Source: a virus | Lineage: Duplodnaviria; Heunggongvirae; Uroviricota; Caudoviricetes | IMG/VR virus record: IMGVR_UViG_2706796243_000001 | Direction: 5' to 3' (one strand) | Length of the DNA stretch: 64,000 nt | Shown: positions 1-64,000 of the stretch, piece after piece | Position numbering within the stretch: the first letter of the stretch is position 1 | Layout of the letters: each line of letters begins with the position of its first letter | Notes under the pieces: model-generated | Told to the model about the DNA's origin: nothing | The model's input: only the letters and a program-made list of their open reading frames with translations | Databases searched by the model: none | Made by a program: the position numbers and the translations under genes

Positions 1-75
1 TTTTTACCATACAGGGTAGGCGAACGTACAGCTATTTATTAAAACGCCTCACAAAGCGATACAGGAGCTTTTAAG

Positions 76-921
76 ATGACAACCGTTTTCCACACCACAG
101 AGATTCTCGATCATACACAGAACGAATACCCTCACCCGGATCTTGAATCCGAGTTACTCAAGATATTTGAGCGCACAGAGCACGAGCTATCTTACCTTGA
201 ATTTTCAACTGATGAAGATGATGAGGCAGAGTTTAACAAACGACACGGGAATGTAGAGTCTGAGCTTTCTGAACTGAAGGATATAGCGAAGGGTTCAGAG
301 CTTTATGACTATAAGAATTATGTCACCCAACTGGAAGCGCTTGTCGTTACTCTCACAGACTCCCTGATCTCTGTTGGCAAACGGGCAGATACCCTGAGTA
401 AAGATATTTTGTCTGTTGATAACAAGATGGGTCGTGCAGAAATCTCGGATGAGTTTTTGTATCTGTCGGGAGAAGCGGTAAGGGAATTTAACACAGACTC
501 CAGCCTTTACAGCGCTCTTGAGTCTCGCGGTTGGAATAAGTTTCAGCGTGGTTTTGTTTTCAACATCATTCAGGAAGAGAGAACTGGTTACGCAGGTTCT
601 ATTGTTGTTGAGCTTATGCTGCATGGGAGCACTGCAAACAATATGGTTGTTGGTGTTCAGGACTGGATCACTCTTTGCGGTAAGACACTGTGTTTATGTG
701 ACGGTGATGATACCTTAAGAATAGATGCTGTCAATGGGAGCATTGATATTATCTTGACGAAGGATAAAAAGGTCTATCGCTTCAGGCTCTCAGAGATGAA
801 GGATCTTTTCATGGACGTGATGAATCCAACTGATGATGAAATCCTGATGTATAAAATGTCGCACCATGCAGAGTATGATATTTGTGGGTGGAGAGAGACT
901 TTCGGAAAGAAACCAAAATGA
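76..921 (+). CDS. hypothetical protein (281 aa)
   Basis: Long ORF with an upstream AGGAG-like site at ~63-70; no recognisable motifs. Confidence 0.5.
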   Translation: MTTVFHTTEILDHTQNEYPHPDLESELLKIFERTEHELSYLEFSTDEDDEAEFNKRHGNVESELSELKDIAKGSELYDYKNYVTQLEALVVTLTDSLISVGKRADTLSKDILSVDNKMGRAEISDEFLYLSGEAVREFNTDSSLYSALESRGWNKFQRGFVFNIIQEERTGYAGSIVVELMLHGSTANNMVVGVQDWITLCGKTLCLCDGDDTLRIDAVNGSIDIILTKDKKVYRFRLSEMKDLFMDVMNPTDDEILMYKMSHHAEYDICGWRETFGKKPK

Positions 922-948
922 AAACCGTGTGATATTTAGGAGGAAGGT

Positions 949-1536
949 ATGAGTTTAGATTTGGAAATGGAATCGAAACCATCTACAAAACATCGTAGTT
1001 TAGTATGTGGTGTTGGCATAAACGATGCACCGTTTATCACGAGTATGCGGAAAGATGGAAAACTCCATCACCATACGGCCTACAAGGATTGGCACAATAT
1101 GATAAACAGATGCTACAGCGGTAAATACCCCTCTTATCATGGGGTTGTTGTGGTCGATAAGTGGCATTATTTTATGAACTTTCATACATGGTGGTGCAAC
1201 AATTATCAACAAGGATATGCACTTGACAAAGATTTGCTGGTAGAAGGGAACAAGGCTTACGGCCCTGATACTTGTATTTACATCCCTGTGTGGTTGAACA
1301 GTTATATTTCTCGAAATGGAAAACATGCAAGAGGTGTAACATTTGACAAAAAACTTTGTAAGTTCAAGGCACAGAGATCTAAAAATGACCCAAGGGGAAG
1401 GTATATAGGATATTTTGACACAGAGGAAGAGGCACATGCTGCATGGGAATCTGAGAATATATTTGATAACGACCTGAAATCACTTGATATTTCTCTTCAA
1501 GAACTTGTTTTGAAACGGTACGGTTTTTCAAAATGA
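949..1536 (+). CDS. putative freestanding homing-endonuclease-like protein with C-terminal AP2-type DNA-binding domain
   Basis: RBS GGAGGAAGG before the ATG. W-x2-M-x2-RC...Y.GV.V...W..F..F..W block followed by a GRYIGYFDTEEEAHAAWE AP2-like segment. Paralog of the ORF at 52611..53252. Confidence 0.5.
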   Translation: MSLDLEMESKPSTKHRSLVCGVGINDAPFITSMRKDGKLHHHTAYKDWHNMINRCYSGKYPSYHGVVVVDKWHYFMNFHTWWCNNYQQGYALDKDLLVEGNKAYGPDTCIYIPVWLNSYISRNGKHARGVTFDKKLCKFKAQRSKNDPRGRYIGYFDTEEEAHAAWESENIFDNDLKSLDISLQELVLKRYGFSK

Positions 1537-1801
1537 TATTTGTTTGCCCTTGATATTTGTCGGGGAATTTTGAACTGGAAATCAAAATGAAATTCGAAAT
1601 GGTTTTTGAAATGGTTTTCCCTCATAGCCGGGTTGTAAATCCATTTTATTGTGATTTAAGATTTTGGAAAGTACAGCAACTTATCCCAAACCCCACCCAT
1701 GCAACATAATGATTACTAATGGAATTTCCATGCCCCGGTACGATAATTGTGGCAAAATTCCAGAAATGTTAAATCCCTTTTGTTGGGTTTTAAGTCCGAG
1801 T

Positions 1802-2005
1802 ACTCGATCAAGTTTTCGATTTCAAAATCGTATTTTTTCTTTATCGCTGAAAAAATTTTTCTGGATAACACTGGGTACTCGATCGGTTTTTCAAAATCGA
1901 AAACGTATTTTTTCTGTCTATCGAAAAAATTTTTCCGCGCGGTTCTCGATCGAGTTTTCAGTTTTGAAAACGTATTTTTTCTATAGAGCGAAAAAATTTT
2001 TTAGG
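1802..2005. repeat. three tandem ~70-bp direct repeats (CTCGATCNAGTTTTC...AAAACGTATTTTTTCT...GAAAAAATTTTT)
   Basis: Repeat units begin at about 1802, 1877 and 1945. Each unit carries A/T tracts and near-palindromes (CGATTTCAAAATCG, GAAAAAATTTTTC). Confidence 0.8.
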
Positions 2006-2349
2006 GATCGGTAATTTTCTCACACACGCACACGCGATGTCAAGAGAAATTTTTTGTTGAATGAGAATCATTCTCATTTGCAGAATAGCGGGCAGGTTCG
2101 GTGTTTGTCTCGCGATTCCCGTTACCCCTCGCCATGTGTAAATAATAGCATAACCACTCCACGGATCAAGCGTCTTTACAAATCTTTACAAATGTCATCA
2201 GGTCGAACTACCGGCGATCCACCTTCCGACCTGGCACCCGCGCCCGGTACGTTAGCCCCGCCTTTTCGCCGTGGGGTGGCGTTTCCTCTTCTTTGAACTA
2301 ACTATAACCCAGGGCCGCGCCGATTGCAAGCCCCAGGACCAAATATTTT

Positions 2350-2532
2350 TTACAGGGTATCCGCTAAAACTTCCCCGTTTTCCGCTACCACTTTCGCCCG
2401 GTAGAATCCGCCGTTAAGCATACGCAAGGCATGAGGCAACGGCACCGATCTAGACTGACAATGATTTGCTGATGTTTCCCAGGTGAAAAGGGTCACCATT
2501 GTTTCGCTTGTTACTACGTTTACGTTTTCCAT
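2350..2532 (-). CDS. hypothetical small protein (60 aa), divergently transcribed
   Basis: The minus-strand sequence upstream reads GGGTAAAGAAAATG (the same SD type as the plus-strand early genes) with a TTGCAT-17-ACTATA promoter-like sequence. Confidence 0.35.
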   Translation of the reverse strand: MENVNVVTSETMVTLFTWETSANHCQSRSVPLPHALRMLNGGFYRAKVVAENGEVLADTL

Positions 2533-2639
2533 TTTCTTTACCCGCCGTTGTTGTCTCAGTCCTTATATAGTACACGATCCCCGCCAGGATGCAACAAGTA
2601 TAAAGGAAAAACTTTTTTAAAAATTTTTGTCCTGGGGTA

Positions 2640-2668
2640 TTGACGGGAGTTAGTAAGCCGTTTACTAT
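2640..2668 (+). promoter_or_regulatory. sigma70-like early promoter TTGACG-17-TACTAT
   Basis: -35/-10 hexamers with a 17-nt spacer, upstream of the 2720 ORF. Confidence 0.5.
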
Positions 2669-2719
2669 GTATCACATCAGGGCGACACACCGACGCCCCA
2701 CACTGAAAAGGTAAAGCAA

Positions 2720-3250
2720 ATGGACACTATCGAAACTTTCAATTATTCCGAAAACGGCATTGATTTTAGCGTTGACGTTGTATGCTTTAATACAAATGAT
2801 ACATTTGGCGATGAGTGGGAATTGACCGACGATCACCAGGGCGGGGTCACTGTAAAGAATCCTAACGCGGATCGCAATAGTTATAAATATGCTATCCCGT
2901 TACAATACAGCCTGAAAGAGCGGATCGCAGACTTGATCGCCCGTGGTGATGATAACCCATCGCGCCACGCTTACGAGGCCGCACAGGACGCTTTGGAGCG
3001 CGATTTAAACGCCAGTGATTATGGTTTCAGTGTGACCGCCACCGCGAACGGGATCACCCTCCTGGATAATGAGATTATTGGTTGTAGTTTTACCTATTCA
3101 TACCAGGACGAAAGCGATTTGTTGACCGAAGCAAAAGAAGTTTACAACGGCAACGGGATCAACGGTGAAGCGCTGGACGCTGCAAAAAAGGCAGGCGCGG
3201 AGATCATCGCAAACTTTGACGGCCTGAAAAATATTTTAGAAAAAGCTTGA
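2720..3250 (+). CDS. hypothetical protein (176 aa)
   Basis: AAAGGTAAAGCAAATG RBS/start; acidic protein. Confidence 0.55.
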   Translation: MDTIETFNYSENGIDFSVDVVCFNTNDTFGDEWELTDDHQGGVTVKNPNADRNSYKYAIPLQYSLKERIADLIARGDDNPSRHAYEAAQDALERDLNASDYGFSVTATANGITLLDNEIIGCSFTYSYQDESDLLTEAKEVYNGNGINGEALDAAKKAGAEIIANFDGLKNILEKA

Positions 3251-3275
3251 TCACCAAGTCCGGATCGGTTATCTT
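3247..3275 (+). promoter_or_regulatory. PeSL-type promoter TTGATC-17(..CGGATCGGT)-TATCTT
   Basis: The conserved CGGATCGGT spacer core is shared with the promoters at 4400 and 8473. Confidence 0.5.
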
Positions 3276-3282
3276 ACTAACA

Positions 3283-3302
3283 AGCCGGGGACGCGCCCCG
3301 GC
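3283..3302 (+). repeat. PeSL stem-loop GCCGGGG-ACGC-CCCCGGC
   Basis: Perfect GC-rich inverted repeat in the 5' leader of the next ORF. Confidence 0.7.
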
Positions 3303-3322
3303 ACTAACGAGAGGTAAACAAA

Positions 3323-3562
3323 ATGGAAACATTATTGATTGACAATGACGGGTCTTTGTTGGCGGAAGTTACGGCGATTGACGCGCCTTTGTGGTGGCAA
3401 CAAAAGGGGCTAACCAAAACCCGATCCGGGTATGGGACCAAGATCCCTACACAATGGAAAGTTAATTTCCAGGGGCGTGATCGTCGGGTATACGTTGATC
3501 AATATAGTAACGCCGGACACACTTATATAATTGTGAAAGGTCAAAAAATAACTGTAAGATAA
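3323..3562 (+). CDS. hypothetical protein (79 aa)
   Basis: GAGAGGTAAACAAAATG RBS/start. Confidence 0.5.
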   Translation: METLLIDNDGSLLAEVTAIDAPLWWQQKGLTKTRSGYGTKIPTQWKVNFQGRDRRVYVDQYSNAGHTYIIVKGQKITVR

Positions 3563-3565
3563 TTG

Positions 3566-3595
3566 TTGACGCTGGCTAATGTGTGGGGTTATAAT
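3566..3595 (+). promoter_or_regulatory. sigma70-like promoter TTGACG-18-TATAAT
   Basis: Consensus hexamers upstream of the 3647 start. Confidence 0.55.
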
Positions 3596-3646
3596 CTCCA
3601 CACATTGACAAGCGAAACAAATCAACCACACAAACGAGGTTACACC

Positions 3647-4398
<752 letters not shown>

Positions 4399-4399
4399 C

Positions 4400-4428
4400 T
4401 TGCAAACCATCGGCGGATCGGTTACATT
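4400..4428 (+). promoter_or_regulatory. PeSL-type promoter TTGCAA-17(..CGGATCGGT)-TACATT
   Basis: Same architecture as the promoters at 3247 and 8473. Confidence 0.5.
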
Positions 4429-4437
4429 ATTAATCAA

Positions 4438-4456
4438 GGCGGGAGAGGTTCCCGCC
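4438..4456 (+). repeat. PeSL stem-loop GGCGGGAG-AGG-TTCCCGCC
   Basis: Inverted repeat immediately after the promoter and before AAAGGTAAAGAAAATG. Confidence 0.65.
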
Positions 4457-4476
4457 AGACTGAAAAGGTAAAGAAA

Positions 4477-4875
4477 ATGGCAAAGTTTAAAACATCTATC
4501 AATCTGTATGACGCTGTAAACCGCCTGGCCTCATTGTCACGCACGAACCAAACCGGGGATTTTTTCGTTGTTGTTGATTCCTTTGATTTTGGTCGCGATG
4601 TTAACGGAAACACGATCAACAAATACCGCGCCACGCTTCACCGTGGGGATCTGGTATCCGTCCAAAATGGTTACACTGGTTTCGGTGTGCTGGTCCTGGA
4701 GTCGCCCCGTCGCCGGGAACAATCACACAACGAAGGGCAAAGCGCAGCGCTTTACTGGCTTGAAAAAATCGGTTATGATCTGGCTTATGAATCAATGACC
4801 GAAGCGCCCCACACTAAAAAGCGCGCTTATCGCCATGTGTACCGGGTAACTAACAATTATTTAAAGGCGGTGTGA
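4477..4875 (+). CDS. hypothetical protein (132 aa)
   Basis: AAAAGGTAAAGAAAATG RBS/start. Confidence 0.55.
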   Translation: MAKFKTSINLYDAVNRLASLSRTNQTGDFFVVVDSFDFGRDVNGNTINKYRATLHRGDLVSVQNGYTGFGVLVLESPRRREQSHNEGQSAALYWLEKIGYDLAYESMTEAPHTKKRAYRHVYRVTNNYLKAV

Positions 4876-4876
4876 A

Positions 4877-5062
4877 ATGGTCGTAAGCATGGATAACGGG
4901 CAAGTTTTAACGATCTTTAATTCTGCAAACCGCACAATTGAGGACGTAAAGCAAGAGGCAAGCCAACGGATCGACAATCTAAAGATCCCCGGTAAGCTGT
5001 TAGATGATAGCTTGAAAGTGATCGCCGCTTTCGATTCTTTCGGGAAAGAAATCATTAAATAA
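4877..5062 (+). CDS. hypothetical small protein (61 aa)
   Basis: ATG two nt after the preceding stop, with AAGGCGG upstream. Confidence 0.35.
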   Translation: MVVSMDNGQVLTIFNSANRTIEDVKQEASQRIDNLKIPGKLLDDSLKVIAAFDSFGKEIIK

Positions 5063-5158
5063 TTGTTGACTCTTAATAGGTGGGGCTTTAAGATAAGCCC
5101 TACCAAGTAAGAGAAATAACCCGGCAATAATGCCAAACCAAACAAAAGGTAAATTATC

Positions 5159-5725
5159 ATGAATAACAAAATCACTTTCAACGATCAAGATGTTGCCGTT
5201 TTCAACTTCCTGAAAGAAAAAGGGATTGATTTTAAAGCGGTATATGGTGGCGTTAACAACGATCCAGAATGGCAAGCTGATTTGTTTTTCGTGAGTTTCG
5301 AAAAAGGCGGGAAGATTTACCGCTCTGAATTTAAAACGGGAACGGGTCACCGTGTAGGCCGTCACACTGGCTTAACCCCAACCGACGCAAGAGAATTAGC
5401 TAAAGTTGATGCTAAGGTTTCCATCGTTGATCAAAATAACTGGACACGCGACGATTACAAGCGCAACGACAATAAAGCAATGTCTTTCGGTTACCGTGTT
5501 TATGTTGCGACACCTTGCGCCGCAAACGTGCTTTCCTGCCTGCTGTCAGATATTGATCTGGGATCTGAATCTCATGCTGATTTTTGCGCTAATATGGGCT
5601 ATGATGAGGATAGCCGCAAAGGTTTAGAGATTTATCTTGCTTGTCAGAAGACGGGCGAGGAACTCCGCAAAGTGTTTACAGGTGAAGACCTGGAGACACT
5701 CCGCGAGATGTTAGAGGATTATTAA
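5159..5725 (+). CDS. hypothetical protein (188 aa)
   Basis: AAAAGGTAAATTATCATG RBS/start, preceded by a TTGACT promoter-like sequence and the hairpin GGGCTT/AAGCCC (5082-5100). Confidence 0.55.
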   Translation: MNNKITFNDQDVAVFNFLKEKGIDFKAVYGGVNNDPEWQADLFFVSFEKGGKIYRSEFKTGTGHRVGRHTGLTPTDARELAKVDAKVSIVDQNNWTRDDYKRNDNKAMSFGYRVYVATPCAANVLSCLLSDIDLGSESHADFCANMGYDEDSRKGLEIYLACQKTGEELRKVFTGEDLETLREMLEDY

Positions 5726-5727
5726 AA

Positions 5728-6075
5728 GTGTTTAAAATCCTGTTTTTGGTGGCTGCTGCTGCTATCTACTGGAAGATCCCCGCCAGGTTATGGCGGGGCC
5801 TGCTGTGGGTTTATTATGAATACAGGATCGGCAAAGTGTACCATTATTTAGAATACAGATTCCACGGGAACCACTACCACACCCGGCGATCTGGTCCGTT
5901 AAATGATCTTGAGGGTAACGGCTTATTGTGTGAAGTGAAAAAGCGGGGCGGAGTAGTCACGTATCACAAAGAAGGCACAAAGGAGCAGATCGCGGAGATC
6001 ATCGAATGGCGAGCTAATGAATTAGCCGAGAAACAAGGCCGGATCTTTGAACATGCAAACAACAACCGAAAATAA
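5728..6075 (+). CDS. hypothetical protein, N-terminal TM helix (GTG start)
   Basis: GTG start eight nt after GAGGA; hydrophobic N-terminus. Confidence 0.35.
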   Translation: MFKILFLVAAAAIYWKIPARLWRGLLWVYYEYRIGKVYHYLEYRFHGNHYHTRRSGPLNDLEGNGLLCEVKKRGGVVTYHKEGTKEQIAEIIEWRANELAEKQGRIFEHANNNRK

Positions 6076-6091
6076 AACGAGGGTTTAAAAT

Positions 6092-6295
6092 ATGCGCAAC
6101 ATTGAAAAGATGACAAGCAAGCGTGATCGCCTGGCATATGGGGAAGTAAACGAGCGACGCCAGCGAAACGACAAACTACACAAGCCGGAGCGCATCGCCA
6201 AAACCTGGACGCCGGACCGCTACGATCCAAATCTTAACAAGCGGTTAGCCGAAAGAAAGCGCGCTTTACAGTGGCAAGCCGTACAAGATGATTAA
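6092..6295 (+). CDS. hypothetical basic small protein (67 aa)
   Basis: GAGGG RBS; Arg/Lys-rich. Confidence 0.4.
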   Translation: MRNIEKMTSKRDRLAYGEVNERRQRNDKLHKPERIAKTWTPDRYDPNLNKRLAERKRALQWQAVQDD

Positions 6296-6302
6296 ACGAA
6301 AG

Positions 6303-6327
6303 GCCGGGATAATTCCCGGCTTTTTCT
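6303..6327 (+). terminator. rho-independent terminator (GGCCGGGA-TAAT-TCCCGGC + TTTTTCT)
   Basis: GC hairpin of the PeSL hairpin family followed by a T-run. Confidence 0.7.
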
Positions 6328-6560
6328 ATGCAGAAAAGTGAATTTAAGGAGATCTCCGCGAGGTGATGCACTTGCCAGGGTCAAGCCTGGAAGCGCTTAG
6401 AAAGCGTTTTAGAGCGTTTTGCAGGGTATGACATAACCCCGCCACGCTCAAAGGCCCTTAAATTTAGTAACGCAGTGAAACTATCTGCATAATTGTCGCT
6501 ATTCATGCAAAATCGCTGCATATGAGAACAATTCTCAACAAAAATAATTTAAAATAGTGC

Positions 6561-6589
6561 TTGCGTCCTGCTGTGGTTATGTTATCTTT
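6561..6589 (+). promoter_or_regulatory. sigma70-like promoter TTGCGT-17-TATCTT
   Basis: Hexamers upstream of the 6640 ORF. Confidence 0.4.
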
Positions 6590-6639
6590 AATGCGTAGGG
6601 CGGCAATGGTGCCAACCACACAAACCAAAGGTAAATAAA

Positions 6640-6924
6640 ATGCAAAACGTAAAATCTCAGATCGCGGCGCTTGAATCTCAATTCCTGGGTAAAATGGTTT
6701 ACCACAATTACGGGCAAATCGGTTTCGGTGTGGTTACTGGCATTGATGACCGTGATCCGCTTAAATTACGTTTGCGTGTTAAGTTTACCCGCCACAATAC
6801 CCCTGAGCATATCAAAAAATATGACAACCGGGCGGATCGTGTTCGTTGCCTCTTGCCTCAATCGGTCACGGTTTCCCGTGTACGTTATGAGGATTACAAC
6901 CGCACAAACCAGATCAAAAAATAA
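6640..6924 (+). CDS. hypothetical protein (94 aa)
   Basis: CAAAGGTAAATAAAATG RBS/start. Confidence 0.5.
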   Translation: MQNVKSQIAALESQFLGKMVYHNYGQIGFGVVTGIDDRDPLKLRLRVKFTRHNTPEHIKKYDNRADRVRCLLPQSVTVSRVRYEDYNRTNQIKK

Positions 6925-6927
6925 CGC

Positions 6928-6955
6928 TTGACACCCGCGCCGCTTATGCTATGAT
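6928..6955 (+). promoter_or_regulatory. sigma70-like promoter TTGACA-16-TATGAT
   Basis: Hexamers directly after the stop of the 6640 ORF. Confidence 0.45.
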
Positions 6956-7000
6956 TCTACATAGGCGGCAACGGTGCCACCACAAACGAGGGTAAACAAA

Positions 7001-7102
7001 ATGTTAGATTATACTAATTCTTGGTGTGTGGTGGCGCAGGTATCTTTTTTGGTCGCAATGCTTGCCGTTGTTGCTATCTATATCATTTTAGAGGATAATT
7101 GA
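7001..7102 (+). CDS. putative 33-aa hydrophobic peptide (not in ORF track)
   Basis: GAGGGTAAACAAAATG RBS/start. Translation reads MLDYTNSWCVVAQVSFLVAMLAVVAIYIILEDN, a single TM helix. Confidence 0.3.
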   Translation: MLDYTNSWCVVAQVSFLVAMLAVVAIYIILEDN

Positions 7103-7104
7103 TC

Positions 7105-7323
7105 ATGTTCGGATTTATTGTAATGGCTTGTCACATTTCCCTTACGACCATGAAATTAGAGTGTAATTGGATTGTAAAGGAAACTTTTACAGAAGAAAAG
7201 GCTTGCAACGTGTACGAAAACAGCTATAATCTTCTGAAAGGCGAGCAATTCGGCCTTTGTGATGAGTTGAAAGATGGCGCTAAAAAAGGCGACAAAACCC
7301 AAATTCTTTACCTGAAAAAATAA
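7105..7323 (+). CDS. hypothetical protein (72 aa; ATG 7105)
   Basis: GAGGATAATTGATCATG. Confidence 0.4.
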   Translation: MFGFIVMACHISLTTMKLECNWIVKETFTEEKACNVYENSYNLLKGEQFGLCDELKDGAKKGDKTQILYLKK

Positions 7324-7333
7324 GGTTAATCAA

Positions 7334-7519
7334 ATGTTTGAAGTTTTCGCGGGTATCTGTTTTTATGGCGCATCTATGATGATGCAATGTGATGATTTTG
7401 TTATTGAATCATACGATGATCCGCTATCTTGCGAGATCGCCGCTAGTGGTTTACGCCGTGATCCTGATTATATCAATCCGGCCTGTATTCCTTCGCCAGA
7501 AGTGGAACCAATGCCATAA
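7334..7519 (+). CDS. hypothetical small acidic protein (61 aa)
   Basis: AAGG upstream of the ATG. Confidence 0.4.
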   Translation: MFEVFAGICFYGASMMMQCDDFVIESYDDPLSCEIAASGLRRDPDYINPACIPSPEVEPMP

Positions 7520-7565
7520 AAACATTTGACAACGGCGATCCGTTGATCAATAATTACCAGACAAG

Positions 7566-7584
7566 GCCGGGAGCGGTTCCCGGT
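7566..7584 (+). repeat. PeSL stem-loop GGCCGGGA-GCGG-TTCCCGGTC
   Basis: Follows a TTGACA promoter-like sequence at 7526. Confidence 0.65.
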
Positions 7585-7603
7585 CACCTGGTAGAGGTGA
7601 ATC

Positions 7604-7720
7604 ATGAAAGGTTACAAAGTAGAATACACTACAGAAAACCCGGTTTACATTGAGGCGCGTTTTATGTGTCGCCTGGTGTGGTCTTTCGTGATCTTCCTGC
7701 TGTTATTATCTTTCATCTAA
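7604..7720 (+). CDS. putative 38-aa membrane peptide (not in ORF track)
   Basis: GGTAGAGGTGAATCATG. Translation reads MKGYKVEYTTENPVYIEARFMCRLVWSFVIFLLLLSFI. Confidence 0.3.
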   Translation: MKGYKVEYTTENPVYIEARFMCRLVWSFVIFLLLLSFI

Positions 7721-7735
7721 AACGAGGTTTTAAAA

Positions 7736-8077
7736 ATGGAACTTGCAAATAAATTCTTTTTCCTGGCTGGCGTTTCCGATAATGCAAAATGTGATTTTCG
7801 TCGTTTCGATGATAAAACCTTAATGCGTTTTTGCCATGTTAATGACGCTGTGAACGGGGATCGCCTGGACATTATGATCCGCACGGAAACAACCATTGAT
7901 CACGCATCACAGCAGGCAGTAAAAGATCATTACGTGTCTTATCAGCTTGAAGGCGCGAAAGGCTACGTAAAGCAGGCTGACAGCTTGCCGATCCGTCAAT
8001 CTGTGGACGTGTTCGCCGTGGTTGTTGCGATTGTGAATGATGTTTTTCCGGTTGACTCTGAAAACCAGATCGGCTAA
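7736..8077 (+). CDS. hypothetical protein (113 aa)
   Basis: ACGAGG RBS. Confidence 0.5.
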   Translation: MELANKFFFLAGVSDNAKCDFRRFDDKTLMRFCHVNDAVNGDRLDIMIRTETTIDHASQQAVKDHYVSYQLEGAKGYVKQADSLPIRQSVDVFAVVVAIVNDVFPVDSENQIG

Positions 8078-8089
8078 AGTATTCTTAAA

Positions 8090-8109
8090 GGCCGGGGATC
8101 GCCCCCGGT
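8090..8109 (+). repeat. PeSL stem-loop GGCCGGGG-ATCG-CCCCCGGTC
   Basis: GC inverted repeat in the leader of the 8132 ORF. Confidence 0.65.
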
Positions 8110-8131
8110 CATAATGGGAAGGTAAAGATTT

Positions 8132-8464
8132 ATGAAAAATAAAAATGTTTATTGGTCATCCTCATGCGGTCGCCTTTGTCTCATCTTTCGGGACCGTGAG
8201 CAGGTAGAAGAGATCGCCCACTCTGGGGACTGTGAAGCGTCAACGGTGGAGGCCCTGCCTTATTTCCGGGACGGCTTACAGTTTAGCGCATACAGCGACC
8301 AAATGATCCGCGATTACCTGGCCGAAACAGGGATCGAGCGTGAAGGGGTAGACGGGATCGACAATATGGATCGCCACACCCTGGAAATGTACCTGCTATG
8401 GATCGCCGCTGGTGATATGCTGGACATTTTCAACGTTGGCGATGATTACGGCGAGGATGAATAA
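8132..8464 (+). CDS. hypothetical acidic protein (110 aa)
   Basis: GGGAAGGTAAAGATTTATG. Confidence 0.5.
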   Translation: MKNKNVYWSSSCGRLCLIFRDREQVEEIAHSGDCEASTVEALPYFRDGLQFSAYSDQMIRDYLAETGIEREGVDGIDNMDRHTLEMYLLWIAAGDMLDIFNVGDDYGEDE

Positions 8465-8472
8465 AAAAAAGC

Positions 8473-8501
8473 TTGCAAGCCAGGCGCGGATCGGTTAATA
8501 T
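8473..8501 (+). promoter_or_regulatory. PeSL-type promoter TTGCAA-17(..CGGATCGGT)-TAATAT
   Basis: Same spacer core as the promoters at 3247 and 4400. Confidence 0.5.
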
Positions 8502-8509
8502 CTTTTTGA

Positions 8510-8531
8510 GGCCGGGGAATGGTTCCCCGGC
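8510..8531 (+). repeat. PeSL stem-loop GGCCGGGGAA-TG-GTTCCCCGGC
   Basis: Perfect inverted repeat. Confidence 0.7.
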
Positions 8532-8552
8532 AAGCCGGAAAGGTAAACAAAA

Positions 8553-8942
8553 ATGCAAAATTTCATCACTATCAGCAATAATGACAAACTGCAATCTTTG
8601 ATCGGTATCTTAAACGATGTTTCGCCGTTTATCGTTAAAAATCTTTATGCACATTTGAAAAATGTTAAGCCCGCTATCTGGTCTGCATATTGCCACGACC
8701 AGGACGAAAGCGCGGCGGCGTACATGCTCGAAATGTTAAAGGATAGTATGCAATTTTGTTTATCTCAAAGCGTTATTAATGAAGTTGATAGCCGTTTATC
8801 TTTGGCTATGGAATATCAAGCGCAAGCGGTGTATAATCAGTTAGACATTGAAGAGCAGCAAGATCAAGACTTATTCTGGGATCGTGCTGATGCTCAAAGC
8901 GCCTTTGATGACCGTTTAGCAATGTATGCTAACGAATACTAA
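8553..8942 (+). CDS. hypothetical protein (129 aa)
   Basis: GGAAAGGTAAACAAAAATG. Confidence 0.5.
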   Translation: MQNFITISNNDKLQSLIGILNDVSPFIVKNLYAHLKNVKPAIWSAYCHDQDESAAAYMLEMLKDSMQFCLSQSVINEVDSRLSLAMEYQAQAVYNQLDIEEQQDQDLFWDRADAQSAFDDRLAMYANEY

Positions 8943-8951
8943 ACAAAACAA

Positions 8952-8970
8952 GGCCGGGGACATCCCCGGC
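8952..8970 (+). repeat. PeSL stem-loop GGCCGGGG-ACAT-CCCCGGC
   Basis: Perfect inverted repeat with no T-run. Confidence 0.65.
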
Positions 8971-8992
8971 ATAATCTGAAAGGTAAATTAAA

Positions 8993-9217
8993 ATGATTAA
9001 AAATGCAACTGGTCAAACTGAATTTTTACGCAACCTTATTGCAGGTGAAAAATCTGTGTGGTATTGTAAGGATCAAAACGTCGATCCGGAAATGCGGAAA
9101 ATGACCGCCACCGTTTGCAAAGCGAAATTAGGCTTTAAGATCCGCCAATCAAAAGCCCTGATAGTTACCCCGGATTCTATCCCGCAAGCGATCATTATTG
9201 TCGAGCGCATATCATGA
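8993..9217 (+). CDS. hypothetical protein (74 aa)
   Basis: GAAAGGTAAATTAAAATG. Confidence 0.45.
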   Translation: MIKNATGQTEFLRNLIAGEKSVWYCKDQNVDPEMRKMTATVCKAKLGFKIRQSKALIVTPDSIPQAIIIVERIS

Positions 9218-9441
9218 AAAAAGTTATTTTTGACAACAAGAAAAACACCGTTACCGCTCAAAAGGTCGGGGAGTATATCGAACTAACGGATCTGTATAGT
9301 GACGCGCCGATCCGCCTGTCTCCTGAAGAGTATAAAAATAGTGAGCTTGTCAAGCATGTTGTAGCTATGGAATTTGAATTTTTCGAATACCTGGCCGATT
9401 TTGACGATGATTTTAATAGTGATGGGCTTTACGGCGCATAA
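9214..9441 (+). CDS. hypothetical acidic protein (75 aa)
   Basis: ATGA start/stop overlap with the preceding ORF. Confidence 0.45.
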   Translation: MKKVIFDNKKNTVTAQKVGEYIELTDLYSDAPIRLSPEEYKNSELVKHVVAMEFEFFEYLADFDDDFNSDGLYGA

Positions 9442-9458
9442 CCACACAACCAGGACAA

Positions 9459-9941
9459 ATGATCATGAAATATGAAATAACCCCGGAAGATATGAAAGGG
9501 CGCGGCCTGGATAGCGCACGATACACCCTTACAAAGCGTGAAAATCTGCAACTGTTTTCTATCTGCTTTATTCATCCGGACGATCCTGATTTTCAATCCG
9601 ATCCTGTAGAGTTCTGGGCTAGTGGCTGGGACACCGCCTACAGTGAATTGATGGACAATGTAACCACGTTTGAATCTTTCGGCCTGTCAAGTTTTAGCGA
9701 GACGGATCGCCCCCTGGAATGTGAGCAGGTGAGAGCGTGGATCAATCACTACAACACCCTTGATCACCTGGTCTTTATCTTCGGGGAGACAAAAGAAGAG
9801 ATGATTAGAAAAGCGCTTGACTTTAACGATCATTGTGCTTATGTGCTTCGCAAAATGTGCGAAATGGTGGACGCATTGAGGAAGGCGGAAAGTTTCGACG
9901 GCGGATCGGTTTACAGTCAATCAATGCACCGTTACCGATAA
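9459..9941 (+). CDS. hypothetical protein (160 aa)
   Basis: ORF with normal amino-acid composition. Confidence 0.5.
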   Translation: MIMKYEITPEDMKGRGLDSARYTLTKRENLQLFSICFIHPDDPDFQSDPVEFWASGWDTAYSELMDNVTTFESFGLSSFSETDRPLECEQVRAWINHYNTLDHLVFIFGETKEEMIRKALDFNDHCAYVLRKMCEMVDALRKAESFDGGSVYSQSMHRYR

Positions 9942-9974
9942 GGCCAAAATCTTTACAAAACCAGGGCTTGCTTT

Positions 9975-10172
9975 ATGGCTGTTTTGTCAAGTGTTTTTTA
10001 TGGCTGGATTGCCTGCCTTGTACTCAGTGACGCAACGGCCCAGACAGTTAACACCATGATCGACGGCTTGCAATTGGCGTTTTATTGTGTGGTGAAATAT
10101 CACAGATTTAAACGGTTCGACCGTTATGATCTACCGTTCATCATTGCCGGATCACTGGCTATCATGTTGTAA
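9975..10172 (+). CDS. hypothetical membrane protein (65 aa)
   Basis: Two hydrophobic segments; followed by a terminator. Confidence 0.4.
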   Translation: MAVLSSVFYGWIACLVLSDATAQTVNTMIDGLQLAFYCVVKYHRFKRFDRYDLPFIIAGSLAIML

Positions 10173-10176
10173 GTAA

Positions 10177-10200
10177 GGCCGGGAATTGTCCCGGCTTTTG
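10177..10200 (+). terminator. rho-independent terminator (GGCCGGGAAT-TG-TCCCGGC + TTTTG)
   Basis: Hairpin of the PeSL family plus a T-run, closing the plus-strand early block. Confidence 0.65.
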
Positions 10201-12322
10201 CATATCACACAAACACCCCAAACACAACACCAAATCTTTACCCGCTTTTATGTTGGTTGCAATATCGCAACTGAGAATTATTCTCACCAACCCCGTTGGC
10301 AATTATGCAAAAAAGTGAATTTAAAGAGATCCCAGGAAAGGAATATAACGGCAAGGCTAACGAGAAAACACGCTCAAAACTCGTTATATTGCGTTTAAAA
10401 GGGTATTGCTTATCGCCTTTGACCCACTAACACCCCAAAATTGATAACGCATGTTATCAACTGAATAAAACACGCATTTTTAAGCGTTTCATGTGAATAC
10501 GTGATAATAACTCTCATTTGATAACTTTTCTCATCTAAGCCATTGTGTGAACTGTCTTTTTTGAGCATAAAAATAAAATCTTGTCAAATAAAATAATCGT
10601 TCGCGTGATCGTGGTGAGTGGCGCGAGCGTAGCGAGCGACACTATAACACGAGAGTAACTCAAATGATAATACTTATCATTTTCGTTCGCGTTATCGTGG
10701 CTCGTAGACGCTACGATATAATCACATACGTGATTAAGCAACGGCTAATCATTTACATTATTATTCATTTACAATGAATAGTTACACAATGAAATTATCA
10801 CACTCGCCACGATAACACCGATCAACTAACGTTGATCGCTCTCGTGTTATAGTGTCCAGATAAAGGGGATTCACAAAACCCCTTTGGTCAATCTGGACAT
10901 TGTTTTCCGTGGCGAAAACAACCCGTAAGGGCTTTGTGTTATAGTGTCGCGAGGTGATGAAAGTCAAGATCTTTTTATTAGCAATAAATCGCCGTTAATG
11001 GTTGACAAACCATGATTAATCGATCTGTAAATCAGGCCGCTGGCCTGCTGAAAGGCTTGTTTTTGAGCATAAAAGATGCCTCAAGTGTCAAGCTTTTTCT
11101 TGATAGGAAAAGTCTATTAATCCCTTGTGTAGCAATACAGAAAATAGTTACAATAAGTAACTATTTCAATGCTTTAGCATTGCCGGGTATCCGGTCCATC
11201 ACAGGGCTAAACGAGAATTGTTATCATGTGGCAAAATGCTCAAAAGCAGAGTATTGCTAAAAACAATTTTCCCTCCCTGTCAAGTGTTTTGTGCGAAATT
11301 TACAAAATATTTTTATTTGCGGAATGATTTTCATTTAGAAATTGAAATGAAAATCGAAATTATAATGATTATGAAAAGCATTATCATCTACAAAACACCC
11401 CACAAAATGAATAATAACAGGTGTAAACTGTCACAGTGGTAACATATAGCAGGCTAATCATCGTCATAGTAATGGTTCATTGATGCAATGGTAACATAGT
11501 GCAACTATCACCCATGCAACAGTCCGATCTGTGGTGCGTATAACGTGTATTATGTTAAATAGACCAACCCACACAAAAGTAAGCAAGTCAAGGGCAAATC
11601 GTGCTGTAAGCTGGCTAATCAATCAAATCATCATAGTTTCATTAGGCAATCATTAGTCACACAAGTAATCATCATGCAATCATCGTGCCAAAAACTCGCA
11701 AGGGTCTCGACATCGGACCACTCAGATATTTTGTAAAGATCCTTGACAACCTTCGGGGGCTGTGATTGTCCGTCTAGCACATCAGACATAGAGCCAACGG
11801 ATATTTTTCGTCCCCAAGAGATACAAGACAGGGCCTCTTTTATTTCCCTCCGGGCGGGGGAGGGGTGGGTTTTGATATGTTTACCCGTATACGGGTTAGC
11901 CTGTGGCTAATCGCCCTGCGATATGTTTACAGCATCGACACTTCAGGCTACATGTGTCGAAGAAATGCAATTCCTTAAACATGTTGTGTTGCAGAGCAAT
12001 GAACGAGTTCACCCGTGCAACGGGCATTGTGTGTTAATGAAATGTACAACCTTTCACGCAGGAGCGGTGGTACAGTTCAACAATCAGGACATCCAACGTC
12101 CGTAAAGATTGTTGAATGAGAATTATTCAATTCTCAGGTGCAAGGCACCCTTGGTGTTTGTTTCGTGCAGACCTTCAGCACCTGTGACTCTTTAGGTAAT
12201 AGTAGCAGGGCTGACAGTTTACGTCAAGAGGAAATTGATGTGCCTCTTTAGACAAAATTGATGGGACTCTTCAGGCAGGAATAGAGGAGCCACTTCAGGC
12301 TCCCCTTGTGTGGTGGGTCACT

Positions 12323-12703
12323 TCAGGTAAAGATCAATTTAAAGACGAGAATGAGAACAAGTGCTACAAGAGCGTATATTCCCCGCATTACTAATTGATG
12401 TGTGGGACTGGGATCTATGGGGATAATCATCATCTTTTGTACACTGTTGGTGATAACATTCCCTTGATCATCTAACCACTCTCTTACACTTTTCCTTCTC
12501 TCTTCTTCCAACCATTTTGTGTGGGCCTTATGCTCCTCTATAATTTTCTTTGCGTTTTCCAGGGAGTGGTATGGGTTTCCTGCAATCATATCGAAGTTGT
12601 CTCTTACGCTGGGCGTAAAGTGGCGCAGTGGTTCACCTTTGTAGAAAACTTCCCACGATTCTAGTCCATATTCCCTTTTGTGGAGGATCTTGTAATCACT
12701 CAT
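12323..12703 (-). CDS. hypothetical tail-anchored membrane protein (126 aa; start trimmed to ATG 12703)
   Basis: GAGGTG RBS before MSDYKIL...; C-terminal TM helix. The N-terminal extension in the track looks non-coding. Confidence 0.45.
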   Translation of the reverse strand: MSDYKILHKREYGLESWEVFYKGEPLRHFTPSVRDNFDMIAGNPYHSLENAKKIIEEHKAHTKWLEEERRKSVREWLDDQGNVITNSVQKMMIIPIDPSPTHQLVMRGIYALVALVLILVFKLIFT

Positions 12704-12893
12704 GCTGCACCTCAGAACGGGTTCAGAAGGACACATGCTGCGAAGTTGCAGAGCGCAAGGAGTTGAGAGGGAAGCATCCACCAGCGCTTCCCTTCTGGGA
12801 ACATCTGCACAAGACCTCTGCATCCGACAAGTTCGAAGACCACATTGACAGATACCAGAAGCCATAAGGCCCAGAGTATTGCGAACAGGGCTG

Positions 12894-13121
12894 TCATATT
12901 GTGTACTCCACGTTGATCTGGGACAGTTGTACCTCTTCCGATTGAGGAATGGCTACAAATTTAGATGTTCTCAGATTGAATGCAGTGACAAATCCACGGA
13001 AATCACCCATAGTTGATTCACCAACAATATGCGGCTGACCACAGTAAATGAATCCATCCCCTATGTCGAGAGAACGTGCAGCCACACAGGTTTTATTCTT
13101 TTCAGTGACGGTTACTTTCAT
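12894..13121 (-). CDS. hypothetical protein (75 aa)
   Basis: Tightly packed minus-strand ORF. Confidence 0.4.
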   Translation of the reverse strand: MKVTVTEKNKTCVAARSLDIGDGFIYCGQPHIVGESTMGDFRGFVTAFNLRTSKFVAIPQSEEVQLSQINVEYTI

Positions 13122-13348
13122 AAATTCTCCTTAAAAGTATGGTAAGGGTTAGGATTTTGCGGCACGGCCTGCGGCGCTGGAGAGCTATAGAGTTTAGTCA
13201 CCTCGTAGCCGTCTTTTGCGCAAAGGATCTTAAAGGCTGAATCTGCATCTTCACGTTCAACGAAGTCAATAACCTGACTTGTTAAAGCAATTGATCGGGT
13301 GGCAGAATAACCTTCACACTTCTTGATAACAACTAATAATTTAAACAT
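13118..13348 (-). CDS. hypothetical protein (76 aa)
   Basis: ATGA-type overlap with its neighbours. Confidence 0.4.
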   Translation of the reverse strand: MFKLLVVIKKCEGYSATRSIALTSQVIDFVEREDADSAFKILCAKDGYEVTKLYSSPAPQAVPQNPNPYHTFKENL

Positions 13349-13349
13349 T

Positions 13350-13673
13350 CTATCTCCTTAACCAGTTCTCAACTGGAATATTTTTAAAACTCAAGTGCCA
13401 GCGATGTGGCTTATGTCCACGCCTGTGGTCAAGGAGACAGGTGTCCTCCGGAACCTTCAGGTGCATACCGTCAATGTCATAATACACCCCATCGATAAGT
13501 GTGTAAACATGTCCTTCGATATCACTGTAATGGATCTCCGCCTGCGGGAAGATATGTTTTAGCACAAGGGCCACCTGATAACATTTCCCGTTTTTACCTA
13601 CCCATGAGGCATCAACTTGAGGCGGGAATATGTCTCTAATTTTTCTGATAAGGCTTGTTATGTTATTTTCCAT
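13350..13673 (-). CDS. hypothetical protein (107 aa)
   Basis: ORF within the minus-strand array. Confidence 0.45.
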   Translation of the reverse strand: MENNITSLIRKIRDIFPPQVDASWVGKNGKCYQVALVLKHIFPQAEIHYSDIEGHVYTLIDGVYYDIDGMHLKVPEDTCLLDHRRGHKPHRWHLSFKNIPVENWLRR

Positions 13674-13687
13674 ATCTCCCCGTCTTT

Positions 13688-13990
13688 TTATTTATTGAAA
13701 AATTTTCTGGCAGCTTTTTGTGCCTGACCTTGACGCTTGAATTCCTCCTCTCGGAAACGCCACTTTCCATTATCACTGTCGAACCAGACTTCTCTTTTAA
13801 TAAATTCAAGAATGCTGTCCCCACCCATCTCTTTCTCCTTTGATTGTTCGTAAGCCTCTTCAGATTCAAACCAGTTATCTATAGAATCTCCGTGAATTTC
13901 CATAAGCAACTTTGCGTAGGTTATGCTTTGCATCTTATCTCCAGAGCTTAAACTTGTAACGGATAACAGATCCAAGCAACATACCCGCAT
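13688..13990 (-). CDS. hypothetical protein (100 aa)
   Basis: ORF; charged. Confidence 0.4.
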   Translation of the reverse strand: MRVCCLDLLSVTSLSSGDKMQSITYAKLLMEIHGDSIDNWFESEEAYEQSKEKEMGGDSILEFIKREVWFDSDNGKWRFREEEFKRQGQAQKAARKFFNK

Positions 13991-14129
13991 AACTCAAGAT
14001 GGCGAGCAACATCACCATGAAAAGTGCGCCTGGTCCGTAGTTGGAAGCCAGAAAGATAATGAATGCCAGAATTGTGAAAATTAACGGTATCCCGATAATT
14101 GCGTTCTTCATGTTGTTTGTGATCTTCAT
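13935..14129 (-). CDS. hypothetical membrane protein (64 aa, two TM helices)
   Basis: Hydrophobic; overlaps the 3' end of the neighbouring ORF. Confidence 0.35.
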   Translation of the reverse strand: MKITNNMKNAIIGIPLIFTILAFIIFLASNYGPGALFMVMLLAILSYAGMLLGSVIRYKFKLWR

Positions 14130-14395
14130 ACAATCTCCTTCAGTGGTTGAAAACTGACTGGTAGTGTACCACCGTTAACCCATTTTAAGCAATCATTATA
14201 TCCAGGCAGTCTCTTTTCACCACCCATGCCTTTGTACACCCACGGGATGTATGAGCTTTTGAACTCACGTTTACCACTCTCAGACTGGTAATACAGCCAC
14301 ATACCCTTTTCATTTGTTCCTTCATCTATCCAGCGGATCACCCAATCTGAAGTGCCGATCATTTTCAGTTTTCTTCGTTTAAACCACCCAAACAT
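14126..14395 (-). CDS. hypothetical protein (89 aa)
   Basis: ORF. Confidence 0.4.
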   Translation of the reverse strand: MFGWFKRRKLKMIGTSDWVIRWIDEGTNEKGMWLYYQSESGKREFKSSYIPWVYKGMGGEKRLPGYNDCLKWVNGGTLPVSFQPLKEIV

Positions 14396-14571
14396 TCTGG
14401 TCTCCTTTCAACGTATCGCCATGTTTTCTTGTAGTGTGCAATAACTTCTGCTGTCTTGTCAAGAGGAACACCTGATTTTATAAGCCTCCACTCCCCATCC
14501 AACGAACAACCGTCGCTGCTCATCCTGCCATAAATACTGTACTTCATCTGACCCCCTTGCGTAATCTCCAT
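14365..14571 (-). CDS. hypothetical protein (68 aa)
   Basis: ORF. Confidence 0.35.
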   Translation of the reverse strand: MEITQGGQMKYSIYGRMSSDGCSLDGEWRLIKSGVPLDKTAEVIAHYKKTWRYVERRPECLGGLNEEN

Positions 14572-14667
14572 ATCTGTATTATGACATCAAGAAATAAAGT
14601 GTCAAGTGTTGACCGCAAATGAATTTGTTGGTATGCTCCCCACATAGATTTTAGAGGAGGGATTATT

Positions 14668-16071
14668 TTGAACTACAGTGATTTTGGCGTTACTTGTGCA
14701 GAAGAACTTGAGCAGGATGAGTGGAGTTTGTCGAGGCCGACCTTTGAGACACCAAAAGGCGGCGTGTTGACTGTTGTGGGGTATAATGGCAGGTATCGGA
14801 GAGAGAAAAAATACACTGTCCACTGTTCGGAATGTGAAAAGGATAAGGAATTATTTGGGGATGGGTTGTTTTCTACAATCAGATCAAATCTTTCCACATT
14901 GGGCCAAATCCCTTGTGGGTGCTCACATGCCTACAGGAGAAATAATTCTCAGTACAAGATCGTTATAGAAAGGAAACTGCCTGAAGGTATTACCTTCCAC
15001 CCGGCTAATCTTTTATCCCCAATAAGGTCTAAAACCAGAATAACACTTGTATGTGAGAAACACGGTGAGTTTAAGGATAGCCCTAGCAACATCTTGAATT
15101 TTGGTGGTCGTTGTGCCAAATGTGGATATGAGAGTGCTTCCAAAAAAAGGTCCCTTAATGAAGAAGACATATTTTGCAGATTGCCCGGCCACATGGAGTT
15201 CGTCGGGAGAAAGGATGGTAAATTTATCTTGAGGTGCAAAAGTCACGGTTTGGAGGTATCTGACAAGCATCTTTCTAGGATTTCTAAGGGTTGTAGATTG
15301 TGTGGTAATGAAAGAACCTCTTTAGCAAGAGCGGTTGATGAAGAGCAACTTATTGAAAGATGTTTATCAGCCTGTATCTCAAAAGGTGCAGGTTATGATA
15401 AGTTGGTCTACTCTCCACGAGGTGTTTTTTACTCTTCACTCTATATTACCTGCCAAAAGCATGGCACTTTATGCAAGTCAGGGTCTTCGTTGGTAAATTT
15501 CATACACAAGGGTGACAAGGGGTTTTGCTGGGAGTGCAGAAGAGAAGCAATCCGTGAGAAGAGATGGTTGAAAGATCTGAAAGCCAGGGTTGTAGATTTT
15601 TGTAACCGGGTGGGTGTATCCTTCTTGCGTTTTGAAAAAATAAATGGTGTTTCAAGCTGTTTGCGACTACTGTGCAGTGAGCACGGTGAGTACACTACAA
15701 GCTACGGAAGCCTTAGACAGCTCTCTGGATGTCCATCATGCGCAGGTCATTCTCAACGGCAGTGTTATTTGCATCAGGTTTTCGACCAAGCGACACCTCA
15801 AGGTATTAAATTCGGGATAGCAAAGGATTGGGTGGTGAGATTAAGGAATTTGAACAATAAGAATCTCTTTCAAATGGAAAACTTGGGTGTTTGGGAATTT
15901 GATACAGTGTATAGCTGTAAGGCCGCAGAGAGAGAATGTAAACAAACCCTTAAAACAGGTGTCCTTTCCGCCCGTGAGATGAAAGATGGTTGGACAGAGA
16001 CCGTCTCTGTGCTAGACTTAGAAAAAGTCATCGCCATTTATGAAAAACATGGCGGCAAACGCATAAAATAA
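14668..16071 (+). CDS. protein with five tandem C-x2-HG...C-x2-C zinc-ribbon repeats fused to a C-terminal T5orf172/MUG113 (GIY-YIG-related) domain
   Basis: Strong RBS GAGGAGGG. The C..HGxF...C..CG module repeats five times. The C-terminus reads IKFGIAKD..RLRNLN...DGWTETVSV, matching the T5orf172 pattern KIG.T.....Rl..l......dGwTE.F. It is a plus-strand gene inside a minus-strand block. Confidence 0.6.
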   Translation: MNYSDFGVTCAEELEQDEWSLSRPTFETPKGGVLTVVGYNGRYRREKKYTVHCSECEKDKELFGDGLFSTIRSNLSTLGQIPCGCSHAYRRNNSQYKIVIERKLPEGITFHPANLLSPIRSKTRITLVCEKHGEFKDSPSNILNFGGRCAKCGYESASKKRSLNEEDIFCRLPGHMEFVGRKDGKFILRCKSHGLEVSDKHLSRISKGCRLCGNERTSLARAVDEEQLIERCLSACISKGAGYDKLVYSPRGVFYSSLYITCQKHGTLCKSGSSLVNFIHKGDKGFCWECRREAIREKRWLKDLKARVVDFCNRVGVSFLRFEKINGVSSCLRLLCSEHGEYTTSYGSLRQLSGCPSCAGHSQRQCYLHQVFDQATPQGIKFGIAKDWVVRLRNLNNKNLFQMENLGVWEFDTVYSCKAAERECKQTLKTGVLSAREMKDGWTETVSVLDLEKVIAIYEKHGGKRIK

Positions 16072-16086
16072 CAAGAGGAGAATAGT

Positions 16087-16398
16087 ATGCTTTCATTAGA
16101 AGATAAAGGTGGGCGTCCAGACCGTAACGAACCAGATCAACGTGTTCGCCAGGATACCATTTGCCTGATATACGGATTTAGCCCAGAGAATCCTTTGACA
16201 GGGCAGTTGAACGGGAGGGAATGTTACGTTATCCAAAGGTCGCAACTTGGACCGGACAGGATTCCTTATGGCCCTGATGAGATGTGGTTCGAATGCCACG
16301 TAAGGGGTGTTCCGGTCACACCCGATCTCCCAATACATCACCTAATGCTTCTTGATGACTCGGACAGACTGGTGATTGAAAAATTATCCATTCAATAG
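16087..16398 (+). CDS. hypothetical protein (103 aa)
   Basis: GGAGAATAGTATG RBS; co-oriented with the 14668 gene. Confidence 0.4.
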   Translation: MLSLEDKGGRPDRNEPDQRVRQDTICLIYGFSPENPLTGQLNGRECYVIQRSQLGPDRIPYGPDEMWFECHVRGVPVTPDLPIHHLMLLDDSDRLVIEKLSIQ

Positions 16399-16405
16399 AT
16401 AAAAG

Positions 16406-16430
16406 AAAACCCGCTCAAGGCGGGTTTTCT
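16406..16430. terminator. bidirectional rho-independent terminator AAAACCCGC-TCAAG-GCGGGTTTT
   Basis: Perfect hairpin flanked by A and T runs between convergent genes. Confidence 0.7.
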
Positions 16431-16924
16431 TATGCACTAAGGACTATAACTTTCTCTTTGTTGGCAGAAACATACTGCTCAACAAGCTTACCAGACAGAA
16501 TCCTTTCAAGAAGCCTACCGGGGAACCTACCAAACTTCTTCATCAGTAAATCGAAGTCAACACCTTTAGTCATTCTCAGCATAGCTGCCTCCTCATCAGT
16601 TGGGGAGGCGGGATCAAGGAACATATCCCTGCTGTAAACTTCTTTATCACCTATATAAACATTGTCAGGGTATACCCAGATATGTTCATCCTTGTTTGTG
16701 ACCATTTTAAAGATTTGCTCATCCTTACCAGGACTTCTTGTTACTATCAGCTTTGGGTAGATAATACCATCAACTACTGAGGTGTGTTTTCCCTGCACAG
16801 TAAGGATTACCGACCATTCAGATCCTGAGTTAACCCCAGACACTGCACCTGCAATACCGGGCAATCCGCAAATCATTTGGTGATTTGTATCTCTGACAAA
16901 CGATCTTATTAACTCTTTTTGCAT
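16430..16924 (-). CDS. hypothetical protein (164 aa)
   Basis: ORF; no motif recognised. Confidence 0.5.
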   Translation of the reverse strand: MQKELIRSFVRDTNHQMICGLPGIAGAVSGVNSGSEWSVILTVQGKHTSVVDGIIYPKLIVTRSPGKDEQIFKMVTNKDEHIWVYPDNVYIGDKEVYSRDMFLDPASPTDEEAAMLRMTKGVDFDLLMKKFGRFPGRLLERILSGKLVEQYVSANKEKVIVLSA

Positions 16925-17304
16925 AGGGTCTCCAAATCCTTAATCCATTGGAACTTATCAGTGTAAATCATCTGGTTCTTTTTGCTACGGTTTAATTTTG
17001 CGGGGATGACCTGGATGTTATCACCACAGTTAAGGCCAGAAACAATCTTTGCACGGAGGGGCAGCATGTGGTCGGACTCCCAACGGATGCCCGTTTCACG
17101 CATCCTCTCGTTGCAAAGAGTGTTGGCCTCTTCCCTGACGAAGATGTCCCATTCACTGTTCATAGTTGCACGTTTTTCTGCCTCAATACGGTCAAGGCGG
17201 ATCTGAAGCTGCCGTGCCTTACCCTCTGGTGTGGAACGACGCAAGCGATCTATTTCCCGTCTACGGGCAGCGTACATTTTGTAGTAATCTCCTCTGTCTC
17301 TCAC
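16909..17304 (-). CDS. HNH endonuclease-domain protein
   Basis: WESDHMLPL...CGDNIQVIPAKLNRSK matches the HNH His-Me finger DH..P.......N....C..CNR.K. Confidence 0.55.
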   Translation of the reverse strand: MRDRGDYYKMYAARRREIDRLRRSTPEGKARQLQIRLDRIEAEKRATMNSEWDIFVREEANTLCNERMRETGIRWESDHMLPLRAKIVSGLNCGDNIQVIPAKLNRSKKNQMIYTDKFQWIKDLETLCKKS

Positions 17305-17313
17305 AAAATCTCC

Positions 17314-17871
17314 TCAAAATAATGGATAAAAGTATACAAGAATGCTGATAATTGTATAAATAATAAACACTGCGAAGAATATTTTGTTTGGAGGGTTTCT
17401 GAACCAGTCTTTTATACGGTAACCCCACCCAAGCGACTTCTTGTGCTCGTTTATTACTCTGTCGATAGTCCTGTAAAGGTCTCTTATGGCGCTCTCAAAC
17501 CCCTCATAATGGTCAAAAGCCTCTTCAAGGTCCCTTGTGTCAAGTTTACCCATGTCACCGACACGGAATGTGTATGTCATTGGGTTTTGCGAATCTACTC
17601 CACGAGTTACTTCCAGTCGCCCTACACGAATGGTATAAAGGATGCTGTTTTTAGCATCCCTGATAATAAGAACTCGTTCATCCGCAGCATATTTACGAAC
17701 AAGTGCGATACAACCTTTTGAGTTTTCTATAAAACCCTTTTCCAGCAGGGTGTGCCAGTGCTCTTGTAGGGTAGGGTGTTCTCGAACCAATTTCTGAAAC
17801 ATACTACCTCCTATCATATTATTAACCACCATTTTATCACGGATAGCCTCAATTATACATAGGTGCAGCAT
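17314..17871 (-). CDS. hypothetical protein (185 aa), N-terminal TM helix
   Basis: ORF. Confidence 0.5.
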   Translation of the reverse strand: MLHLCIIEAIRDKMVVNNMIGGSMFQKLVREHPTLQEHWHTLLEKGFIENSKGCIALVRKYAADERVLIIRDAKNSILYTIRVGRLEVTRGVDSQNPMTYTFRVGDMGKLDTRDLEEAFDHYEGFESAIRDLYRTIDRVINEHKKSLGWGYRIKDWFRNPPNKIFFAVFIIYTIISILVYFYPLF

Positions 17872-17883
17872 GTTTCAGATTAA

Positions 17884-18114
17884 TCAACACTTTACAGAGC
17901 ACTTATCGCATGGACAAGACAACCCGTGGAAACATAAACCACCATCTTTTCGAATACCAGTGCCACCGCACTGTGGACATGCGTCATGAAGGCATTTTGA
18001 ATTTACACCAACAAGTTCACCAACCTTTTTAAGGTCATCACCAACGGAGGTAGGTATGGAGAACCTCTTCTTCAGGATCTCAGCCTGCTCTGGAGTTAAA
18101 AGTCCGTAGCTCAT
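17884..18114 (-). CDS. small Cys-rich (zinc-ribbon) protein (76 aa)
   Basis: CPQCGGTG...C.C..C. Confidence 0.4.
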   Translation of the reverse strand: MSYGLLTPEQAEILKKRFSIPTSVGDDLKKVGELVGVNSKCLHDACPQCGGTGIRKDGGLCFHGLSCPCDKCSVKC

Positions 18115-18472
18115 TCCAACTCCTTCAATTCAAGCCAGCAAGAGAAGTCACTCACCCACTCACCAATCCCGTCCATTTCTTCAGGGAACTCCTCTGGTGA
18201 TTTCTCATGGTCGTTTTTATAGTCCTGACGATATTGCTCAAGCAATTCCTTCTGCTTCTCAATGAATTCTTCAATTTTCATTTCGTCTCCTCATTACATA
18301 ATGAAACAGGGCAGCAAGGGGCCATGCAAAACCGACTGCGAAGCATATCTCCGACCAATCATGATCTGTTCTGGCCTTGTATACCTGGCGGAGAACTTTA
18401 TCGTTCTCCATCTTTACAGAATACACCACTGCAACAATTGCGTACAGAACACCTAACAATCCTACAATGGCT

Positions 18473-19552
18473 TCAAGCATCGATCTTGGCCCAGCAGATA
18501 TCTTGAGCGGTCATAAGTACACGAGCGGCGAGTTCAAGATCGGTTGTTTTTGGGAGATCTGTCTTTTTGTACAGGTCTTCTCGGATATAACGATCTTTCT
18601 CGTCAGCCCAAGCAAGAAGCTCTTCAAGGGTCCACTTGCCACCACGGATATCAAGCAGTTCCTGAGCGTCAGGCCGCTTAACCAGAACTTTACCGTCAGT
18701 AAGAATCTCTTCCGCCATACGCATCAGGCGCACGAGGTGCATCGCATGTTTGGTATCGTATCCGAACTGGACTTCGAGTTCATGACGAGCCTCATTGCGA
18801 TTTTCCTTCCACGTCCAGTAGTTCCGGTGCTTCTCTTTCGCCAGCTTGTGCTCTTCTGCCAGATATTTTACGATAAACAAAGGCTTACGCTTTTTATCCG
18901 CATCGGTCAGTTGCTGGTAATCGACATTACGAATCGATCCGTCAGCATTGAATAGGCCAGAACTATTAAAGTTCTCCATCACACCGTAAACGTTGTTACC
19001 GTAAGGTACGAGGATGCAGAAGCTGTTCAGGCCGTCCAGTGCCTGCATGAAATCCTCATGTTTCAGTAACGGGTGCTCGCTGTAGTTATGCACCAAGCGG
19101 AAAAACTCCTTCTGGGTTGGCTTTGCTTCAGGTTGTGGATTGCTGATCCACTTATCGTGACCACGAATACGCTTAAGCTGTGCCATTGCATAGCCTGAGA
19201 AGCTAAAGGCCACCTTGCTCGATAGCAGTTCTGGTGCCATTGTACGTAGATAGTCATACGCATCAGAGCTTTGCAGAATATCCTTCTCATCTACGAACAT
19301 AAGCTCGATGATGTTGGGGTTCATCTCCACGAAAAGCTTCATGAAGTTTGTCAGTTCATAAATCTTCCCATCTTCTTCGTCAGCAAGGGTTTGCTCCTTG
19401 ATATTGAAGAATGGTGTGCGGATGAACTTCGGTTCTGCACAGAAAAGCCCTCGGATATCGGTATCCGATGTTGGGAGGTTAGTCCCATAAGCGATGCTGC
19501 CAGAGTAGCAACGCATCAAGTCTACAGTTTTCATATTTCTCCTTAAGAGCAA
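18473..19552 (-). CDS. Pol-beta-superfamily nucleotidyltransferase, C-terminal helical region with an R-x4-H (HEPN-like) motif
   Basis: N-terminal SGSIAYGTNLPTSDTDIRG matches the minimal NTase signature G[GS]x9-13Dx[DE]; downstream RNEARH. Confidence 0.55.
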   Translation of the reverse strand: MLLRRNMKTVDLMRCYSGSIAYGTNLPTSDTDIRGLFCAEPKFIRTPFFNIKEQTLADEEDGKIYELTNFMKLFVEMNPNIIELMFVDEKDILQSSDAYDYLRTMAPELLSSKVAFSFSGYAMAQLKRIRGHDKWISNPQPEAKPTQKEFFRLVHNYSEHPLLKHEDFMQALDGLNSFCILVPYGNNVYGVMENFNSSGLFNADGSIRNVDYQQLTDADKKRKPLFIVKYLAEEHKLAKEKHRNYWTWKENRNEARHELEVQFGYDTKHAMHLVRLMRMAEEILTDGKVLVKRPDAQELLDIRGGKWTLEELLAWADEKDRYIREDLYKKTDLPKTTDLELAARVLMTAQDICWAKIDA

Positions 19553-19905
19553 ACAAGATTGGATGGTCGGTTTTTATCCCAGAAATTCAAGAGATCTTGG
19601 TACTTGATCTTCTCCTCCAAGAATTTCGCCTCGTCTCTCAAACGAATGATCTCCTGAATCAATAAAACTACCTCGTCCGGATACCAGCCTGTTGGCTCTT
19701 CTGCCTTGATCATGCACTCGCCCGACTTCCATTTCGACATGGAATAACGGTGTGCTGGATCTGGGTGATTAGGCCAAGAATCAACAAGGATTTTCGCCTT
19801 ATTTCCCTTGATTTGGTTTACCTTACCAGGGCGCAATTCATTGCCTCCCCAGTAGATATAAACCTCGTCACCAATCTTCAAGTCCTCTCCACGAACGTCT
19901 TTCAT
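19543..19905 (-). CDS. hypothetical protein (120 aa)
   Basis: ORF. Confidence 0.45.
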   Translation of the reverse strand: MKDVRGEDLKIGDEVYIYWGGNELRPGKVNQIKGNKAKILVDSWPNHPDPAHRYSMSKWKSGECMIKAEEPTGWYPDEVVLLIQEIIRLRDEAKFLEEKIKYQDLLNFWDKNRPSNLVCS

Positions 19906-19914
19906 TTATCCACC

Positions 19915-20247
19915 TTAGCTCAAGTAGCTCACCGATACAAGCACAAAGAAAAGAACATTCAGGCCGATGGATACCAGCATCTTTTCGTTCTTGATTACTT
20001 TCTCCTGCAAGATTGCACGGGCAGACAAAATATGTCTCCACATCCAAATCCCAAACAGGATTCCTGCGAACAGCCCAGCAGAAGGTGGGATCAGGGTTGT
20101 TACCATCATCAAGCCCTCGATAACGGCAAGGCAGACGAACATGGAGAAACTTCTTGCCTCCATCTTGAAATCTTCCCCGCTCATCCAGTGACGGGTCAGC
20201 AATACCACACCAAGCAGGGTGAATAGGGTATAAATTGTGTAGATCAT
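19915..20247 (-). CDS. hypothetical integral membrane protein (110 aa, ~4 TM helices)
   Basis: Hydrophobic profile. Confidence 0.45.
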   Translation of the reverse strand: MIYTIYTLFTLLGVVLLTRHWMSGEDFKMEARSFSMFVCLAVIEGLMMVTTLIPPSAGLFAGILFGIWMWRHILSARAILQEKVIKNEKMLVSIGLNVLFFVLVSVSYLS

Positions 20248-20429
20248 TATTCGGCGTCCTTTAACAGTTGTTGTTCAACACCTTTTACCACATCCCGCAG
20301 GGCGAGGTCAAAGAAATTCGTATTCTTTTTGTAATCTGACCCGATAGTTCGGATCTCAGTAGTAGCGATCAGCGTAGCTGAACGGATCATCTCGATAATC
20401 ACACTGCGGTCAAGTTCACTTACTTTCAT
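20247..20429 (-). CDS. hypothetical protein (60 aa)
   Basis: Short ORF. Confidence 0.3.
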   Translation of the reverse strand: MKVSELDRSVIIEMIRSATLIATTEIRTIGSDYKKNTNFFDLALRDVVKGVEQQLLKDAE

Positions 20430-20430
20430 C

Positions 20431-20919
20431 TTATTCTCCTTTCAGTCGGAATGATTTGATCATTGTGATCAGGTCTTTTTCAGGTTGTGTGTAGTTATGC
20501 ACCACATTTCCCATTTCATCGCGGTACTGGTTGGCTACCACAGGGGCGATGTACTTACCGGGTTGGTACAGATTGACCACATCGGAATACTGCGGGTCAT
20601 ACATGTACTGTGGCAATACCACAGCTACTGCTGTCATAGCGCCGTTCAGTGCATCCTGTTCTTCACAGAAAGAGGCCCACGGATAAGTGCTGCTCAGAGG
20701 TTTCAACTTCTCACACAGTTCTTGCAATGACGACTGGTATCCACCATTGAGGACGATCACGGTCTTATCGCGGTCAGCCCAATCCCACAACAGGTTTCCG
20801 GCATTGTTCCGGCGTTGAGAGTAATCCAAGAACATCTCAGACATCGCGTGTGCTGACTGGATACCTGCGTGAATGCCAGCAATGTATTGATTTACCACGC
20901 AGTACATACGTGTCTTCAT
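20431..20919 (-). CDS. hypothetical protein (162 aa), weak PTH2-like N-terminus
   Basis: CVVNQYIAGIHAGIQSAHA loosely resembles the PTH2 GKiAAQcsHA segment; tentative. Confidence 0.4.
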   Translation of the reverse strand: MKTRMYCVVNQYIAGIHAGIQSAHAMSEMFLDYSQRRNNAGNLLWDWADRDKTVIVLNGGYQSSLQELCEKLKPLSSTYPWASFCEEQDALNGAMTAVAVVLPQYMYDPQYSDVVNLYQPGKYIAPVVANQYRDEMGNVVHNYTQPEKDLITMIKSFRLKGE

Positions 20920-21134
20920 TTCTTTCTCCTTGCAATAACAAAATCTTCTTCAAAAATGGCGGCAATGGTGCCACCCACCAAACAGAAAAGTCCGAGAGGC
21001 CAAAAGACGATCATCAGCAGCCCGATGCCGACGGATGATGAACTTATCTTATCCATACAAAACCAATCCAACGCCAGAATCGTCAACATAGCCAGTATAC
21101 CAATGCACAAATAAATTACAAGCTCAATAGGCAT
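20916..21134 (-). CDS. hypothetical membrane protein (72 aa)
   Basis: Two TM helices; contains the dispersed 18-mer GGCGGCAATGGTGCCACC on the opposite strand. Confidence 0.35.
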   Translation of the reverse strand: MPIELVIYLCIGILAMLTILALDWFCMDKISSSSVGIGLLMIVFWPLGLFCLVGGTIAAIFEEDFVIARRKK

Positions 21135-21144
21135 TATTTTTCCC

Positions 21145-21372
21145 CTATTTGAAAAATTGTGTGAACTTAAACATGGCGCTTCTGTACGATGGATGCAATG
21201 CGTAATTGCATCCCTTATCCACGCACCAGTCGCTTGCCTTGTTCCTTAAGGCCACGAGGCCGCACCATGCACAAACCTGCTTCCCTGCGTGTTTGTCAGC
21301 GTAAAAGTGATGTTTCTCGTATGTGTACTCTTCCTTATCCGATTTCTTCATACAGAACTCCTTACCAGGCAA
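21145..21372 (-). CDS. small Cys-rich protein (75 aa)
   Basis: CAWCG...C..KGC. Confidence 0.35.
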   Translation of the reverse strand: MPGKEFCMKKSDKEEYTYEKHHFYADKHAGKQVCAWCGLVALRNKASDWCVDKGCNYALHPSYRSAMFKFTQFFK

Positions 21373-22615
21373 TTTGACGCTGTGTGACGCTGCGGATTGC
21401 GTCGATACGTGCCACCCTAATCATTTCCCCGATCTCAATCCCTGTTTTGCCCTTGCTCAAACCTTCAGCGGAGATTACTTTGGTATCTACCGCCACCATG
21501 CACCGGAAAGCATCCATCAGAACGTAGCCCTGTGGGTAAGGTTCTGCTGCCTTTGTCGGGCCACGGCCTTTTGCATCACAGAAACATGCGTCAGCCAGGG
21601 CGCTGACCTTCATAGCTGTCTTGATGCTCTTTACGTTACCAGCAGCTTCGAAAAGCTTCATTAGTGATCGCGGTTTTGCACCCTTGTTTCCACCACGAGG
21701 GGCGATGCAATGAACACGCGTATGGTGCTCAGTCACGTAGCGAGCAACGTCACGGAAATCGTTTGGCACACGAATACGTTCACACAGTGCATCAACCGGA
21801 GCAAGCCCTGCCTCTTCATGACCGAGCAGGTTCCCATACTTGGAGAATGTCACGGCCTTGCCAAAGTCGTGACACAGGACTGCAAACTTCGTGTATGGGT
21901 TTGCCTCGTACTGGTCTGCGATATCTAGGCACAGCAATGTGTGTATGAATGCGTCACCTTCCGGATGGTGTTCCGGAGGTTGCTCTACACCACGCAGCGA
22001 TTCCAGTTCTGGCAACTCGCCCAGTTCTGCCATTGCTTCAGCATAGGAACGGAAGTTATCAGACCCAAGAGCCTTTTCCATCTCTTTCCACTTACGCTCG
22101 CCACTGATACTTTCAAGTTCGTGACGGTTCTGGTAACAAAGAGATTTGGTCTCCGGATGGAGATCCCATTCCTTACCCAACTGCGCTTTGAATCTGTAAG
22201 CTCTCAGAATACGCAGAGGATCATCAAGAAACGCCAACGTTGTGTGTCGCAGGACCTTCTTTTCGATATCATATTGACCACCGAACGGGTCAATGATTTC
22301 TCCGGTATCCAGATCCTGAGCCATCGCATTAATAGTCAGATCCCGACGAGACAGGTCTTCTGCCAGTGTTACATCAGGGCTGAAAAAGGTCTCAAAACCT
22401 TTGTGACCGCTTCCAACCTTACGTTCAGTTCGAGCGAGCGCGTATTCTTCCTTGGTCTCCGGATGGAGGTATACCGGGAAGGAAGCGCCAACCTGGATGA
22501 ACCCTTTTTCAATCATTTGTTCGTGTGTTGCACCCACAACCACGTAGTCACGGTCGTGGACTTCACGGCCCAGCAAACCGTCACGTACTGCGCCACCTAC
22601 CAAATATACCTTCAT
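21362..22615 (-). CDS. cca: CCA tRNA nucleotidyltransferase with HD phosphohydrolase domain (full-length, class II bacterial type)
   Basis: MKVYLVGGAVRDGLLG...DRDYVVVG N-terminus is collinear with E. coli Cca; HD motif HHPEGDAFIHT; 417 aa. Confidence 0.85.
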   Translation of the reverse strand: MKVYLVGGAVRDGLLGREVHDRDYVVVGATHEQMIEKGFIQVGASFPVYLHPETKEEYALARTERKVGSGHKGFETFFSPDVTLAEDLSRRDLTINAMAQDLDTGEIIDPFGGQYDIEKKVLRHTTLAFLDDPLRILRAYRFKAQLGKEWDLHPETKSLCYQNRHELESISGERKWKEMEKALGSDNFRSYAEAMAELGELPELESLRGVEQPPEHHPEGDAFIHTLLCLDIADQYEANPYTKFAVLCHDFGKAVTFSKYGNLLGHEEAGLAPVDALCERIRVPNDFRDVARYVTEHHTRVHCIAPRGGNKGAKPRSLMKLFEAAGNVKSIKTAMKVSALADACFCDAKGRGPTKAAEPYPQGYVLMDAFRCMVAVDTKVISAEGLSKGKTGIEIGEMIRVARIDAIRSVTQRQIAW

Positions 22616-22624
22616 CTTTTCTCC

Positions 22625-22915
22625 TTAGAAATCTTCGTGAATATATGTTTTATAAATTTGTCTTAATGATTTCTTGTTGCTGAAGATGTCATACTCTTCA
22701 AGACCAGTCTCACCCTCAATGAAGAAGGTAAATTGCACACTGTTCCAACCATGCCCGTGATTAGACAATACCACTTCGGTGCTCGACCTGTCAATAGCAA
22801 CTTCAGTAACAAGAAGAATTTCTTCCTGATCGTGAGTTTTTAAAAATTCACGGGCCTTTTCCATGTCGTCATTCCAACCATTCTGGGGGTCAGTCAATTT
22901 TGCATAGAGATTCAT
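22625..22915 (-). CDS. hypothetical protein (96 aa)
   Basis: ORF. Confidence 0.4.
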   Translation of the reverse strand: MNLYAKLTDPQNGWNDDMEKAREFLKTHDQEEILLVTEVAIDRSSTEVVLSNHGHGWNSVQFTFFIEGETGLEEYDIFSNKKSLRQIYKTYIHEDF

Positions 22916-23229
22916 TCGGTGATCCCCAGTTCTTCTGCGGTGTACACATCGTTGCCTTCATACCAAACACCGTTGATACGGAAAGCAAAAATTCGGTTTA
23001 GGATTCCACCACCAAACCCATCTCTGCTTCTGGATTTTCCACCTTTGGTAAGAAATACATCGCTACGGACTGTAGAGGTGAAACAAAACTGGCCTTCTTG
23101 GTCGAACACAACTACAGCGGTATCAGCAGGAACTTCCACAATTGTGGTTACCACCTGACCCACTGTGGAGGGTGTCCCCATGTTCTCATTGCACAGGTCT
23201 TTAACAACGGTGTATGTTTTATTAATCAT
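22912..23229 (-). CDS. hypothetical protein (105 aa)
   Basis: ORF with ATGA overlap. Confidence 0.4.
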   Translation of the reverse strand: MINKTYTVVKDLCNENMGTPSTVGQVVTTIVEVPADTAVVVFDQEGQFCFTSTVRSDVFLTKGGKSRSRDGFGGGILNRIFAFRINGVWYEGNDVYTAEELGITE

Positions 23230-23254
23230 TTATTTTCTCCTGTTTTGTTTCAGT

Positions 23255-23647
23255 TTAGACAAGGCCGTACTGCTTTTGTAACTTCCATTCTGCATCGGTG
23301 ATGTACATTTTACGCACTGTTTGTCGGATGTCGTAAAAGCCGATGTCGGTGTCTTTATTTTCAGCGTCGTACTTTTCTTCCCCAAGGGCTTCCAAAATAG
23401 AAGCGTCGTGGCCCATCGGGTCATAACCCAGTGCTGCCTTACGGAACATAAACAACCAGCGTCCCTCATCGTCCTGCTCGTCGTCTGCCATTTCCGGGAG
23501 ACTGTCTGCATGTTCCTGCCAGTAGTTGTACAGCTTAACAGCGTCCTCTGGGGATTTCAAGCCAAATGAAAGGTTTTCGTTTTGCCATCCCAGCCAATCA
23601 GCTATCGCCAAAAGCTTTTCACGGGCATTGAGTTCGGTCATCATCAT
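23255..23647 (-). CDS. hypothetical protein (130 aa)
   Basis: ORF. Confidence 0.45.
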   Translation of the reverse strand: MMMTELNAREKLLAIADWLGWQNENLSFGLKSPEDAVKLYNYWQEHADSLPEMADDEQDDEGRWLFMFRKAALGYDPMGHDASILEALGEEKYDAENKDTDIGFYDIRQTVRKMYITDAEWKLQKQYGLV

Positions 23648-23868
23648 TCCCCTTTGTAAATCGTCGCCATGAAGTCTTCACGATAAACATCCTTCAGTTC
23701 TGCGGAGAACTCTTTACTGCCGAACTCGTGCGTCCATACGGATCGGCCCAGGCGCTTTTCGACATCTTCGTGAAACAGGTTGAACGGACAGCAAAGGATT
23801 CCTGTGAACCCGGTGATGATCAGGGCCTGTTCTTTGGTAAGACTTTGTTTCATTTGTTGTTCTCCCAT
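23644..23868 (-). CDS. hypothetical protein (74 aa)
   Basis: ORF. Confidence 0.35.
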   Translation of the reverse strand: MGEQQMKQSLTKEQALIITGFTGILCCPFNLFHEDVEKRLGRSVWTHEFGSKEFSAELKDVYREDFMATIYKGE

Positions 23869-24125
23869 TGGTTCATGTATTTGACCAGATCTTTTAGTGA
23901 TCTATTTCCGTCGAGTGGATAAACCATATCGTCCTCCATCCCGCCGTGTTTCAACATCTTGATTAATCGAGTATACACACTCTCAGGGCGATTGCAACGT
24001 TTAACTTTCCAAATCTTCCCGTCAGGGCAGTAATCCTTCTCCTCTGTCGAGATATGGATAAGGTCACCCATGTATTCTCCGAAGCGGATGGTCTCTAAAG
24101 GACGGTAGTAAATGTAAAATCGCAT
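23850..24125 (-). CDS. hypothetical protein (91 aa)
   Basis: ORF. Confidence 0.4.
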   Translation of the reverse strand: MRFYIYYRPLETIRFGEYMGDLIHISTEEKDYCPDGKIWKVKRCNRPESVYTRLIKMLKHGGMEDDMVYPLDGNRSLKDLVKYMNQWENNK

Positions 24126-24180
24126 GTTGTTCTCCTCTGTTGGAAAACAGCTTAAGTGTTTATTTTCTCCATGTCAAGTA

Positions 24181-24212
24181 CAAAAACGAAAAAACCCGCC
24201 GAAGCGGGTTTA
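24181..24212 (-). terminator. rho-independent terminator (AAACCCGC-TTCG-GCGGGTTT + T-run on minus strand)
   Basis: Hairpin with a T-run on the minus strand, right after the stop at 24214. Confidence 0.65.
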
Positions 24213-24213
24213 T

Positions 24214-24495
24214 TTACCATGTTACGAAAAAGTTTATTGCAGTGCCTTGTTTTGTTGGTTGGTAGCTGATGATATCGACTGTGAAACCGCCACCACGAAG
24301 ATCGCCAACAATATGGGGCAGATAATCATTCATCTCCTCCGGGAACTGGAGAGAAAGTCCCATCCCGTACATCCCCTTCCTCGCACACTGCGCTATCCCG
24401 TCCACTATCTGATCGTACAGTTCCTTCAGTGACTCCGGGGTTTGCTTTTCTCCGTTGTTTGCGATCTCTCGCATCTTGTTTGCGACATTCGTCAC
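24214..24495 (-). CDS. hypothetical protein (93 aa)
   Basis: Normal composition; overlaps the 3' tail of the MTase ORF in another frame. Confidence 0.4.
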   Translation of the reverse strand: MTNVANKMREIANNGEKQTPESLKELYDQIVDGIAQCARKGMYGMGLSLQFPEEMNDYLPHIVGDLRGGGFTVDIISYQPTKQGTAINFFVTW

Positions 24496-25006
24496 TCTGT
24501 CCCTCCAGGAAATAAAATGGCTTCAGGCCGAGCTTGTTTTTCTTGTCCCAAACAAACCAGGCATAACCACTGCCATCGGTTTTTCCATCGTCTGTAAATG
24601 ATGGCCTTTGAGAAAGAACCAAAAGAGAACTGATTGGGTTCTCCTGCCACCACTCCCAACGCTTCATGCTCTCAAGGAATCCTATCCTCAACAACATGAT
24701 CACAACATCCGCCTCTCCAAGTGCCTTGGTGACGAACTCTTGCGCCAAAGAGTATGGTGGGTTGGTCACAACCATATCTACGTGGTTGTACTCGGTGTTA
24801 AGATAATCTACGCCCTGACGGATTTCACCCCACGCGCTTCCCAAAGGCAGGAAGTTGTAGATCCTACCGGAGCCTCTGCAAGGCTCCAAGTAAGTTTTGG
24901 TGTAATCAATCGGGATAACCTTTAAAAGGGCCTCAACAGCCCAAGTCGGGGTTTCGTAGACATCGTATGCCCTGCGCTCTTCCTTCTTTTTTAAAGGTGC
25001 AGACAT
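24326..25006 (-). CDS. DNA N6-adenine methyltransferase (DPPY motif); the C-terminal ~55 codons are low-complexity and may be read-through
   Basis: VVTNPPYSL motif IV; ends WFVWDKKNK, after which the reading frame overlaps the next gene. Confidence 0.65.
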   Translation of the reverse strand: MSAPLKKKEERRAYDVYETPTWAVEALLKVIPIDYTKTYLEPCRGSGRIYNFLPLGSAWGEIRQGVDYLNTEYNHVDMVVTNPPYSLAQEFVTKALGEADVVIMLLRIGFLESMKRWEWWQENPISSLLVLSQRPSFTDDGKTDGSGYAWFVWDKKNKLGLKPFYFLEGQSDECRKQDARDRKQRRKANPGVTEGTVRSDSGRDSAVCEEGDVRDGTFSPVPGGDE

Positions 25007-25962
25007 TAGCTCCCCATTTGCTCCAGAATACTTGCAACGATTTCCTCAGAGGCTTTGAGGATTTCACCAATCAGTTCCTGGCGATTTCGAGTGGTAACCT
25101 TCAGAGGTTCTTCAGAGCCTGCTGCCAGCGCACCGATCTGAGACAGGATGGATTGCAGTTCTTCCACATTGAAGGCATCAAAATCTTTTGCACTCAGCGT
25201 GGATACATCGAACTTGAACATTTCCCCGTCAACATCAATCTTCAGAAACACGCTCTCAGGCTCACCTTCTGGCAGGTTGTTCAGGTCAACATTCTCAACG
25301 ACCTTTTTCTCCTCTTTAGCCTTCTTCTCCCCGGAAATGATTGGGTTCTGACCTTGCTGCATACGTTTGATGTTTTTCTCATCCAACAGCACCGCAGTGG
25401 TACGCTTAACGATCTCGATCTCATCCATCCACACCTGACCACCACCTTTGATGGTTGCAATCTCAGTATCGGTCAGAACCCCGGTGTAGAAGGTGTCAAT
25501 CAGACGATCAAAATAATGCTTCTCGAATGCAATCTGAGCGTACATGTTTGCACCATCACCGAAAGTTCCGCCCTGATAATTATGGAACATGAACTCTGTC
25601 AGTGGTGACACTGTGCGATCCTTACAGGCCAGCCACAAAACTGTCCCGGCAGAACAAACGTTGCCTTCGGCATGGGTGACGATCTGTGCCTGACTCTCAC
25701 GGATCGCACTGACATACGCCATAGCGATATAAACTACCCCACCAGGACTGTTAATCACCACCCGGATCGTGTCATCAGGGCTTGCCTGGCGGATAACTTG
25801 CAGACGATCCTGATGGTCTTCCAGCCATGACAGATCATCAATGTAGATGACGTGATCGTGAGAGTGGACCGGGTAGCTATAAATGTTCCCACTCATCCCC
25901 GGCAGCATACCGAAAAAGTTTTTGTTCTGTTCCATGTTAATCCTCCTCGCGAGCGTTTGCAA
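25006..25962 (-). CDS. ClpP-family (S14) serine peptidase-like protein
   Basis: INSPGGVV...YIAMAY ClpP-like core, followed by an acidic/Lys-rich C-terminal extension. Confidence 0.6.
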   Translation of the reverse strand: MQTLARRINMEQNKNFFGMLPGMSGNIYSYPVHSHDHVIYIDDLSWLEDHQDRLQVIRQASPDDTIRVVINSPGGVVYIAMAYVSAIRESQAQIVTHAEGNVCSAGTVLWLACKDRTVSPLTEFMFHNYQGGTFGDGANMYAQIAFEKHYFDRLIDTFYTGVLTDTEIATIKGGGQVWMDEIEIVKRTTAVLLDEKNIKRMQQGQNPIISGEKKAKEEKKVVENVDLNNLPEGEPESVFLKIDVDGEMFKFDVSTLSAKDFDAFNVEELQSILSQIGALAAGSEEPLKVTTRNRQELIGEILKASEEIVASILEQMGS

Positions 25963-26428
25963 TGTAGCCTTTCAGAATGTAAGCATTCTTCATCAGCCAG
26001 TCAATGTAGTACCCTGTCTCGTCATCCACAAGCACTTGATCGCTGTACTTGAATGTCACGAGAACTTTTCTTGCCCTCTCAGAGGCTAACGCTGCTGTGT
26101 GCAGCAATGTGAACTCATTCAGTTCCTTCGGACTGATATTCACATAACTCGATTCACGACCCTGATGATCCAGATAAATCAGATGATTAAGTAGATCACG
26201 TCTGTCCGGAAACATCCAACGAGCATCACGTTCAGCCACCTTTTCGCTGTAGATAATACGAGTAAGAAACCCATCATTCATCTCGTACAAACTCTGTGCT
26301 ATTACCTTACGGTAAAAGGTGAAAAGCTTCGTTACTTCTTCCTCGAAAAATTCAGGCTCGACAACACCACAATTCTTCAGTTCCATAAGTTTTCGATGGG
26401 AAACAACCCCATGAATACTAACTGTCAT
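25937..26428 (-). CDS. hypothetical protein (163 aa)
   Basis: ORF. Confidence 0.45.
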   Translation of the reverse strand: MTVSIHGVVSHRKLMELKNCGVVEPEFFEEEVTKLFTFYRKVIAQSLYEMNDGFLTRIIYSEKVAERDARWMFPDRRDLLNHLIYLDHQGRESSYVNISPKELNEFTLLHTAALASERARKVLVTFKYSDQVLVDDETGYYIDWLMKNAYILKGYIANAREED

Positions 26429-26435
26429 ACTCCTC

Positions 26436-26759
26436 CTATCGAGCTATCAGGTACTTAACTTCACCGTCATCTCCACGGTATCCTGCATCCACAATGTAAA
26501 ACAGCCCGAAATTGTCCAGCTTTACTGTATCTCCGACCACAAGAGTTTTCTTGGACTCGTACTCTAGAGATTCAGTCAGATGTTTGAACTGATTCGTGTC
26601 ATCTGTGGTGCAAACATAACGAATCTCCCCACCTGCTTCGGTAACATAAATCCGTTTTCCCGTCTTTTTAGCCAGAACCCAGCCCTTTCTTTCAACCTTC
26701 ACAAGGCAGTAGGACTGATTCAGCTTCTCTCTAAACCTGGACACCTCGTTTCCTCTCAA
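26436..26759 (-). CDS. hypothetical protein (107 aa)
   Basis: ORF. Confidence 0.45.
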   Translation of the reverse strand: MRGNEVSRFREKLNQSYCLVKVERKGWVLAKKTGKRIYVTEAGGEIRYVCTTDDTNQFKHLTESLEYESKKTLVVGDTVKLDNFGLFYIVDAGYRGDDGEVKYLIAR

Positions 26760-27408
26760 GACTGGTCAGGAACTGCTCAAGCAAGGCCAAGCGCTCCGGA
26801 GTGTTTAGGTTAAGCGTCCTCACGCCATACTTTTTGGCGAGATTGACAGCCGTTGCAGTTCCGCCTTTTGGGTTGCCATGCTTATCTTCCGAAGCATAGT
26901 AAAGGCAGAAGGCAGAGGGCTTTGGATCAAGGATGTTTGCTCCCAGAACTTGATGCACATTACGGGAATGGAGTGCAAAAGCACCTCTTTTCCTTTTCAG
27001 AGCCTCATAATTCGGATGGATTTCCTCAACCAACTGATCCCTTTTATGCTTTTGTTCAGGCATGAGATGATCAAGGTAACTCAAGGGATAATCCCAGAAG
27101 TCCCAAAGGTCTTCATTGTCTGAAGCAAAGCCGTCCCAAGGGATGTAAATCTCTGCCAAGCGTGTACGATACTCTTTCTTCTTTCCATTGTCAAGAGTTT
27201 CGTCATATTTTTGCATCCCTCTCTGAAATGCAGCATCCGCTCCTCCAGCTTTCCCACTTCGAAGAGTGAATCCGAGCCTGGCGAGACGGAAAGCAGCGTC
27301 TTCCATGACGCTGATAACCTCTGGGGGTGTTTCGCGTGATCCTACCCCAGTATAATATGCCATATTCCTCCTGTTAAGAAGCCATCGGCGTGTACAGTTT
27401 TGCGTCAC
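26731..27408 (-). CDS. SLOG/DprA-like Rossmann-fold protein (predicted nucleotide or ADP-ribose binding)
   Basis: YTGVGSRETP...LRSGKAGGADAAFQ matches the DprA/SLOG G-x-G-sR and SGgA.G.D motifs. Confidence 0.45.
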   Translation of the reverse strand: MTQNCTRRWLLNRRNMAYYTGVGSRETPPEVISVMEDAAFRLARLGFTLRSGKAGGADAAFQRGMQKYDETLDNGKKKEYRTRLAEIYIPWDGFASDNEDLWDFWDYPLSYLDHLMPEQKHKRDQLVEEIHPNYEALKRKRGAFALHSRNVHQVLGANILDPKPSAFCLYYASEDKHGNPKGGTATAVNLAKKYGVRTLNLNTPERLALLEQFLTSLERKRGVQV

Positions 27409-28162
27409 GGTCAGCCATCAGGCCAAGAGCGATGTCGCGAACCATACCACCACGAACGATATCCTCATTCGGGTCATCAAAGGACACAGTACCCACACCT
27501 GCAAGGTTGTGTCGCTGGGTAAACTCAATCAGCCACTCCAGGCCAGACTGACCATAAATGTCTTTCTGACTGGCATCACCCATCACAACGAGTGTACAGT
27601 TATCGGAAATACGAGTAATGATACTCAGCATTTCTTCTGGGGTACTCTGCTGGGCTTCGTCGATCAGCAGGAAGCTCTTTTCGTCGAATGAACGACCACG
27701 GATGCTTTCCAATTCCTGAACTTCGATACGCCCATTTAAACCGTCTTTCAGAGCATTGTAATATGCCCCGTCGCCCATGCGCTTGCGGATGGTATCCAAC
27801 ATGTTACGAACATAGGGGAACAGCTTTTCCAGTGAAGTACCCGGTTTGAAGCCGGAGGTTTTACCCGTCTGCACGTATGGACGAGCGACAATGATCTTGT
27901 CGAGTTCGTTTCTACGTAGCAAGTCGGCAGCGTGGGCGGATGCCAGGTAGGTTTTACCTGTCCCGAAGATACCTTTCGCAATGATGATATTGCAAGTTTG
28001 CAATTTGTGAAGGTAATCCTGCTGCTTTTCATTCAGAGCAACCAGAGCCGGGGCGCTGTTACGTTCCTCATCGAATTTCGGGTGGTGCTTTGCTTGTCTT
28101 TCTGCACGTTGTTGCTGACGAGCCGAAAGTTTTAATGCACGAGCCTCTTTGCTTCTTCCCAT
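27374..28162 (-). CDS. phoH: PhoH-like ATPase
   Basis: Walker A GIFGTGKTYLA; PhoH-family collinear motifs. Confidence 0.85.
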   Translation of the reverse strand: MGRSKEARALKLSARQQQRAERQAKHHPKFDEERNSAPALVALNEKQQDYLHKLQTCNIIIAKGIFGTGKTYLASAHAADLLRRNELDKIIVARPYVQTGKTSGFKPGTSLEKLFPYVRNMLDTIRKRMGDGAYYNALKDGLNGRIEVQELESIRGRSFDEKSFLLIDEAQQSTPEEMLSIITRISDNCTLVVMGDASQKDIYGQSGLEWLIEFTQRHNLAGVGTVSFDDPNEDIVRGGMVRDIALGLMADRDAKLYTPMAS

Positions 28163-28173
28163 ATTGGTTCTCC

Positions 28174-28884
28174 TTACGAGGTTAGAACAGATTTTGCCTT
28201 TTTGTAATAGGCTGTGCGCTCGGCAAGGTGATTTGTACCACCGTTTACCAGCTTGGTAATTTTCACGATATCATCAGCATCGCAAGCGGCGTTGATGTTT
28301 CTCGTGTCCCAATACCAACCAGCGCTGGCAACTGCATACTCAGGCTGTTCAAGCAACTCAGGGTGGTTAACGAGGTCAAGACCGAGTGCTTTACCGCAAG
28401 CCTTGTAGTTTGCGAGTCCGGTCACCTGAATCAGACCTCTCCCCTTGTACTTGGCACCATCCCCATCTTTCTGGGGTGTGTTTCCAAGTCTTTCTGCAAT
28501 AGGACCAGTGTCGTACTTGTCAAAGTAGGCATCGTTACCGAGTTCACGTACATACCGGAACTCCGCCGACTCCACACCAATCTGAGACAGGAATCCTGCA
28601 ACCCGATTTACCGTATTAATCTCTGTCTTTTCAAACAGGTCATTGAGCGGCTTCAGGAATTTTGCATTCCTCCCAGAACTTGCACCAACGGGGAAGATTT
28701 TGTCCAGTTGTGCTTGGGTGAGTTTCAAAGTACCTCCTTTATTGTTTCCACTGGTAGCCTGTGCAATGCACTTTTGCAGTGCGGCTTTTGTAGCGGGTCC
28801 GTACAATCCATCAGCACCAGACTTGCCGACGCTAAACCCACCTTCGATCAGCATACGCTGAATCTCCGCAATTGCAGCATTCAT
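28174..28884 (-). CDS. endolysin: N-terminal peptidoglycan-binding domain plus GH19 (chitinase-like) catalytic domain
   Basis: GADGLYGPATKAAL (PG_binding_1), then FLSQIGVESAEF...YDTG...LGN...GDGAKYKGRGLIQVTGLANY (GH19). Confidence 0.75.
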   Translation of the reverse strand: MNAAIAEIQRMLIEGGFSVGKSGADGLYGPATKAALQKCIAQATSGNNKGGTLKLTQAQLDKIFPVGASSGRNAKFLKPLNDLFEKTEINTVNRVAGFLSQIGVESAEFRYVRELGNDAYFDKYDTGPIAERLGNTPQKDGDGAKYKGRGLIQVTGLANYKACGKALGLDLVNHPELLEQPEYAVASAGWYWDTRNINAACDADDIVKITKLVNGGTNHLAERTAYYKKAKSVLTS

Positions 28885-28902
28885 TGAAGACCTCCTTTCG
28901 GA

Positions 28903-29328
28903 TTAGCCCTCTCCGAGCGCCTCTTCAAAAGCCGTTTCAAGTCGGGCGGCAATCCCAGAAATCTTGATGGTGATACGTTCTTGGTAGATCGCGTAAGCAA
29001 GCTCGTGCGGTGTCAGCGCTTCTTTCAGAAGGTCAACCATCGTATCCATCACCTTCTGCATAACCTCTTCAGAAAGAGCTTTCTTCAGCTTAACCTGAGC
29101 AGCATTAAGCTCTTTCTCCATCGCAGCATCCTGGCCTTTACGTGCGTCAGCCTTCATTTGCTTTAGGGCTTCAATTTGATACTGAGTTTGTTCCGTAAAC
29201 TGATTGATCAGTCTTGGGAAAACAAGGCCCACAAACTCACGGGCCAGTTCCTCCGAATCTCCGAGCAGCAGCGTTTCCAGTTGCGATTGTGGCACAAAGG
29301 TCTGTTCTTCGTTGATAACGTCAGTCAT
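28903..29328 (-). CDS. hypothetical coiled-coil protein (141 aa)
   Basis: GAGGTA RBS; heptad-rich. Confidence 0.45.
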   Translation of the reverse strand: MTDVINEEQTFVPQSQLETLLLGDSEELAREFVGLVFPRLINQFTEQTQYQIEALKQMKADARKGQDAAMEKELNAAQVKLKKALSEEVMQKVMDTMVDLLKEALTPHELAYAIYQERITIKISGIAARLETAFEEALGEG

Positions 29329-29336
29329 GGAGTACC

Positions 29337-29477
29337 TCAGTAGTTGCCACGGGCAGCAGCGTCAGCTACCAGTTGCATCAGTTCGTCTTCAGTGGTGCGC
29401 TTGTTCTTACGCTTTTTGCCACGGAGTTCCAGTGCCAGTTCTTTCTGGTATGCCTTACGCAGTGTCTTCTTACTCAT
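29337..29477 (-). CDS. putative 46-aa highly basic peptide (not in ORF track)
   Basis: Translation reads MSKKTLRKAYQKELALELRGKKRKNKRTTEDELMQLVADAAARGNY; fills the gap between nrdG and the next gene. Confidence 0.3.
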   Translation of the reverse strand: MSKKTLRKAYQKELALELRGKKRKNKRTTEDELMQLVADAAARGNY

Positions 29478-29951
29478 CTACTTCTCCTCTATCCATACAC
29501 CGTTTATTTTTACCCACATCCTCTGGTTGTCAGAACCTCTGAACCTTTTGGTTGTAGGATTGCACTCATCATACTTGCCGTCCATTATAATGTCAACAAG
29601 TTTTTTAACCCTTTCAGGGACTTCTTCGAAGGTGTATCCAGTCCACACCATGATATCCCTGCTATCTCCGAATACTGCACGGACACGCAGGATAACTTTT
29701 ACGACCTCATCAACATTTTGCGGGTCAAGTGGTTCACCTCCGAGTATCGACAAGCCCTTGATAAATGGCCTTCCCATATCTTTGATGATCCTGAGAACAT
29801 CCGCATTGGTGAAAGGCTGACCGTAGTTATACGACCAAGCTTTTTGGTTAAAGCAGCCACGACATCCGTGACTGCAACCGCTAACCCAAAGGGAGCACCT
29901 GACCCCCTCTCCGTTCACGAGGTCTGTTGGTTCATAACCACAGAAATTCAT
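29478..29951 (-). CDS. nrdG: anaerobic ribonucleotide reductase activating protein (radical SAM)
   Basis: C-x3-C-x2-C cluster GCSHGCRGC; sits directly downstream of nrdD. Confidence 0.85.
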   Translation of the reverse strand: MNFCGYEPTDLVNGEGVRCSLWVSGCSHGCRGCFNQKAWSYNYGQPFTNADVLRIIKDMGRPFIKGLSILGGEPLDPQNVDEVVKVILRVRAVFGDSRDIMVWTGYTFEEVPERVKKLVDIIMDGKYDECNPTTKRFRGSDNQRMWVKINGVWIEEK

Positions 29952-32029
29952 ACGTGTTTCACCCTTTGCAGCACCTCTTCCATCTTACCCTTGTTGTAGG
30001 GTCGTGAGTTTGGTGCTGACAGATATCCGGAAACTCGACGAATCACAGAAATCGTTCCTTCTTCATGGTTCCCGCAAGAAGGACATTCGAATCCTTTTGC
30101 AGTCGCCTTGAACTCACCGCTGAATCCGCATTTAAAGCACTGATCCACTGGCTGATTGATACCGAAATAATGAATGTTCTCGTACCCATAGTTAATAAGC
30201 GCTTCAAGAGCCTGCATATTATGCTTCAGGTTCGGGGTTTCCACGTATCCGATATTACCGCCGTTACTGATCTCTGCGAAACCTGATTCGTAATCCCACT
30301 TACTGAATGGGTCGCTGTTGAGCCACACAGGTTGGTGGAAAGAGTTTGTCAGGTAATCTCTTTCAATCAAACCAGGATGTTTCTCCTGTAACTTGCTTGC
30401 AAAGCGATAACACAGGCTTTCCGCAGGTGTTCCATACAGGCTGAAACCTAACCCACTGCGCTCCTTGAACTCTGCACAGATATCCTTCATGTACTTCAGG
30501 ATATTCATCGCCATCTCCTTGCGTACTGGCTCATCATAAAGGATTTCCACAGCCTCATAAAGGCCGACAAACCCGATACTAATGGAGGCGTACCCGTCAT
30601 AGAAGAGTTTACTGATCTTCTCATCAGGCCCGAGCCTTGCCAGAGCACCTTCCATGAACAATGTCGGGTTCTGGGATGCCGTAACATCCATCAGACGACC
30701 AACACGAAGCATGTGTGCCTCATAAGCCATTTCCATATGCTTATCAAGCAGTTCTGTGAAGAAACCTTTTCCGGCTTTTGCTTCGGCTGCAATCATGGGT
30801 AAGTTTAATGATACCACGCCAAGATTGAAACGTCCATCGTACTTTTCTCCATTTTCGGTTGCAAAGTGAGATAAAAAGCTTCGACAACCCATGCTCGTCA
30901 CCTTGCCGTCCGAAGATCCGGTCACTTGCATGTTCAACGGTACTGAGATGAAGTCGGGGTAAATTCTCTCAGCACAACACTCCATAGCCAGCAACTTCAG
31001 ATCATAATTCGGATCGCCAGGATTCATGTTTACACCTTCCTTCAGGAAGAACACAACTTTCGGGAACACTGGGGTCACCTTATCAGCGCCGAGGCCCTCT
31101 TTGTGGACCTTTAGATAATTATAAGTGATCATCCTACCGAACATTGATGTATCCAAACCAAGGCTGATCGTAATGAACGGAGACTGACCATTTACGCTCA
31201 TCAGGGTATTGACCTGATAAAGCAGTGTCTGCATTGCATCATAAACCATTTTGTTGGTCGGACCAACGGCGTTCCTGTGGCTCTGGAACTGCTTCACATT
31301 CTTCATGAAGCTCATTTCAACGTATTGCTTCAGACCTTCGTCGATGTGAGCACAAGTCTGTCCACCATACTGGCTTGACGCTACAGCCTGGATGATTTGT
31401 GTCAATACAGTGGTTGCCACACCAATTGATTTCGGCTTCTCAATCTTAGCATTGCCGATCTTGAAACCATTTTCAAGCATGTCCCGGTAATTTACCAAGC
31501 AACAGTTTGTCAGAGGGCTTACCAGGTAATCAAGGTCGTGAATATGTCCAAAACCCTCTGTATGCCATTCTGCGAGGTTTTTAGGCAGTATCTGGGTCAA
31601 TGCCACATGTTTACTCAAAATCCCCGCTAAGAGGTCCCTGTGCGTGTTTACGACCGTGCTTGGTTTGTTTGCATTCTCACGGGTGAACTCTTCTGCGGAT
31701 TGGTCCAAGAATCCGGTGATATCTGCATAAAGTTTTCCCTTTCCTTCACGCGCGTTGTCACGATCATGGCGATACTCAATATAGGCGCGAGCAGCGTCAC
31801 GGAGTAGAGGTTCTTCCATCAACAGATTTTCCACTTCACGATGGAAATCTTCAACATGTCTCACAGGTGTCGTCATGAATAGCTTGAAAGTCCTCTGACC
31901 GATACGGACCGCAGTGTGATGTGCTGCTTCTGGGTCCATACCTGTTGCTAACAGAGCGGCCTCAACCGCTCGTTTAACTTTTTCCAGAGAGAAGTCTTCA
32001 ACACGCCCATCGCGTTTTACTACTTTCAC
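29948..32029 (-). CDS. nrdD: anaerobic ribonucleoside-triphosphate reductase (class III)
   Basis: N-terminal ATP-cone; C-terminal glycyl-radical motif RRVSGYL; Zn ribbon C-x2-C...C-x2-C. Confidence 0.9.
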   Translation of the reverse strand: MKVVKRDGRVEDFSLEKVKRAVEAALLATGMDPEAAHHTAVRIGQRTFKLFMTTPVRHVEDFHREVENLLMEEPLLRDAARAYIEYRHDRDNAREGKGKLYADITGFLDQSAEEFTRENANKPSTVVNTHRDLLAGILSKHVALTQILPKNLAEWHTEGFGHIHDLDYLVSPLTNCCLVNYRDMLENGFKIGNAKIEKPKSIGVATTVLTQIIQAVASSQYGGQTCAHIDEGLKQYVEMSFMKNVKQFQSHRNAVGPTNKMVYDAMQTLLYQVNTLMSVNGQSPFITISLGLDTSMFGRMITYNYLKVHKEGLGADKVTPVFPKVVFFLKEGVNMNPGDPNYDLKLLAMECCAERIYPDFISVPLNMQVTGSSDGKVTSMGCRSFLSHFATENGEKYDGRFNLGVVSLNLPMIAAEAKAGKGFFTELLDKHMEMAYEAHMLRVGRLMDVTASQNPTLFMEGALARLGPDEKISKLFYDGYASISIGFVGLYEAVEILYDEPVRKEMAMNILKYMKDICAEFKERSGLGFSLYGTPAESLCYRFASKLQEKHPGLIERDYLTNSFHQPVWLNSDPFSKWDYESGFAEISNGGNIGYVETPNLKHNMQALEALINYGYENIHYFGINQPVDQCFKCGFSGEFKATAKGFECPSCGNHEEGTISVIRRVSGYLSAPNSRPYNKGKMEEVLQRVKHV

Positions 32030-32041
32030 TCATCTACCCCC

Positions 32042-32305
32042 TCAGATGTTTGCATTGACGTATGCAATGAACTCATCGGCTGTTCCGATGTACCGGGTGC
32101 TGGTTTCATCATCCATAAAGATACGGGGTACGGTTGTCGGGATCACTGGAGAGCATTTTGCCACCAGTTCCTCTTTGGTGTAGTTTTTTTCCAAGGTCAG
32201 ATACATAAACTCCAGACCTTTGGATTTAGCGAACTCTTTTGCCCGGACGCAGTGTTGGCAATTGTCCTTGCCGTAGATAATGAAAATGTTGTCTTTGATA
32301 CTCAT
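32042..32305 (-). CDS. nrdH: glutaredoxin-like protein NrdH
   Basis: CQHC redox motif; 87 aa; next to the nrd genes. Confidence 0.7.
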   Translation of the reverse strand: MSIKDNIFIIYGKDNCQHCVRAKEFAKSKGLEFMYLTLEKNYTKEELVAKCSPVIPTTVPRIFMDDETSTRYIGTADEFIAYVNANI

Positions 32306-32652
32306 TATTTCTCCGTTTCGAAGGTAAAAACAAAAACTGGGATGTTGCCAGTATAATCAACGTCATAACCTTTCACAACCATATCAGCCACAAAGTTACA
32401 ACTGTCGTGGAATGGTCCACTTCCGGTGTACTCAAGTTGCAATCGCCCTTGCTCACCCAGAAGCTTTTTCAGTCGGACAACCCAAGGGCTTTGACCTTGA
32501 ATAAAGACCTTAGCACAGGCCACACCATTCAGACGGCGAGAGCATGAAACCTTGACATCACAATCCAGGCCCATAATACGCTCACCATCGAAAGTGACAT
32601 GAATCTTGGTGGGGTCGTAAGCAACCCCGAAATCAAAAATCGAATTGTCCAA
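32305..32652 (-). CDS. hypothetical protein (115 aa)
   Basis: ORF between nrdB and nrdH. Confidence 0.45.
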   Translation of the reverse strand: MDNSIFDFGVAYDPTKIHVTFDGERIMGLDCDVKVSCSRRLNGVACAKVFIQGQSPWVVRLKKLLGEQGRLQLEYTGSGPFHDSCNFVADMVVKGYDVDYTGNIPVFVFTFETEK

Positions 32653-32661
32653 TGTTACTCC

Positions 32662-33750
32662 TTAAAAGTCCCAGACTTCACCGTCTGTATCGTTGACTGC
32701 CGCATTTAAACGATAATCCGTGTTTGTCTGCTCCTGGTTTGCGTTCTGCTGACGGCTTGGATTCATCCAGATATCCATAAACGGCAGAGGATCGCGCTTA
32801 GGAGCTTCGAAATCTTTTGGAATACCGTAGTAGTCATAAATCGGAGCACAGTTCCAGTCAGTCCAGTCTTTCAGGAGCGGCGCATTCAATCCGATGATTG
32901 CACGACCATCACTGAACAGGTAATCACCCCAACCATACTCTTTTGTTCGAACTTCGTCAAGGATTTCCTTGATCTCGTGCTTAATGGCATTAAAACTAGC
33001 CTTCCACACCGGGTCTTTCAGAAGGATATCAATAACCTCGAAATCCATCTTGGTGTGCAGCATTTCATCCAGCATGATTTTCTGGACAAGCTGACCGACC
33101 TGAACAAACACACCCTGTTCTGCCAAGGCAAAGGTACACGCGAAGCTGGAGATAAATTCAATCCCTTCCAGACCGATCAGCGCGAACAATGCACGTAGGA
33201 TACAACGTCGAACCTGTTCTTTGTCTACAGACTCAGGATCGAGACGATAATGTGCTCCAAGAACTTCAAGTTCACGCATGTACTTGACGATCACACCAGA
33301 ACGTTCGAGAACTGCCTGATTGTTTTGAATATCTTCAATAATTTGCCGAGAGTTTGGCAAACACTGACGGACGATATCAGAATAAGTCAGGGCGTGGAGA
33401 ACTTCGATCTCAGATTGCTTCATCATCATGGCGAAAAGTTCACTGTTTGTGATGAAAGGTGCAAACAGACAGATGATCGCCTGTGCTGCAACACTATCTG
33501 CCTCCCACTGCCACATCAGGGTCTGAACCATGACATCATACGTGGATTTGCTACAGGTTGCAAAGTCAGTGATTGACTGATTTAGCTCAACTTCGTCTTC
33601 AGACCAATCCTGTTCCTTTTGAGCCTTGTACAGGTCAAACAGGGCTGGGTATTTTTTGTAGATGGAGTCATACAGACCCATTTGCTGTCCGAGGAACAGC
33701 GGATAATCACCAGTTTTATGAGCGGTGTTCTCAGCGTTGAATACTGCCAT
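32662..33750 (-). CDS. nrdB: ribonucleotide reductase class Ia beta subunit
   Basis: Di-iron ligand E..H motifs; length and position next to nrdA. Confidence 0.9.
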   Translation of the reverse strand: MAVFNAENTAHKTGDYPLFLGQQMGLYDSIYKKYPALFDLYKAQKEQDWSEDEVELNQSITDFATCSKSTYDVMVQTLMWQWEADSVAAQAIICLFAPFITNSELFAMMMKQSEIEVLHALTYSDIVRQCLPNSRQIIEDIQNNQAVLERSGVIVKYMRELEVLGAHYRLDPESVDKEQVRRCILRALFALIGLEGIEFISSFACTFALAEQGVFVQVGQLVQKIMLDEMLHTKMDFEVIDILLKDPVWKASFNAIKHEIKEILDEVRTKEYGWGDYLFSDGRAIIGLNAPLLKDWTDWNCAPIYDYYGIPKDFEAPKRDPLPFMDIWMNPSRQQNANQEQTNTDYRLNAAVNDTDGEVWDF

Positions 33751-33792
33751 TAATTCGCCTCCGGAAAAATAGGGGCCGAAGCCCCATAAGAA

Positions 33793-36108
33793 TTACAATG
33801 CACAACCTTCACAGTACGGGTCTTCAACCGAGGTGTCTGCAATCAGTGGATAATCCTTGCGGGTCTCTTCCTCTGCTTGCTTCTTCGCCTGAAGTTCTGC
33901 GGTGAGTGAGTCGCCAGCACCAACCTTCGAGTTCAAGTAGTACCAAGTCTTCATCCCCATCTTCGTTGCACGGATCAGGTAACCGATCTGGTCCTTCATC
34001 GAGATCTTTCCGTCTTTCAACTGGGTATAGTCGATGTAGAGGTCAGCACTAATCGCCTGCCCTGCGAACTTCTGAATGACGGCGTAAATGTCAATCAGGT
34101 CGTTGGTGTTAATATCCCACGCAGAGGTGTAGTAATCCTTCAGTTCTTCATACTCAGGCACGATAAACAGCACAGACCCTTGCGGTGATTTCTTGAAGAT
34201 AATGTGATCTCGCACCGGGTAAAGCCCGTTAGTAGTGTTCGTCGCCAGAGAAGAACTTTCGTTCGGCATATAAGCTTCCAACACACTATTGCGGATACCA
34301 CCAACTTCGATAATCTCTTGTCGTAAAGTTTCCCAATCCTGCTTGAGACTTGGATTCTTCACAACTCCATCAACTGCCTTGTTGTAGGTGTCGATTGGCA
34401 ACCACCCTTGTGGGTACTTGGTCTTGTTCATCCACGGAGCTACACCACGCTCTTTTGCAAGACGCAGGCTTGCCTTATGTAAGCTGAAGCTGTGCAGTTC
34501 TGCCAGGTCATGAACCAACTGCTTGCTCTCAGCAGAGCCGTAAGCAACCTTGTGTTTCGCAATGTAATGAGCAAGGTTTGTCAAACCAACACCGATTGAA
34601 CGACGAGACTTGGCAGTGTGTTCCATATTCTCATACGGATAATCCATGATATCCATAACGTTGTCGATCATAAGAACGGTGTAGTAAGCAACATCCTCGT
34701 ACTCTTCCGGAGAAACACGCCCAGCAACCAGAGATGACAGGAAGCAAAGAGCGACCTCACCATCGTCTGCAAAGGTATCAAAGATGTTACGCATATCTTT
34801 GTATCCCTTGGTAGGCAGACAGATTTCTTGGCACAGGTTGGAGGAATAAATCGTCTCCAGGAAAGGCGTGTGCCGGTTCATCTCGTCAGGCCAGTAAACG
34901 TACAGGCGACCTGTTTCTGCTCGTTGGGTAATGATCTCTAGTGCCAGATCGCGAGCCTTCACCCAAGTTTTAGGGATCTTAGTATCCGCTGCCACACGAG
35001 CAACTTCTGCATCAAATTCCTGCATGGTCATCTTGAACATACCTTCGTGTAGTTGAGGTGCGTCCTTGTAAGATACCAGCATCCAGTCAAGGTTCTTCGC
35101 CACACGGTTCATGAACGACTGGTTAATACCAATGGAGTAATCCATTGTGTTAATACGTTTTGAAGAAACTGTTTGCGGGTTCTTAAGGCGCAACAGTTCT
35201 TCGATCTGCGGGTCAAGGGCCAGGAAAGAGATCGTAGCAGAACCACCACGGGTGGACTGACGGTTTTCTTTCACCCCGGCATCAATGCCACGGTAATATG
35301 GGAGTTTACCCATGTGTTTGATCGTATTGCCACGAACGCCGTCACCAATTGAGCGGGAGGAGAGGTAGTAGCCAATACCTGCCTGTGCAACTGTCATCGT
35401 ATACGCAACTTCACGAGCAACACCAATGCTTTTCGCTGTATCGTCAGCCTTGATAATGCAGCAGGACGCATATCCAGTTCGTCCGGTACGGAGACCGTTC
35501 AGATACGGTGTCGGAGCATTGATCTTCAGATCCGACAGATACGTATAAAGCTTAATGACATCCTTGATACGACGATCACGAGGCATACGCTTCATTACCG
35601 CCATCGCAATACCCATAAACATCATCTGCGGTGACTCAAAAAGAACATCGTTGATGTTGTCTTTGATACCGTACTTGTCACGGAATTGCTTCAGGACGGC
35701 GTAGCCGTAGTCAAGGTCCTTGGAATGATTAATGACACTCTCAAGTTCCACCAACTCCATCTGACCATAACCCATGTCTTCCCAGTAACCCTTCTCAATC
35801 ATCTCGTGATAGAAATTATAAAGAGCAGGGATCTTGCTGAAACCGCCATAAGCTTCTTTGTAGATCTGCCCGATCAGAACTCGCCCAGCCATCCTTGAAT
35901 GGGCTTCGTCTTTTCGGCTCACGCAGGCATCGATCAATGCTTGGTTTACTTCACGAGTGGTGCAACCATCATACAGGCGCTTGTAGGCGTCCATAGAGAT
36001 ATGTGACCAGTTACCATTACCGTCATCACCAAAGATCGCTGCCTTGTTCAGGCGTTCTGGTTCAAACGGCACCTTGGTTCCATCACTCTTTACAACTGTA
36101 TTGATCAA
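33793..36108 (-). CDS. nrdA: ribonucleotide reductase class Ia alpha subunit
   Basis: 771 aa; ATP-cone; catalytic motifs and C-terminal CxxC tail (YCEGCAL). Confidence 0.9.
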   Translation of the reverse strand: MINTVVKSDGTKVPFEPERLNKAAIFGDDGNGNWSHISMDAYKRLYDGCTTREVNQALIDACVSRKDEAHSRMAGRVLIGQIYKEAYGGFSKIPALYNFYHEMIEKGYWEDMGYGQMELVELESVINHSKDLDYGYAVLKQFRDKYGIKDNINDVLFESPQMMFMGIAMAVMKRMPRDRRIKDVIKLYTYLSDLKINAPTPYLNGLRTGRTGYASCCIIKADDTAKSIGVAREVAYTMTVAQAGIGYYLSSRSIGDGVRGNTIKHMGKLPYYRGIDAGVKENRQSTRGGSATISFLALDPQIEELLRLKNPQTVSSKRINTMDYSIGINQSFMNRVAKNLDWMLVSYKDAPQLHEGMFKMTMQEFDAEVARVAADTKIPKTWVKARDLALEIITQRAETGRLYVYWPDEMNRHTPFLETIYSSNLCQEICLPTKGYKDMRNIFDTFADDGEVALCFLSSLVAGRVSPEEYEDVAYYTVLMIDNVMDIMDYPYENMEHTAKSRRSIGVGLTNLAHYIAKHKVAYGSAESKQLVHDLAELHSFSLHKASLRLAKERGVAPWMNKTKYPQGWLPIDTYNKAVDGVVKNPSLKQDWETLRQEIIEVGGIRNSVLEAYMPNESSSLATNTTNGLYPVRDHIIFKKSPQGSVLFIVPEYEELKDYYTSAWDINTNDLIDIYAVIQKFAGQAISADLYIDYTQLKDGKISMKDQIGYLIRATKMGMKTWYYLNSKVGAGDSLTAELQAKKQAEEETRKDYPLIADTSVEDPYCEGCAL

Positions 36109-36117
36109 ACTTTCTCC

Positions 36118-36348
36118 TTATTTTTCTTCGAATTGAGCAAGATACTTATCAGCTTCGTCAACGTCTTCGTCTGGTTTATCATCCTGACCCGGCGTAGTGA
36201 CGTTAACTATTTTACCAGAATACTCATCATAGTAAACATCGTCGTACATCTTGCTGTCATCGGTTAAATCATTGAAGTAGAGCCACCCGGCGTAGTGATG
36301 CTTGTCATCGAAGCCACGGTCTTTCCACTTGGTCTTCTCTTTACTCAT
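36118..36348 (-). CDS. hypothetical acidic protein (76 aa)
   Basis: ORF. Confidence 0.4.
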   Translation of the reverse strand: MSKEKTKWKDRGFDDKHHYAGWLYFNDLTDDSKMYDDVYYDEYSGKIVNVTTPGQDDKPDEDVDEADKYLAQFEEK

Positions 36349-36875
36349 TATTCCCCCAGACCAAATGCGTCACTGAGACGTGCTTCATCTTCACTATCGA
36401 ACGTAATATCAAACGAATCTGGACGATCTCCACGTTTGGTGTACTTACGGGTATTAACCTTCTCATTCACTGGAATATCGTATGGGAGATCAAGAACGAA
36501 CTCCATGTCGCGCTCGGAGTAAATCCCTACGTCGAGAATATCAACACCGTTATAAATTTTTGCATACGGATAATCCGGACGCATGTCACCAACAAAGATT
36601 GTTGTTTTACGGTACGTATAGGGCAAATTCGCACATCGTACATTTTTCATGTTAAGCATTGTTACTTGCTTAGGATTCCCTTCACTATCGGTGACTTGGA
36701 AGCCTACTGCATAAAGGGCAGCACGGAGTCCACTATCTTGGGTTACATCGAATCCGGGTACGGTTCTCAGAAAGTCCAAAGTGACCGAAATATGTTGGGT
36801 TGGTTTGCGTTTTGTTTTACTCATGTAATCTCCATTCTGCCTATAATCGGGGAGTATTTTCTCCCCGCAATTCAT
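36348..36875 (-). CDS. hypothetical protein (175 aa)
   Basis: ORF. Confidence 0.45.
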   Translation of the reverse strand: MNCGEKILPDYRQNGDYMSKTKRKPTQHISVTLDFLRTVPGFDVTQDSGLRAALYAVGFQVTDSEGNPKQVTMLNMKNVRCANLPYTYRKTTIFVGDMRPDYPYAKIYNGVDILDVGIYSERDMEFVLDLPYDIPVNEKVNTRKYTKRGDRPDSFDITFDSEDEARLSDAFGLGE

Positions 36876-36917
36876 ACATCCAAGATACGTATTACTGGAA
36901 ACTTTGTCAACCAGAAA

Positions 36918-37349
36918 CTACGTTATTTCCAGTTGTTCGCTCACATAACGCCCAGTCATGGGATCTCTCAGATTTTCAGGCTTCAGCCCTGTTTCTATAG
37001 CATGTTCAGTGTTCTCTTTCTCGGTTACCCATTCAAGATTTGAGACCTTGTTGTTTCTCTTATCACCATCTTTATGATTCACAAATGGCTTGTTGAGTGG
37101 GTTAGGTAGGAAAGCCTCAGCAATCAACCTATGCACCCTGAAAGTTTTTACAACACCGTTGTTTGCCAATCTAACAGTCAGATAGCCTGTGCCATGCTCA
37201 GAACACTTTCTTTTCTTTGCAGGGACAAACTGTGGCGCTGTTCTTTTTCCGTGGCGAGTTTTCTCAACCCACCTTTCAAGAGACCAAACATTACCATCAG
37301 TATCTACCTGATAAATCCCTTCATATCCAGCTACATCAACCTTCAACAT
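36918..37349 (-). CDS. freestanding HNH homing endonuclease (NUMOD4 + HNH_3); start trimmed to ATG 37349
   Basis: N-terminus [23 protein letters not shown] (NUMOD4-like); HRLIAEAF...[18 protein letters not shown] (HNH_3). Inserted between thyX and nrdA. Confidence 0.65.
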
Positions 37350-38313
37350 AGTTATTAGGCAGTAATTGACGCAACTGAATCCAGCCTCGATAGTTCCCAC
37401 TCCATAGGCGACCTTTGCGATCAACATGGGTAATGCCTTCTTCCCAAGAAACTGGGTATTCCGCCAAATTGATGCTTGGGTCATAACCGTACTGGCTGAA
37501 CTCACCTTTCATCGGGGTTGCAACATGTTCAAAAGGAGAAGCGTGTACCTTATTACCGCTTAAAAGTTTCCCATAAATGTCTAAAGCTTTCTCTTTCGTG
37601 TTGTTAAGCACACGATAAGACACCTGAGCACAACAAGATGCAGAAATAGCCTTAGCTTCATCCACTGTCAAGATCACTGGTTTGTTGTTCTCGTCAAGAA
37701 CACAGTAATCAAATGTGTCTTCACTTGCCTGCTCTCCTACAGTGTATAGGTGATCAACATAAGGGGTGTGCCATTGCCCTGGCTTCAGATATTCAGGTAC
37801 TGATTCGTCAAATTCCTTTTTCATGGCCTCTGCTAAAGCGTAGATGGTTGGATCGGCATCCTTATCTACCCTCAACCACCAGAAATTCTCAAAGTCAGTT
37901 GCTGTCAAGACCGTTTTCATTCGCTGGAAAGGCTCAAGCAGGCGGTTCGCGATCTGTTTGTGGTAACCAGCATCTGCGAATTCTGCTGCAAACCGTGCCG
38001 CACTTAATCCTGCGAGTTTCCACCAATCTTCAGCCGAATACCCATCACCAAGCTGTGCGTCATGCTCACCAGCATCCTGCATTCCTGGTTGATTCTTTCC
38101 AAACTTAACTGGCATTGCAGGGTCTGTCTGAACCTGCTCGATCATCTTTTTGATCGGGATTGCACGGCTACTCATAGCGTTCCGACTGAACAGACGGTGA
38201 GTCATCAGTTCGCTGTGAATGATACGAGGGTACTCAAGCTCAAAAGTTGTAATACGGCGACCCTGCGGTGAAATACTATCCGCGACAACACGGGCAACTA
38301 CAGCTTTTTTCAT
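37336..38313 (-). CDS. thyX: FAD-dependent thymidylate synthase ThyX
   Basis: ThyX signature RHR..S.R ([17 protein letters not shown]); ~325 aa. Confidence 0.75.
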
Positions 38314-38633
38314 TATTGTGCTCCTTCCAGTTTCTTATACAGCGACTCTTTGTTTTCTTCTAAAACTTTAGCAAATGCTTGCTCAATAACTTTCTCAAGA
38401 ATGAGATTGCGATCTGCGAATTTTTGCTGGAAGGCTACCATTTCCTCAACCTCGTCGGTGGTGAATATTCCAAGGTATGCCTCAGTGATCAGACGGGAAA
38501 CGAAATCTTCGGTGATCCCAAGGTCTGCTGCATTGATCCCTACAGCATCAAGGCCGAGCACTTGTGGGATTTTTTCAGCACGACGCAGAAGTTCGTTTTT
38601 GATGATGTCGAAAGATTCTGGTTTAAGACTCAT
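38313..38633 (-). CDS. hypothetical protein (106 aa)
   Basis: ORF. Confidence 0.45.
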   Translation of the reverse strand: MSLKPESFDIIKNELLRRAEKIPQVLGLDAVGINAADLGITEDFVSRLITEAYLGIFTTDEVEEMVAFQQKFADRNLILEKVIEQAFAKVLEENKESLYKKLEGAQ

Positions 38634-38824
38634 TTGCCTCTCCTCTTGATTCGGTAAGGTGTTTCCGGGTCCATCCCGGCTTTAAACACCAGATATCGTG
38701 TCAGGATGTCCTGACACATGTCACTTGTTGCTTTGAAGGATATGAGGAAGGTTCCGTCCTCGGTGAATACCTCCACCCAATCCCCATAGTGGACAACGAA
38801 GTCTCCTGTGGGGCATCTCTTCAT
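38630..38824 (-). CDS. hypothetical protein (64 aa)
   Basis: ORF. Confidence 0.35.
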   Translation of the reverse strand: MKRCPTGDFVVHYGDWVEVFTEDGTFLISFKATSDMCQDILTRYLVFKAGMDPETPYRIKRRGK

Positions 38825-39462
38825 TAAGCAATATCCAGCACGAAGTCTTTGATGACGTTCCAGTCATCGCTCTCAAGATCGAGAGAGACGCGAAGCTCTT
38901 CAGATTGGTCATAAGGTGTCTTGAACTTGATCTTAATCACCTCTGGCCCAAACTGGTTCAGGAACTCATTACGGTCATCAATGATGACATCAATCTTAAT
39001 ACCAGCTTTGTTTTTTGTTGCATAAAAACCGTGACCACTTCCAGGTTCAATGCTGAAAAACTCCTCTGTCTCTCGTTTCAGGAATCTTACCTTGGACGAG
39101 AAATGGCCTTTCTTGCAGTAAGACACGAAATGGTTGAAGTGTCCAGCAGCCGCCCAACCTGCAACTGCATCAACAGCCCCGGCGCGGGGACGCAGTTTGT
39201 CGTACAGGTACGGATCTTCCCAAAACTCATACGGAGGTAACTGATTAACCTTCGCAGGAGGGAAGTATTTTGACAGATTATAATAATCCATCCCCTGCGG
39301 GTTTATATCCGGCAGGTTATAATCTGCCTTTACACCGTATACCTGCTCCATCCATTGAAGCCAGGGTGTGCCTGAATCTACGAACGTTAGGTCTACATCA
39401 ATACCGATGTTAAGTGGCTTACGCATTCTCTTCTCCATAGCTGATTGATCTCGCCCACTCAA
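38824..39462 (-). CDS. HAD-superfamily 5'(3')-deoxyribonucleotidase-like protein
   Basis: N-terminal DxDxT motif (IDVDLTFV). Confidence 0.5.
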   Translation of the reverse strand: MSGRDQSAMEKRMRKPLNIGIDVDLTFVDSGTPWLQWMEQVYGVKADYNLPDINPQGMDYYNLSKYFPPAKVNQLPPYEFWEDPYLYDKLRPRAGAVDAVAGWAAAGHFNHFVSYCKKGHFSSKVRFLKRETEEFFSIEPGSGHGFYATKNKAGIKIDVIIDDRNEFLNQFGPEVIKIKFKTPYDQSEELRVSLDLESDDWNVIKDFVLDIA

Positions 39463-40024
39463 GGACAGATTCGGCGCAGTCAGTCAACTTACCCTCTTTG
39501 TTATCGAAGTCTTTTTCATGACCTCGAATACCGTCAAGGTATAACCAGTTCCTGCTGTCGTTACCCCAATCATAGCCTTTCCGGTGAATACGTGCAAGGA
39601 AAAACTCACCACCAGTTGCATAAGCGTGATCAGAAAGCTCTCGGATTTCTTCCGGGAAACCACCATCAGAAAAAACAATAACCTCATCGTTCGCATAATT
39701 CTGCTTCAGTTTTTCAACCGCTGCCTTGCCAAACGCAGACTTGCCGAAGAGTGGTTTGATCACCTTCTCAGAGCAGTGAATCATCCACTGACGAGGAGAT
39801 ACATTCACACCATCAATCATCAGGTAGGGACTGGGGACCTCCTTGTAACGACGAGTGTACATAGCATCCCACAGGTCGCGAGAGATGCCAGCAGTCCTTA
39901 CAGCCACTTCAAACAGAAGTTCCTTAACTTCCTCGTGGTGCAGGTTTGGGTGACCATCGCACAGATAGGTGGAGATGTCATCTTTACCGCTCAACGGCGG
40001 TGCATTCAGAACGATAATATCCAT
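39419..40024 (-). CDS. deoxynucleoside monophosphate kinase-like (T4 gp1-like)
   Basis: N-terminal LNAPPLSGKDDIS resembles the T4 gp1 LSGVKRSGKDTTA P-loop. Confidence 0.5.
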   Translation of the reverse strand: MDIIVLNAPPLSGKDDISTYLCDGHPNLHHEEVKELLFEVAVRTAGISRDLWDAMYTRRYKEVPSPYLMIDGVNVSPRQWMIHCSEKVIKPLFGKSAFGKAAVEKLKQNYANDEVIVFSDGGFPEEIRELSDHAYATGGEFFLARIHRKGYDWGNDSRNWLYLDGIRGHEKDFDNKEGKLTDCAESVLEWARSISYGEENA

Positions 40025-40209
40025 CAGTACCCCGCATATTCTTGCATAGCGTTAACGATGTCCAGACAGGCCCCGATCTTATTAAAGCGCTCTTCATCAG
40101 ATTCCGATTCAACCAACTCCTCCAGACGCATGTCAAGATCACGAAGCTGCTTTATCAACCAGTCATTATCAAACGAGTCAGGGACTTTGATGCTGATAAC
40201 TCTACTCAT
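40024..40209 (-). CDS. hypothetical acidic protein (61 aa)
   Basis: ORF. Confidence 0.35.
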   Translation of the reverse strand: MSRVISIKVPDSFDNDWLIKQLRDLDMRLEELVESESDEERFNKIGACLDIVNAMQEYAGY

Positions 40210-40240
40210 TCTTCTCTCCTTTGCAAAAGGGCCGAAGCCC

Positions 40241-41215
40241 TTAAATGATATTCACAAGCGTGTTAGCCATCTCTTCCTTGGTACGGATGTTGCGACGGTC
40301 ACGCATAACAGAACCACAGCATTCACAGCGATATGCCTGGAATTTTGACAGGTAGGTTGTCCCCACCTTACCTTCCATAGGCAGTACCTTATCAGAGTTA
40401 CAACGAACGCAGCGAAGGACAGTGTTGTCGTCTTCTTCGTTATAAAGCGTCACGTTCGGGTGTTTCTTCATGAAAGGTCTAACTTTCAAGTAGATACCTT
40501 CAAGTGTCGGAATATCCCCGATGTTGTAAAACTCCATTTCTTCGAATGCTGCAACCTCACCGTGGAAGCAACGAATCCACAAGGTGATCCCTTCGTGATG
40601 GCGCTTACGGGCATCAAGCTCGAAGTAATTACACGCGGCCTCCAGAGCGTTGGACGGCAGGGAGAAAGCCGACTTCAGTTCTGCAAGTGTATCGATCACG
40701 ATGTACGGTGACGGCGGTTTCATACCGTGGAAAGCAAACCGTTGGTTAGCCCATCCTTTGTCGAAACGTGCGTTGTGTGCAATGAAAATATCACACTCAT
40801 CAAGGATATGCCACAGTTCTTCAACCAGTTCACGGTCGTCGTGGATATCGGTTTTGAACGTCTCATAATCCGGCAGCTTGCGACTGATAATCGCAGGGTT
40901 ATCCAACCACTTACCCGCCCATGTGTACATATAAGGCTCATGTTCTACGTGGGAAGGTGTTACAAACGCCTTGAATCGGTTAAAGACCCAAGCGAGCGTT
41001 GGTGATACCTCTACGTCACCAAGGAAGATCTTCGCGCCCGGATTGCGAACAACTGTCTCGGTGATCACCTGAGCAGCCTCTGCATCATACTGGTGCGCCT
41101 TCAGGATCAGACGGATATGAGATTCCTTACTCTCTTTCCCCAGATAACGACGAGCAATTTCACGGTTGCTCATACCTTTCGCTTTTAATTCAAGGATTTC
41201 TTCTGCACTCAGCAT
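40241..41215 (-). CDS. DEDDh (DnaQ-like) 3'-5' exonuclease with N-terminal HTH and C-terminal Zn ribbon (dexA-like)
   Basis: Exo motif DIFIAHNARFD (H-N-A-x-FD); HTH MSNREIARRY; C-terminal CVRCNS...CECCGS. Confidence 0.6.
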   Translation of the reverse strand: MLSAEEILELKAKGMSNREIARRYLGKESKESHIRLILKAHQYDAEAAQVITETVVRNPGAKIFLGDVEVSPTLAWVFNRFKAFVTPSHVEHEPYMYTWAGKWLDNPAIISRKLPDYETFKTDIHDDRELVEELWHILDECDIFIAHNARFDKGWANQRFAFHGMKPPSPYIVIDTLAELKSAFSLPSNALEAACNYFELDARKRHHEGITLWIRCFHGEVAAFEEMEFYNIGDIPTLEGIYLKVRPFMKKHPNVTLYNEEDDNTVLRCVRCNSDKVLPMEGKVGTTYLSKFQAYRCECCGSVMRDRRNIRTKEEMANTLVNII

Positions 41216-41451
41216 TACACCTCTCGGATAAATTCAACAATATCATTCACAGCAAAGTCACGGATGGCATCTTTCTCAACATCGTATGCTTTGATCATCC
41301 ACTGCGGCTCTTTGTGATACTCTGTGGAACCGAACCACATAATCGGGTCCATCACGGTTCGATAACCGTATTCACCCCGCCAGTTCTTGTAATAGAACTT
41401 CAGGGGCTTGCTCAAATTGTCCAGCAAATCTTTCCTCCGTTTGTCTGACAA
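41215..41451 (-). CDS. hypothetical protein (78 aa)
   Basis: ORF; overlaps the 3' end of the upstream gene. Confidence 0.35.
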   Translation of the reverse strand: MSDKRRKDLLDNLSKPLKFYYKNWRGEYGYRTVMDPIMWFGSTEYHKEPQWMIKAYDVEKDAIRDFAVNDIVEFIREV

Positions 41452-41902
41452 ACTCTGTAAGGTAAAGCGTTATGCTATCATGCTTCTGAGTACCTTTGGG
41501 GATGATCAGGCCGAGGTCAGTCTCCGCCCTTTCAATGATCTTGTCATTGGTACATCTCCTCAAGAACTTCAGCATATCGTCTTTGTACGCAGCATGGATA
41601 GGGAACCCGCTAAAATCCTGTTCCAAATAGTCAGCAAGATTTCGGAGCGCTGTGGACAAAGACGTATCTGTGTACGCAGACACGTACTTCATCCATGCCT
41701 TCAGCACATATCCTTCGAAGGTGTTCACACACTGACTCAAGACTCCACGACATTTACCATCGAAGTGGTCATGGTCCAAGCAAGGTTTGCGAAGTGGCTC
41801 CCCAAGCACAGGATCAAGACCCCCCTGCTCAAGGATTAATTTCTCCCTGAATGCAGCGATTTGTCTTGCATCTTTTACCCAAAGTCCTGGCGTCAATGGC
41901 AC
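41372..41902 (-). CDS. recombination endonuclease VII-like (T4 gp49 family)
   Basis: CLDHDHFDGKCRGVL matches the EndoVII zinc-binding core CxDHDH..G..RG.LC. Confidence 0.65.
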   Translation of the reverse strand: MPLTPGLWVKDARQIAAFREKLILEQGGLDPVLGEPLRKPCLDHDHFDGKCRGVLSQCVNTFEGYVLKAWMKYVSAYTDTSLSTALRNLADYLEQDFSGFPIHAAYKDDMLKFLRRCTNDKIIERAETDLGLIIPKGTQKHDSITLYLTEFVRQTEERFAGQFEQAPEVLLQELAG

Positions 41903-41946
41903 TACGACAGGTTTCTTCCTTGCCTTGGGTTTTGATGCAGGACTCC

Positions 41947-42561
41947 TTACCCTTTTTCTACGGATACTCCCTCCATGAACTTCTTCCCGATCAAATACGC
42001 ATCCGCATAATCCGCCTTACCAGCCGCGAGCGTAAGACCGTCTAACCAGCCAGGCATGTCGCACTCAACAGCCCTGACCATATGCGATTTTTCCATCTTC
42101 ACTTGGCCCGTTGAGTATACCTTCTTACCTGTCTTTTTGTCAACCTTTTCTTTCACAAAAGTGCGCTCTTCTTCCGGTAAAAGACCTCTTGCAAAAGATT
42201 TCACAGATGTTGGTGCAACAGTGTGGATTGAACCATACCCTAAAATACCAAACTGGTACAATGCGTACACAATGCAGTAAAAAAGGCCAGCCAAATCACG
42301 AGTTGCACTACCGATAGAACCAAGACTGAGGGCTTCCATGACGTAGTGGTCAATTCTGTGCTCCTCTGCCAAGGTTGTTATCTTGTTCACAATATAACGG
42401 ATTTGCTCATAAACGTTGTCAAAATAAACAACATCCTTCTGCCTCTTCCCTTTACTGTGTGTTGAGCCTGTCCTGATCATTTCCCTGTAAACGGGAACTC
42501 CATGTTCCCATATTACGACAGCACAGTGACTTAGGCTTTGGTCAACCGACATCAACTTCAT
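41947..42561 (-). CDS. hypothetical protein, possible RuvC/RNase-H-fold nuclease
   Basis: N-terminal LMSVDQSLSHCAVVIW loosely resembles the RuvC GIDPG...GyaV start; tentative. Confidence 0.4.
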   Translation of the reverse strand: MKLMSVDQSLSHCAVVIWEHGVPVYREMIRTGSTHSKGKRQKDVVYFDNVYEQIRYIVNKITTLAEEHRIDHYVMEALSLGSIGSATRDLAGLFYCIVYALYQFGILGYGSIHTVAPTSVKSFARGLLPEEERTFVKEKVDKKTGKKVYSTGQVKMEKSHMVRAVECDMPGWLDGLTLAAGKADYADAYLIGKKFMEGVSVEKG

Positions 42562-42859
42562 CGGAGTCTCCTACAGCTTGGTCCTTGAACAACACCAGAG
42601 AACACTCAAGGTCTCCATAAGCCACGCTTGTCAGGAGAACTAATCTCTCCCCCTCCACAAGCTCACAATCCTCCAGAAGAAGCACAGTGAATGCCTTATC
42701 AGGGTCAAGGAAGTCATCCGTGAAGACAACATAGTCCCCATCATCTGTTTCCAGCATTCTCCACAGCCCTGTTCCAACCATGAATTTTGGCTTCAGAGAG
42801 GACACGGAGAGGGCCTGGGTGTCCCTCATTACAGCATCCATGATCATCTTATCAATCAT
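42542..42859 (-). CDS. hypothetical acidic protein (105 aa)
   Basis: ORF. Confidence 0.4.
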   Translation of the reverse strand: MIDKMIMDAVMRDTQALSVSSLKPKFMVGTGLWRMLETDDGDYVVFTDDFLDPDKAFTVLLLEDCELVEGERLVLLTSVAYGDLECSLVLFKDQAVGDSDEVDVG

Positions 42860-43989
42860 ATAACCCCCACGCGACGAAGTTCAGTTGTGAGCGTAGTATG
42901 GTCGTTGGCAGTTCGCTTCATGTAAACCATCTGGAAGATGATTGAAGCCCATTGCCCTGCGGTCATCTTGCGCTGTAAACCATCCCAAGAGGTGAACTCA
43001 ACCCCATTAGGGAACCAAGTCTTGTACTGGTCAACGATTGCCGTCCACATTTCCTTCTCGTTCTGAAGATGCCCGATCAGGTTGAATGCAGCAGTATCTC
43101 CAAAACGCCCAGAGATATCGAAGCATTGATAAGGCTTGATATTGTCTGAACTGTCCCCGCAAAGCATCTGGTAGCCAAAGAACTTACGTCCCCATCCCTT
43201 GACCTTGTTTCCTTCCATCCAGATCTCACCCATAGAATCGTCGATAATCATCGGGATCGGGTGTTTCCAGTTTTTCTCCTCGCTATCACGCATCGTATCA
43301 AGAAGTAAACCCGGTGTTCCTTTCTGGTCCTTGTCGAACGACGCAACCATGTAGTTGAACTTACCAGTCGCCTGGAAGTGTTCCCATCCGGTATACATCA
43401 GAACAGACAGGTAATCATCTGCCTCAACACCATCAATGACCTTGGCATTATACTTCTTCTTGACATACTCGCGGGTTTCCTTCAACAGCAAAGGACGAAG
43501 GGTGTCTTCACGGTTTCCTTTGTAACGTTCCGGTGCTGGTAACAACAGACGGAAGTTGTTGTCCCCGCCGAGCACACCAAGGCCATTGCTGCTGTCCATT
43601 CCCAAATGTTCAAAGATAGCATTAATCTTTGTCTTCAGGATATGCAGGCAGTGTTCCACTGGTTCAGGGGTTTGAATATCTTCGATTAAGAAGTCATCTC
43701 TTCCCCAAGGGGTGAACTCACGGCCTTCAGCTTTCGCCTTCACTTCCATATTGGCGTTCTGGTCCTTCAACCATCCGCCAACCACCTTCTTGGTGGAACC
43801 CCAGAACTCTGTTCTGTTTTTAAAGATCTTTGACCGACCAGAAGCGATGTGAGTTGCCTTAATTGTACGCTTCTCAGCGCCAGCGGCAGACACAAAGCAA
43901 GTCTGGTCAAGGTCTAAAGCGATCACACAGTCATTCGTGACTTTATTTTTCCAATCTTTATCATACGGATATCCCACTAGCCCTCTCAA
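42856..43989 (-). CDS. rnh: 5'-3' exonuclease / RNase H (T4 rnh / FEN family)
   Basis: GVEADDYLSVL (compare T4 YEADDHIAVL) and LCGDSSDNIKP (FEN helix-hairpin-helix GDxSDN). Confidence 0.65.
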   Translation of the reverse strand: MRGLVGYPYDKDWKNKVTNDCVIALDLDQTCFVSAAGAEKRTIKATHIASGRSKIFKNRTEFWGSTKKVVGGWLKDQNANMEVKAKAEGREFTPWGRDDFLIEDIQTPEPVEHCLHILKTKINAIFEHLGMDSSNGLGVLGGDNNFRLLLPAPERYKGNREDTLRPLLLKETREYVKKKYNAKVIDGVEADDYLSVLMYTGWEHFQATGKFNYMVASFDKDQKGTPGLLLDTMRDSEEKNWKHPIPMIIDDSMGEIWMEGNKVKGWGRKFFGYQMLCGDSSDNIKPYQCFDISGRFGDTAAFNLIGHLQNEKEMWTAIVDQYKTWFPNGVEFTSWDGLQRKMTAGQWASIIFQMVYMKRTANDHTTLTTELRRVGVI

Positions 43990-44423
43990 TCGTTACTCAA
44001 ATACTCGTCCAAATACCGGACATCCAATTCCCATTTTTCCCGTTTACTGCGTTCGTGATATAAAGCGAAAGCCTCTTTCACGTACTGTTCTGCAATTTGT
44101 CTGGAGACACCATTGACCTTCATGAAGTGACGAAGAGCGATTTCCCCCCTACCACGAATACCCGCCAAACCAATATGTTTGACTTCGTGGCAGGATGGAC
44201 AAAGTGCGATCAGACCTTTTAGCGTGATCTTGCCATTGCCAAAGTCCCAGATTTCGTGACACTCTACGGGGTGTTTGGTTCCTTTTCCCCCGCAAATCTC
44301 ACATTTATAATTGGCTTTTGCATAACATTTCTTCCTTACGACATCCCAATTGGACTTAGAGAGGTGAGAGCGTAAGTTAGTGAACCAAGCTGTTTTAGGA
44401 ACCAGTTCAATCTCTAATTTCAA
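43986..44423 (-). CDS. Zn-finger / HNH-like small nuclease-fold protein (145 aa)
   Basis: CEICGG...HPVECHEIWDF...CPSCHEVKH. Confidence 0.4.
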   Translation of the reverse strand: MKLEIELVPKTAWFTNLRSHLSKSNWDVVRKKCYAKANYKCEICGGKGTKHPVECHEIWDFGNGKITLKGLIALCPSCHEVKHIGLAGIRGRGEIALRHFMKVNGVSRQIAEQYVKEAFALYHERSKREKWELDVRYLDEYLSND

Positions 44424-44944
44424 TGCACCTCCATAGTGTCAATTACTCGGTCAATCGCTTTGTGCCAGCAATTTCCGAGAAGGTTAAGACCTTTCCAGTT
44501 GGTTGGGTCCTCTACTCCTGGGTCGTTCTCAGCCATCTTGATTCCCCAGATTGCATCGTAGGGAGATGCCTCAACAAAGACCCTGCCTTCTTTACGAAGC
44601 TTGATAGCCGCATCCTTAATGGTGGGATTAGCCATCATCTTGGCATAAAGACCATTCACAACGATATTTTCACGAAACGCTTCCCATTTGCTGTTGTCGA
44701 AGTTCTTCACCCGCCGACCAAGTTTCTTAGCCTCTTGGGGGTGATAAACATTAGCAATATCAACCGCGATATTTGTATCGCCAAACAGCATAGCCTTTTC
44801 ATACATCATGAAGTGTTCTACAGTCCAGAACTTTGCACCAACCGCTTGGTGTTTTGGCATCCAGAAAGGATTGGCACAGCGATAATGATTACTGAAGATA
44901 TCGTATTGGGTGAAAAAGAAAACAAACTTATCCGTTACTCTCAT
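44420..44944 (-). CDS. NADAR (YbiA/DUF1768) family ADP-ribose-processing hydrolase
   Basis: FVFFFTQYDIFSNHY...WTVEHFMMYEKAMLFGD matches the NADAR signature F.....SNf....f.....EH..q..K. Confidence 0.7.
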   Translation of the reverse strand: MRVTDKFVFFFTQYDIFSNHYRCANPFWMPKHQAVGAKFWTVEHFMMYEKAMLFGDTNIAVDIANVYHPQEAKKLGRRVKNFDNSKWEAFRENIVVNGLYAKMMANPTIKDAAIKLRKEGRVFVEASPYDAIWGIKMAENDPGVEDPTNWKGLNLLGNCWHKAIDRVIDTMEVH

Positions 44945-45131
44945 TTCTGCCCCTCCATGTCATGAATCCGGCAATACCCAGAACCCATAGGAATCCAAAC
45001 CTTAAAGCCCATCCGGGAATTTCCAACACCGGGACCGTCCATGTGAAAAATGCGAACAGGAGGGTGCCTGTATACCACCCCAACAACATCGTAAAGGCAT
45101 AAAACAGAAGCAGGCCAAAGAACTTTTTCAT
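44928..45131 (-). CDS. hypothetical membrane protein (67 aa)
   Basis: Two TM helices. Confidence 0.35.
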   Translation of the reverse strand: MKKFFGLLLFYAFTMLLGWYTGTLLFAFFTWTVPVLEIPGWALRFGFLWVLGIAGFMTWRGRNESNG

Positions 45132-45140
45132 AAAATCACC

Positions 45141-45335
45141 TCAGTGGAATGTCTTTTTGGAAGGACAAGAACCAGCGCCATCCTTAACAAAGGATTCTGT
45201 GCGATTACCATCACTGTAAATGCAGACTTTGGAGCTTCCATCGGTGTATTCGTCCACCAAGGTGAGGGTGTTGACTGTGGCGAATGCCGGGGAAGAGAGC
45301 AGTAATACTGCTATGAAGAATTTTACTCGGATCAT
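45141..45335 (-). CDS. small secreted protein with signal peptide (64 aa; start trimmed)
   Basis: AGGAGA RBS before MIRVKFFIAVLLLSSPAFA; a signal peptide. Confidence 0.4.
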   Translation of the reverse strand: MIRVKFFIAVLLLSSPAFATVNTLTLVDEYTDGSSKVCIYSDGNRTESFVKDGAGSCPSKKTFH

Positions 45336-45398
45336 TTTGTATCTCCTTTTTATATGTTGAGACCCGATGATAATCATCACCGGGCCTTTTGTCAACTG

Positions 45399-46289
45399 TT
45401 ACTTACCTGCTGGCAGAGTAACGAACGGGGCTTGTGCTCCACTGGTCATATATACCGGGGTAACGCCATTCCACTTGTTAATGGCTTCCAGTTGCATGAT
45501 CTCCGGGTTTTTACGCAGAGCATCACCACGCATCTGAATGGATTCTGCTTCACCTTTAGCCAGTGCCACTTTAGCATCGGCCTCGCCCTGAGCTTGCAGA
45601 CGCTTAGATTCAGCTTCGCCGCGAGCGGCTTCGATCTGTTTCTGAGCTTCAGCCTTGGTCTGCTGGATTTCGTTCTCACGCAGCAGAGCTTTCTGAGTTG
45701 CTTCGATCTTCGCGTTGATTGACGCTGTTACCTGCGGTGGGTAAATCAGGTCATCGGTATATGACAGTTTTACAATCACAATACCAATCGGATCAAGCTT
45801 GGACTTAAGCTGCTTGGTAACACGTTCAAGCAACTGACTCTTACCATCACCAGCCAGCGTACCAATGTCCATTGAGCCAGCTTCTTTGATCAAGGCATCC
45901 GAGATATTCTGTCGAATGTTTACATCAGTGATTTCCTGAACACCTTTGCGGTAGGTCTGGAAAATCTTCGTGACCTTGGAGCGATCAACAAAGTATTCAA
46001 CACCGATTTTAGCGGATACCGTCATCGAATCCTTGGTCTGGAAGTTGAACGGCTGCTCGTAGTTATTCAACTGGTTGAATGTCGGGAACTGATAAATCTC
46101 TTCGTTCCAGGTCAACCAATACTTACCAACACCAACTTCTTGCTGCTGGACACCCTTTTCGTCACCATACAGGTCAACCTTTACGCCAACGTAACCCGCA
46201 GGCACGGTGGCACGTTCGCAACCAGTCAGGCCAATTGCACCCAGAGCGATCAGGCCAGCAAACAGTACACGTTTGATATTCTTAAGCAT
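45399..46289 (-). CDS. SPFH/band-7 (prohibitin/HflC-like) lipoprotein
   Basis: Lipobox LTGC after a signal peptide; SPFH core; coiled-coil and Ala/Gln/Glu-rich C-terminus. Confidence 0.75.
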   Translation of the reverse strand: MLKNIKRVLFAGLIALGAIGLTGCERATVPAGYVGVKVDLYGDEKGVQQQEVGVGKYWLTWNEEIYQFPTFNQLNNYEQPFNFQTKDSMTVSAKIGVEYFVDRSKVTKIFQTYRKGVQEITDVNIRQNISDALIKEAGSMDIGTLAGDGKSQLLERVTKQLKSKLDPIGIVIVKLSYTDDLIYPPQVTASINAKIEATQKALLRENEIQQTKAEAQKQIEAARGEAESKRLQAQGEADAKVALAKGEAESIQMRGDALRKNPEIMQLEAINKWNGVTPVYMTSGAQAPFVTLPAGK

Positions 46290-46515
46290 TAGTTTGGTTC
46301 TCCTCTTTGATTTTGTATTCAGTTTTTACGTTTTCGTCAACGTACTCATCAACAATCTTTGCTACGTAAGAAGCAGCAGACTTATTCTTGGAACGGGCCA
46401 GAGCCTGCAACTTTTCCCACGTAGACGCTTTAAGATTTAGCAGCATTAACCCCTCCACGTTTAATAAACACCTTTCGGAGCCAGTACCATACAACAACTG
46501 GGGCGGAGAATACAA
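46282..46515 (-). CDS. hypothetical protein (77 aa)
   Basis: ORF. Confidence 0.35.
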   Translation of the reverse strand: MYSPPQLLYGTGSERCLLNVEGLMLLNLKASTWEKLQALARSKNKSAASYVAKIVDEYVDENVKTEYKIKEENQTNA

Positions 46516-46633
46516 GGGCGAAACCGCCCATGACTAAAAGTGTATCCTTTGCTGAAACCAGAGTCGGTACTGCGAACCCGAAGATGAAGCACAAGAAAAC
46601 AAAAAGTCCAACACCATTCAGGTAATATTTCAT
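46430..46633 (-). CDS. hypothetical membrane protein (67 aa)
   Basis: Two TM helices; lies immediately after the SPFH gene, as HflC/NfeD-like pairs commonly do. Confidence 0.35.
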   Translation of the reverse strand: MKYYLNGVGLFVFLCFIFGFAVPTLVSAKDTLLVMGGFALVFSAPVVVWYWLRKVFIKRGGVNAAKS

Positions 46634-46947
46634 TAGTTGCTCCCGCGACCAAACAGAATATCGGCTTCTGTCATCTGCTCAACCTGCTCTTCCAGGTCTT
46701 TACGCTTTTTACCTGCTTGATACTGGCGATCAAATTCTGCGTTAATCAAGGTCTTGATGAACTTAGGATCGTAGTTGTGGCTGTCTTTTTCGACGGCAAC
46801 AATGTCTTTGAACTGGCTTGCCGCATCTTTCTGAGCGATTTTGGCATCAACACCTTCCTGAACAACCTTCTTCAGGCGTTCACGCTCAACAGCGTCAGAA
46901 GGCAGGGTGTTTTTCAGTTCTACTTTGATTTTAGGCATACGTGGCAT
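46633..46947 (-). CDS. hypothetical protein (104 aa)
   Basis: ORF; charged. Confidence 0.45.
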   Translation of the reverse strand: MPRMPKIKVELKNTLPSDAVERERLKKVVQEGVDAKIAQKDAASQFKDIVAVEKDSHNYDPKFIKTLINAEFDRQYQAGKKRKDLEEQVEQMTEADILFGRGSN

Positions 46948-47015
46948 AGTTTTGTTTCTCCTCTGTTTGTTTAGTCAGTTAAGTATAACTATTTAAATAT
47001 TTTTGTCAAACACTT

Positions 47016-47246
47016 TTACGAATCAATTCCTACAATCTTTCCACCTATTGCTTCGATCTGGGCGATGTAGGTAGGAAGATTTTCCAGACTACATTCATAC
47101 GCGAATTTTTTGGTATTCCCCCAACGTCGCTTCATAGTGAAGCGAAGCATATATCGTGCTGTGGGGCCGCGATTAATCATCGTAATACCAAGACGCTTCA
47201 ACATGTCCCGAACTTCTTTGATCGTGTTTTCGTACTTATCTTCCAC
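47016..47246 (-). CDS. hypothetical protein (76 aa)
   Basis: ORF. Confidence 0.4.
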   Translation of the reverse strand: MEDKYENTIKEVRDMLKRLGITMINRGPTARYMLRFTMKRRWGNTKKFAYECSLENLPTYIAQIEAIGGKIVGIDS

Positions 47247-47300
47247 CAGTTTCTCCTCTCTGTCTTGATGGGGTCCATTATATAGACCCCCTCTTTATTG

Positions 47301-47993
47301 TCAAGCGATAATTTTCGGTTCTACGAAAGTGGTTGGCTTCATGATCTTGCCTTTACTATCGAAGAACACAATATGTTCACCACTACGCACAGCAGTTACA
47401 GAGTTGTAACGTCCTTTGGAGCGTATTTCAATCTCCTTGCATTCAGCAGTCAGCAACTCGTCATCAGTGTACAGATGAAGGGTTGGATGAACATCGCGAA
47501 GTTGTGCGATTGTAGGGTACTTAGAATCGTTTGACGTAAGCACTTGGCGCATATTGTAGTCCAAGTTAATATCTAATCGATAGCATAACGCTACAGACCG
47601 CTCAAGAACAGCACGAACAGATTCAATGGATAATGGTGTATTGAAAATGAGTTCTACCATCTCACCAATGTTGAACTGTACCATCCCATCAGGCTTCATT
47701 GCTTTTTCCCAACGAATACCAGAAGATTCAAGCAACCAGAAAGCATAGGACGAGACGACAAAGAGATCGCAAGCACCATCTACAACCTCGATACGATTGC
47801 CATCTTCAAGAGCCTTAACAAGCTCTTTGAATTCTTCTTCAACGAAAGAGAATTGCAAATCAATCGGAGTAGCCTTACCGCCGCGAGCGACACGAGCAAT
47901 ATGGTTCCATTGGGCTACATGACGACCATATTCAACAAGGTCTTTCGGTTTTGTCATTGACAGTAGGGTTTCATAAGTTACGCCGAAGTTCAT
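47301..47993 (-). CDS. MazG-like nucleoside triphosphate pyrophosphohydrolase (tentative)
   Basis: EEEFKELVKALEDGNRIEVVDGACDLFVV resembles the MazG E..EL...........E.GD core. Confidence 0.4.
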   Translation of the reverse strand: MNFGVTYETLLSMTKPKDLVEYGRHVAQWNHIARVARGGKATPIDLQFSFVEEEFKELVKALEDGNRIEVVDGACDLFVVSSYAFWLLESSGIRWEKAMKPDGMVQFNIGEMVELIFNTPLSIESVRAVLERSVALCYRLDINLDYNMRQVLTSNDSKYPTIAQLRDVHPTLHLYTDDELLTAECKEIEIRSKGRYNSVTAVRSGEHIVFFDSKGKIMKPTTFVEPKIIA

Positions 47994-48002
47994 TTATTCT
48001 CC

Positions 48003-48374
48003 TTAATTAACAACATCTGAAGCATGATCACCATCAGGCTGATCACGAATAATTCTTAATGGCAGCAGCGCTCCGTTCTTTGCAACGAAAAGACACTTAT
48101 CGCCATAACTCCCGTTCTTATACCACGAATAGGAGGTATTAACCTTGTATGCCATGCCATCAAACTGGCATGTCATTGTGTTCCACAACGGTTTGATAAG
48201 GGCCAGCGTCACAAGACCCAATACAACCGCCCAGACAATCAGTAAACGCTTAATCTTTCCCTGAGTCCAGTCGATAAAATCATCGAGCTTATCTTTACGG
48301 AATCGGTAGGCGAGATAAATCCCGCCACCAGTGAGTATTGTTGCACCAAGCAACGCCAGTCCATACCAGATCAT
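48003..48374 (-). CDS. hypothetical membrane protein (123 aa)
   Basis: Two N-terminal TM helices. Confidence 0.45.
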   Translation of the reverse strand: MIWYGLALLGATILTGGGIYLAYRFRKDKLDDFIDWTQGKIKRLLIVWAVVLGLVTLALIKPLWNTMTCQFDGMAYKVNTSYSWYKNGSYGDKCLFVAKNGALLPLRIIRDQPDGDHASDVVN

Positions 48375-48838
48375 TATGCACGTACCTCAGTGACTTTTAC
48401 AGCAGTTTCACCACGGATCTGGACATTAGACCCATCGTCGAGTTCAAGAATGGTGTCATCACCACTTACCTTGACCCCTTTGACGAGATATTCTTTGCCC
48501 CACATCTCAACCTTATCACCCATCACCACGTTCTTAGCCTTGTAATCACCAGGTAGACGATCTTCATCGGTCACAGGCTCATACAGGTCGCTAAAATCCT
48601 GTGGTGACATTGCACGGAATTGGTCGCCAACCTTAACGATATAATCACCAGGAAAAGCTTGGGTCCCATTCACATCCATGTTACGGATGTCTCGTGTGTG
48701 AATCTCTGAGTCTTTCCAGACACCAGTCTCCATCCACTTTGTCACTTGACCAACACCTGTGCTCGAACCATTGAACACATGTGCTTCCACTTCTTGAGGT
48801 TTTCTCTTATAAAATGCCATCAGTATACAGGCTCCCAT
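48374..48838 (-). CDS. hypothetical protein (154 aa)
   Basis: ORF. Confidence 0.45.
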   Translation of the reverse strand: MGACILMAFYKRKPQEVEAHVFNGSSTGVGQVTKWMETGVWKDSEIHTRDIRNMDVNGTQAFPGDYIVKVGDQFRAMSPQDFSDLYEPVTDEDRLPGDYKAKNVVMGDKVEMWGKEYLVKGVKVSGDDTILELDDGSNVQIRGETAVKVTEVRA

Positions 48839-50121
48839 GTTAATGAATCAACTTCTCGTACACTCTGCCCTACAGGGAACTGAGGAACACCGTCGTCAGT
48901 CCTTGCTTGGAATGTGAAGTTGATGAACTTACCGACCAGAAGTAACATTCTCGCTTGAGAACGTTCTTCACGCGTCCCCTTCATCTTACAGTTAAATCTG
49001 GTTCCGTCTTTTTCTTCGCAGAGGAGAACGCCCTCACCGTTTTTGTCCTCCACAGAGTCCAACACCTTCGCTTCACCATCCTGGAACAGCTTCCATTTCT
49101 GAAGGTCGGAAGATCGCTGACCGAATTCATACACGCCTTTGAAGTTGCGGATAATAACACCTTCATAACCCTCTTGCATGTATCGCCCAATGAACCGCTT
49201 AACCGCATCTTCATTCAGGACAAACTCACCACGAACAACATTTATTTTTGGTGCATTGACCTCACAATCAAGTGAATACATCACGCTAACAAGATCAGAT
49301 AGTCGGTTTTTATCATGGCTCTCTGAATGCCACGGGCTGTTTGCGTTTACAGGAATATCGAAAATGTGATATTCAAGGTCCAAACTTGAGTAACCGCCAT
49401 ATCGGTCAACATCTTTCACCGGTTCAATACTTACATCGTATTCATCACCATCAAAATCTTTCCATACTTGCTCACCGTTGTCAATAGCTTTCTGATAGCG
49501 TTTCAGATCTGATTGGTAATCCTTTTCAATCTCAACCTCGATCTGCTCAGGTGTACGCCACTTCTTAGCCAGAGCAACAATCTTCTGTAAGCTCAGACCA
49601 TGAATATATAGTTCACCATCAAATTTGTCAAACCCAGTATGCTCTGCAAGTTCTTTTGTCTGCTGCAACAATGCACCTTGAACAGGGTACGTCTTGTTTC
49701 CGCGACTATTAAATACTGGGATACCATCTTTGTCAAGAGTTACAAGGGCGCGTACCCCATCAAGCTTAGGCTGCACATAAGCAGGGTAAACTAATGCTTT
49801 TGAACGTTTAATTGCATCGTGTGCGAGCATGGGAGAGAAGTTCTCCTCAGTCTGTAACGCCTCTTTTGTCTCACGATAACCAAGGCGTACTTGCTTCTCC
49901 CATTTTGATCGCGCTTCAAGCACAGCCTGAAATGCAGCAGTTGTTTGATTAGCACGACCAACATTTTTCATTTCACATTTGGTACGTTTTTGCTGTACCT
50001 TTCCATTTTCTTTACCAAACTCAACAACTACCTCATCGCCCTCTGTTCTAACATTCCAGACCTGATAAGATCCGTCCTTGTTAATGGCGTACAGTGTTGG
50101 GGTATCTAAAGCAATCGACAT
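48820..50121 (-). CDS. ATP-dependent DNA ligase
   Basis: Motif I KLDGVRAL (KxDG) and later nucleotidyltransferase motifs; 433 aa. Confidence 0.8.
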   Translation of the reverse strand: MSIALDTPTLYAINKDGSYQVWNVRTEGDEVVVEFGKENGKVQQKRTKCEMKNVGRANQTTAAFQAVLEARSKWEKQVRLGYRETKEALQTEENFSPMLAHDAIKRSKALVYPAYVQPKLDGVRALVTLDKDGIPVFNSRGNKTYPVQGALLQQTKELAEHTGFDKFDGELYIHGLSLQKIVALAKKWRTPEQIEVEIEKDYQSDLKRYQKAIDNGEQVWKDFDGDEYDVSIEPVKDVDRYGGYSSLDLEYHIFDIPVNANSPWHSESHDKNRLSDLVSVMYSLDCEVNAPKINVVRGEFVLNEDAVKRFIGRYMQEGYEGVIIRNFKGVYEFGQRSSDLQKWKLFQDGEAKVLDSVEDKNGEGVLLCEEKDGTRFNCKMKGTREERSQARMLLLVGKFINFTFQARTDDGVPQFPVGQSVREVDSLTWEPVY

Positions 50122-50897
50122 TATTTCTCCTTACCTTGTAATGCTGTCTTACATTCAAGATGATCTTCCACAATCTTGATGAAATTGTTGTTGCTGAAAG
50201 CCTCTACAGCACCACAACGGAATTGCATAACACCATGAGCATCATACTGCTCTTGCTCAAGATAGTTGATACGTGGGTTTACCACAAGCACCTTTGTTCC
50301 TCTACGAACAGCAGGAAACAACTCCCAGTTGAAGTTGATGACTGTATTTGAGCATCCGACAACGATCACCATATCTTCATTGGTAAGGGTGTCAAGGATG
50401 TCATACATCCTGCTGTATTCTGGTGCAAATTCACCAAAGAACACAACATTGGGCTTACACCATTTATACTGATCAGGATCAACCTCGTTATAGCCTACAT
50501 CAATAATCTCCGGCTTTCCTTTCGGGTTGTCCTTGACAATGATTTCCTTCAGGTATCCATGAATGTAGACCGTATCCTCTTTCGGCACACCAGCACGTTC
50601 CAAAAGATCATCAACGTTGGTGGTCAAGTTAACAACCTGCCCTGGATAACGCTGGAACCACTCTGCAACGCGAAGGTGAGCCAGGTTCGGATGAACAGTC
50701 GGCAGTTCAGCACGACGCTTATTGTAAAACATGTGGGTTTTATGGTAGAAGTTTCCACGGAATGCGTGGATATTGCAAACCTCTTCCAGATCGTATTCAT
50801 CCCACAACGCCTTACCTGTTGACTCATCAGTACGGAAAGTTCGAACACCACTCTCAGCAGAGAAACCAGCACCAGAAATAACAATCAAACGTCTCAC
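50121..50897 (-). CDS. Sir2-family NAD-dependent protein deacylase / ADP-ribosyltransferase
   Basis: GAGFSAESGVRTFR Rossmann NAD-binding motif typical of sirtuins. Confidence 0.8.
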   Translation of the reverse strand: MRRLIVISGAGFSAESGVRTFRTDESTGKALWDEYDLEEVCNIHAFRGNFYHKTHMFYNKRRAELPTVHPNLAHLRVAEWFQRYPGQVVNLTTNVDDLLERAGVPKEDTVYIHGYLKEIIVKDNPKGKPEIIDVGYNEVDPDQYKWCKPNVVFFGEFAPEYSRMYDILDTLTNEDMVIVVGCSNTVINFNWELFPAVRRGTKVLVVNPRINYLEQEQYDAHGVMQFRCGAVEAFSNNNFIKIVEDHLECKTALQGKEK

Positions 50898-50906
50898 TTA
50901 TTTCTC

Positions 50907-51314
50907 CTATTGTAATTTCAACGAGTTACGCAGACGACGCTCTTGAGCATCTCGTGTTTCCTGCGGAACGCTGTGAATAGAATCGTTACCATGACGGTTT
51001 TCAACCACCAAGCTAACTACTTGATATCCATAATCATTAGCCAAGTCAAGGTACGGTTTAATTTCTTTCTCGCTGGTTGAGGTATTTGAAACGATCACGC
51101 GATCATAACCGATATCCATTGCCAGGCGAACGTTTTTCTGGCACCACTCGTGCGCCTTGTGCTGGTTTTCCTGCTTCCACCGGTACTCACCATCAACATA
51201 GTGGAACATATCCGCTTCGTAATGTGGAACATTGCTGTCATTCTTCAGGAGTTCTGCAACGGTTGATTTACCCGCACCAGAAACCCCACGAAGGATGATT
51301 AATGTCTTTTCCAT
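50907..51314 (-). CDS. P-loop polynucleotide 5'-kinase-like protein (T4 Pnk kinase-domain-like)
   Basis: Walker A GVSGAGKST; 135 aa; collinear with the N-terminal kinase domain of T4 Pnk. Confidence 0.5.
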   Translation of the reverse strand: MEKTLIILRGVSGAGKSTVAELLKNDSNVPHYEADMFHYVDGEYRWKQENQHKAHEWCQKNVRLAMDIGYDRVIVSNTSTSEKEIKPYLDLANDYGYQVVSLVVENRHGNDSIHSVPQETRDAQERRLRNSLKLQ

Positions 51315-51323
51315 ACCCTCTCC

Positions 51324-51689
51324 TCAGTAATTGTTTCTCAGAATGGTTACACCATACCGTGCCAAACTATCTTTTGCAAGCATAAACTTATGCCCTGCTG
51401 AAGGGTTCGATGTGTGAACGAACAGCTTGACCGGGCCAAAGAGCATCTTTCCGAAGACAATCTTTTCCTCAAGCGCCAGGAAACACCAATACCCATCATG
51501 ATCAGAATCTTCTCCAAGATCATTATCGAAGTGCCACTCCGTGACACGACGATATGGTTTTGACCGATTTTCGAGAAACTGAATAAAATCCTGCGAATTT
51601 TTTATCCACAAGGCATCTGGATGCCCGTAATTAACGGGGTCCCTTAAGTCATCGAGCCACACCAACATAAAAACGACTCCCACGGTCAA
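51324..51689 (-). CDS. hypothetical protein (121 aa)
   Basis: ORF. Confidence 0.4.
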   Translation of the reverse strand: MTVGVVFMLVWLDDLRDPVNYGHPDALWIKNSQDFIQFLENRSKPYRRVTEWHFDNDLGEDSDHDGYWCFLALEEKIVFGKMLFGPVKLFVHTSNPSAGHKFMLAKDSLARYGVTILRNNY

Positions 51690-52626
51690 AGAGATCTTCT
51701 ATCGTAAAATAATCTTCAACTATCTTACGACGCTGCTGTGAATCCATAGCTGACCAAGCATCTTTGGTGTAGTATTCACGAATATGGTCAAGCAATTCGT
51801 AATACTCTTCATCAATACGCTGCTTTGCGTTGTCTGGATGATCCCAGATCATATCCCACTTGTTATCACCACCACGCATCAAGAACTTCTTCGCCAGATA
51901 ATGAGGGGATTTGATTTTCAACAGTAAGCTGAACGGATAGTTTGGCTCACGCACAACATAACCTTCGTGGTTGCAATGCTTTGACATTTCAACAACATCT
52001 GAAAATTTAACCATCTGGTGAACTTCAGGACGCTTGAATTTAGTAACATTCGCGATTCCGTCAAGAGCACCTTCAGGCAGCATAAAACTTGTGCCGTCAC
52101 GGTTCTGGATTCGAGCACCAATCAGGTACGCCCCAGGCTCTTCATCAACAATATGCGGATCAGATGGATCACAGATTTCGAAGATGAACGTCGCCTTTGC
52201 ACTTTCTGTCCACTTAATGAAGTGCTCAATGTCATTGCATTCAGCAATGATGTGATTCTTCGCCAGAACTGCAAAGTCTGATTCCAGAGTTCCTGTAGTT
52301 GACACCACAAGCTGGCCCTTATACACACCAGCGGATGCCATAAATCCATTAACTTTACGAACTGCATCAACCACCTTGTCTGCCGGAAGGTCTGTGCCAT
52401 TTTCGAAGTGATTGAAAATCTTGGTGAAAGGCCAGATAACCACATTGTCATCCGAATCAACCACCATGCCACGGCATTCCAGGAGACGTGGATCTGTGTT
52501 CCACAGATTATCCCAGAAGACATTGTTTTTGTACTTCAGAACTGATAGGCCAGCGAACGGGCCATCAGTGTAAGTCTTCTTGGTGACCAGCTTTTTAGCG
52601 ACCAGATCGTCTACGTTAAAGAGCAT
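51649..52626 (-). CDS. ATP-dependent RNA ligase (Rnl2-like nucleotidyltransferase)
   Basis: Motif I KVNG, motif III FIFEIC, motif IV EGYVVR and motif V LKIKS are all present; 325 aa. Confidence 0.6.
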   Translation of the reverse strand: MLFNVDDLVAKKLVTKKTYTDGPFAGLSVLKYKNNVFWDNLWNTDPRLLECRGMVVDSDDNVVIWPFTKIFNHFENGTDLPADKVVDAVRKVNGFMASAGVYKGQLVVSTTGTLESDFAVLAKNHIIAECNDIEHFIKWTESAKATFIFEICDPSDPHIVDEEPGAYLIGARIQNRDGTSFMLPEGALDGIANVTKFKRPEVHQMVKFSDVVEMSKHCNHEGYVVREPNYPFSLLLKIKSPHYLAKKFLMRGGDNKWDMIWDHPDNAKQRIDEEYYELLDHIREYYTKDAWSAMDSQQRRKIVEDYFTIEDLFDRGSRFYVGVAR

Positions 52627-53252
52627 GTTTCTTCTCCCATTAGGATGTCATATTCAATTTTTGCAATAATATCTTGCAGCTTTTGTCTTATTCTAACATC
52701 CTGTTCTGAGATTGCAAGAGATTTTGCATGATTTCTCTTTTCAATTTGCCAAGCTTTATGAGCATCGGTTTCTGTTCTGAAACTACCAATATACCTTCCT
52801 TTGTAGTGGCAGTAAAATGTGTCCGCAAGGCGGGTTTCTTTGGAAACCCCTATCATATACTTGCCATTTTTCTTAACAGATGAAAAGAATTGATTACATT
52901 CTTGTGTTACGAATGCACAAGACTCTGGTGAGTATATTTTTCCGTCACCGAGGATATCCTTATCCAAGTAGAGGCCAGCAACATCCGTATCACCAACCCA
53001 CGAAATGAAATTGGAAAGGTAATACCATTCATCGCATACTGATACACTTTCATAATATTGGTGTTTATTGTGCTTTACAAGACATCTTCGCAACATATTT
53101 CGCCACTTAAGATATACAGGATGGAAAATCCTTTTTCCATCAACAACCCTCTGTGTAATTATATCAGAGTCATTGATACCAAGAGGGGAGCTAAGATCTT
53201 TTTTCATAACCATCTGCCTGATAATACGTTGTATTATACGGTGTCTCAACAC
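52611..53252 (-). CDS. freestanding homing-endonuclease-like protein with AP2 DNA-binding domain (paralog of 949..1536)
   Basis: YLKWRNMLRRC...YESVSVCDEWYYLSNF and GRYIGSFRTETDAHKAW; overlaps both neighbouring genes. Confidence 0.5.
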   Translation of the reverse strand: MLRHRIIQRIIRQMVMKKDLSSPLGINDSDIITQRVVDGKRIFHPVYLKWRNMLRRCLVKHNKHQYYESVSVCDEWYYLSNFISWVGDTDVAGLYLDKDILGDGKIYSPESCAFVTQECNQFFSSVKKNGKYMIGVSKETRLADTFYCHYKGRYIGSFRTETDAHKAWQIEKRNHAKSLAISEQDVRIRQKLQDIIAKIEYDILMGEETCSLT

Positions 53253-53547
53253 TGAAGCTTACCTGGCATAATTCCTGAGCCAAGTATGTCCCAAGTTCAA
53301 CAGCCATGTCAAGAATTTCATGTTCTGGTCGCTCAAAACGAGGATACTGCATGATACGCACAGTCATACCGTCTTCCACACCACCAGTATAAACATAAGT
53401 ACAAGGGGAAATCTGCACACATGCTCCCCTCATCACCCAGTGTCGGCAAAGATTTTCCGCCTGGTTGTAACTGCCAGCAATATGTATTGTGGCGTAAAAA
53501 GATTTTGATGTTTTCTTAGGCAAGAAATTGCGTTTTTGGTTGTGCAT
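53191..53547 (-). CDS. hypothetical protein (118 aa)
   Basis: ORF. Confidence 0.4.
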   Translation of the reverse strand: MHNQKRNFLPKKTSKSFYATIHIAGSYNQAENLCRHWVMRGACVQISPCTYVYTGGVEDGMTVRIMQYPRFERPEHEILDMAVELGTYLAQELCQVSFSVETPYNTTYYQADGYEKRS

Positions 53548-53556
53548 ACCATCTCC

Positions 53557-54150
53557 TCAGTGATGAATATCGTAAATAGGCTTTTTAAGGCACTCAGAAA
53601 CGGCCTCAAGCATCGTCAAAGGACGACCGTGGACATCCCAACCCACATCAAGGATTCGTCCACCAGGTGCCTTATATGAGCCGTGGCTATGTCCGTGGAG
53701 CATGACTGATCCGTGGTGTGCTTTATTCCAAGATGCAAACGGGTAGTGCGACATACACACCCGAACTTTTTCTTTTCCTGTGCTGAAATCAATTTCTTTA
53801 TAGTCAACAACTTCGTGACCAAACTCGCGAAATACCCGCTTTGTCGTGTGGTTGTCGTGGTTGCCACCAACCAAAATGATCTTTCCGTTGATTCGGCTAA
53901 GAATGTCACGAACCTTCGGCTCCACATGCTTACCATACGCGATCACAAAATCACCTAAATGTGCAACAACATCATCAGGTTTCACATGTTTGTTCCATGT
54001 TTTAACCATGTCGTCATTCATCTTGACAACACTCGCTGAATCTTCTTTCGGTCCGTACAGGTTTTTACGGAACTTATCACAGGATGGGAAACCAAGAATA
54101 TTGGTATGCCACCAATGTGTATCTGATGTTACATGATCGATATTAGTCAT
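53557..54150 (-). CDS. calcineurin-like metallophosphoesterase
   Basis: GDFVIAYG, GNHD and GHSH motifs. Confidence 0.7.
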   Translation of the reverse strand: MTNIDHVTSDTHWWHTNILGFPSCDKFRKNLYGPKEDSASVVKMNDDMVKTWNKHVKPDDVVAHLGDFVIAYGKHVEPKVRDILSRINGKIILVGGNHDNHTTKRVFREFGHEVVDYKEIDFSTGKEKVRVCMSHYPFASWNKAHHGSVMLHGHSHGSYKAPGGRILDVGWDVHGRPLTMLEAVSECLKKPIYDIHH

Positions 54151-54524
54151 TTCTTTTTCTTCCTTTTCGTTGTTTTCTTATACAGCCCTAAAGCGGCGTT
54201 CTCTTGGGCGCACGTCATAACCTCTGTGAGTCCACGCCTTTCCAGTTCAGGCATGTTTAGTTCCCACCACCCCAGCCAGTAAATTTCATCTTTTGTAAGT
54301 GGTTCTGCGTTAGGATCTGCCTCTTGATCGTGCAAGCGTTGAATGGCTTCTTTGATGATCTCAACCTTTGTATTGAAAACAAAAGCTGTTGTATCGAATT
54401 TTTCCCTTACAGGTTTCTTGATGTCTTTTTTCATTTGTCCATGTCCTCCGCAGGGTATGCGTACAGAAGGTATTGGTTTCCACGGGGCAGATTGTTGTGC
54501 TGCCAAGTAATAAGCTTCAAGCAC
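54147..54524 (-). CDS. hypothetical protein with poly-Lys C-terminus (125 aa)
   Basis: ORF. Confidence 0.4.
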   Translation of the reverse strand: MLEAYYLAAQQSAPWKPIPSVRIPCGGHGQMKKDIKKPVREKFDTTAFVFNTKVEIIKEAIQRLHDQEADPNAEPLTKDEIYWLGWWELNMPELERRGLTEVMTCAQENAALGLYKKTTKRKKKK

Positions 54525-54730
54525 ACCAAGTTGACGACATTTCGATCACCATGAATGTACACACATGACTCCAACCACGACTTACCAATATCCACACGGC
54601 TGTCGAGATACAGTTTTGTATTGAACCGCTTTTCAGCGACAGCCATGATGTTCTTGAGAGCCATAAAAGCCTCTCTGCATACAGATTTTTCACCAGATAT
54701 GTGACTAAGCTTCAAAATAATCCTCCACAA
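54431..54730 (-). CDS. hypothetical protein (99 aa)
   Basis: ORF. Confidence 0.35.
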   Translation of the reverse strand: MWRIILKLSHISGEKSVCREAFMALKNIMAVAEKRFNTKLYLDSRVDIGKSWLESCVYIHGDRNVVNLVCLKLITWQHNNLPRGNQYLLYAYPAEDMDK

Positions 54731-54826
54731 TAGCCCTCAGAGCCTCTGAGCGGCCCTGTATTGAATTAAAATGGTGTGAGGAACCCAAGTGTACCACCAC
54801 ACCAACAAAACGTCTCAGAGAGGCTC

Positions 54827-55156
54827 TCAGAGCGTTATGAGAATCTCACTCAGATCCACCACACAATTATTACCTTCGATGTGCTCCACTGTCAAGTCTT
54901 TCATCTGAGTCACCACCACATTTGGTCTGCGTAGACGACCACGAACAGAGTCGTAGTAATTTCCAAACACCTCCTGTGCAGATTTACCATCTGGTAACAC
55001 CACACAAACTTTCTGATCCTTATTGCATTCATGAAAGACTTCACGTACCATCATCAATCGTGTGGTTTCTTCATCTGTAGGCATCGCCTTACGACGACTC
55101 TTACCACACACCATATCTCCAACAGCTTTAGCTTGTTTACTTGACAACATTAACAC
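54827..55156 (-). CDS. hypothetical protein (109 aa)
   Basis: First gene of the minus-strand block; divergent promoter region upstream. Confidence 0.45.
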   Translation of the reverse strand: MLMLSSKQAKAVGDMVCGKSRRKAMPTDEETTRLMMVREVFHECNKDQKVCVVLPDGKSAQEVFGNYYDSVRGRLRRPNVVVTQMKDLTVEHIEGNNCVVDLSEILITL

Positions 55157-55488
55157 TCTCCTCTAAAACGATAGGAGCATTGTACATGAACAAAACGAGA
55201 AGTCAACTCTTGACAACAGATTTTTGTTCATCCATACTGACCCAACTGACCCAACTGAGCCACTGGCTCTATGACTGTAGAATATATAGATCATACTTAA
55301 AGATCTTTTATATAGATCTTATGTTTTATTGTTTTGATTTTAAAAGATCATAAGTTAGTTTAATTGATAGGTTAGTATTGTATTCCTTTTTGGGAATAAT
55401 TAGACATTCCCGATTGGGAATAATTAGGTTGACATCTGCGTTACGTTGGTGTACATTCTAATTATATCTGTTCTGGAATAAATAGGAG

Positions 55489-55851
55489 ATGGTGGTGGAG
55501 ATAAAGATTGGTGATAACACTGTGAACATAAGGGATGGCTCTTACGTCACTATCCCGACACAGTGGCTTTTTGATGACCGTCTCTCACCACAAGATTTGC
55601 AAAGGTTGATAAAATTGTGGTGGAGGTATGATTACTTCAAGAGTTTAAACCCTGATGGTGGTGATGAGGTATTCTTTCCATCTCAAAAATCTTTGTGTCA
55701 TCTTTTTGGGTTGAGTGAGAAGTCACAACCGAAAGTATCAGAGTTCTTGACAAAGATAGAGTATCTTGGATACATTCGCCGCATACGCTCTGGTTTTCAA
55801 GATTCTAAAGGGAATGCAAAACCAAGGCATTACATAATTGTTAATAGATAG
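55489..55851 (+). CDS. winged-helix DNA-binding protein (120 aa)
   Basis: AGGAGA RBS; wHTH-like SQKSLCHLFGLSEKSQPKVSEFLTKIEYLGYIRRI. Confidence 0.5.
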   Translation: MVVEIKIGDNTVNIRDGSYVTIPTQWLFDDRLSPQDLQRLIKLWWRYDYFKSLNPDGGDEVFFPSQKSLCHLFGLSEKSQPKVSEFLTKIEYLGYIRRIRSGFQDSKGNAKPRHYIIVNR

Positions 55852-55859
55852 AGGATGTT

Positions 55860-56420
55860 ATGCTTGAAGTTATAAAATCGAAAGAGATAAGTGCTTCTGA
55901 AAAGGTTCTTTTGATGTTTATGGGGTTGAATGGTGTTGGGGTTTATACTTACCAAGATTTCATAAACTCCACAGGGTTGAGTAGAGCCACTGTTGGTAGG
56001 TCACTCTCTTCTCTGTATGAAAAGGGTTGGATCGAGAAGAAAACCGCCATCTCTGACAGTGGAGCGGAGAGTATTCAGTACAGTATTTCGTTTGGTGATT
56101 CTACAAATCCAAAATTTGAAAGAACCTGCTACGTTTATGTTCAAGAGCTTGCAGGCCCAGGCTTAACAATCGGAAAAGTTGGTATAGCATTTAATGTTTT
56201 CGAAAGAATGCGCCAACAATCAAAGAAAAGTTTGTTTCAGCACAAACTGATGTACTCCAAGCTGTTCAAAAGTTATGCTGAAGCTGCCAAAGTTGAGCAG
56301 ATTGTGTTGAGTGCGATCCCACAATTTGTTTGTGAAAAAGATTGGTTACCTGACGGCTTCACAGAGACAATCCACAAGCAAGATATTTTAAAGGCTATTC
56401 AAATAATTGAGGAGAAATAA
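55860..56420 (+). CDS. winged-helix DNA-binding protein (186 aa)
   Basis: YQDFINSTGLSRATVGRSLSSLYEKGWIEKK, a MarR/Rep-like wHTH. Confidence 0.5.
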   Translation: MLEVIKSKEISASEKVLLMFMGLNGVGVYTYQDFINSTGLSRATVGRSLSSLYEKGWIEKKTAISDSGAESIQYSISFGDSTNPKFERTCYVYVQELAGPGLTIGKVGIAFNVFERMRQQSKKSLFQHKLMYSKLFKSYAEAAKVEQIVLSAIPQFVCEKDWLPDGFTETIHKQDILKAIQIIEEK

Positions 56421-57222
56421 AATGAGTTTAGAACTTCGTCTGAACAACCTGATAGTCCCTGTTGATCGCCTTACATTCAAGGGTGGTGAAGAACAGGTTA
56501 AGATCGATTTAAGTTATGCACCAAAAGGTCACATTGGTTTTGTTGACATCACAGCAAAAATCAAGACATCTGCGGATGTTATGGCTCTTGCTCTGCTGGC
56601 AGATGCTTGCTCTCGACTTGATAACATTGATATTCATGCACAGTATGTCCTTCACCTGCCGTACATCCCCTATGCGCGTCAAGATCGTGTTATGCAACCT
56701 GGCGAGGCATTGTCCATCAAGGTTTTTGCAAACATCGTTAACTCACTTGGGTTTGATAAGGTTATCGTAGATGACCCGCACAGTGATGTTTCTGCTGCAC
56801 TTCTGAACAATGTTCGTATTCGGCACCAACATGAACTTGCAGCATCCTATAGTGATGTACTTGCTGGTAGGGATGTTACGATTATCGCACCAGATGCCGG
56901 AGCACGTAAAAAAGCGCAGAAGGTTTCTGAACATCTCCGTCTTCCGCTTGTTGAAGCAGGTAAGGTCCGTGATGTAAAAACTAACGAGATCACAGGTACT
57001 GCTGTCTTCGGGGATGTTACTGGTCGTGAATGTGTCATCGTTGATGACATTTGTGATGGTGGTCGCACATTCATCGCCCTTGCACAAGCGTTGAAGGAGA
57101 ATGGTGCAAAACGTGTTATCCTTTATGTAACACACGGTATTTTCTCATTCGGCAAGCAGGTCATTCTTGATGGTGGTGTAGATGAAATTTATGCATATCA
57201 CGACTGGACAGAAAACTTCTAA
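56407..57222 (+). CDS. ribose-phosphate pyrophosphokinase (PRS)-like protein; candidate ADPR-PP synthetase (Adps-like)
   Basis: PRTase PRPP-binding loop VIVDDICDGGRTF; shorter than bacterial Prs at 271 aa; lies directly upstream of the NAMPT-like gene. Confidence 0.7.
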   Translation: MRRNKMSLELRLNNLIVPVDRLTFKGGEEQVKIDLSYAPKGHIGFVDITAKIKTSADVMALALLADACSRLDNIDIHAQYVLHLPYIPYARQDRVMQPGEALSIKVFANIVNSLGFDKVIVDDPHSDVSAALLNNVRIRHQHELAASYSDVLAGRDVTIIAPDAGARKKAQKVSEHLRLPLVEAGKVRDVKTNEITGTAVFGDVTGRECVIVDDICDGGRTFIALAQALKENGAKRVILYVTHGIFSFGKQVILDGGVDEIYAYHDWTENF

Positions 57223-57289
57223 AATTTCTTGACATAGTATAAAACGGGTGCAAGAATGCACCCACAAATTTCACAGAGGAGAAACAAAC

Positions 57290-58984
57290 ATGCTGCATAA
57301 AGAAAGCCCGATTACTTTCGCTGATTTTTACAAACCGAGTCACATCTCGATGTATGACAAACGTTCTGAAATTGTTCAGGACAATATGACCGCCCGTAAC
57401 GCAAAGCACTTTATCCACTTCGCAGACAATGACCACCGTGTGATGTTTGCTGGTATTCAGGGATTCATCAAGTGGTTCCTGATCGATATGTTTAATGAAA
57501 ACTTTTTCAAACGCTCAAAGGAAGAAGCGATTTCAGATTATAAAGAAATTTGCGAACTGAGTATTGGACCGGGTATGGTGGAAATGTGGGGTTTTGAGAA
57601 GCTACACGATCTTGGTTATCTACCTCTGGAAATCCGTGCTTTACCAGAAGGCACTCTGGCTCCGGTGCAGGTTCCAATGTTCACTATCCAGAATACCCAT
57701 CCGGATTTTTACTGGTTACCGAACTTCCTGGAAAGTGTGATGTCAGCAGAAACCTGGAAAACAATCACAACTGCAACAACATTCTGGCAATATCGTAAAC
57801 TGTCTGAGAAATGGGCTGCTGAAACATGTGATAATAATCTGCATGTTCCTTTCCAGAACCACTGTTTTGCATATCGTGGTGAAGGTGGGACACATGACGC
57901 AGCACAGAGTGAATTTGGTCAACTGATCAGTTCTATGGGTACTGATACCATTCCCGCGATTGTGTATGCAAATCGTTATTACAACATGAAAGGTAAGTTC
58001 GTTTCTGGGTCTATCCCTGCATCTGAACACAGTGTTGCAACAACCAATATCGGTTTCATCGTTAATGAGATTGAAGAAAACACAGCAAATCAAGAATTCC
58101 TGAGCCTTGATCATAAACGTTATCTTGCAGAAGTCGAGTTCCTGAAGCGCTACATCACGGAAATTTTTCCGAAAGGTTTTGTTTCCTACGTTGCAGATAG
58201 CTATGACTTCTGGGCGATTATCACGAAAGCAGCAGCAATCTTGAAACATGAAATTCTTTCTCGTGAAGGTCGTGTTGTATTTCGTCCTGACTCAGGTATC
58301 CCTGAGCATATTATTGCCGGGTATCGCTGCTTGGGTGAGTTCGATGACTGGTCAGATGCTCACACAGCATTACAGGATGATTCAAACTCTGAAGTTGCTA
58401 AGATTGAGGGTAAATATTATCGCATTCTGGTAGATGATGAAGATAATGCATTCTTTGATTTCCAAGAGTCAGGTCTTGAAGATCATGAGGTAAAAGGTGC
58501 AGTAGAATGTTTGTGGGAAATCTTTGGTGGAGAAGTTAACTCCAAAGGGTACAAAGTTCTTGATAGTCATGTCGGCCTGATCTACGGTGACTCTATCACT
58601 GTTGCTCGTGCAAAAGATATCTTTGAACGACTGAAAGATCGTGGCTTTGCATCGAGTAACATCGTGTACGGTGTTGGTTCTTACACAACCCAGTACACAA
58701 CTCGTGATTCACTGGGTATGGCTGTGAAAGCAACGGGTGCAGTTATCGACGGCAAGCAGATCATGGTTGTCAAAGAGCCGAAGACTGACCTCGGTAAGAA
58801 ATCTGCAAAAGGTTTCCTGAAGGTTATTCGTGATGAAGACAATCAGTTAAAACTGGTTGACAATCTGGAGGTGCATGAGGTACAGTCTCGTGATAACGAA
58901 CTCCGTTGTGTCTTCCGAGACGGTCAGTTGATGATTGACGAAGACCTGACACAGATTCGTGATCGGGCAGCTTCTCAGCTTTAA
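57290..58984 (+). CDS. nicotinamide phosphoribosyltransferase (NAMPT/NadV)-like protein; candidate Namat
   Basis: GAGGAG RBS before ATG 57290; ~565 aa NAMPT-family protein with G.DS..YG.GS blocks; terminator follows. Confidence 0.75.
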   Translation: MLHKESPITFADFYKPSHISMYDKRSEIVQDNMTARNAKHFIHFADNDHRVMFAGIQGFIKWFLIDMFNENFFKRSKEEAISDYKEICELSIGPGMVEMWGFEKLHDLGYLPLEIRALPEGTLAPVQVPMFTIQNTHPDFYWLPNFLESVMSAETWKTITTATTFWQYRKLSEKWAAETCDNNLHVPFQNHCFAYRGEGGTHDAAQSEFGQLISSMGTDTIPAIVYANRYYNMKGKFVSGSIPASEHSVATTNIGFIVNEIEENTANQEFLSLDHKRYLAEVEFLKRYITEIFPKGFVSYVADSYDFWAIITKAAAILKHEILSREGRVVFRPDSGIPEHIIAGYRCLGEFDDWSDAHTALQDDSNSEVAKIEGKYYRILVDDEDNAFFDFQESGLEDHEVKGAVECLWEIFGGEVNSKGYKVLDSHVGLIYGDSITVARAKDIFERLKDRGFASSNIVYGVGSYTTQYTTRDSLGMAVKATGAVIDGKQIMVVKEPKTDLGKKSAKGFLKVIRDEDNQLKLVDNLEVHEVQSRDNELRCVFRDGQLMIDEDLTQIRDRAASQL

Positions 58985-58990
58985 ATTATC

Positions 58991-59011
58991 AGCCCCTTCG
59001 GGGGCTTTTCT
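58991..59011 (+). terminator. rho-independent terminator AGCCCC-TTCG-GGGGCT + TTTTCT
   Basis: Hairpin plus T-run after the NAMPT-like gene. Confidence 0.7.
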
Positions 59012-59023
59012 GATAGGTAGGCT

Positions 59024-59311
59024 ATGGAAAATCCATGCAAGTGGCATGAAGTCCCAGTACGAGATTGCCTTACGTGTAATAACACACCAACAAACCCGTA
59101 TTATATTAAGGAGCCTAAGATGTTTGGACCAGTAATGATGGAGTGCAAAGTCTGTAAACAGGAATTTGAAGCTGATCTTGAGGCCCACGGCCCAGGCGTT
59201 TGCATCATTTCCTTTGGCTGCGGTCATCAGATGAACGCCAGCAAGGATAAAACAGTGTGGGTAAACACTAAAACAGGAAAAATTGATTTGGAAGAGGAAT
59301 CCTGTGCGTAG
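59024..59311 (+). CDS. Zn-finger protein (95 aa)
   Basis: CLTCNN...CKVCKQ...CGH. Confidence 0.4.
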   Translation: MENPCKWHEVPVRDCLTCNNTPTNPYYIKEPKMFGPVMMECKVCKQEFEADLEAHGPGVCIISFGCGHQMNASKDKTVWVNTKTGKIDLEEESCA

Positions 59312-59795
59312 TTTAACGCAAGAGTATCTCAAAACCCGTTTGCATTACGATCCGCAGACAGGCATTTTCACATGGTTAAAAGAGGGTTTTTCAAGAAAGG
59401 AAGACGCTACCCGCCTTGGTGGAACAGAGTGTTCTTGCGTTGGAAAGCACGGTTATGTTGTAATACGTATTGATGGAAAACTATACTTGGCTCATAGACT
59501 TGCATATCTCTATATGACTGGAGAAATGCCTGAATTTGTTGACCATGATGACAGGATAAGGACCAACAATGCGTGGGTAAACCTGAAGAAAGCAACACGC
59601 GAAATGAATAATAGGAATGTCACTGCATCTTCAAACACTGGACATGTTAACATAACGTGGGTTGAAAAACGAAAGCATTATGTTGTGACAATAAAATGGG
59701 GAACTGAAAAACGAAATAAAACATTCAGGAACCTTGATGATGCAATATTTTGGCGAGATAGAGAAAAGGAGATATTGAGTGCGAAATCCAGTTAG
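59283..59795 (+). CDS. HNH homing endonuclease with AP2 domain
   Basis: HRLAYLYMTGEMPEFVDHDDRIRTNNAWVNL (HNH_3) followed by HVNITWVEKRKHYVVTIKWGTE (AP2). Confidence 0.65.
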   Translation: MIWKRNPVRSLTQEYLKTRLHYDPQTGIFTWLKEGFSRKEDATRLGGTECSCVGKHGYVVIRIDGKLYLAHRLAYLYMTGEMPEFVDHDDRIRTNNAWVNLKKATREMNNRNVTASSNTGHVNITWVEKRKHYVVTIKWGTEKRNKTFRNLDDAIFWRDREKEILSAKSS

Positions 59796-59985
59796 TCGTC
59801 ATGATTTCAATCGTGCATCTGTACACACAGACCAGAAGAAGGCGTGGGAGCCGGACATCCTTGATGGTCTGGAGGAACATTTCCTTGAGATTGATAATCC
59901 GAAGGAAGATGAGGAAGAGCTTGACCCCAAGACGTTAGCACTAGCAGAATATCGTCGTGGTGTCAAGGCATCAGGGATTGTTTGA
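59779..59985 (+). CDS. hypothetical acidic protein (68 aa, GTG start)
   Basis: AGGAGA seven nt upstream of the GTG. Confidence 0.3.
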   Translation: MRNPVSRHDFNRASVHTDQKKAWEPDILDGLEEHFLEIDNPKEDEEELDPKTLALAEYRRGVKASGIV

Positions 59986-60065
59986 TTGACAAAAATAGTG
60001 ACCACTGATAAGATCTAAGCTATCGAATCAACTCGAAATTCTTAACAACTTAACGGTAGGTCATT

Positions 60066-60311
60066 ATGTTTAAATTAAAGCTTGTACATAAATCAGATAA
60101 TGGAGAGCACATTGAGCACGAATCACACCACCCAACCCTTGACGAAGCGACTGAAGAAGCTAATGACATCGCTTTTTCTACGACTGGCTTTGGCATTGAG
60201 GCATGGCAATACGTTGCATCCTTCGGAGAAGAAGGCGGCTTATACTATTTCTACCCCGTTGACGGTGATTCCACAATCAAGTACGCTCTCCGAATCTTCC
60301 GGACAGTATAA
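60066..60311 (+). CDS. hypothetical acidic protein (81 aa)
   Basis: GGTAGG RBS. Confidence 0.4.
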   Translation: MFKLKLVHKSDNGEHIEHESHHPTLDEATEEANDIAFSTTGFGIEAWQYVASFGEEGGLYYFYPVDGDSTIKYALRIFRTV

Positions 60312-60375
60312 AAACCGCAAGCAGCGCCGTGCTGAAGCGGCGATTACACGTTCAAAGCGAAAAGGAGTAAAAAGA

Positions 60376-60495
60376 TGAAAGACGAATTTGACGGATTTAT
60401 TGGTTACGGTGAAGGCATTCGCCAGGCTGAAGACGTAGATATTTTCGTAGGTTTCGGAGAGGGTATTTCTTCTGATGAAAGACCAGACCTTTGAC
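60376..60495 (+). CDS. putative 39-aa peptide (not in ORF track)
   Basis: AAGGAG RBS before MKDEFDGFIGYGEGIRQAEDVDIFVGFGEGISSDERPDL; internal GxGEGI repeat. Confidence 0.25.
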
Positions 60496-60730
60496 TCAAT
60501 CTTTGAATTGAGCGACAGAGACTGGCCCACTGATACATTCCGTAATTTTTATTACCACACTGAATGTGATGTGTGCGGCCTTCCGTTCATGGGTCCAAAG
60601 AAGGTAACCACCTGCAATGTTTGTAAACAGAATGTTTCTGTTTCGGACATTTCCTGAAGTAAATTGGGACCTTTTGCAGTAAAATAGATCATGCAGATAC
60701 TACTGCTGCACATAACCCAGGAGAAATAAA

Positions 60731-60970
60731 ATGTTTAAAAAGGCTATTCTTGGCGCGGTTCTGGTAGGGACACTGGCAGTAACTGGTTGCACCAGCCACA
60801 AAACTGAGCGTCTTGAAAAACTGTCAGGCGATGTTGCAACTCTCAACCAGAAAGTTGATCAACTGCAATCTGACGTTGATGTGATGAAGCAGGATGTTCT
60901 GATTGTTCGCGGTGACGCTGCACGAGCTAACCAGCGTCTTGACAACCAGGCGACTTCATATCGCAAGTAA
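60731..60970 (+). CDS. lpp: Braun's (murein) lipoprotein Lpp homolog
   Basis: Signal peptide plus lipobox LAVTGC; mature part reads LSGDVATLNQKVDQLQSDVDVMKQDV...AARANQRLDNQATSYRK. It is collinear with E. coli Lpp, including the C-terminal YRK. Confidence 0.8.
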   Translation: MFKKAILGAVLVGTLAVTGCTSHKTERLEKLSGDVATLNQKVDQLQSDVDVMKQDVLIVRGDAARANQRLDNQATSYRK

Positions 60971-60979
60971 TACCAGAAG

Positions 60980-61009
60980 CACCGGAAATAAAAATCCGGT
61001 GCTTTTTTT
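60980..61009 (+). terminator. rho-independent terminator CACCGGA-AATAAAAA-TCCGGTG + CTTTTTTTC
   Basis: Hairpin plus T-run after lpp. Confidence 0.75.
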
Positions 61010-61020
61010 CATTTTAGGTG

Positions 61021-61049
61021 TTGACAATGGTTTCTTTAACCATTAGTAT
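61021..61049 (+). promoter_or_regulatory. sigma70-like promoter TTGACA-17-TAGTAT driving the tRNA
   Basis: Consensus -35 box, 17-nt spacer and -10 box about 20 nt upstream of the tRNA 5' end. Confidence 0.55.
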
Positions 61050-61069
61050 TCATCTCACCAAGACGGAAT

Positions 61070-61146
61070 GGTTCTGTAGCTTAGTTGGTTAGAGCGCTTC
61101 CCTCATAAGGAAGAGGTCGCAGGTTCAATTCCTGCCAGAACTACCA
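61070..61146 (+). tRNA. tRNA-Met (anticodon CAU; could also be an Ile lysidine type), CCA encoded
   Basis: Cloverleaf: acceptor GGTTCTG/CAGAACT, D-arm AGCTTAGTTGGTTAGAGC, anticodon arm CTTCC-CTCATAA-GGAAG, T-arm GCAGG-TTCAATT-CCTGC. Confidence 0.8.
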
Positions 61147-61159
61147 AACAGGAGATGCA

Positions 61160-61327
61160 ATGAAACGTGTATATGAGTTTTTTGGTATCATTGAAAAACC
61201 AAGTATGTCAGAATCATGGAAAAGCCGATTTGATTCTATCAAGGCAACCTCGGTTCATACATATGATCGTTATGACCTTTCACTCGGTCTTCATAAAGAA
61301 GTGAAAAAAGATTTAAAAAACGATTGA
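61160..61327 (+). CDS. putative 55-aa protein (not in ORF track)
   Basis: CAGGAGATGCAATG RBS; MKRVYEFFGIIEKPSMSESWKSRFDSIKATSVHTYDRYDLSLGLHKEVKKDLKND. Confidence 0.3.
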   Translation: MKRVYEFFGIIEKPSMSESWKSRFDSIKATSVHTYDRYDLSLGLHKEVKKDLKND

Positions 61328-61352
61328 CAAAGGAAGTGAGAGAGTTTAGTAT
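61324..61352 (+). promoter_or_regulatory. sigma70-like promoter TTGACA-17-TAGTAT
   Basis: Same hexamer pair as the tRNA promoter; lies upstream of the basic-protein gene. Confidence 0.5.
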
Positions 61353-61396
61353 TACCAACGTCAACGAGACATTAGCAAATAGAGGAGAAATAAAAC

Positions 61397-61726
61397 ATGG
61401 CTAAGAAAAACGCAAACAAGAAAGTTTCTGCAATCGACGCAATCAAACAGCCGTTCCAGTTTGAGTCCAAGTCTACGCAGACCCACTCTGCCCCTCATGA
61501 TGTTCGTCTGGGCGGTGTAACAAAGACGGTTTCTATTCGTAAGAAGCGTCGTGATGAAGATGGCAACGTTGTATCTATCTGGGAATCAGTTTCCCGCGTT
61601 GAAGGTGGTCAGGTCATTTCTGCCTCACATCGTGTTCGCACTGGCAAGACCAAGCGTGAACGCGCTGGTAAAGCTAAAGACGCTAAGGTTGTTGAAGCCG
61701 TAGCGCCGAAAGGTAAGAAGAAGTAA
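61397..61726 (+). CDS. highly basic Lys/Arg-rich protein (109 aa), possible nucleic-acid-binding or internal protein
   Basis: Strong RBS AGAGGAGAAATAAAACATG; about 25% K+R. Confidence 0.55.
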   Translation: MAKKNANKKVSAIDAIKQPFQFESKSTQTHSAPHDVRLGGVTKTVSIRKKRRDEDGNVVSIWESVSRVEGGQVISASHRVRTGKTKRERAGKAKDAKVVEAVAPKGKKK

Positions 61727-61838
61727 TTCCTCCGGCATGGGGATAGACGAAGCTGGCTGCGGCGATGCGTCTTAAAATAAAGGGCCGTGGCAACCGTGAC
61801 GATCCCGTGCAACGTCTTGAAAAACACGGGCCAGATTC

Positions 61839-61914
61839 GGGGTATTAACACAGCGGTTAGTGTAGCGGCCTCTTAAGCCGAAGGTCGAAGGTTCGAATCC
61901 TTCATGCCCCACCA
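61839..61914 (+). tRNA. tRNA, probable Lys (anticodon CUU), CCA encoded
   Basis: Acceptor GGGGTAT/ATGCCCC (one G-U pair), D-stem ACAC/GTGT, anticodon loop CTCTTAA (one mismatch in the stem), T-arm GAAGG-TTCGAAT-CCTTC. Confidence 0.6.
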
Positions 61915-61935
61915 ACTTTATAAAGGAGCAAATAA

Positions 61936-62124
61936 ATGTTCGGATCTCTGTTACGCATGGCTGGTGATGTTGTTGGTACTGCTGTTGCTGTTACTGCAAC
62001 TGTTGCAGAACCTTTTGTGGATGTCGCAGTAGAGGTTGTTCACGCTGCCGATGAGATGATCGTATCTCCGACCGCAGACGTTGTTGGTGAAGTTTGTGAT
62101 TCTATTAAGGACGTTGTACGATGA
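61936..62124 (+). CDS. hypothetical Val/Ala-rich acidic protein (62 aa)
   Basis: AAAGGAGCAAATAAATG RBS. Confidence 0.45.
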   Translation: MFGSLLRMAGDVVGTAVAVTATVAEPFVDVAVEVVHAADEMIVSPTADVVGEVCDSIKDVVR

Positions 62125-62258
62125 GCGGCGGCATGATTTTTCTGGCAATGCTTGTCATTTGTGCGATTATCATTCTTTGGCATTACTGGTCGTGGTTCGA
62201 AAACAACCCGACAACCGAAGAAATAATCAAAGATTCGCTTGACAAACACAATCTGTAA
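62121..62258 (+). CDS. putative 45-aa membrane peptide (not in ORF track)
   Basis: ATGA overlap with the preceding ORF; MSGGMIFLAMLVICAIIILWHYWSWFENNPTTEEIIKDSLDKHNL. Confidence 0.3.
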   Translation: MSGGMIFLAMLVICAIIILWHYWSWFENNPTTEEIIKDSLDKHNL

Positions 62259-62299
62259 GTGTAGTATTTAAAACCTAATTTAACGCAAAGGAGAACTTA

Positions 62300-62911
62300 A
62301 TGTCTGATTCTAAAACTGTAATTTCCGTAACTGAACGTGCCACCAAAGCTGTAACCGCTGCTGCAACCAACCTTTCCAAGGTAGTTGCCGATCTTCAAAC
62401 CCTGGCGGAAGGCTCTGAGCAGATCAGTCAGGAGATTCAGTTCAAACAACAGGAACTGGGACAGATTGAAGTTCAGTTTAACGAAAAGCTGGCTGAAGAA
62501 AAATCCAAGCTGAAGATCAAGGTTCTGGAAAACGAAGAAGGCGTTCTGTCAAACCTGCTGAAATCTCGCGGTCTGGTTGCAATCGATCCTTCTGTTGTTG
62601 AAGAACTGCGTAATGAACTGGCTGTTGCACAGGACAATAACGAAGACGCGATCAATGCCGCTGTTGCTGATGTTAAGCGCAGTGCTGCAATCGAACTGAA
62701 CGCAGCGAAGTCCAATCTGGAATCTGCACACAAAGTTGAAATGGCAGAACTGACTGCTAATAGTAAAGCGAAAGATGACCGTATCGCAATGCTTACTGAA
62801 CAGCTTGAAGCTGCTCGTGCTGACCTGAAAGCTGAACGTGAAACCCGTCTCGCTATTGCTCAGGCAGATGCTGGTCGCCAAGGCGTTGTAGTCAACACTG
62901 GCAAAAACTAA
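62300..62911 (+). CDS. Ala/Glu-rich coiled-coil protein (203 aa)
   Basis: Strong RBS AAGGAGAACTTAATG; heptad-rich and low complexity, so likely highly expressed; scaffold- or PspA-like. Confidence 0.55.
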   Translation: MSDSKTVISVTERATKAVTAAATNLSKVVADLQTLAEGSEQISQEIQFKQQELGQIEVQFNEKLAEEKSKLKIKVLENEEGVLSNLLKSRGLVAIDPSVVEELRNELAVAQDNNEDAINAAVADVKRSAAIELNAAKSNLESAHKVEMAELTANSKAKDDRIAMLTEQLEAARADLKAERETRLAIAQADAGRQGVVVNTGKN

Positions 62912-62988
62912 TATGCTGTGCCGACAAGGAAGTCGGCAAATAATTTGCAGTAACTTTAAAATTCAAAATTAAATGAGAGGAGAATAAT

Positions 62989-63636
62989 ATGTCTACTAAG
63001 ATTTCTGTAACCCGCGCTTTGGCTACTCTGACCAAGATCGAGGGTAAAATCGAGAAACGTGTTGACCAGCTTAACACTGTTCACATTGCAAAAGGTATTG
63101 ACGGTAACCGTCAGATCCCTGGTTCTCTGATCAGTGTTGATGCCTTTGAGAAAGCTGCGAAAGCAGACTATCAGGGCCTGCAAGACCTCCTGAAAGTTCG
63201 TGACGAACTGAAAGCTGCCGTTGTGCAGTCCAACGCAACCACCAAGGTTACCGTTGGTGACCAGGAGATGACAGTTGCTCAGGCAATTGAACGCAAACGC
63301 ACCATTCAGTACAAAGAGCTTCTGCTTGCCAAGCTGAAAGCCCAGTACAACCATGCTCAGGCTCGCCTGAACAAGGAGAATATGGAGTTCGAAGCGAAAC
63401 TGGAACAGGCTCGCGCACCGTACATCGGTCGTGACAAGTCTCCGGATGCTGAACAACTGAAGGTCGTAGAAGGTCCGACCCGCATGATCAGCACCCCGTC
63501 TATCGTTGACCCTCTGGGTCTGGCAGACACCATCCGCTCTCTGGAAGCAGAGATCGAAGACTTCACTTCCAACGTTGACTTTGCACTGTCAGAGATCAAT
63601 GCGAAGACTGAAGTAGAGATTGAGGGATCACTCTAA
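62989..63636 (+). CDS. coiled-coil protein (215 aa)
   Basis: Strong RBS GAGAGGAGAATAATATG; codon usage typical of highly expressed genes. Confidence 0.55.
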   Translation: MSTKISVTRALATLTKIEGKIEKRVDQLNTVHIAKGIDGNRQIPGSLISVDAFEKAAKADYQGLQDLLKVRDELKAAVVQSNATTKVTVGDQEMTVAQAIERKRTIQYKELLLAKLKAQYNHAQARLNKENMEFEAKLEQARAPYIGRDKSPDAEQLKVVEGPTRMISTPSIVDPLGLADTIRSLEAEIEDFTSNVDFALSEINAKTEVEIEGSL

Positions 63637-64000
63637 AATTAATTGCGGGAATTATGAAAAAGATCTTGTAATTCCTGTTTTTAACTGGTAAAGTTTTTAA
63701 ATGCTGTTTTTGGTTAGCGAAGTTGGAAAAATCTTGCCTCTACCGAGGCCGGAGGTTAAACTGCCTCGAACTTAATCATATAGGATGATACCTTGACGTA
63801 TGTTCTTCGGACTACAACTCCGAACGAAACAAACTTCGAATCGCGAGATCGAATAGTTCAAAGTTCAAAACTCAAAGATTAAAGTTCAAAGGTTAACGTT
63901 TAAACTTGAAACTTTCAAAACACAAAGATAAAATTTCGTTGATTATTGAAATCCTGGGTCAAAGGTAATTAGCTCACAAGATATGGCTAACCACACCTCC

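Follow-up and report, generated by a model that had tools for sequence, protein, structure and literature searches.

The window analysed here covers the final 64 kb of the Salmonella phage SSE121 genome and encodes a protein that joins a nucleotidyltransferase (NTase) signature to a helical C-terminal half carrying the string RNEARH, and the question raised by this locus is what such an enzyme would modify. The gene is SSE121 gp161 (YP_009148957.1; 18473..19534, minus strand; 353 aa plus stop). It is 100% identical to the SSE121 record and is an ordinary phage gene with a routine annotation, already present there as a CDS and labelled 'nucleotidyltransferase' in RefSeq. The minus-strand open reading frame (ORF) terminates at 18473. 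An earlier note on this DNA had given its extent as 18473-19552, starting from the TTG at 19552 that opens the longest mechanical ORF (359 aa). That TTG is a mechanical ORF start only, and the true start is the ATG at 19534: a Shine-Dalgarno AAGGAG, read from the sequence (19539..19544, minus strand), lies 4 nt ahead of this ATG and is overlapped by the TAA of the upstream gene (19543-19545), RefSeq agrees, and every homologue begins at the same point.

The N-terminal domain (residues 1-131; 19142..19534, minus strand) is predicted by AF2 (pLDDT 90.6) as a beta/alpha core followed by two helices (91-103 and 108-131), and both a Pfam RlaP match and hhalign identify it as a Pol-beta NTase domain. 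The segment SGSIAYGTNLPTSDTDIRG (residues 11-29) carries the Pol-beta NTase signature, whose catalytic elements, G12-S13 and D24-x-D26 (19457..19501, minus strand), are conserved in both homologue sets, with G12, S13, D24, and D26 invariant or nearly so among 40 close and 108 distant family representatives. Judged by this conservation, the signature pointed out in the earlier note is a genuine one, far beyond chance. The candidate for the third metal-binding carboxylate is D55 (19370..19372, minus strand), based on its conservation (D in 98 and E in 9 of the 108 family representatives) and its position in the AF2 model, directly preceding the predicted strand 56-60; E77 is the alternative.

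Profile comparisons assign phage gp161 to the RlaP nucleotidyltransferases (RNA-ligase-associated Pol-beta; Pfam PF10127), a family that was predicted in 2016, with the first assays following in 2025. The Pfam RlaP model matches gp161 with 50.9 bits (gathering score 23; E = 2.2e-13) and covers the NTase half, whereas PHROG 388 ('nucleotidyltransferase') matches over the full length (E = 4e-80). PF10127 was detected on all 120 homologues among the matches listed, and hhalign aligned the gp161 family with 40 canonical bacterial RlaPs over the NTase domain (probability 91%, E = 1e-6). Homologues of gp161 number 1768 (90% clustering), with 380 phage records and cellular genomes almost devoid of them; a scan of genome contigs gave only eight loci, all on MAG contigs.

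Activity in the family has been measured for two Pseudomonas enzymes, PfRlaP and PaRlaP (PMC12776372; Carruthers, Fatma and Huang, bioRxiv Dec 2025). These RlaPs add 1-2 NMPs to an RNA 3'-OH, with a preference for Mn2+ and for mimics of cleaved tRNA, and they leave DNA and protein unmodified (PMC12776372). In the PfRlaP crystal structure, an NTase domain is followed by a helical C-terminal domain whose last helix packs back on it, and the cleft that the two form is conserved and positively charged (PMC12776372). The P. fluorescens and P. aeruginosa RlaPs (cluster 1a) share with gp161 the Pfam family, the GS/DxD/D core, the predicted NTase-then-helical architecture, and, at some homologous loci, the company of RNA-repair genes. 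However, gp161 lies outside any rtcB-rtcA operon, and the characterised RlaPs sit in a different PF10127 cluster, with strong detectable similarity to gp161 limited to the NTase domain. One protein (P0228) contains both the canonical and the gp161 types in tandem, and the two are thus distinct paralogues. The two types also differ in size (about 260 aa in the Pseudomonas RlaPs, 353 aa in gp161), the phage protein having a 90-residue alpha/beta insertion (residues 135-225; 18860..19132, minus strand; from DSSP of the AF2 model). This inserted subdomain is missing from canonical RlaP and from the short homologues P0212 and P0260 (292-298 aa), is variable in the alignment of close homologues, and is without a known counterpart.

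The C-terminal domain (residues 226-353; 18476..18859, minus strand) is confidently predicted in the AF2 models as six helices with invariant basic residues, in agreement with the helical half described in the earlier note. At the start of helix 261-280 lies the invariant motif D260-x-K262-H263-x-x-H266-x-x-R269 (18728..18757, minus strand), in which K262 and R269 are found in 108 of 108 family representatives. Three homologues carry inteins precisely at the D260/T261 junction (D|TKH), in keeping with an active-site element; we infer that the motif is probably the NTP/RNA-binding wall of the cleft. The idea that the whole domain is equivalent to that of RlaP, taken from short homologues that match the entire Pfam profile, was downgraded because the C-terminal part adds no Pfam score, the family alignment A2 was not significant against the canonical RlaP C-terminal domain in hhalign, and only a weak co-linear match was left (P = 0.003), the R-N-x2-R and D-x-K-H-x2-H-x2-R motifs being weakly similar to the canonical ones. 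Another phage member of the family, T4 NrdC.11 (RlaP cluster 5; PMC12776372), resembles gp161 in length (336 aa) and in having a Pfam match on the N-half alone. The two proteins align in the NTase domain (24% identity, E = 9e-8) and at the D260...R269 motif, as G-x-D-x-K-x3-H-x2-R, but NrdC.11 is very divergent, has K at the position of His251 in gp161, and lies in an nrdC/mobD neighbourhood. No functional data on nrdC.11 were found in the literature.

In SSE121, a CCA-adding tRNA nucleotidyltransferase with an HD domain (21362..22615, minus strand; Pfam PolyA_pol, PolyA_pol_RNAbd, and HD; PHROG 2244) is encoded 1.8 kb upstream of gp161 in the same direction. Between the two genes sits a PTH2-like 'hydrolase' (20431..20919, minus strand; PHROG 3668; Pfam PTH2 E = 0.0019, below cutoff). 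This CCA-adding enzyme (class II) is like gp161 in belonging to the Pol-beta superfamily and to the same conserved phage gene block, but it represents another family (PolyA_pol head, RNA-binding, and HD domains). Such enzymes add nucleotides to an RNA 3' end without a template, giving a defined CCA product with specificity for the tRNA acceptor end. Only the CCA and PTH2-like genes are near gp161 in SSE121, the RNA ligases being at least 32 kb away. An Rnl1-type RNA ligase (51649..52626, minus strand; Pfam RNA_lig_T4_1 E = 3e-13; PHROG 562), 32 kb from gp161, is adjoined by a phosphoesterase of PHROG 547 (53557..54150, minus strand), and the second ligase, the Rnl2-type gp090, is encoded outside the window.

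Linkage to tRNA and RNA-repair genes recurs among the homologues, whose context was surveyed in 88 loci. A CCA gene is linked to the NTase in 19 of the 88 loci, as well as in phages D148, ABPH49, and PcCB7V, and a PTH2-like gene is co-linked in 14 loci. Vibrio phage D148 carries CCA, hydrolase, NTase, Thg1, Rnl1, and PNK genes in this order inside 11 kb, and PcCB7V has the order CCA, Pth, NTase, with its PTH2-like gene annotated as a peptidyl-tRNA hydrolase. Thg1 is found near the NTase in GAP32, and KptA in three loci (a Clostridioides difficile phage and two MAG contigs). In eight environmental phage loci, the NTase is followed by a PHROG 547 phosphoesterase (about 1.5 kb downstream, with one ORF between) and a HAD phosphatase. 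L080 and L099 have Rnl1 (PHROG 562) at a distance of about 4 kb, as does L091 (tblastn match); for the loci with PHROG 547, it lies about 4 kb downstream where the contig is long enough (L091 and L099).

Taken with the family membership, the conservation of the catalytic and C-terminal motifs, and the confident fold prediction, this recurrent linkage argues that gp161 is a phage RNA/tRNA 3'-end repair nucleotidyltransferase, a reading to which we assign a probability of roughly 0.6. We infer what the enzyme does, what it acts on, and how each C-terminal residue contributes, as follows. The N-terminal domain would coordinate two divalent metals by means of D24, D26, and another carboxylate (putatively D55) and would use an NTP as donor of the NMP that it joins to an RNA 3'-OH. 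The helical C-terminal domain, with H263, H266, and the invariant basic residues R246, R250, K262, R269, R287, and R297, would form the opposite wall of the cleft and grip the triphosphate and the RNA end. During infection, host ribotoxins would cut or trim tRNAs or other RNAs, gp161 would put back the one or two missing nucleotides, and the repair would then be completed by the phage RNA ligases (Rnl1-type and the Rnl2-type gp090) and the CCA-adding enzyme. Phage RlaPs have been predicted to restore nucleotides ahead of ligation (PMC7824862). Given the RlaP family and the RNA-repair linkage, the RNA 3'-tailing enzyme that the earlier note listed among its options comes close to this best-supported reading, whereas the toxin or decoy and the signal synthase listed beside it are poorly supported.

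The main rival of the RNA-repair reading, unlikely in our estimate, is that the enzyme acts on DNA, by adding (d)NMPs to 3' ends or through some other part in the replication, recombination, or repair of phage DNA, and that in some lineages it works alongside a proofreading-type 3'-5' exonuclease. One argument for it is a context shared by 57 of the 88 loci, all from one environmental phage lineage, in which the gene order is gp32-like, RecA/UvsX-like, NTase, two unknown genes, UvsW-like helicase, and Pol III alpha fragments. These 57 loci are syntenic, however, and may count as one evolutionary event, and part of this lineage has the phosphoesterase beside the NTase, two such loci also having Rnl1 some 4 kb downstream. 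Six homologues have a DEDD exonuclease fused at the C-terminus; in the one fusion tested (P0147), the best solved relatives of the exonuclease part are DNA Pol III epsilon (E = 7e-21), although DEDD exonucleases trim RNA as well. PfRlaP uses dATP efficiently, yet both PfRlaP and PaRlaP leave DNA unmodified (PMC12776372). The lineages nearest to SSE121 (49-87% identity) link the NTase with tRNA enzymes. As to the fusions themselves, one locus has Nmad3/NADAR neighbours, and the contexts of the others were uninformative.

More doubtful is the proposal that the SSE121 sub-lineage is a specialised tRNA-end counter-defence enzyme, perhaps bifunctional, in which a HEPN-like His would trim or resolve the damaged end and the NTase would refill it; the opponents would be host toxins directed at the acceptor end or anticodon loop of tRNAs. 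The string RNEARH is present, as the earlier note read it, at residues 246-251 (18782..18799, minus strand). R246, N247, and R250 are nearly invariant among the 108 representatives, whereas position 251 varies (A in 44, S in 34, H in 11, L in 6, G in 3, and T in 2), and the conserved element is thus R-N-x-x-R rather than R-x4-H, followed by a lineage-specific His. His251 is confined to CCA-linked loci (14 of 19) and occurs in none of the 57 or more loci with the UvsX/UvsW context. The full R-N-x3-H persists only in the SSE121-type lineage, which has the CCA, PTH2-like hydrolase, NTase block, and trimming followed by refilling would parallel the NTase-DEDD exonuclease fusions of other lineages.

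Two further activities known from NTases are both improbable for gp161. As a synthase of nucleotide or oligonucleotide signals, or as its mimic (of the CD-NTase or Hailong HalB type), it would let the phage manipulate host defence, but neither a defence-system profile match nor an adjacent effector gene was found. The other would be a nucleotidylyltransferase of small molecules or proteins (the aminoglycoside/lincosamide NTase or the GlnE/DrrA AMPylator type), but hhalign of the family against kanamycin NTase (sequence verified against 6un8/1kny) was not significant (E = 0.08-0.15) and aligned only the GS/DxD segment, and the Foldseek match spans about 139 N-terminal columns only. RlaPs left E. 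coli proteins unlabelled (PMC12776372), and gp161 has no antibiotic-resistance or AMPylation context.

The earlier note had taken RNEARH for the motif of HEPN RNases and proposed a fused MNT-HEPN protein from a toxin-antitoxin or defence module, that is, an AMPylating toxin, antitoxin, or decoy, or an NTase/HEPN RNase that would cleave RNA through R246...H251. MntA-HepT, the type VII toxin-antitoxin system, consists of two small separate proteins, of which the HEPN RNase is the toxin and is AMPylated by MNT. It is like gp161 in its minimal NTase fold, and gp161 itself has the R-N-x3-H string. In contrast, gp161 stands alone as one 353-aa protein, and no HEPN or MNT gene adjoins it; its flanking genes encode a DUF7205 protein and a membrane protein of 69 aa, both of unknown PHROGs. 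The NCBIfam MntA model scored 12.2 bits against gp161 (cutoff 60), and PADLOC gave no match with gp161, so that the module did not hold up. RNEARH does fit the canonical R-[NDH]-x3-H (PMC3710099), its R246 and N247 are nearly invariant, and the His is kept in most of the CCA-linked loci. Against this, the His is essential for catalysis in characterised HEPN RNases (PMC3710099), and it is replaced in about 90% of the representatives (by A, S, or G) at an otherwise invariant site. Composition-preserving shuffles of gp161 contained Rx4H in 39% of cases, Rx4-6H in 77%, and R[NDH]x3H in 7%; Rx4H in gp161 is at chance level. The HEPN, DUF86, NTase_sub_bind, and KNTase_C Pfam models had no matches in 31 C-terminal domains even at E <= 10 (noise only), and HEPN-family Pfam models (including PF05168) had none with full gp161 at E <= 1. 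A PDB sequence search with gp161 and the family profiles, in a copy apparently without PfRlaP, gave no meaningful match, and fold searches with gp161 returned weak, generic helical-bundle similarity. The protein belongs to a family with a recently characterised activity (RlaP), and the structure prediction and fold searches brought out no specific HEPN likeness, which is essentially the outcome that the earlier note had named as refuting its reading. Fused versions, which the earlier note called rare, are a recognised class of NTases with catalytically inactive HEPN-like substrate-binding domains, including kanamycin NTase/ANT(4'), LinB, GlnE/GlnD, and DrrA, and such domains typically lack the catalytic residues (Anantharaman et al. 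2013, PMC3710099). On the sequence evidence, the 'HEPN' R-x4-H of gp161 is a lineage-specific coincidence and not a conserved RNase site, its His lying outside the conserved machinery, and an MNT-HEPN protein is the least probable of the readings considered.

The phage subfamily PHROG 388 is large and is set apart from the assayed enzymes by the insertion and by invariant C-terminal motifs of its own. The mixture of RNA-repair and DNA-replication contexts, together with the DnaQ-like fusions, raises a real question over its substrate. If the RNA-repair reading is true, the tRNA-maintenance kit of SSE121-like phages would be fuller than usually noted, comprising a CCA enzyme, a PTH2-like hydrolase, an RlaP, two RNA ligases, and a phosphoesterase, and this would bear on how these phages withstand tRNA-targeting host defences.

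Across positions 17000–22700, the window is 100% identical to Salmonella phage SSE121 (NC_027351.1; Seunavirus, Vequintavirinae), whose final 64 kb it represents (record position − 83745 = window position). The nucleotidyltransferase (NTase) gene is gp161 (YP_009148957.1; RefSeq label 'nucleotidyltransferase'), an already annotated member of a known, recently characterized family. An earlier note gave its extent as 18473–19552, and this mechanical open reading frame (minus strand, TTG-initiated, 359 aa) exists, but the true start is the ATG at 19534 (353 aa) rather than the TTG. RefSeq uses this ATG too, and the N-terminus of every homologue matches it. An AAGGAG at 19539–19544 precedes this ATG and overlaps the TAA of the upstream gene.

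Based on profile searches, gp161 belongs to RlaP (PF10127; 50.9 bits vs. a gathering score of 23, spanning the NTase half) and matches PHROG 388 'nucleotidyltransferase' over its full length (E 4e-80). Its homologues form 1768 clusters at 90% identity, with PF10127 in all among the matches listed, and 5601 representative clusters at E ≤ 1e-3. They occur in 380 phage records, among them Vequintavirinae, jumbo phages (121Q, GAP32, K64-1), Lak phages, and T4-like phages. Prokaryotes sampled at one genome per species (185,579 species) yielded only eight loci, each on a MAG contig; therefore, the close subfamily is essentially phage-borne. Compared to 40 canonical bacterial RlaPs (~260 aa), the subfamily aligned in the NTase domain (hhalign probability 91%, E 1e-6). 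Direct comparison of the C-terminal domains gave no significant similarity; the only match there, weak but co-linear (P 0.003), was confined to the last helix and an LLxx[KR]xG segment. T4 NrdC.11, listed as an RlaP in a 2025 preprint (PMC12776372), resembles gp161 in its NTase domain (E 9e-8) and G-x-D-x-K-x3-H-x2-R segment. It has Lys at the position of His251. In one homologue (P0228), a canonical RlaP and a gp161-subfamily copy are fused in tandem. The two are distinct paralogues inside PF10127.

RlaP was named after its association with RNA ligases (Burroughs and Aravind 2016, as related in PMC12776372 and PMC7824862), and Iyer et al. (PMC7824862) proposed that phage RlaPs replace nucleotides excised by nucleases such as RloC, with ligation afterwards. 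For the enzymes of P. fluorescens and P. aeruginosa, Carruthers, Fatma and Huang (PMC12776372) reported addition of one or two NMPs onto RNA 3′-OH ends, a preference for Mn2+ and for mimics of cleaved tRNA, and partial rescue of aminoacylation of a tRNA short of a nucleotide; the NTase domain and C-terminal helical domain of these enzymes flank a conserved cleft (PMC12776372).

An AlphaFold2 model of gp161, built from a 40-sequence alignment (pLDDT 90.6), comprises an NTase core and the two helices after it (residues 1–131), an inserted alpha/beta subdomain (135–225) missing from short members (P0212, P0260), and six C-terminal helices (226–353). The minimal NTase signature noticed earlier at the N-terminus (SGSIAYGTNLPTSDTDIRG, residues 11–29) is genuine: 40 close homologues and 108 representatives drawn from clusters at ≤50% identity show no or almost no variation at G12, S13, D24, and D26. 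D55 (98 Asp, 9 Glu among the representatives) is likely the third carboxylate. The C-terminal R-x4-H motif fared less well: the string RNEARH is present at residues 246–251, but it is not conserved as a motif, position 251 being His in 11 of 108 representatives (Ala 44, Ser 34, Leu 6, Gly 3, Thr 2). Of shuffled gp161 sequences, 39% contained Rx4H, 77% Rx4-6H, and 7% R[NDH]x3H. With R246, N247, and R250 nearly invariant, the conserved element around residue 246 is R-N-x-x-R. Other invariant positions are E254, D260, H263, H266, E276, R287, D289, R297, and G299, and K262 and R269 are kept in 108/108 representatives. Three homologues of ~700 aa (P0121, P0123, P0148) carry an intein between D260 and T261 (GYD/C...HGN/TKHAMH; window 18752–18757), an intein-like insert of ~350–400 aa that starts with Cys and ends in HGN; in the two scanned (P0121, P0148), no Pfam intein domain was recognized. 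Their exact placement at D260/T261 points to a functionally central role for the invariant GYD/TKHAMH motif.

In SSE121, gp161 lies within a long early/middle block on the minus strand. An HD-domain-containing CCA-adding enzyme (21362–22615, minus) is encoded 1.8 kb upstream, and between them is a 162-aa PTH2-like 'hydrolase' (20431–20919, minus; PHROG 3668; Pfam PTH2 E 0.0019, sub-threshold), which is kept in this position in 14 loci and whose counterpart in phage PcCB7V is annotated as peptidyl-tRNA hydrolase. Both immediate neighbours look translationally coupled to gp161: the stop of the upstream DUF7205 gene (19543–19905, minus; 120 aa) overlaps the gp161 Shine-Dalgarno, and the start of a downstream 69-aa ORF with two hydrophobic stretches (18271–18480, minus; PHROG 11850) overlaps the gp161 stop by 8 nt. 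Farther away are an Rnl1-type RNA ligase (51649–52626, minus; PHROG 562, annotated 'RNA ligase and tail fiber attachment catalyst') and, ~1 kb from it, a phosphoesterase (53557–54150, minus; PHROG 547); an Rnl2-type ligase (gp090) lies beyond the window. The phage has two tRNA genes in the window, tRNA-Met(CAT) (61070–61146, plus) and tRNA-Lys(CTT) (61839–61914, plus). tRNA-Lys is a classic anticodon-nuclease target, and its gene fits a tRNA-maintenance theme. By RefSeq annotation, gp218, gp229, and gp230 (~50121–58984) comprise a Sir2-like protein, a ribose-phosphate pyrophosphokinase, and a nicotinamide phosphoribosyltransferase; with NMN adenylyltransferase and PnuC-like transporter genes annotated elsewhere in the genome, they make up a phage NAD-salvage set. 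A 131-aa ORF annotated as hypothetical (16909–17304, minus; PHROG 1035 'endonuclease VII' E 2e-18, no Pfam match) is probably one of this genome's many small homing-type nucleases.

Among 88 surveyed related loci, 19 showed the CCA(-PTH2-like)-NTase arrangement. Vibrio phage D148 (47% identity) has CCA - hydrolase - NTase - Thg1 - Rnl1 - PNK inside 11 kb, and the CCA(-Pth)-NTase order is retained in ABPH49 and PcCB7V. Thg1 lies 3 kb from the NTase in GAP32, and KptA 4–5 kb away in one C. difficile phage and two MAG contigs. Given several independent arrangements with repair genes, the RNA/tRNA-repair association is recurrent. His251 (window 18782–18784) is confined to CCA-linked loci (14 of 19, zero in other contexts of the 88 loci; L013–L100 compared), and every UvsX/UvsW-context locus has Ser, Gly, or Ala at position 251; it may be a lineage marker or reflect a lineage-specific function.

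The largest single group of loci has a replication/recombination setting rather than an RNA/tRNA-repair one: 57 of 88 (within L035–L100) belong to one environmental phage lineage with the conserved order gp32-like - RecA/UvsX-like - NTase - 2 ORFs (~172 and ~152 aa, both lacking Pfam and PHROG matches) - UvsW-like helicase - Pol III alpha fragments. Within this lineage, eight loci have a PHROG 547 phosphoesterase ~1.5 kb downstream of the NTase, followed by a HAD phosphatase; an Rnl1 match lies ~4 kb downstream in two of these (L091, L099). L080 also has Rnl1 at about this distance downstream of the NTase. Fused homologues (P0147, P0165, P0174, P0190, P0198, P0227, P0264, P0228) include six with a C-terminal DEDD exonuclease and one with an APS-kinase-like P-loop domain. 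The exonuclease part of P0147, the sole one tested, has DNA Pol III epsilon as nearest solved relatives (E 7e-21). At one exonuclease-fusion locus (L103), Nmad3 and NADAR genes follow. These fusions fit an enzyme acting on nucleic-acid 3′ ends and leave room for a DNA substrate; the Pseudomonas RlaPs accept dATP and leave DNA and protein unmodified (PMC12776372). A DNA-end or replication-associated role for gp161 is unlikely, and small-molecule or protein nucleotidylylation, like signal synthesis, is highly improbable.

Even less probable is a fused MNT-HEPN module or HEPN RNase, and neither a catalytic HEPN site nor a toxin-antitoxin/defence module is supported: the motif His, essential in characterized HEPN RNases (PMC3710099), is absent in ~90% of the family, Pfam HEPN profiles matched neither gp161 (E ≤ 1) nor 31 C-terminal domains of the family (E ≤ 10), NCBIfam gave a sub-threshold MntA match alone (12 bits vs. 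60), PADLOC returned zero matches for gp161, and its flanks (the DUF7205 and two-TM proteins) include no toxin or antitoxin partner gene. The helical region could represent, at best, a degenerate descendant of the HEPN fold used for substrate binding.

The gp161 subfamily is a phage branch of RlaP that has an additional subdomain and C-terminal motifs of its own. Because of family membership and gene context, we infer, with a probability of about 0.6, that gp161 is a phage RlaP-family NTase that refills RNA or tRNA 3′ ends as part of a phage RNA-repair/tRNA-maintenance set.

Follow-up and report, generated by a model that had tools for sequence, protein, structure and literature searches.

The window analysed here, a 64,000-nt stretch of DNA, is that of Salmonella phage SSE121 (Vequintavirinae, Seunavirus). 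Its minus strand carries a 174-aa open reading frame that, in the ORF list and with the stop codon included, coincides exactly with the NADAR entry of Table 1 (44420..44944). The encoded protein is identical to SSE121 ACQ19_gp206 (YP_009149002.1), which the record labels 'hypothetical protein'. Small membrane proteins, an SPFH protein, an HNH endonuclease and an exonuclease are encoded around it. A 180-aa frame overlapping it on the plus strand (44423..44965) was set aside, since nothing supports it beyond its mechanical detection as an ORF.

Table 1. Features at and around the NADAR locus of the SSE121 window.
Feature	Coordinates	Strand	Basis
HNH endonuclease gp205, phrog_5200	43986..44423	-	
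NADAR coding sequence gp206, 174 aa	44420..44944	-	ORF, Pfam, structure
Variable allele cassette (NADAR + gp207 slot), sharp edges	44420..45150	-	Cross-genome identity
gp207, 67-aa hydrophobic small protein, phrog_37400	44928..45131	-	
Shine-Dalgarno sequence GGAGGGG, 5 nt upstream of the NADAR ATG (44944), within the gp207 3' end	44950..44956	-	Direct sequence reading
gp208, 64 aa, N-terminal signal-peptide-like segment, phrog_4641	45141..45335	-	
Sigma70-like promoter candidate, TTGACA-17-TATCAT, 11/12	45367..45395	-	Consensus match only

The protein was assigned to the NADAR family by the Pfam model PF08719 (DUF1768), which matched gp206 residues 13–160 at model positions 9–155 of 163 (E=1.8e-36; 126.3 bits, cutoff 35.1). 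A further match was obtained with phrog_1017 (9e-53), and PDB searches returned the NADAR structure 8BAU (1.7e-12) and YbiA 2B3W (2e-3). In PADLOC, PDC-M42C was the sole model matched, and the DarG model did not match. Match strength of this order lies far beyond chance, and gp206 is a genuine, intact phage NADAR gene, as the sequence-only reading of the locus had it. TIGR02464, named 'riboflavin biosynthesis intermediates N-glycosidase', also scored above its cutoff (118.2 bits versus 73.7), and some homologs in relatives carry the database labels 'N-glycosidase YbiA' or 'GTP cyclohydrolase II'. Such names would suit a housekeeping N-glycosidase of the YbiA type, destroying reactive intermediates of the riboflavin pathway. 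However, TIGR02464 is a domain-level model common to the whole NADAR superfamily, the window has no annotated riboflavin genes, and gp206 shares only 24–28% identity with E. coli YbiA, which belongs to a different clade. The 'GTP cyclohydrolase II' labels, for their part, probably originate in RibA–NADAR fusion proteins. We consider a riboflavin role the least credible of the readings discussed here, and highly improbable. JGI names some of the homologs 'ribA/ribD-fused'.

An AlphaFold model of gp206 (pLDDT 97.4, pTM 0.92) predicted a YbiA-like alpha-helical core with small beta sheets at its flanks. When this model was submitted to Foldseek, the only significant matches were 8BAU, the NADAR of P. 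nicotianae (TM 0.80), and 2B3W, YbiA (TM 0.74). Residues E43, K50, R77, W87, R91, E125, D130 and W133 align with the catalytic or ADP-ribose (ADPr)-contacting residues of 8BAU, which have been described for the P. nicotianae enzyme (PMC11543638), so that on alignment gp206 keeps the full published set. The catalytic Glu/Lys pair is numbered E43/K50 in P. nicotianae and E88/K95 in E. coli C7. Across 60 homologs, E43, K50, W87, E125 and D130 are invariant and R77 is conserved in at least 90%. An alignment check of the catalytic residues had been proposed in the sequence-only reading, and gp206 passes it with its Glu/Lys/Glu set retained. At the diagnostic position (E125 of P. nicotianae), gp206 has Glu125, within the motif VEASPYD. 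Glu is likewise found there in 8BAU, YbiA, the enzyme of phage Bas60 and the sigma70-linked NADAR, and His in T4 gp30.3. Judged by this residue, gp206 classes as a Glu-type (NADAR/YbiA-type) enzyme and neither as T4-type (His) nor as BC4488/DarG1-type (Asp).

The genes flanking the NADAR on the same strand suggest a common expression unit. gp207, whose 3' end runs 17 nt past the NADAR start, is part of the variable cassette; by tblastn, it was unmatched in GAP31 and five other syntenic loci. Downstream of the promoter-like site, gp208 comes first; the site itself sits between the stop codon of the SPFH gene and the gp208 Shine-Dalgarno sequence. This site is a candidate promoter for gp208–gp207–NADAR–HNH, although the total of sigma70-like sites did not exceed shuffle expectation. 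On the other side, the TTG start of gp205 overlaps the TGA stop of the NADAR (TTGA) and is preceded by GGAGGTG, so that the NADAR and gp205 are translationally coupled. Comparison of SSE121 with six syntenic loci gave 81–95% identity for gp205, and among GAP31 and L006–L008 it was 97–100%.

The nearest experimentally tested relative of gp206 is AdfN^Bas60 (bas60_0111) of Escherichia phage PaulScherrer, with 43.4% identity over 173 aa (E=5e-38). Both are orphan stand-alone phage NADARs of similar length (183 aa for AdfN^Bas60, 174 aa for gp206) that have an identical catalytic set including the diagnostic Glu, match PADLOC PDC-M42C and have no N-terminal extension. They are not syntenic, as the AdfN^Bas60 gene adjoins that of an FtsH-like protease, whereas gp206 lies between small membrane-protein genes and the HNH endonuclease. 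In current taxonomy, the Bas60 phage belongs to Stephanstirmvirinae and SSE121 to Vequintavirinae. AdfN^Bas60 neutralises DarT1 and restored plaquing of three DarTG1-sensitive phages, though not on DarTG2 (Johannesman et al. 2025, PMC11825919). Equally similar to gp206 (43.4% identity over 122 aa) is the stand-alone NADAR of the E. coli sigma70 operon (rpsU-dnaG-rpoD-linked), which has the same catalytic residues and the motif VEASP.D.IWG in common with gp206. It differs in being a bacterial chromosomal gene product of 187 aa with a longer N-terminus, in another clade; it hydrolyses guanine-linked ADP-ribose (G-ADPr) and gives partial rescue from DarT1 toxicity (Cihlova et al. 2024, PMC11125620). 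In a neighbour-joining tree, from which AdfN^Bas32 was left out, the Seunavirus NADARs formed a clade with bootstrap 100 next to the Bas60 clade, with 24–40% support at intermediate nodes. Here, gp206 fell in a clade separate from AdfN^Bas60, the sigma70-operon NADAR and YbiA.

Other family members are more remote. AdfN^T4 (gp30.3) is an orphan phage NADAR directed against DarTG1, the role proposed below for gp206. However, the two proteins are barely alignable (19% identity with MAFFT, no BLASTP match), and AdfN^T4 has His in place of Glu125. AdfN^T4 is effective only within T-even infection and does not neutralise DarT1 alone. DarG1, the DarT1-associated antitoxin of the BC4488 family, shares with gp206 the superfamily and presumably de-ADP-ribosylation at guanine N2, but it is encoded beside DarT1, whereas gp206 has no DarT or other ADP-ribosyltransferase (ART) next to it. 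Comparison of gp206 with DarG1 rests on published residue numbers rather than direct alignment, since a DarG1-type structure was sought in the PDB with phmmer and then with a 60-sequence profile, and only 8BAU and 2B3W were found. With this numbering, the catalytic Glu is at position 43 in gp206 and 88 in E. coli C7 DarG1, which suggests that gp206 lacks an N-terminal extension of ~45 residues. Similarly, two positions ahead of the conserved Glu, DarG1 has a catalytic Asp where gp206 would have Phe123. The P. nicotianae NADAR 8BAU is eukaryotic and 32% identical to gp206, with one-for-one correspondence of the ADPr-binding residues. E. coli YbiA, a bacterial housekeeping gene product linked to riboflavin intermediates, gives no protection against DarT1 in vivo.

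From these relationships, we lean, with slightly better than even confidence, towards gp206 being an AdfN-type counter-defence enzyme that would strip ADP-ribose from guanine and oppose DarTG1. It would be made during infection as a catalytically intact stand-alone NADAR ADP-ribosylglycohydrolase, probably from the sigma70-type promoter upstream of gp208 and as the third gene of the coupled gp208–gp207–NADAR–HNH unit. A host guanine-specific ART, either DarT1 of DarTG1 or a similar toxin, would add ADP-ribose to guanine N2 in the phage DNA and block its replication. gp206 would then cut the N-glycosidic bond, releasing free ADP-ribose and restoring the base, so that G-ADPr DNA is its most likely substrate and counter-defence its most likely role. 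All NADAR subfamilies tested so far strip G-ADPr in vitro. Such activity is no predictor of protection in vivo, because neither E. coli YbiA nor T4 gp30.3, both active in vitro, rescues E. coli from DarT1 toxicity. An anti-DarTG1, plaquing-restoring role is established only for the T4, Bas32 and Bas60 enzymes (PMC11825919). No ART toxin was annotated or detected in the window, and gp206 is an orphan NADAR without a cognate ART beside its gene. Nothing specific on how prevalent DarTG is in Salmonella emerged from a search of the literature.

The sequence-only reading had likewise proposed an anti-DarT function, but against DarT2-type toxins acting on guanine. The function itself is reasonable, given that the 43%-identical AdfN^Bas60 counters a DarT toxin; the toxin was misnamed. 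NADARs reverse the guanine-ADPr made by DarT1, whereas DarT2 modifies thymidine, a mark reversed by the macrodomain protein DarG2, and phage NADARs gave phages no rescue from DarTG2. Nor is the idea new: phage NADARs had been described (PMC9503650), and their anti-DarTG1 function has been demonstrated (Johannesman et al. 2025, PMC11825919).

A side result, which is new, is that the NADAR slot constitutes a sharply bounded allele cassette swapped by recombination among Seunavirus phages. When GAP31 is compared with L006, identity at the nucleotide level climbs abruptly from ~0.68 to 0.98 at the NADAR stop/HNH start, and at the other edge it recovers just downstream of gp208. Near-identical Seunavirus backbones, with flanks 93–100% identical, carry NADAR alleles with 53–87% amino-acid identity, and the NADAR is exchanged independently of its neighbour genes. 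The GAP31-type allele, at 60% identity, and the L006–L008 type are among these alleles. Their dS is far above that of the flanks, in many cases to saturation, whereas dN/dS is only 0.05–0.16. On these values, positive selection in place was rejected as the source of the divergence; allele import by recombination is the better fit. The low dN/dS, together with the conservation of the catalytic motifs across alleles, also indicates that gp206 is functional. A 150-nt stretch beside the cassette that is 100% conserved was rejected as a structured RNA, as it belonged to no Rfam family and folded no better than shuffled sequences (z = +1.8).

A hyper-exchanged position of this kind is typical of counter-defence genes. 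Variation among the alleles is focused in the 21–40 loop and peripheral helices, and the active-site residues are identical in all of them. Tentatively, and with far more doubt than belief, we suggest that the slot may be a hot-swappable counter-defence cassette whose anciently diverged alleles are perhaps tuned to different host toxins, adducts or NADAR inhibitors. The same exchange of deeply diverged alleles between near-identical backbones, and the location of their differences, could also mean that gp206 reverses nucleic-acid ADP-ribosylation by a transferase other than DarT1, such as cytidine-ADPr or RNA guanosine-ADPr from pierisin/ScARP-like or YarT-like enzymes, possibly with allele-specific targets. 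Glu-type NADAR/YbiA enzymes do remove C-ADPr from DNA and RNA, all NADARs tested remove G-ADPr from RNA, and in myxobacteria a YbiA serves as antitoxin to YarT, an ART that is not a DarT. Against this, enterobacteria are not known to use such a toxin in phage defence, the active site is uniform across alleles, and the exchange is equally explicable as neutral mosaicism, since gp211–214, gp216 and gp202 are just as variable as the NADAR. A non-DarT1 target appears quite unlikely to us.

The wider surroundings of the gene include several functions in NAD and RNA metabolism. The minus-strand block of the NADAR also contains a T4 Rnl1-like RNA ligase (gp221), a P-loop kinase (gp219), a metallophosphoesterase (gp224) and the Sir2-family protein gp218 (Pfam 79.7 bits), the latter in the same orientation and 5.2 kb upstream. 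An RlaP-like nucleotidyltransferase and a CCA-adding enzyme are encoded farther off. On the opposite (plus) strand, 11.5 kb away, the adjacent genes gp229 (Pribosyltran_N, Pribosyltran and Pribosyl_synth domains) and gp230 (NAPRTase domain) form a pair whose predicted domain architecture is that of the NARP1 two-gene operon described by Osterman et al., namely Prs-like (PF14572) plus Nampt-like (PF04095). A DprA-like gene is found at 17 kb. The sequence-only reading had seen in Sir2, the NAD pair and the DprA-like gene, together with endonuclease VII and RNase H, a coordinated region against host ADP-ribosylation and NAD-based immunity. This view is weak: at these distances the genes are not a linked module, the Sir2 gene is missing from GAP31 and L008, both of which have the NADAR, and the NADAR moves without its neighbours. 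Endonuclease VII and the exonuclease belong to the usual repertoire of replication/recombination genes. As speculation, ADP-ribose released from DNA, along with nicotinamide, could feed the phage's NARP1-like Adps/Namat pair for NAD+ regeneration.

Similar associations have been reported in other phages, in which NADARs co-occur with SLOG, Macro, Nudix and NAD-salvage genes (Iyer et al. 2022, PMC9503650). In an unrelated large phage (contig L013), a SIR2 gene lies ~1 kb upstream of the phage's own NADAR. When the closest non-Seunavirus homologs were checked for a partner toxin, two were apparently in large-phage contexts and the third was at an acidobacterial locus with no informative partner.

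Two further readings draw on this context. One, argued for phage NADARs on contextual grounds by Iyer et al. (PMC9503650), is that gp206 acts mainly on soluble low-molecular-weight ADP-ribose derivatives, such as NAD-derived immune signals or by-products of RNA repair, alongside the RNA-repair and NAD genes; the co-location of gp221, gp219, gp224 and gp218 in one block, the more distant RlaP-like and CCA-adding genes and the SIR2–NADAR proximity in L013 are all consistent with it. Yet no NADAR is known to act on such signals, and G-ADPr DNA is the in vivo substrate of every phage NADAR tested. In the window, a KptA/Tpt1-type gene was not seen, and the RNA-repair genes lie at least 6 kb off and are not exchanged along with the cassette. 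We regard this reading as unlikely. The other holds that gp206 moderates the phage's own Sir2 by removing Sir2-made ADP-ribose adducts instead of countering a host toxin. The orientation and position of gp218, the SIR2 neighbourhood in L013 and the co-expression of T4-like NADARs with phage ARTs (PMC9503650) would suit such a pairing, but the retention of the NADAR in the two genomes that lack Sir2 shows that it is not obligate, and gp218 is not known to have ADP-ribosyltransferase activity. This makes a partnership with Sir2 very unlikely, and counteraction of DarTG1 is the reading that we retain.

Taken in the context of the family, gp206 is an ordinary further NADAR, related phage enzymes having a proven anti-DarTG1 role, and current understanding of NADARs is unchanged by these findings. 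The annotation can be corrected, both for the SSE121 'hypothetical protein' and for those relatives mislabelled 'GTP cyclohydrolase II', and the allele cassette supplies a naturally occurring set of divergent NADARs in isogenic-like backbones with which to study specificity. If the proposed function is confirmed, the AdfN counter-defence class would be extended to the Seunavirus group, whose members infect Salmonella, Cronobacter, Klebsiella and E. coli and are frequently put forward for use in biocontrol and therapy, and this would aid prediction of which of them infect DarTG1-carrying strains.

The 3.5 kb around gp206, the open reading frame under study, matched Salmonella phage SSE121 (JX181824 / NC_027351; Vequintavirinae, Seunavirus) at 100% identity; in that genome gp206 is labelled 'hypothetical protein'. 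RefSeq already carries the label 'NADAR family protein' for the orthologs in GAP31, 4MG and KB57, and homologs in other records are named 'N-glycosidase YbiA' or 'GTP cyclohydrolase II'. The sequence-only reading had assigned gp206 to the NADAR family, and this assignment was confirmed by matches to Pfam NADAR over nearly the whole length (126.3 bits; cutoff 35.1), TIGR02464 (118 bits) and phrog_1017 (9e-53), and by sequence matches in the PDB to the ADP-ribose complex of P. nicotianae NADAR (8BAU) and to YbiA of E. coli (2B3W). An AlphaFold2 model computed with 60 homologs (pLDDT 97.4, pTM 0.92) gave the same two entries as its only significant structure matches, with TM-scores of 0.80 and 0.74, respectively.

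In P. nicotianae NADAR, ADP-ribose is contacted by E43, K50, R79, W89, R93, E125, D130 and W133, and guanine de-ADP-ribosylation depends on a Glu/Lys pair plus a third acidic residue (Schuller et al. 2023, PMC11543638). At this third, diagnostic position, YbiA-type enzymes carry Glu, DarT1-linked (BC4488) enzymes Asp and T4-like phage enzymes His (PMC11543638). The gp206 counterparts in phmmer and MAFFT alignments were E43, K50, R77, W87, R91, E125, D130 and W133, of which E43, K50, W87, E125 and D130 were invariant across 60 homologs and R77 was at least 90% conserved. In the column of E125, T4 gp30.3 carries His. The catalytic residue (Glu or His) whose loss would have spoken against the earlier proposal is thus present, and gp206 is classified by alignment as a NADAR of the Glu type.

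T4 gp30.3 (AdfN, an anti-DarT factor NADAR) strips ADP-ribose off phage DNA and thereby defeats DarTG1; the unrelated phage enzymes AdfN^Bas32 and AdfN^Bas60 neutralised DarT1 in uninfected cells and let three DarTG1-sensitive phages regain plaquing, and none of the three affected DarTG2 (Johannesman et al., PMC11257639; Nat Commun 2025, PMC11825919). In BLASTP, gp206 was closest to AdfN^Bas60 (bas60_0111 of Escherichia phage PaulScherrer; 43.4% identity over 173 aa, 5e-38), whose gene is not syntenic with it, followed by the E. coli sigma70-operon NADAR characterised in PMC11125620 (sequence from strain TUM14697; 43.4%, 122 aa, 7e-31), the 8BAU fragment (31.6%, 136 aa, 2.6e-17) and YbiA (28.2%, 124 aa, 7e-8); T4 gp30.3 gave no match. 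In a bootstrapped neighbour-joining tree, gp206 fell within a Seunavirus-type clade that had strong support and adjoined the Bas60 clade; support at intermediate nodes was weak. Together with the sigma70-linked enzyme, these clades formed a broad 'stand-alone' group, and the gp206 clade lay apart from YbiA and P. nicotianae and distant from T4. In PADLOC, gp206 (44423-44944) and AdfN^Bas60 (L002:8001-8549) matched only candidate model PDC-M42C (100 and 117 bits) and no DarG model, and a family profile search of the PDB reached no DarG1-type entry. This model represents component C of a bacterial system that is a defence candidate, so bacterial relatives of both proteins may belong to an uncharacterised defence or toxin-antitoxin-like system.

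DarT1 modifies guanine, which is reversed by NADAR, and DarT2 modifies thymidine, which is reversed by the DarG2 macrodomain (PMC11543638, PMC11125620); the earlier statement that NADARs reverse DarT2 adducts was therefore mistaken. In the best-supported reading, towards which we lean slightly, gp206 is an AdfN-type glycohydrolase that would remove ADP-ribose from guanine N2 in DNA and so counter DarT1-like toxins. Greater confidence is placed in the narrower prediction that gp206 would hydrolyse ADP-ribosylated guanine (G-ADPr) in vitro, an activity shared by all NADAR subfamilies tested (PMC11125620). Such activity does not guarantee protection in vivo, as YbiA, and T4 gp30.3 in uninfected cells, were active in vitro without protecting (PMC11125620; PMC11257639, PMC11825919). 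Action on soluble derivatives of ADP-ribose or on by-products of RNA repair, as argued by Iyer et al., is a fairly improbable alternative, which draws on a cluster of RNA ligase, kinase and phosphoesterase genes upstream of gp206. Slightly less probable still is that gp206 acts on a different nucleic-acid adduct, for example C-ADPr or G-ADPr in RNA. A YbiA-like riboflavin role is unlikely; the window annotation holds no riboflavin, ART or macrodomain gene.

RNA-repair-type genes lie on the minus strand at 50907-54150 (T4 Rnl1-like RNA ligase gp221, P-loop AAA_33/Zeta-toxin-like kinase gp219, metallophosphoesterase gp224) and 18473-22615 (RlaP-like nucleotidyltransferase gp161, CCA-adding enzyme gp168, weak PTH2-like 'hydrolase' gp165), a set that suggests defence against tRNA-cleaving host systems.

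Features in and around the NADAR locus (window position = SSE121 record position minus 83745)
Feature	Position	Strand	Remarks
NADAR, ACQ19_gp206	44420..44944	minus	174 aa
gp207, hydrophobic ORF	44928-45131	minus	67 aa; phrog_37400; overlaps NADAR start
Promoter-like TTGACA-17-TATCAT	45395-45367		between gp209 (SPFH/Band-7 lipoprotein gene) and gp208; 11/12 consensus match
Exonuclease gp204			probably the proposed RNase H; about 0.4 kb from NADAR; phrog_107
Endonuclease VII, gp201			about 2.5 kb from NADAR; slightly under Pfam cutoff
Sir2, gp218	50121-50897	minus	Pfam SIR2 79.7 bits; 5.2 kb upstream of NADAR
NAD reconstitution pair, gp229/gp230	56422-58984	plus	Prs-like + NAPRTase-family; 11.5 kb from NADAR, opposite strand
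DprA-like/SLOG, gp179	26731-27363		phrog_768; 17 kb from NADAR
Mosaic genes besides NADAR	46430-48838 and 41947-42561	minus	comparison of Seunavirus relatives
tRNA-Met(CAT)	61070-61146	plus	Rfam + ARAGORN
tRNA-Lys(CTT)	61839-61914	plus	Rfam + ARAGORN

The Sir2, SLOG, NAD-salvage and nuclease genes, which the sequence-only reading had combined with gp206 into one coordinated region, are present but scattered over a block of early/middle genes of more than 35 kb, and endonuclease VII, the exonuclease and RuvC-like gp202 are ordinary replication/recombination genes. The architecture of the NARP1-like pair, Prs/Adps-like gp229 and Nampt/Namat-like gp230, matches that of NARP1 in Osterman et al. 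In large myoviruses, NADAR genes had already been reported to occur together with Sir2, SLOG and NAD-salvage genes (Iyer et al. 2022, PMC9503650). Sir2, beside an ATP-dependent DNA ligase gene, was found in four metagenomic Seunavirus-like contigs (L006, L007, L009, L010) and was missing from GAP31 and L008, both of which carry NADAR; that gp206 moderates the phage's own Sir2 is very improbable. In L013, an unrelated large-phage contig, SIR2 (L013:3245-3931) lies about 1 kb upstream of NADAR. Preceding gp229/gp230 (55860-58984, plus strand), gp228 gave weak winged-HTH matches, including 'wHTH-PRTase associated' (PF24409, below cutoff), and may be a dedicated regulator of this operon.

The NADAR ATG (44944) follows GGAGGGG with a 5-nt spacer, and the first 17 nt of the gene are shared with the 3' end of gp207. 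At its other end, the TGA stop overlaps, within TTGA, the TTG with which gp205 (HNH endonuclease) starts; gp205 has its own GGAGGTG. The promoter-like site suggests, from its consensus match, that gp208-gp207-NADAR-HNH would form one unit under host RNA polymerase, within a region where such sites were not above shuffle expectation (34 versus 29.1 +/- 6.1).

About 150 nt at 43910-44060 (3' end of gp205 and start of gp204, minus strand) were shared at 100% identity by SSE121 with GAP31 and with three metagenomic relatives, although dS in the flanking coding sequence between SSE121 and these relatives was about 0.8-1.3. The stretch holds a promoter-like site (43989-43960), with a terminator-like hairpin (44081-44065) just beyond its upstream edge; it had no Rfam match, and its predicted folding was not better than that of shuffled sequences (z = +1.8). 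It is possibly a regulatory element, homing-endonuclease target or recombination anchor. Elsewhere, both tRNAs are missing from the RefSeq feature table, and 1536-2720 and 9941-11631 (1.2-1.7 kb each) carry no annotated CDS, the latter where plus-strand genes give way to minus-strand genes.

Across six syntenic loci (GAP31 and five metagenomic contigs, L006-L010), the exonuclease, HNH and SPFH proteins were typically 87-96% identical to those of SSE121 (in the more distant L009, HNH 81% and SPFH 49%), but NADAR was only 60-80% identical. Between GAP31 and L006, HNH was 100% identical (dS 0.12) and SPFH 99% (dS 0.43), against 53% for NADAR (dN 0.42, dS saturated); between L006 and L007, the exonuclease was 99.5% identical (dS 0.20) and NADAR 63% (dS 1.79, dN/dS 0.16). 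Because dN and dS were both elevated in NADAR pairs from near-identical backbones, with dN/dS of 0.05-0.16, accelerated evolution in place was rejected in favour of an exchange of old alleles by recombination, each allele being under purifying selection. Sliding-window nucleotide identity set one cassette edge where NADAR stops and HNH starts (about 44420-44445) and the other a short way downstream of gp208 (about 45140-45160). gp207 is swapped along with the NADAR allele; tblastn found no match to it in the six relatives, and its slot is empty in GAP31 and holds an unrelated 60-aa ORF in L006-L008. Among alleles, catalytic segments 1-20, 41-50, 121-140 and 151-160 were conserved, and the 21-40 loop, peripheral helices and C-terminus varied. 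Equally mosaic were gp211, gp212 (regulator), gp213, gp214 (MazG-like pyrophosphohydrolase; 44-55% aa), gp216 and gp202 (69-78%), with neighbours at about 90% or more. Already published are the family assignment, the occurrence of NADARs in phages and the action of related enzymes against DarTG1; the recombination-cassette behaviour of the locus is new here, a modest addition, and its pattern suggests a counter-defence locus, though, given the other mosaic genes, it is not unique to NADAR.

Follow-up and report, generated by a model that had tools for sequence, protein, structure and literature searches.

What does a compact block of minus-strand genes do for the phage that carries it? The block lies in a 64,000-nucleotide stretch of tailed-phage DNA (hereafter, the window), and its segment at 50121–54150 matches Salmonella phage PVP-SE1 at 100% identity (NC_016071.1, 76960–80989, reverse strand). 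A preliminary description had proposed that these are RNA-repair genes. The open reading frames and motifs that it listed were all recovered in place, on the minus strand like every gene of the block. The list was incomplete: it lacked the gene for a cREC protein (cyclic-phosphate-processing receiver domain; gp106, 51324–51668), which lies between the kinase and ligase genes, and a 118-aa reading frame at 53191–53547 (gp103). From 54150 down to 47301 neighbouring genes overlap or are at most 9 nt apart, and a promoter with a perfect consensus is found after the block at 47304–47277; this arrangement fits a single transcription unit. The window also holds two tRNA genes, one for tRNA-Met and one for tRNA-Lys.

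The ligase gene (gp105, 51649–52626, 325 aa) encodes an ATP-dependent RNA ligase of the Rnl1 family. It had initially been called Rnl2-like, an assignment that has to be revised: the protein matches Pfam RNA_lig_T4_1 (PF09511; E 3e-13, 50.6 bits, cut-off 28.3), and Pfam/NCBIfam-type family searches matched no other ligase family. In a Foldseek comparison of its AF2 model (pLDDT 87) with the PDB, T4 Rnl1 was the best match (5tt6/2c5u, E 1e-12, TM 0.6) and the ligase domains of fungal Trl1 were second (E 1e-11), while T4 Rnl2 was found at E 7e-7 with a TM of 0.42. The ligase motifs that had been reported, K91-x-N93-G94, F149-E150, E221-G222 and K237-x-K239, are present and unchanged among relatives. 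T4 Rnl1 is also recovered by hhalign (probability 95.6%, E 1.3e-8), with R52/K69/F71/K91 paired to R54/K75/F77/K99 of T4 Rnl1 and E150/E221/K237/K239 to E159/E227/K240/K242. These eight residues of the phage ligase are unchanged across 24 homologues. The Pfam, fold and hhalign matches identify an RNA ligase and rule out that 51649–52626 encodes a second DNA ligase.

T4 Rnl1 (gp63) has a second activity, in tail-fibre attachment, and one could argue that the PVP-SE1 ligase is chiefly an attachment catalyst with unrelated neighbours. T4 gp63 is the closest characterized homologue, and the GenBank annotation, ‘RNA ligase and tail fiber protein attachment catalyst’, was transferred from it. However, the two proteins share just ~18% identity, and the residues for nucleotidyl transfer, dispensable for tail-fibre attachment in T4, are all unchanged here. 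The gene sits among early-type metabolic genes, away from the tail genes, and its close linkage to, and fusion with, a polynucleotide kinase (see below) suggest RNA chemistry. We regard a tail-fibre role as very improbable.

The second enzyme is a stand-alone Pnk-like 5′-OH polynucleotide kinase (gp107, 50907–51314, 135 aa), as had been proposed. It matches Pfam AAA_33 (E 1.4e-11, 45.3 bits, cut-off 27), and among solved structures its family profile finds T4 Pnk first (1LTQ, E 6.7e-8), then Pnkp1 (4XRP) and the CthPnkp kinase domain (4GP7, E 6.8e-5). The alignment of the family to T4 Pnkp by hhalign (probability 97.4%, E 9e-12) covers only residues 1–149, the kinase domain; the phage protein has no phosphatase domain. 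The P-loop residues G13, G15 and K16 and Asp35 are unchanged among relatives. Less favourably, HMMER and hhalign differ by one position in the Asp that they pair with T4 Pnk D35, and T4 R38 has no conserved counterpart in the kinase family alignments. A shikimate- or deoxynucleoside-kinase identity for 50907–51314 was rejected, as profile matches of this kind reached only E 0.03–0.2.

The third enzyme, a calcineurin-like metallophosphoesterase (gp102, 53557–54150, 197 aa), is a candidate for healing 3′ ends. The motifs first noted in it proved to be part of a full metallophosphoesterase set, unchanged in the family: D10-x-H12, G66-D67, G96-N97-H98, H135 and G153-H154-x-H156. A Pfam search of the sequence itself returned no match; the L042 orthologue matches Pfam Metallophos (E 1e-8), and the phage protein matches PHROG 547, ‘phosphoesterase’ (E 2e-48). 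The family profile finds the metallophosphoesterase 1XM7 (Aquifex aq_1665, E 2.8e-19), its nearest solved relative, whose function is unknown, and detects no similarity to CthPnkp or lambda phosphatases.

Are these three genes a functional unit? Each of the nine named GenBank loci that we compared, from seven phage lineages, has all three linked. Of 80 IMG/VR loci, 75 have the kinase, in 74 of them on the strand of the ligase and with a median gap of 0 nt, and the phosphoesterase adjoins the ligase in 65 (median gap 118 nt). In 12 of the 80 loci kinase and ligase are fused in one polypeptide, and no such phosphoesterase is found nearby. Among 50,697 phage records, ligase and kinase counts by host-genus name are nearly equal (Escherichia 199/198, Pseudomonas 175/173, Klebsiella 36/36, Acinetobacter 24/24). 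Against a joint role in RNA repair stand the lack of the phosphoesterase near the 12 fusions and the much wider spread of its family, which is found in 1391 phage records, compared with 750 for the ligase, including phages of Staphylococcus, Listeria and Enterococcus. The catalytic residues of all three proteins are unchanged in homologues down to 37–50% identity. It had been noted correctly that the three are encoded by separate genes, but the contrast then drawn, with a ‘fused T4 Pnk/Rnl1 pair’, does not hold; in T4 these genes are also separate, ~1.4 kb apart.

An ATP-dependent DNA ligase gene (gp109, 48820–50121; Pfam DNA_ligase_A_M and DNA_ligase_OB_2) is found in the same tightly packed block. 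This raises the possibility that kinase and phosphoesterase heal 5′-OH/3′-phosphate nicks for the DNA ligase, the RNA ligase being incidental. DNA ends are also a substrate of T4 Pnkp, and a weak similarity links the phosphoesterase to PdeM, a ligase-associated DNA-damage-response phosphoesterase (E 0.0018, 17.7 bits, cut-off 150). In 30 of the 80 loci a DNA ligase is found no more than 10 kb from the RNA ligase; however, none was detected within that distance in the other 50. Furthermore, the kinase follows the RNA ligase nearly one-to-one across records, and in the 12 fusion loci its partner in the polypeptide is the RNA ligase and never a DNA ligase. Nick repair thus strikes us as a poor explanation, of low probability, and the DNA ligase is probably a replication gene that neighbours the RNA module and is not a member of it.

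Two further genes interrupt the block. The endonuclease-like gene gp104 (52611–53207) has an AP2-like domain, as first suggested and now backed by homologues and fold comparison. The longer reading frame from GTG 53252 (52611–53252) is a mechanical maximum; a 597-nt gene annotated in three other records corresponds to a start at ATG 53207 here. The reported overlap with both neighbours is retained from this start, at 17 nt for the upstream gene and 16 nt for the ligase. The gene is a mobile insertion (inserted DNA ~52627–53190): its 564 nt are 100% identical between two phages in which the flanking gene is just 72–74% identical, and it is missing in two other relatives. Its arrival was recent, as had been proposed. 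It is a selfish insertion, outside the RNA-repair pathway. Between ligase and phosphoesterase, gp103 (118 aa, PHROG 4848, function unknown) has no Pfam or NCBIfam match. It is limited to Seunavirus and close relatives (three of nine GenBank and five of 80 IMG/VR loci), and does not belong to the conserved core of the module.

The remaining genes of the block encode Sir2-family, cREC and MazG-like proteins. The Sir2-family protein (gp108, 50121–50897, 258 aa) matches Pfam SIR2 (E 3.4e-22, 79.7 bits, cut-off 24) and, in the PDB, E. coli CobB best (1S5P, E 2.2e-18); the GAGxSxxSG, TxNxD and HG elements align, and the zinc cysteines of CobB are not kept. A Sir2-like protein of phage T5 is 61% identical to gp108. 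The cREC protein (114 aa) matches PF20274 cREC_REC (E 2.6e-14, 54.1 bits, cut-off 27), and one GenBank record already uses this name for a gp106-type protein. The MazG-like gp112 (47301–47993), annotated as a nucleotide pyrophosphohydrolase, is the last gene of the conserved Vequintavirinae block. It falls slightly under the cut-off for Pfam PRA-PH (E 5e-4), is kept in the rV5 locus and is one of the neighbourhood genes named by Iyer et al. 2022 (PMC9503650). Across the nine GenBank loci, Sir2, cREC and the MazG-like gene were seen in those of Vequintavirinae only; in the 80 IMG/VR loci Sir2 is found in 10 and cREC in 9. Sir2 had been recorded in the preliminary description, but as a bystander, and cREC had been missed; both belong, with the MazG-like gene, to the neighbourhood conserved in Vequintavirinae.

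With these families in view, the enzymes might act on small molecules instead of RNA, together with neighbouring NAD-reconstitution genes. On this view the ligase would be a mononucleotide adenylyltransferase, with ADPR derivatives as substrates of the other five (kinase, phosphoesterase, cREC, MazG-like protein and Sir2). Published analyses class Sir2, cREC and MazG as NAD/ADPR-linked families. A Prs-like and Nampt-like gene pair that resembles the NARP1 Adps/Namat pair lies 2.3 kb off on the opposite strand. Homologues of the two genes turn up no more than 10 kb from the ligase in 32 and 40 of the 80 loci and in seven of the nine GenBank loci, and in Pakpunavirus JG005 the contiguous order is ligase, kinase, Prs-like, hypothetical protein, Nampt-like. 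However, the ligase keeps all catalytic residues of polynucleotide ligases and has tRNA ligases as its best folds, and the kinase matches polynucleotide kinases best, with nicotinamide riboside kinase reached only at E 0.02. Two genes suffice for NARP1, the rV5 and Aeromonas phage 2L372X loci have the triad without the pair, and the proximity may merely reflect a common early or accessory gene region. We consider a small-molecule role distinctly unlikely.

A role in RNA repair for this gene arrangement is already known as a prediction. Iyer, Burroughs, Anantharaman and Aravind (2022, Viruses 14:1977, PMC9503650, section 3.7.3) described, in relatives of phage rV5, a sirtuin-centred neighbourhood of the ‘Escherichia phage V5 / Proteus phage Mydo’ type, with a sirtuin, T4-like tRNA ligase, cREC, nucleotide kinase, MazG-superfamily pyrophosphatase and calcineurin-like phosphoesterase. 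The gene set of PVP-SE1 is identical; rV5, of the same subfamily, has an orthologue for every gene. The order differs: in rV5 phosphoesterase and kinase are divergent from the ligase, cREC, Sir2 and MazG genes, whereas in PVP-SE1 the genes all point the same way and two others, the mobile gp104 and the 118-aa gp103, break up the block. The phosphoesterase, ‘occasional’ in the published account (PMC9503650), is commoner in our IMG/VR sample than either Sir2 or cREC. Our literature search found no experiment on any of the block's proteins or on the predicted arrangement.

How does this compare with characterized repair systems? T4 Pnkp (pseT) and Rnl1 (rnlA), which counter the PrrC anticodon nuclease, share the ligase family and its catalytic residues, a homologous kinase domain and the logic of healing then sealing. 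The PVP-SE1 ligase is shorter (325 versus 374 aa), 3′ healing is assigned to a separate metallophosphoesterase where T4 Pnkp joins its kinase to a HAD-type phosphatase domain, and T4 has no Sir2, cREC or MazG counterparts in this pathway. Bacterial Pnkp (Clostridium thermocellum type) combines the three chemistries of the block in domains of one polypeptide, with a binuclear metallophosphoesterase to heal 3′ ends, whereas PVP-SE1 has separate genes, a phosphoesterase with no detectable kinship to the CthPnkp or lambda phosphatase branch, and no Hen1 partner. Fungal and plant Trl1 and Tpt1 combine ligase, kinase and cyclic phosphodiesterase with NAD-dependent removal of the 2′-phosphate. The Trl1 fold matches and the phage kinase-ligase fusions recall this system, although the fusions run kinase then ligase and Trl1 the opposite. 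Iyer et al. (PMC9503650) argued that the cyclic-phosphate and NAD-using enzymes of the block parallel the CPD and Tpt1; the folds of cREC and Sir2, whose activities are predicted, are unrelated to those of 2H phosphodiesterase and Tpt1.

Host defence ribonucleases that cut tRNAs or other RNAs would leave 2′,3′-cyclic-phosphate and 5′-OH ends. The kinase would phosphorylate the 5′-OH, the phosphoesterase would strip the 2′,3′-cyclic or 3′-phosphate, as the corresponding domain of bacterial Pnkp does, and the ligase would seal 3′-OH to 5′-phosphate via a lysine-AMP intermediate at K91. Vequintavirinae most likely add a second, NAD-dependent healing branch (after Iyer et al. 2022). Here cREC, in a published prediction, would open the cyclic phosphate, and the sirtuin would take off the remaining 2′-phosphate by ADP-ribosyl transfer, cf. 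Tpt1/KptA; both roles are predicted from gene context alone.

The same chemistry could instead mature the phage's own tRNAs or repair collateral damage by phage nucleases, with no part in counter-defence. PVP-SE1-type phages have tRNA genes (tRNA-Met and tRNA-Lys in the window), and rV5 has a six-gene tRNA cluster ~4 kb from the module. However, the gene block showed neither a tRNA with an intron nor a dedicated endonuclease, the module adjoins other counter-defence genes, and the sole characterized phage precedent, T4 Pnkp with Rnl1, is counter-defence against PrrC. We judge this unlikely, if somewhat less so than the alternatives above. In summary, the family assignments, invariant catalytic residues, linkage, fusion, distribution, gene packing and literature lead us to conclude that the block is probably a module with which a lytic phage heals and seals RNA ends, and that it most likely mends RNAs cut by host defence ribonucleases; tRNAs cut by PrrC or RloC may be among its substrates.

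The stretch 50121-54150 is 100% identical to both PVP-SE1 (NC_016071.1/GU070616.1; Seunavirus, Vequintavirinae) and SSE121. From 54150 down to a MazG-like gene (47301-47993) the genes lie on the minus strand, with gaps of at most 9 nt or short overlaps between them. Their GenBank names are ATP-dependent DNA ligase (gp109, 48820-50121), Sir2 (gp108, 50121-50897), ATPase (gp107, 50907-51314), RNA ligase and tail fiber attachment catalyst (gp105, 51649-52626), HNH endonuclease (gp104, 52611-53207), metallophosphoesterase (gp102, 53557-54150) and, for gp106 and gp103, hypothetical protein. All of the open reading frames and motifs listed in the preliminary description are present, and the motifs are invariant among homologues. 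The genes that it named are there, but two were overlooked: a cREC_REC domain protein (gp106, 51324-51668, minus strand; PF20274) between the kinase and the ligase, and a 118-aa protein (gp103, 53191-53547, minus strand; PHROG 4848) between the ligase and the phosphoesterase. The latter has no family or structural assignment, and is limited to Seunavirus and close relatives among the Klebsiella phages. At the 3′ end of the MazG-like gene, a site at 47304-47277 on the minus strand agrees with the sigma-70 consensus at 12 of 12 positions (TTGACA, 16 nt, TATAAT) and coincides with a promoter annotated in the PVP-SE1 record; it is probably the start of the next transcription unit. With 24 promoter-like sites in all, the region shows no excess over shuffled sequences (18.4 ± 4.0 expected).

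The assignments of the ligase and the kinase were settled by structure prediction with Foldseek, and by hhalign comparisons with the T4 proteins from NC_000866. Single-sequence searches of the PDB with the ligase, the kinase or the phosphoesterase returned nothing or weak matches only, and even a 24-sequence ligase profile (hmmsearch) missed T4 Rnl1. The ligase had been described as Rnl2-like. It is in fact Rnl1-like, as profile comparisons and a predicted structure show. The only ligase family in Pfam that it matches, even at E-values of up to 10, is PF09511 (RNA_lig_T4_1; E 3e-13, 50.6 bits against a cut-off of 28.3). The AlphaFold (AF2) model has a pLDDT of 87 and is closest to T4 Rnl1 among PDB folds (5tt6/2c5u/9do4, E ~1e-12, TM 0.6), followed by fungal Trl1 ligase domains and then archaeal Rnl3. 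T4 Rnl2 structures rank 23rd and lower (E 7e-7, TM 0.42). In this model residues 241-313 form an all-helical C-terminal domain that is shorter than that of T4 Rnl1, and there is no OB domain. The alignment with T4 Rnl1 (hhalign probability 95.6%, E 1.3e-8) covers only residues 47-264. Within it, K91 (KVNG), E150, E221 and K237/K239 of motifs I, III, IV and V, which are invariant in 24 homologues, are paired with K99, E159, E227 and K240/K242 of T4 Rnl1, and the invariant, clade-specific N-terminal residues R52, K69 and F71 with R54, K75 and F77. Rnl1 is the tRNA-repair ligase of T4, so the correction of the family strengthens rather than weakens a repair reading. An extension of about 17 residues at the C-terminus (IEDLFDRGSRFYVGVAR, window 51649-51700, minus strand) is found in PVP-SE1 and a few relatives. 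Most homologues lack this extension, which overlaps the start of the cREC gene; a pLDDT below 50 predicts that it is disordered.

The kinase matches AAA_33 in Pfam, and a PADLOC scan gave only generic P-loop matches for it. A profile built from eight orthologues of seven phage lineages has T4 polynucleotide kinase as its best PDB match (1LTQ, E 6.7e-8), followed by Pnkp1 (4XRP), seryl-tRNA(Sec) kinase and the kinase domain of Clostridium thermocellum Pnkp. The description had proposed collinearity with the kinase domain of T4 Pnk, and this is borne out by hhalign (probability 97.4%, E 9e-12), which aligns only that domain, residues 1-149 of 301. It had also named a dNMP or shikimate-type kinase as a finding that would speak against RNA repair, and the data do not show one: shikimate, adenylate and deoxynucleoside kinases appear in the same profile search at E ~0.02 or worse. 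The P-loop residues G13, G15 and K16 (GxxGxGK(S/T)) and D35 are invariant among homologues. D35 is aligned to D35 of T4 by HMMER and to D36 by hhalign, and an arginine equivalent to R38 of T4 is not conserved in the family. The 135-aa protein has no C-terminal HAD 3′-phosphatase domain, the alignment ending at T4 residue 149. Each of the 120 homologues listed is a stand-alone protein of less than 152 aa (most of about 135) with only kinase-type (P-loop) Pfam domains. We regard gp107 as a Pnk-type kinase and a putative 5′-OH polynucleotide kinase.

The phosphoesterase gp102 has no Pfam match of its own, and one of its orthologues matches Metallophos. All five metallophosphoesterase motifs are kept (DxH, GD, GNH(D/E), H and GHxH), with D10/H12, G66/D67, G96/N97/H98, H135 and G153/H154/H156 invariant in seven diverse orthologues. 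The family profile matches Aquifex aq_1665 in the PDB (1XM7, E 2.8e-19), and the nearest NCBIfam models, YfcE (24.8 bits) and PdeM (17.7 bits), both score under their cut-offs. No CthPnkp or lambda phosphatase chain was returned by the profile search of the PDB at E-values of up to 1. As kinship to that branch is not detectable, the assignment of RNA 3′-end healing to this protein comes from its gene context.

The ligase, kinase and phosphoesterase occur together in all nine GenBank loci that we compared, from Seunavirus, Vequintavirus, Plateaulakevirus, Otagovirus, Pakpunavirus, Thalassavirus and Saclayvirus. In a sample of 80 IMG/VR loci (ligase 37-79% identical), a kinase accompanies the ligase in 75, co-directional in 74 and at a median gap of 0 nt, and a phosphoesterase does so in 65, co-directional in 64 and at a median gap of 118 nt. 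In some of the loci that lack a kinase (L063, L066 and L075) the contig ends close to the ligase. The linkage of the three genes is both tight and ancient. The other neighbours are found less often: a DNA ligase in 30 of the 80 loci, a MazG-like gene in 12, Sir2 in 10 and cREC in nine; among the GenBank loci, Sir2, cREC and the MazG-like gene are confined to the four from Vequintavirinae. In a collection of 50,697 phage records, the ligase (750 records) and the kinase (626) have almost identical distributions; the difference is mostly due to Streptomyces phages, and the counts for Escherichia, Pseudomonas, Klebsiella, Acinetobacter and Aeromonas phages agree to within two. The phosphoesterase is broader (1391 records), as is Sir2 (1004, T5-like phages included), and cREC is narrower (347).

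The 120 best matches of the kinase in the large protein database included no fusions. These are found instead in 12 of the IMG/VR loci, where a single chain of about 432 aa contains both the kinase (AAA_33, residues 16-115) and the ligase (RNA_lig_T4_1, residues 184-367) (L064:9527-10825, plus strand; also L067, L069-L072, L076-L080 and L082). This is strong evidence that kinase and ligase share one pathway, and by context it favours the predicted phosphorylation of 5′-OH RNA or DNA by the kinase. None of the 12 loci has a phosphoesterase near the fusion, hence another 3′-healing enzyme may be used there.

The reading that we consider probable is that of an RNA end-healing and sealing module directed against damage by host RNases. 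The kinase would phosphorylate 5′-OH RNA ends, the metallophosphoesterase would take off the 2′,3′-cyclic or 3′-phosphate and the Rnl1-like ligase would close the break, undoing the damage done by RNases that leave cyclic-phosphate ends. The RNA-repair interpretation of the preliminary description was right in outline, despite the wrong ligase family and the incomplete list of components. Other roles have some support as well. The enzymes could heal DNA nicks for the adjacent DNA ligase, the ligase could serve in tail-fibre attachment, as its GenBank name has it, or the module could process the phage's own RNA. All three fit the fusion of kinase and ligase, and the polynucleotide-type active sites, less well than does the healing and sealing of RNA damaged by the host. 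The window also holds two phage tRNA genes, for tRNA-Met(CAT) at 61070-61146 and tRNA-Lys(CTT) at 61839-61914, both on the plus strand. PrrC in E. coli attacks the tRNA-Lys isoacceptor family, so a tRNA-Lys gene of the phage's own beside such a module may protect it in a second way.

A further alternative comes from the neighbours on the opposite strand. At a distance of 2.3 kb from the module are a Prs-like gene (56407-57222, plus strand; TIGR01251, E 5e-47) and a Nampt-like gene (57248-58984, plus strand; NF006629, E 1e-142). They look like the Adps/Namat pair of NARP1, by which NAD is reconstituted from ADP-ribose and nicotinamide (Osterman et al. 2024). Of the 80 IMG/VR loci, 32 have a Prs-like and 40 a Nampt-like homologue no more than 10 kb from the Rnl1-like ligase, and in the Pakpunavirus JG005 such homologues lie directly downstream of the ligase and kinase. 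The proximity lends some support to a small-molecule NAD/ADPR chemistry tied to these genes; as with the other rivals, the kinase–ligase fusion and the polynucleotide-type active sites suit this chemistry less well than RNA healing and sealing. The term ‘RNA ligase’ is absent from the text of the NARP1 preprint, and a linkage between the ligase and NARP1 does not appear in the passages of other papers that we consulted. NARP3 (PnuC and NadR) bears no relation to these genes, and gp102 is not the Macro-domain phosphatase of extended NARP1.

Two genes of the Vequintavirinae block could add an NAD-dependent step to repair. The product of gp108 matches SIR2 (PF02146, E 3.4e-22) and E. coli CobB (1S5P, E 2.2e-18), and keeps the GAGxSxxSGxxxFR, TxNxD and HG motifs of NAD binding and the catalytic histidine. 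The canonical four-cysteine zinc module is missing, with a single cysteine in the region aligned to that of CobB. A Sir2-like protein of phage T5 is 61% identical to it. The product of gp106 matches PF20274 (cREC_REC) with 54.1 bits (cut-off 27) at E 2.6e-14, over positions 1-83 of the 88 in the profile. The cREC domain was defined in a 2021 paper on jumbo phages by the authors of Iyer et al. 2022, and its cyclic phosphodiesterase activity is a prediction from the literature. Going by gene context and the published proposal, it is possible, if rather unlikely, that Vequintavirinae possess, in cREC and Sir2, another healing branch that depends on NAD. A joint reading, which we think doubtful, goes as follows: the zinc-less sirtuin would work as a functional analogue of Tpt1/KptA, an RNA 2′-phosphotransferase that depends on NAD, and cREC would be a new type of 2′,3′-cyclic phosphodiesterase; together with the kinase and ligase they would carry out yeast-like tRNA repair, and the NARP1-like genes would supply the NAD. 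The sirtuin/cREC pathway is the hypothesis of Iyer et al. 2022, to which we add the link to the NAD-reconstitution genes; evidence beyond gene context neither supports nor excludes it.

The block has also been a target for mobile DNA. The preliminary description took the endonuclease-like gene gp104, which has a putative AP2-like domain, for a recent insertion, and comparison with relatives agrees. The gene is absent from KE22, which is 93.5% identical over this stretch and in which only 54 nt separate the ligase start from the 118-aa gene, and from SPLA5a, which has a different 65-aa ORF at that site (L003:5950-6147, minus strand). SalP219 has an extra gene for a 5-methylcytosine methyltransferase one gene further on, between gp103 and the phosphoesterase (L012:4900-5751, minus strand). 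The varied ORFs at or near this position mark it as an insertion hot spot. GEC_vB_MG and R7 carry the 564 nt of 52627-53190 at 100% identity, and SalP219 carries them at 98.9%. In these three carriers, identity is 72-74% for the neighbouring 118-aa gene and 71-100% for the rest of the block. That some phages have the gene at this site and others lack it, and that it is far better conserved than the sequence on either side, is evidence that it spread recently. From the insert the ligase gene takes its ribosome-binding site and its first codons (MLF in place of MKF). A paralogue lies at 994-1518 on the plus strand (37% identity over 185 aa), and tblastn matches at three places in the PVP-SE1 genome make the endonuclease-like/AP2 proteins a multi-copy family. 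More generally, the Seunavirus block is strongly mosaic, and two allele classes appear to recombine around the insertion site. Relative to PVP-SE1, the kinase gene is 99.8% identical in GEC_vB_MG and about 71% in KE22 and SalP219, and the 118-aa gene is 94% identical in KE22.

As an annotated genome has been published, and a reading of the neighbourhood as RNA repair has appeared too, the module is already known as a computational prediction. The same neighbourhood was described by Iyer, Burroughs, Anantharaman and Aravind (Viruses 2022, PMC9503650, section 3.7.3), who proposed that the sirtuin acts on a 2′-phosphate in the manner of KptA/Tpt1. A 2025 paper on Pakpunavirus annotated the kinase and ligase of that genus as tRNA repair, and remarked on the missing phosphatase domain. 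We found no experimental test in the literature for the ligase, the kinase, cREC or this clade of phage sirtuins. Beyond confirmation and some comparative numbers we add little. Our contribution consists of linkage counts for the three core genes (ligase, kinase and phosphoesterase), the kinase–ligase fusions, the frequent proximity to NARP1-like genes and evidence for a recent spread of the endonuclease-like gene.

The Sir2 and cREC genes offer a concrete route for testing two unproven enzyme activities. If the RNA-repair reading is true, the module would give phages a widespread means of countering those bacterial defences that cleave tRNA or other RNAs. Phages of this kind (PVP-SE1, the Pakpunavirus group and relatives of rV5) serve in therapy and biocontrol, so the module could affect their host range.
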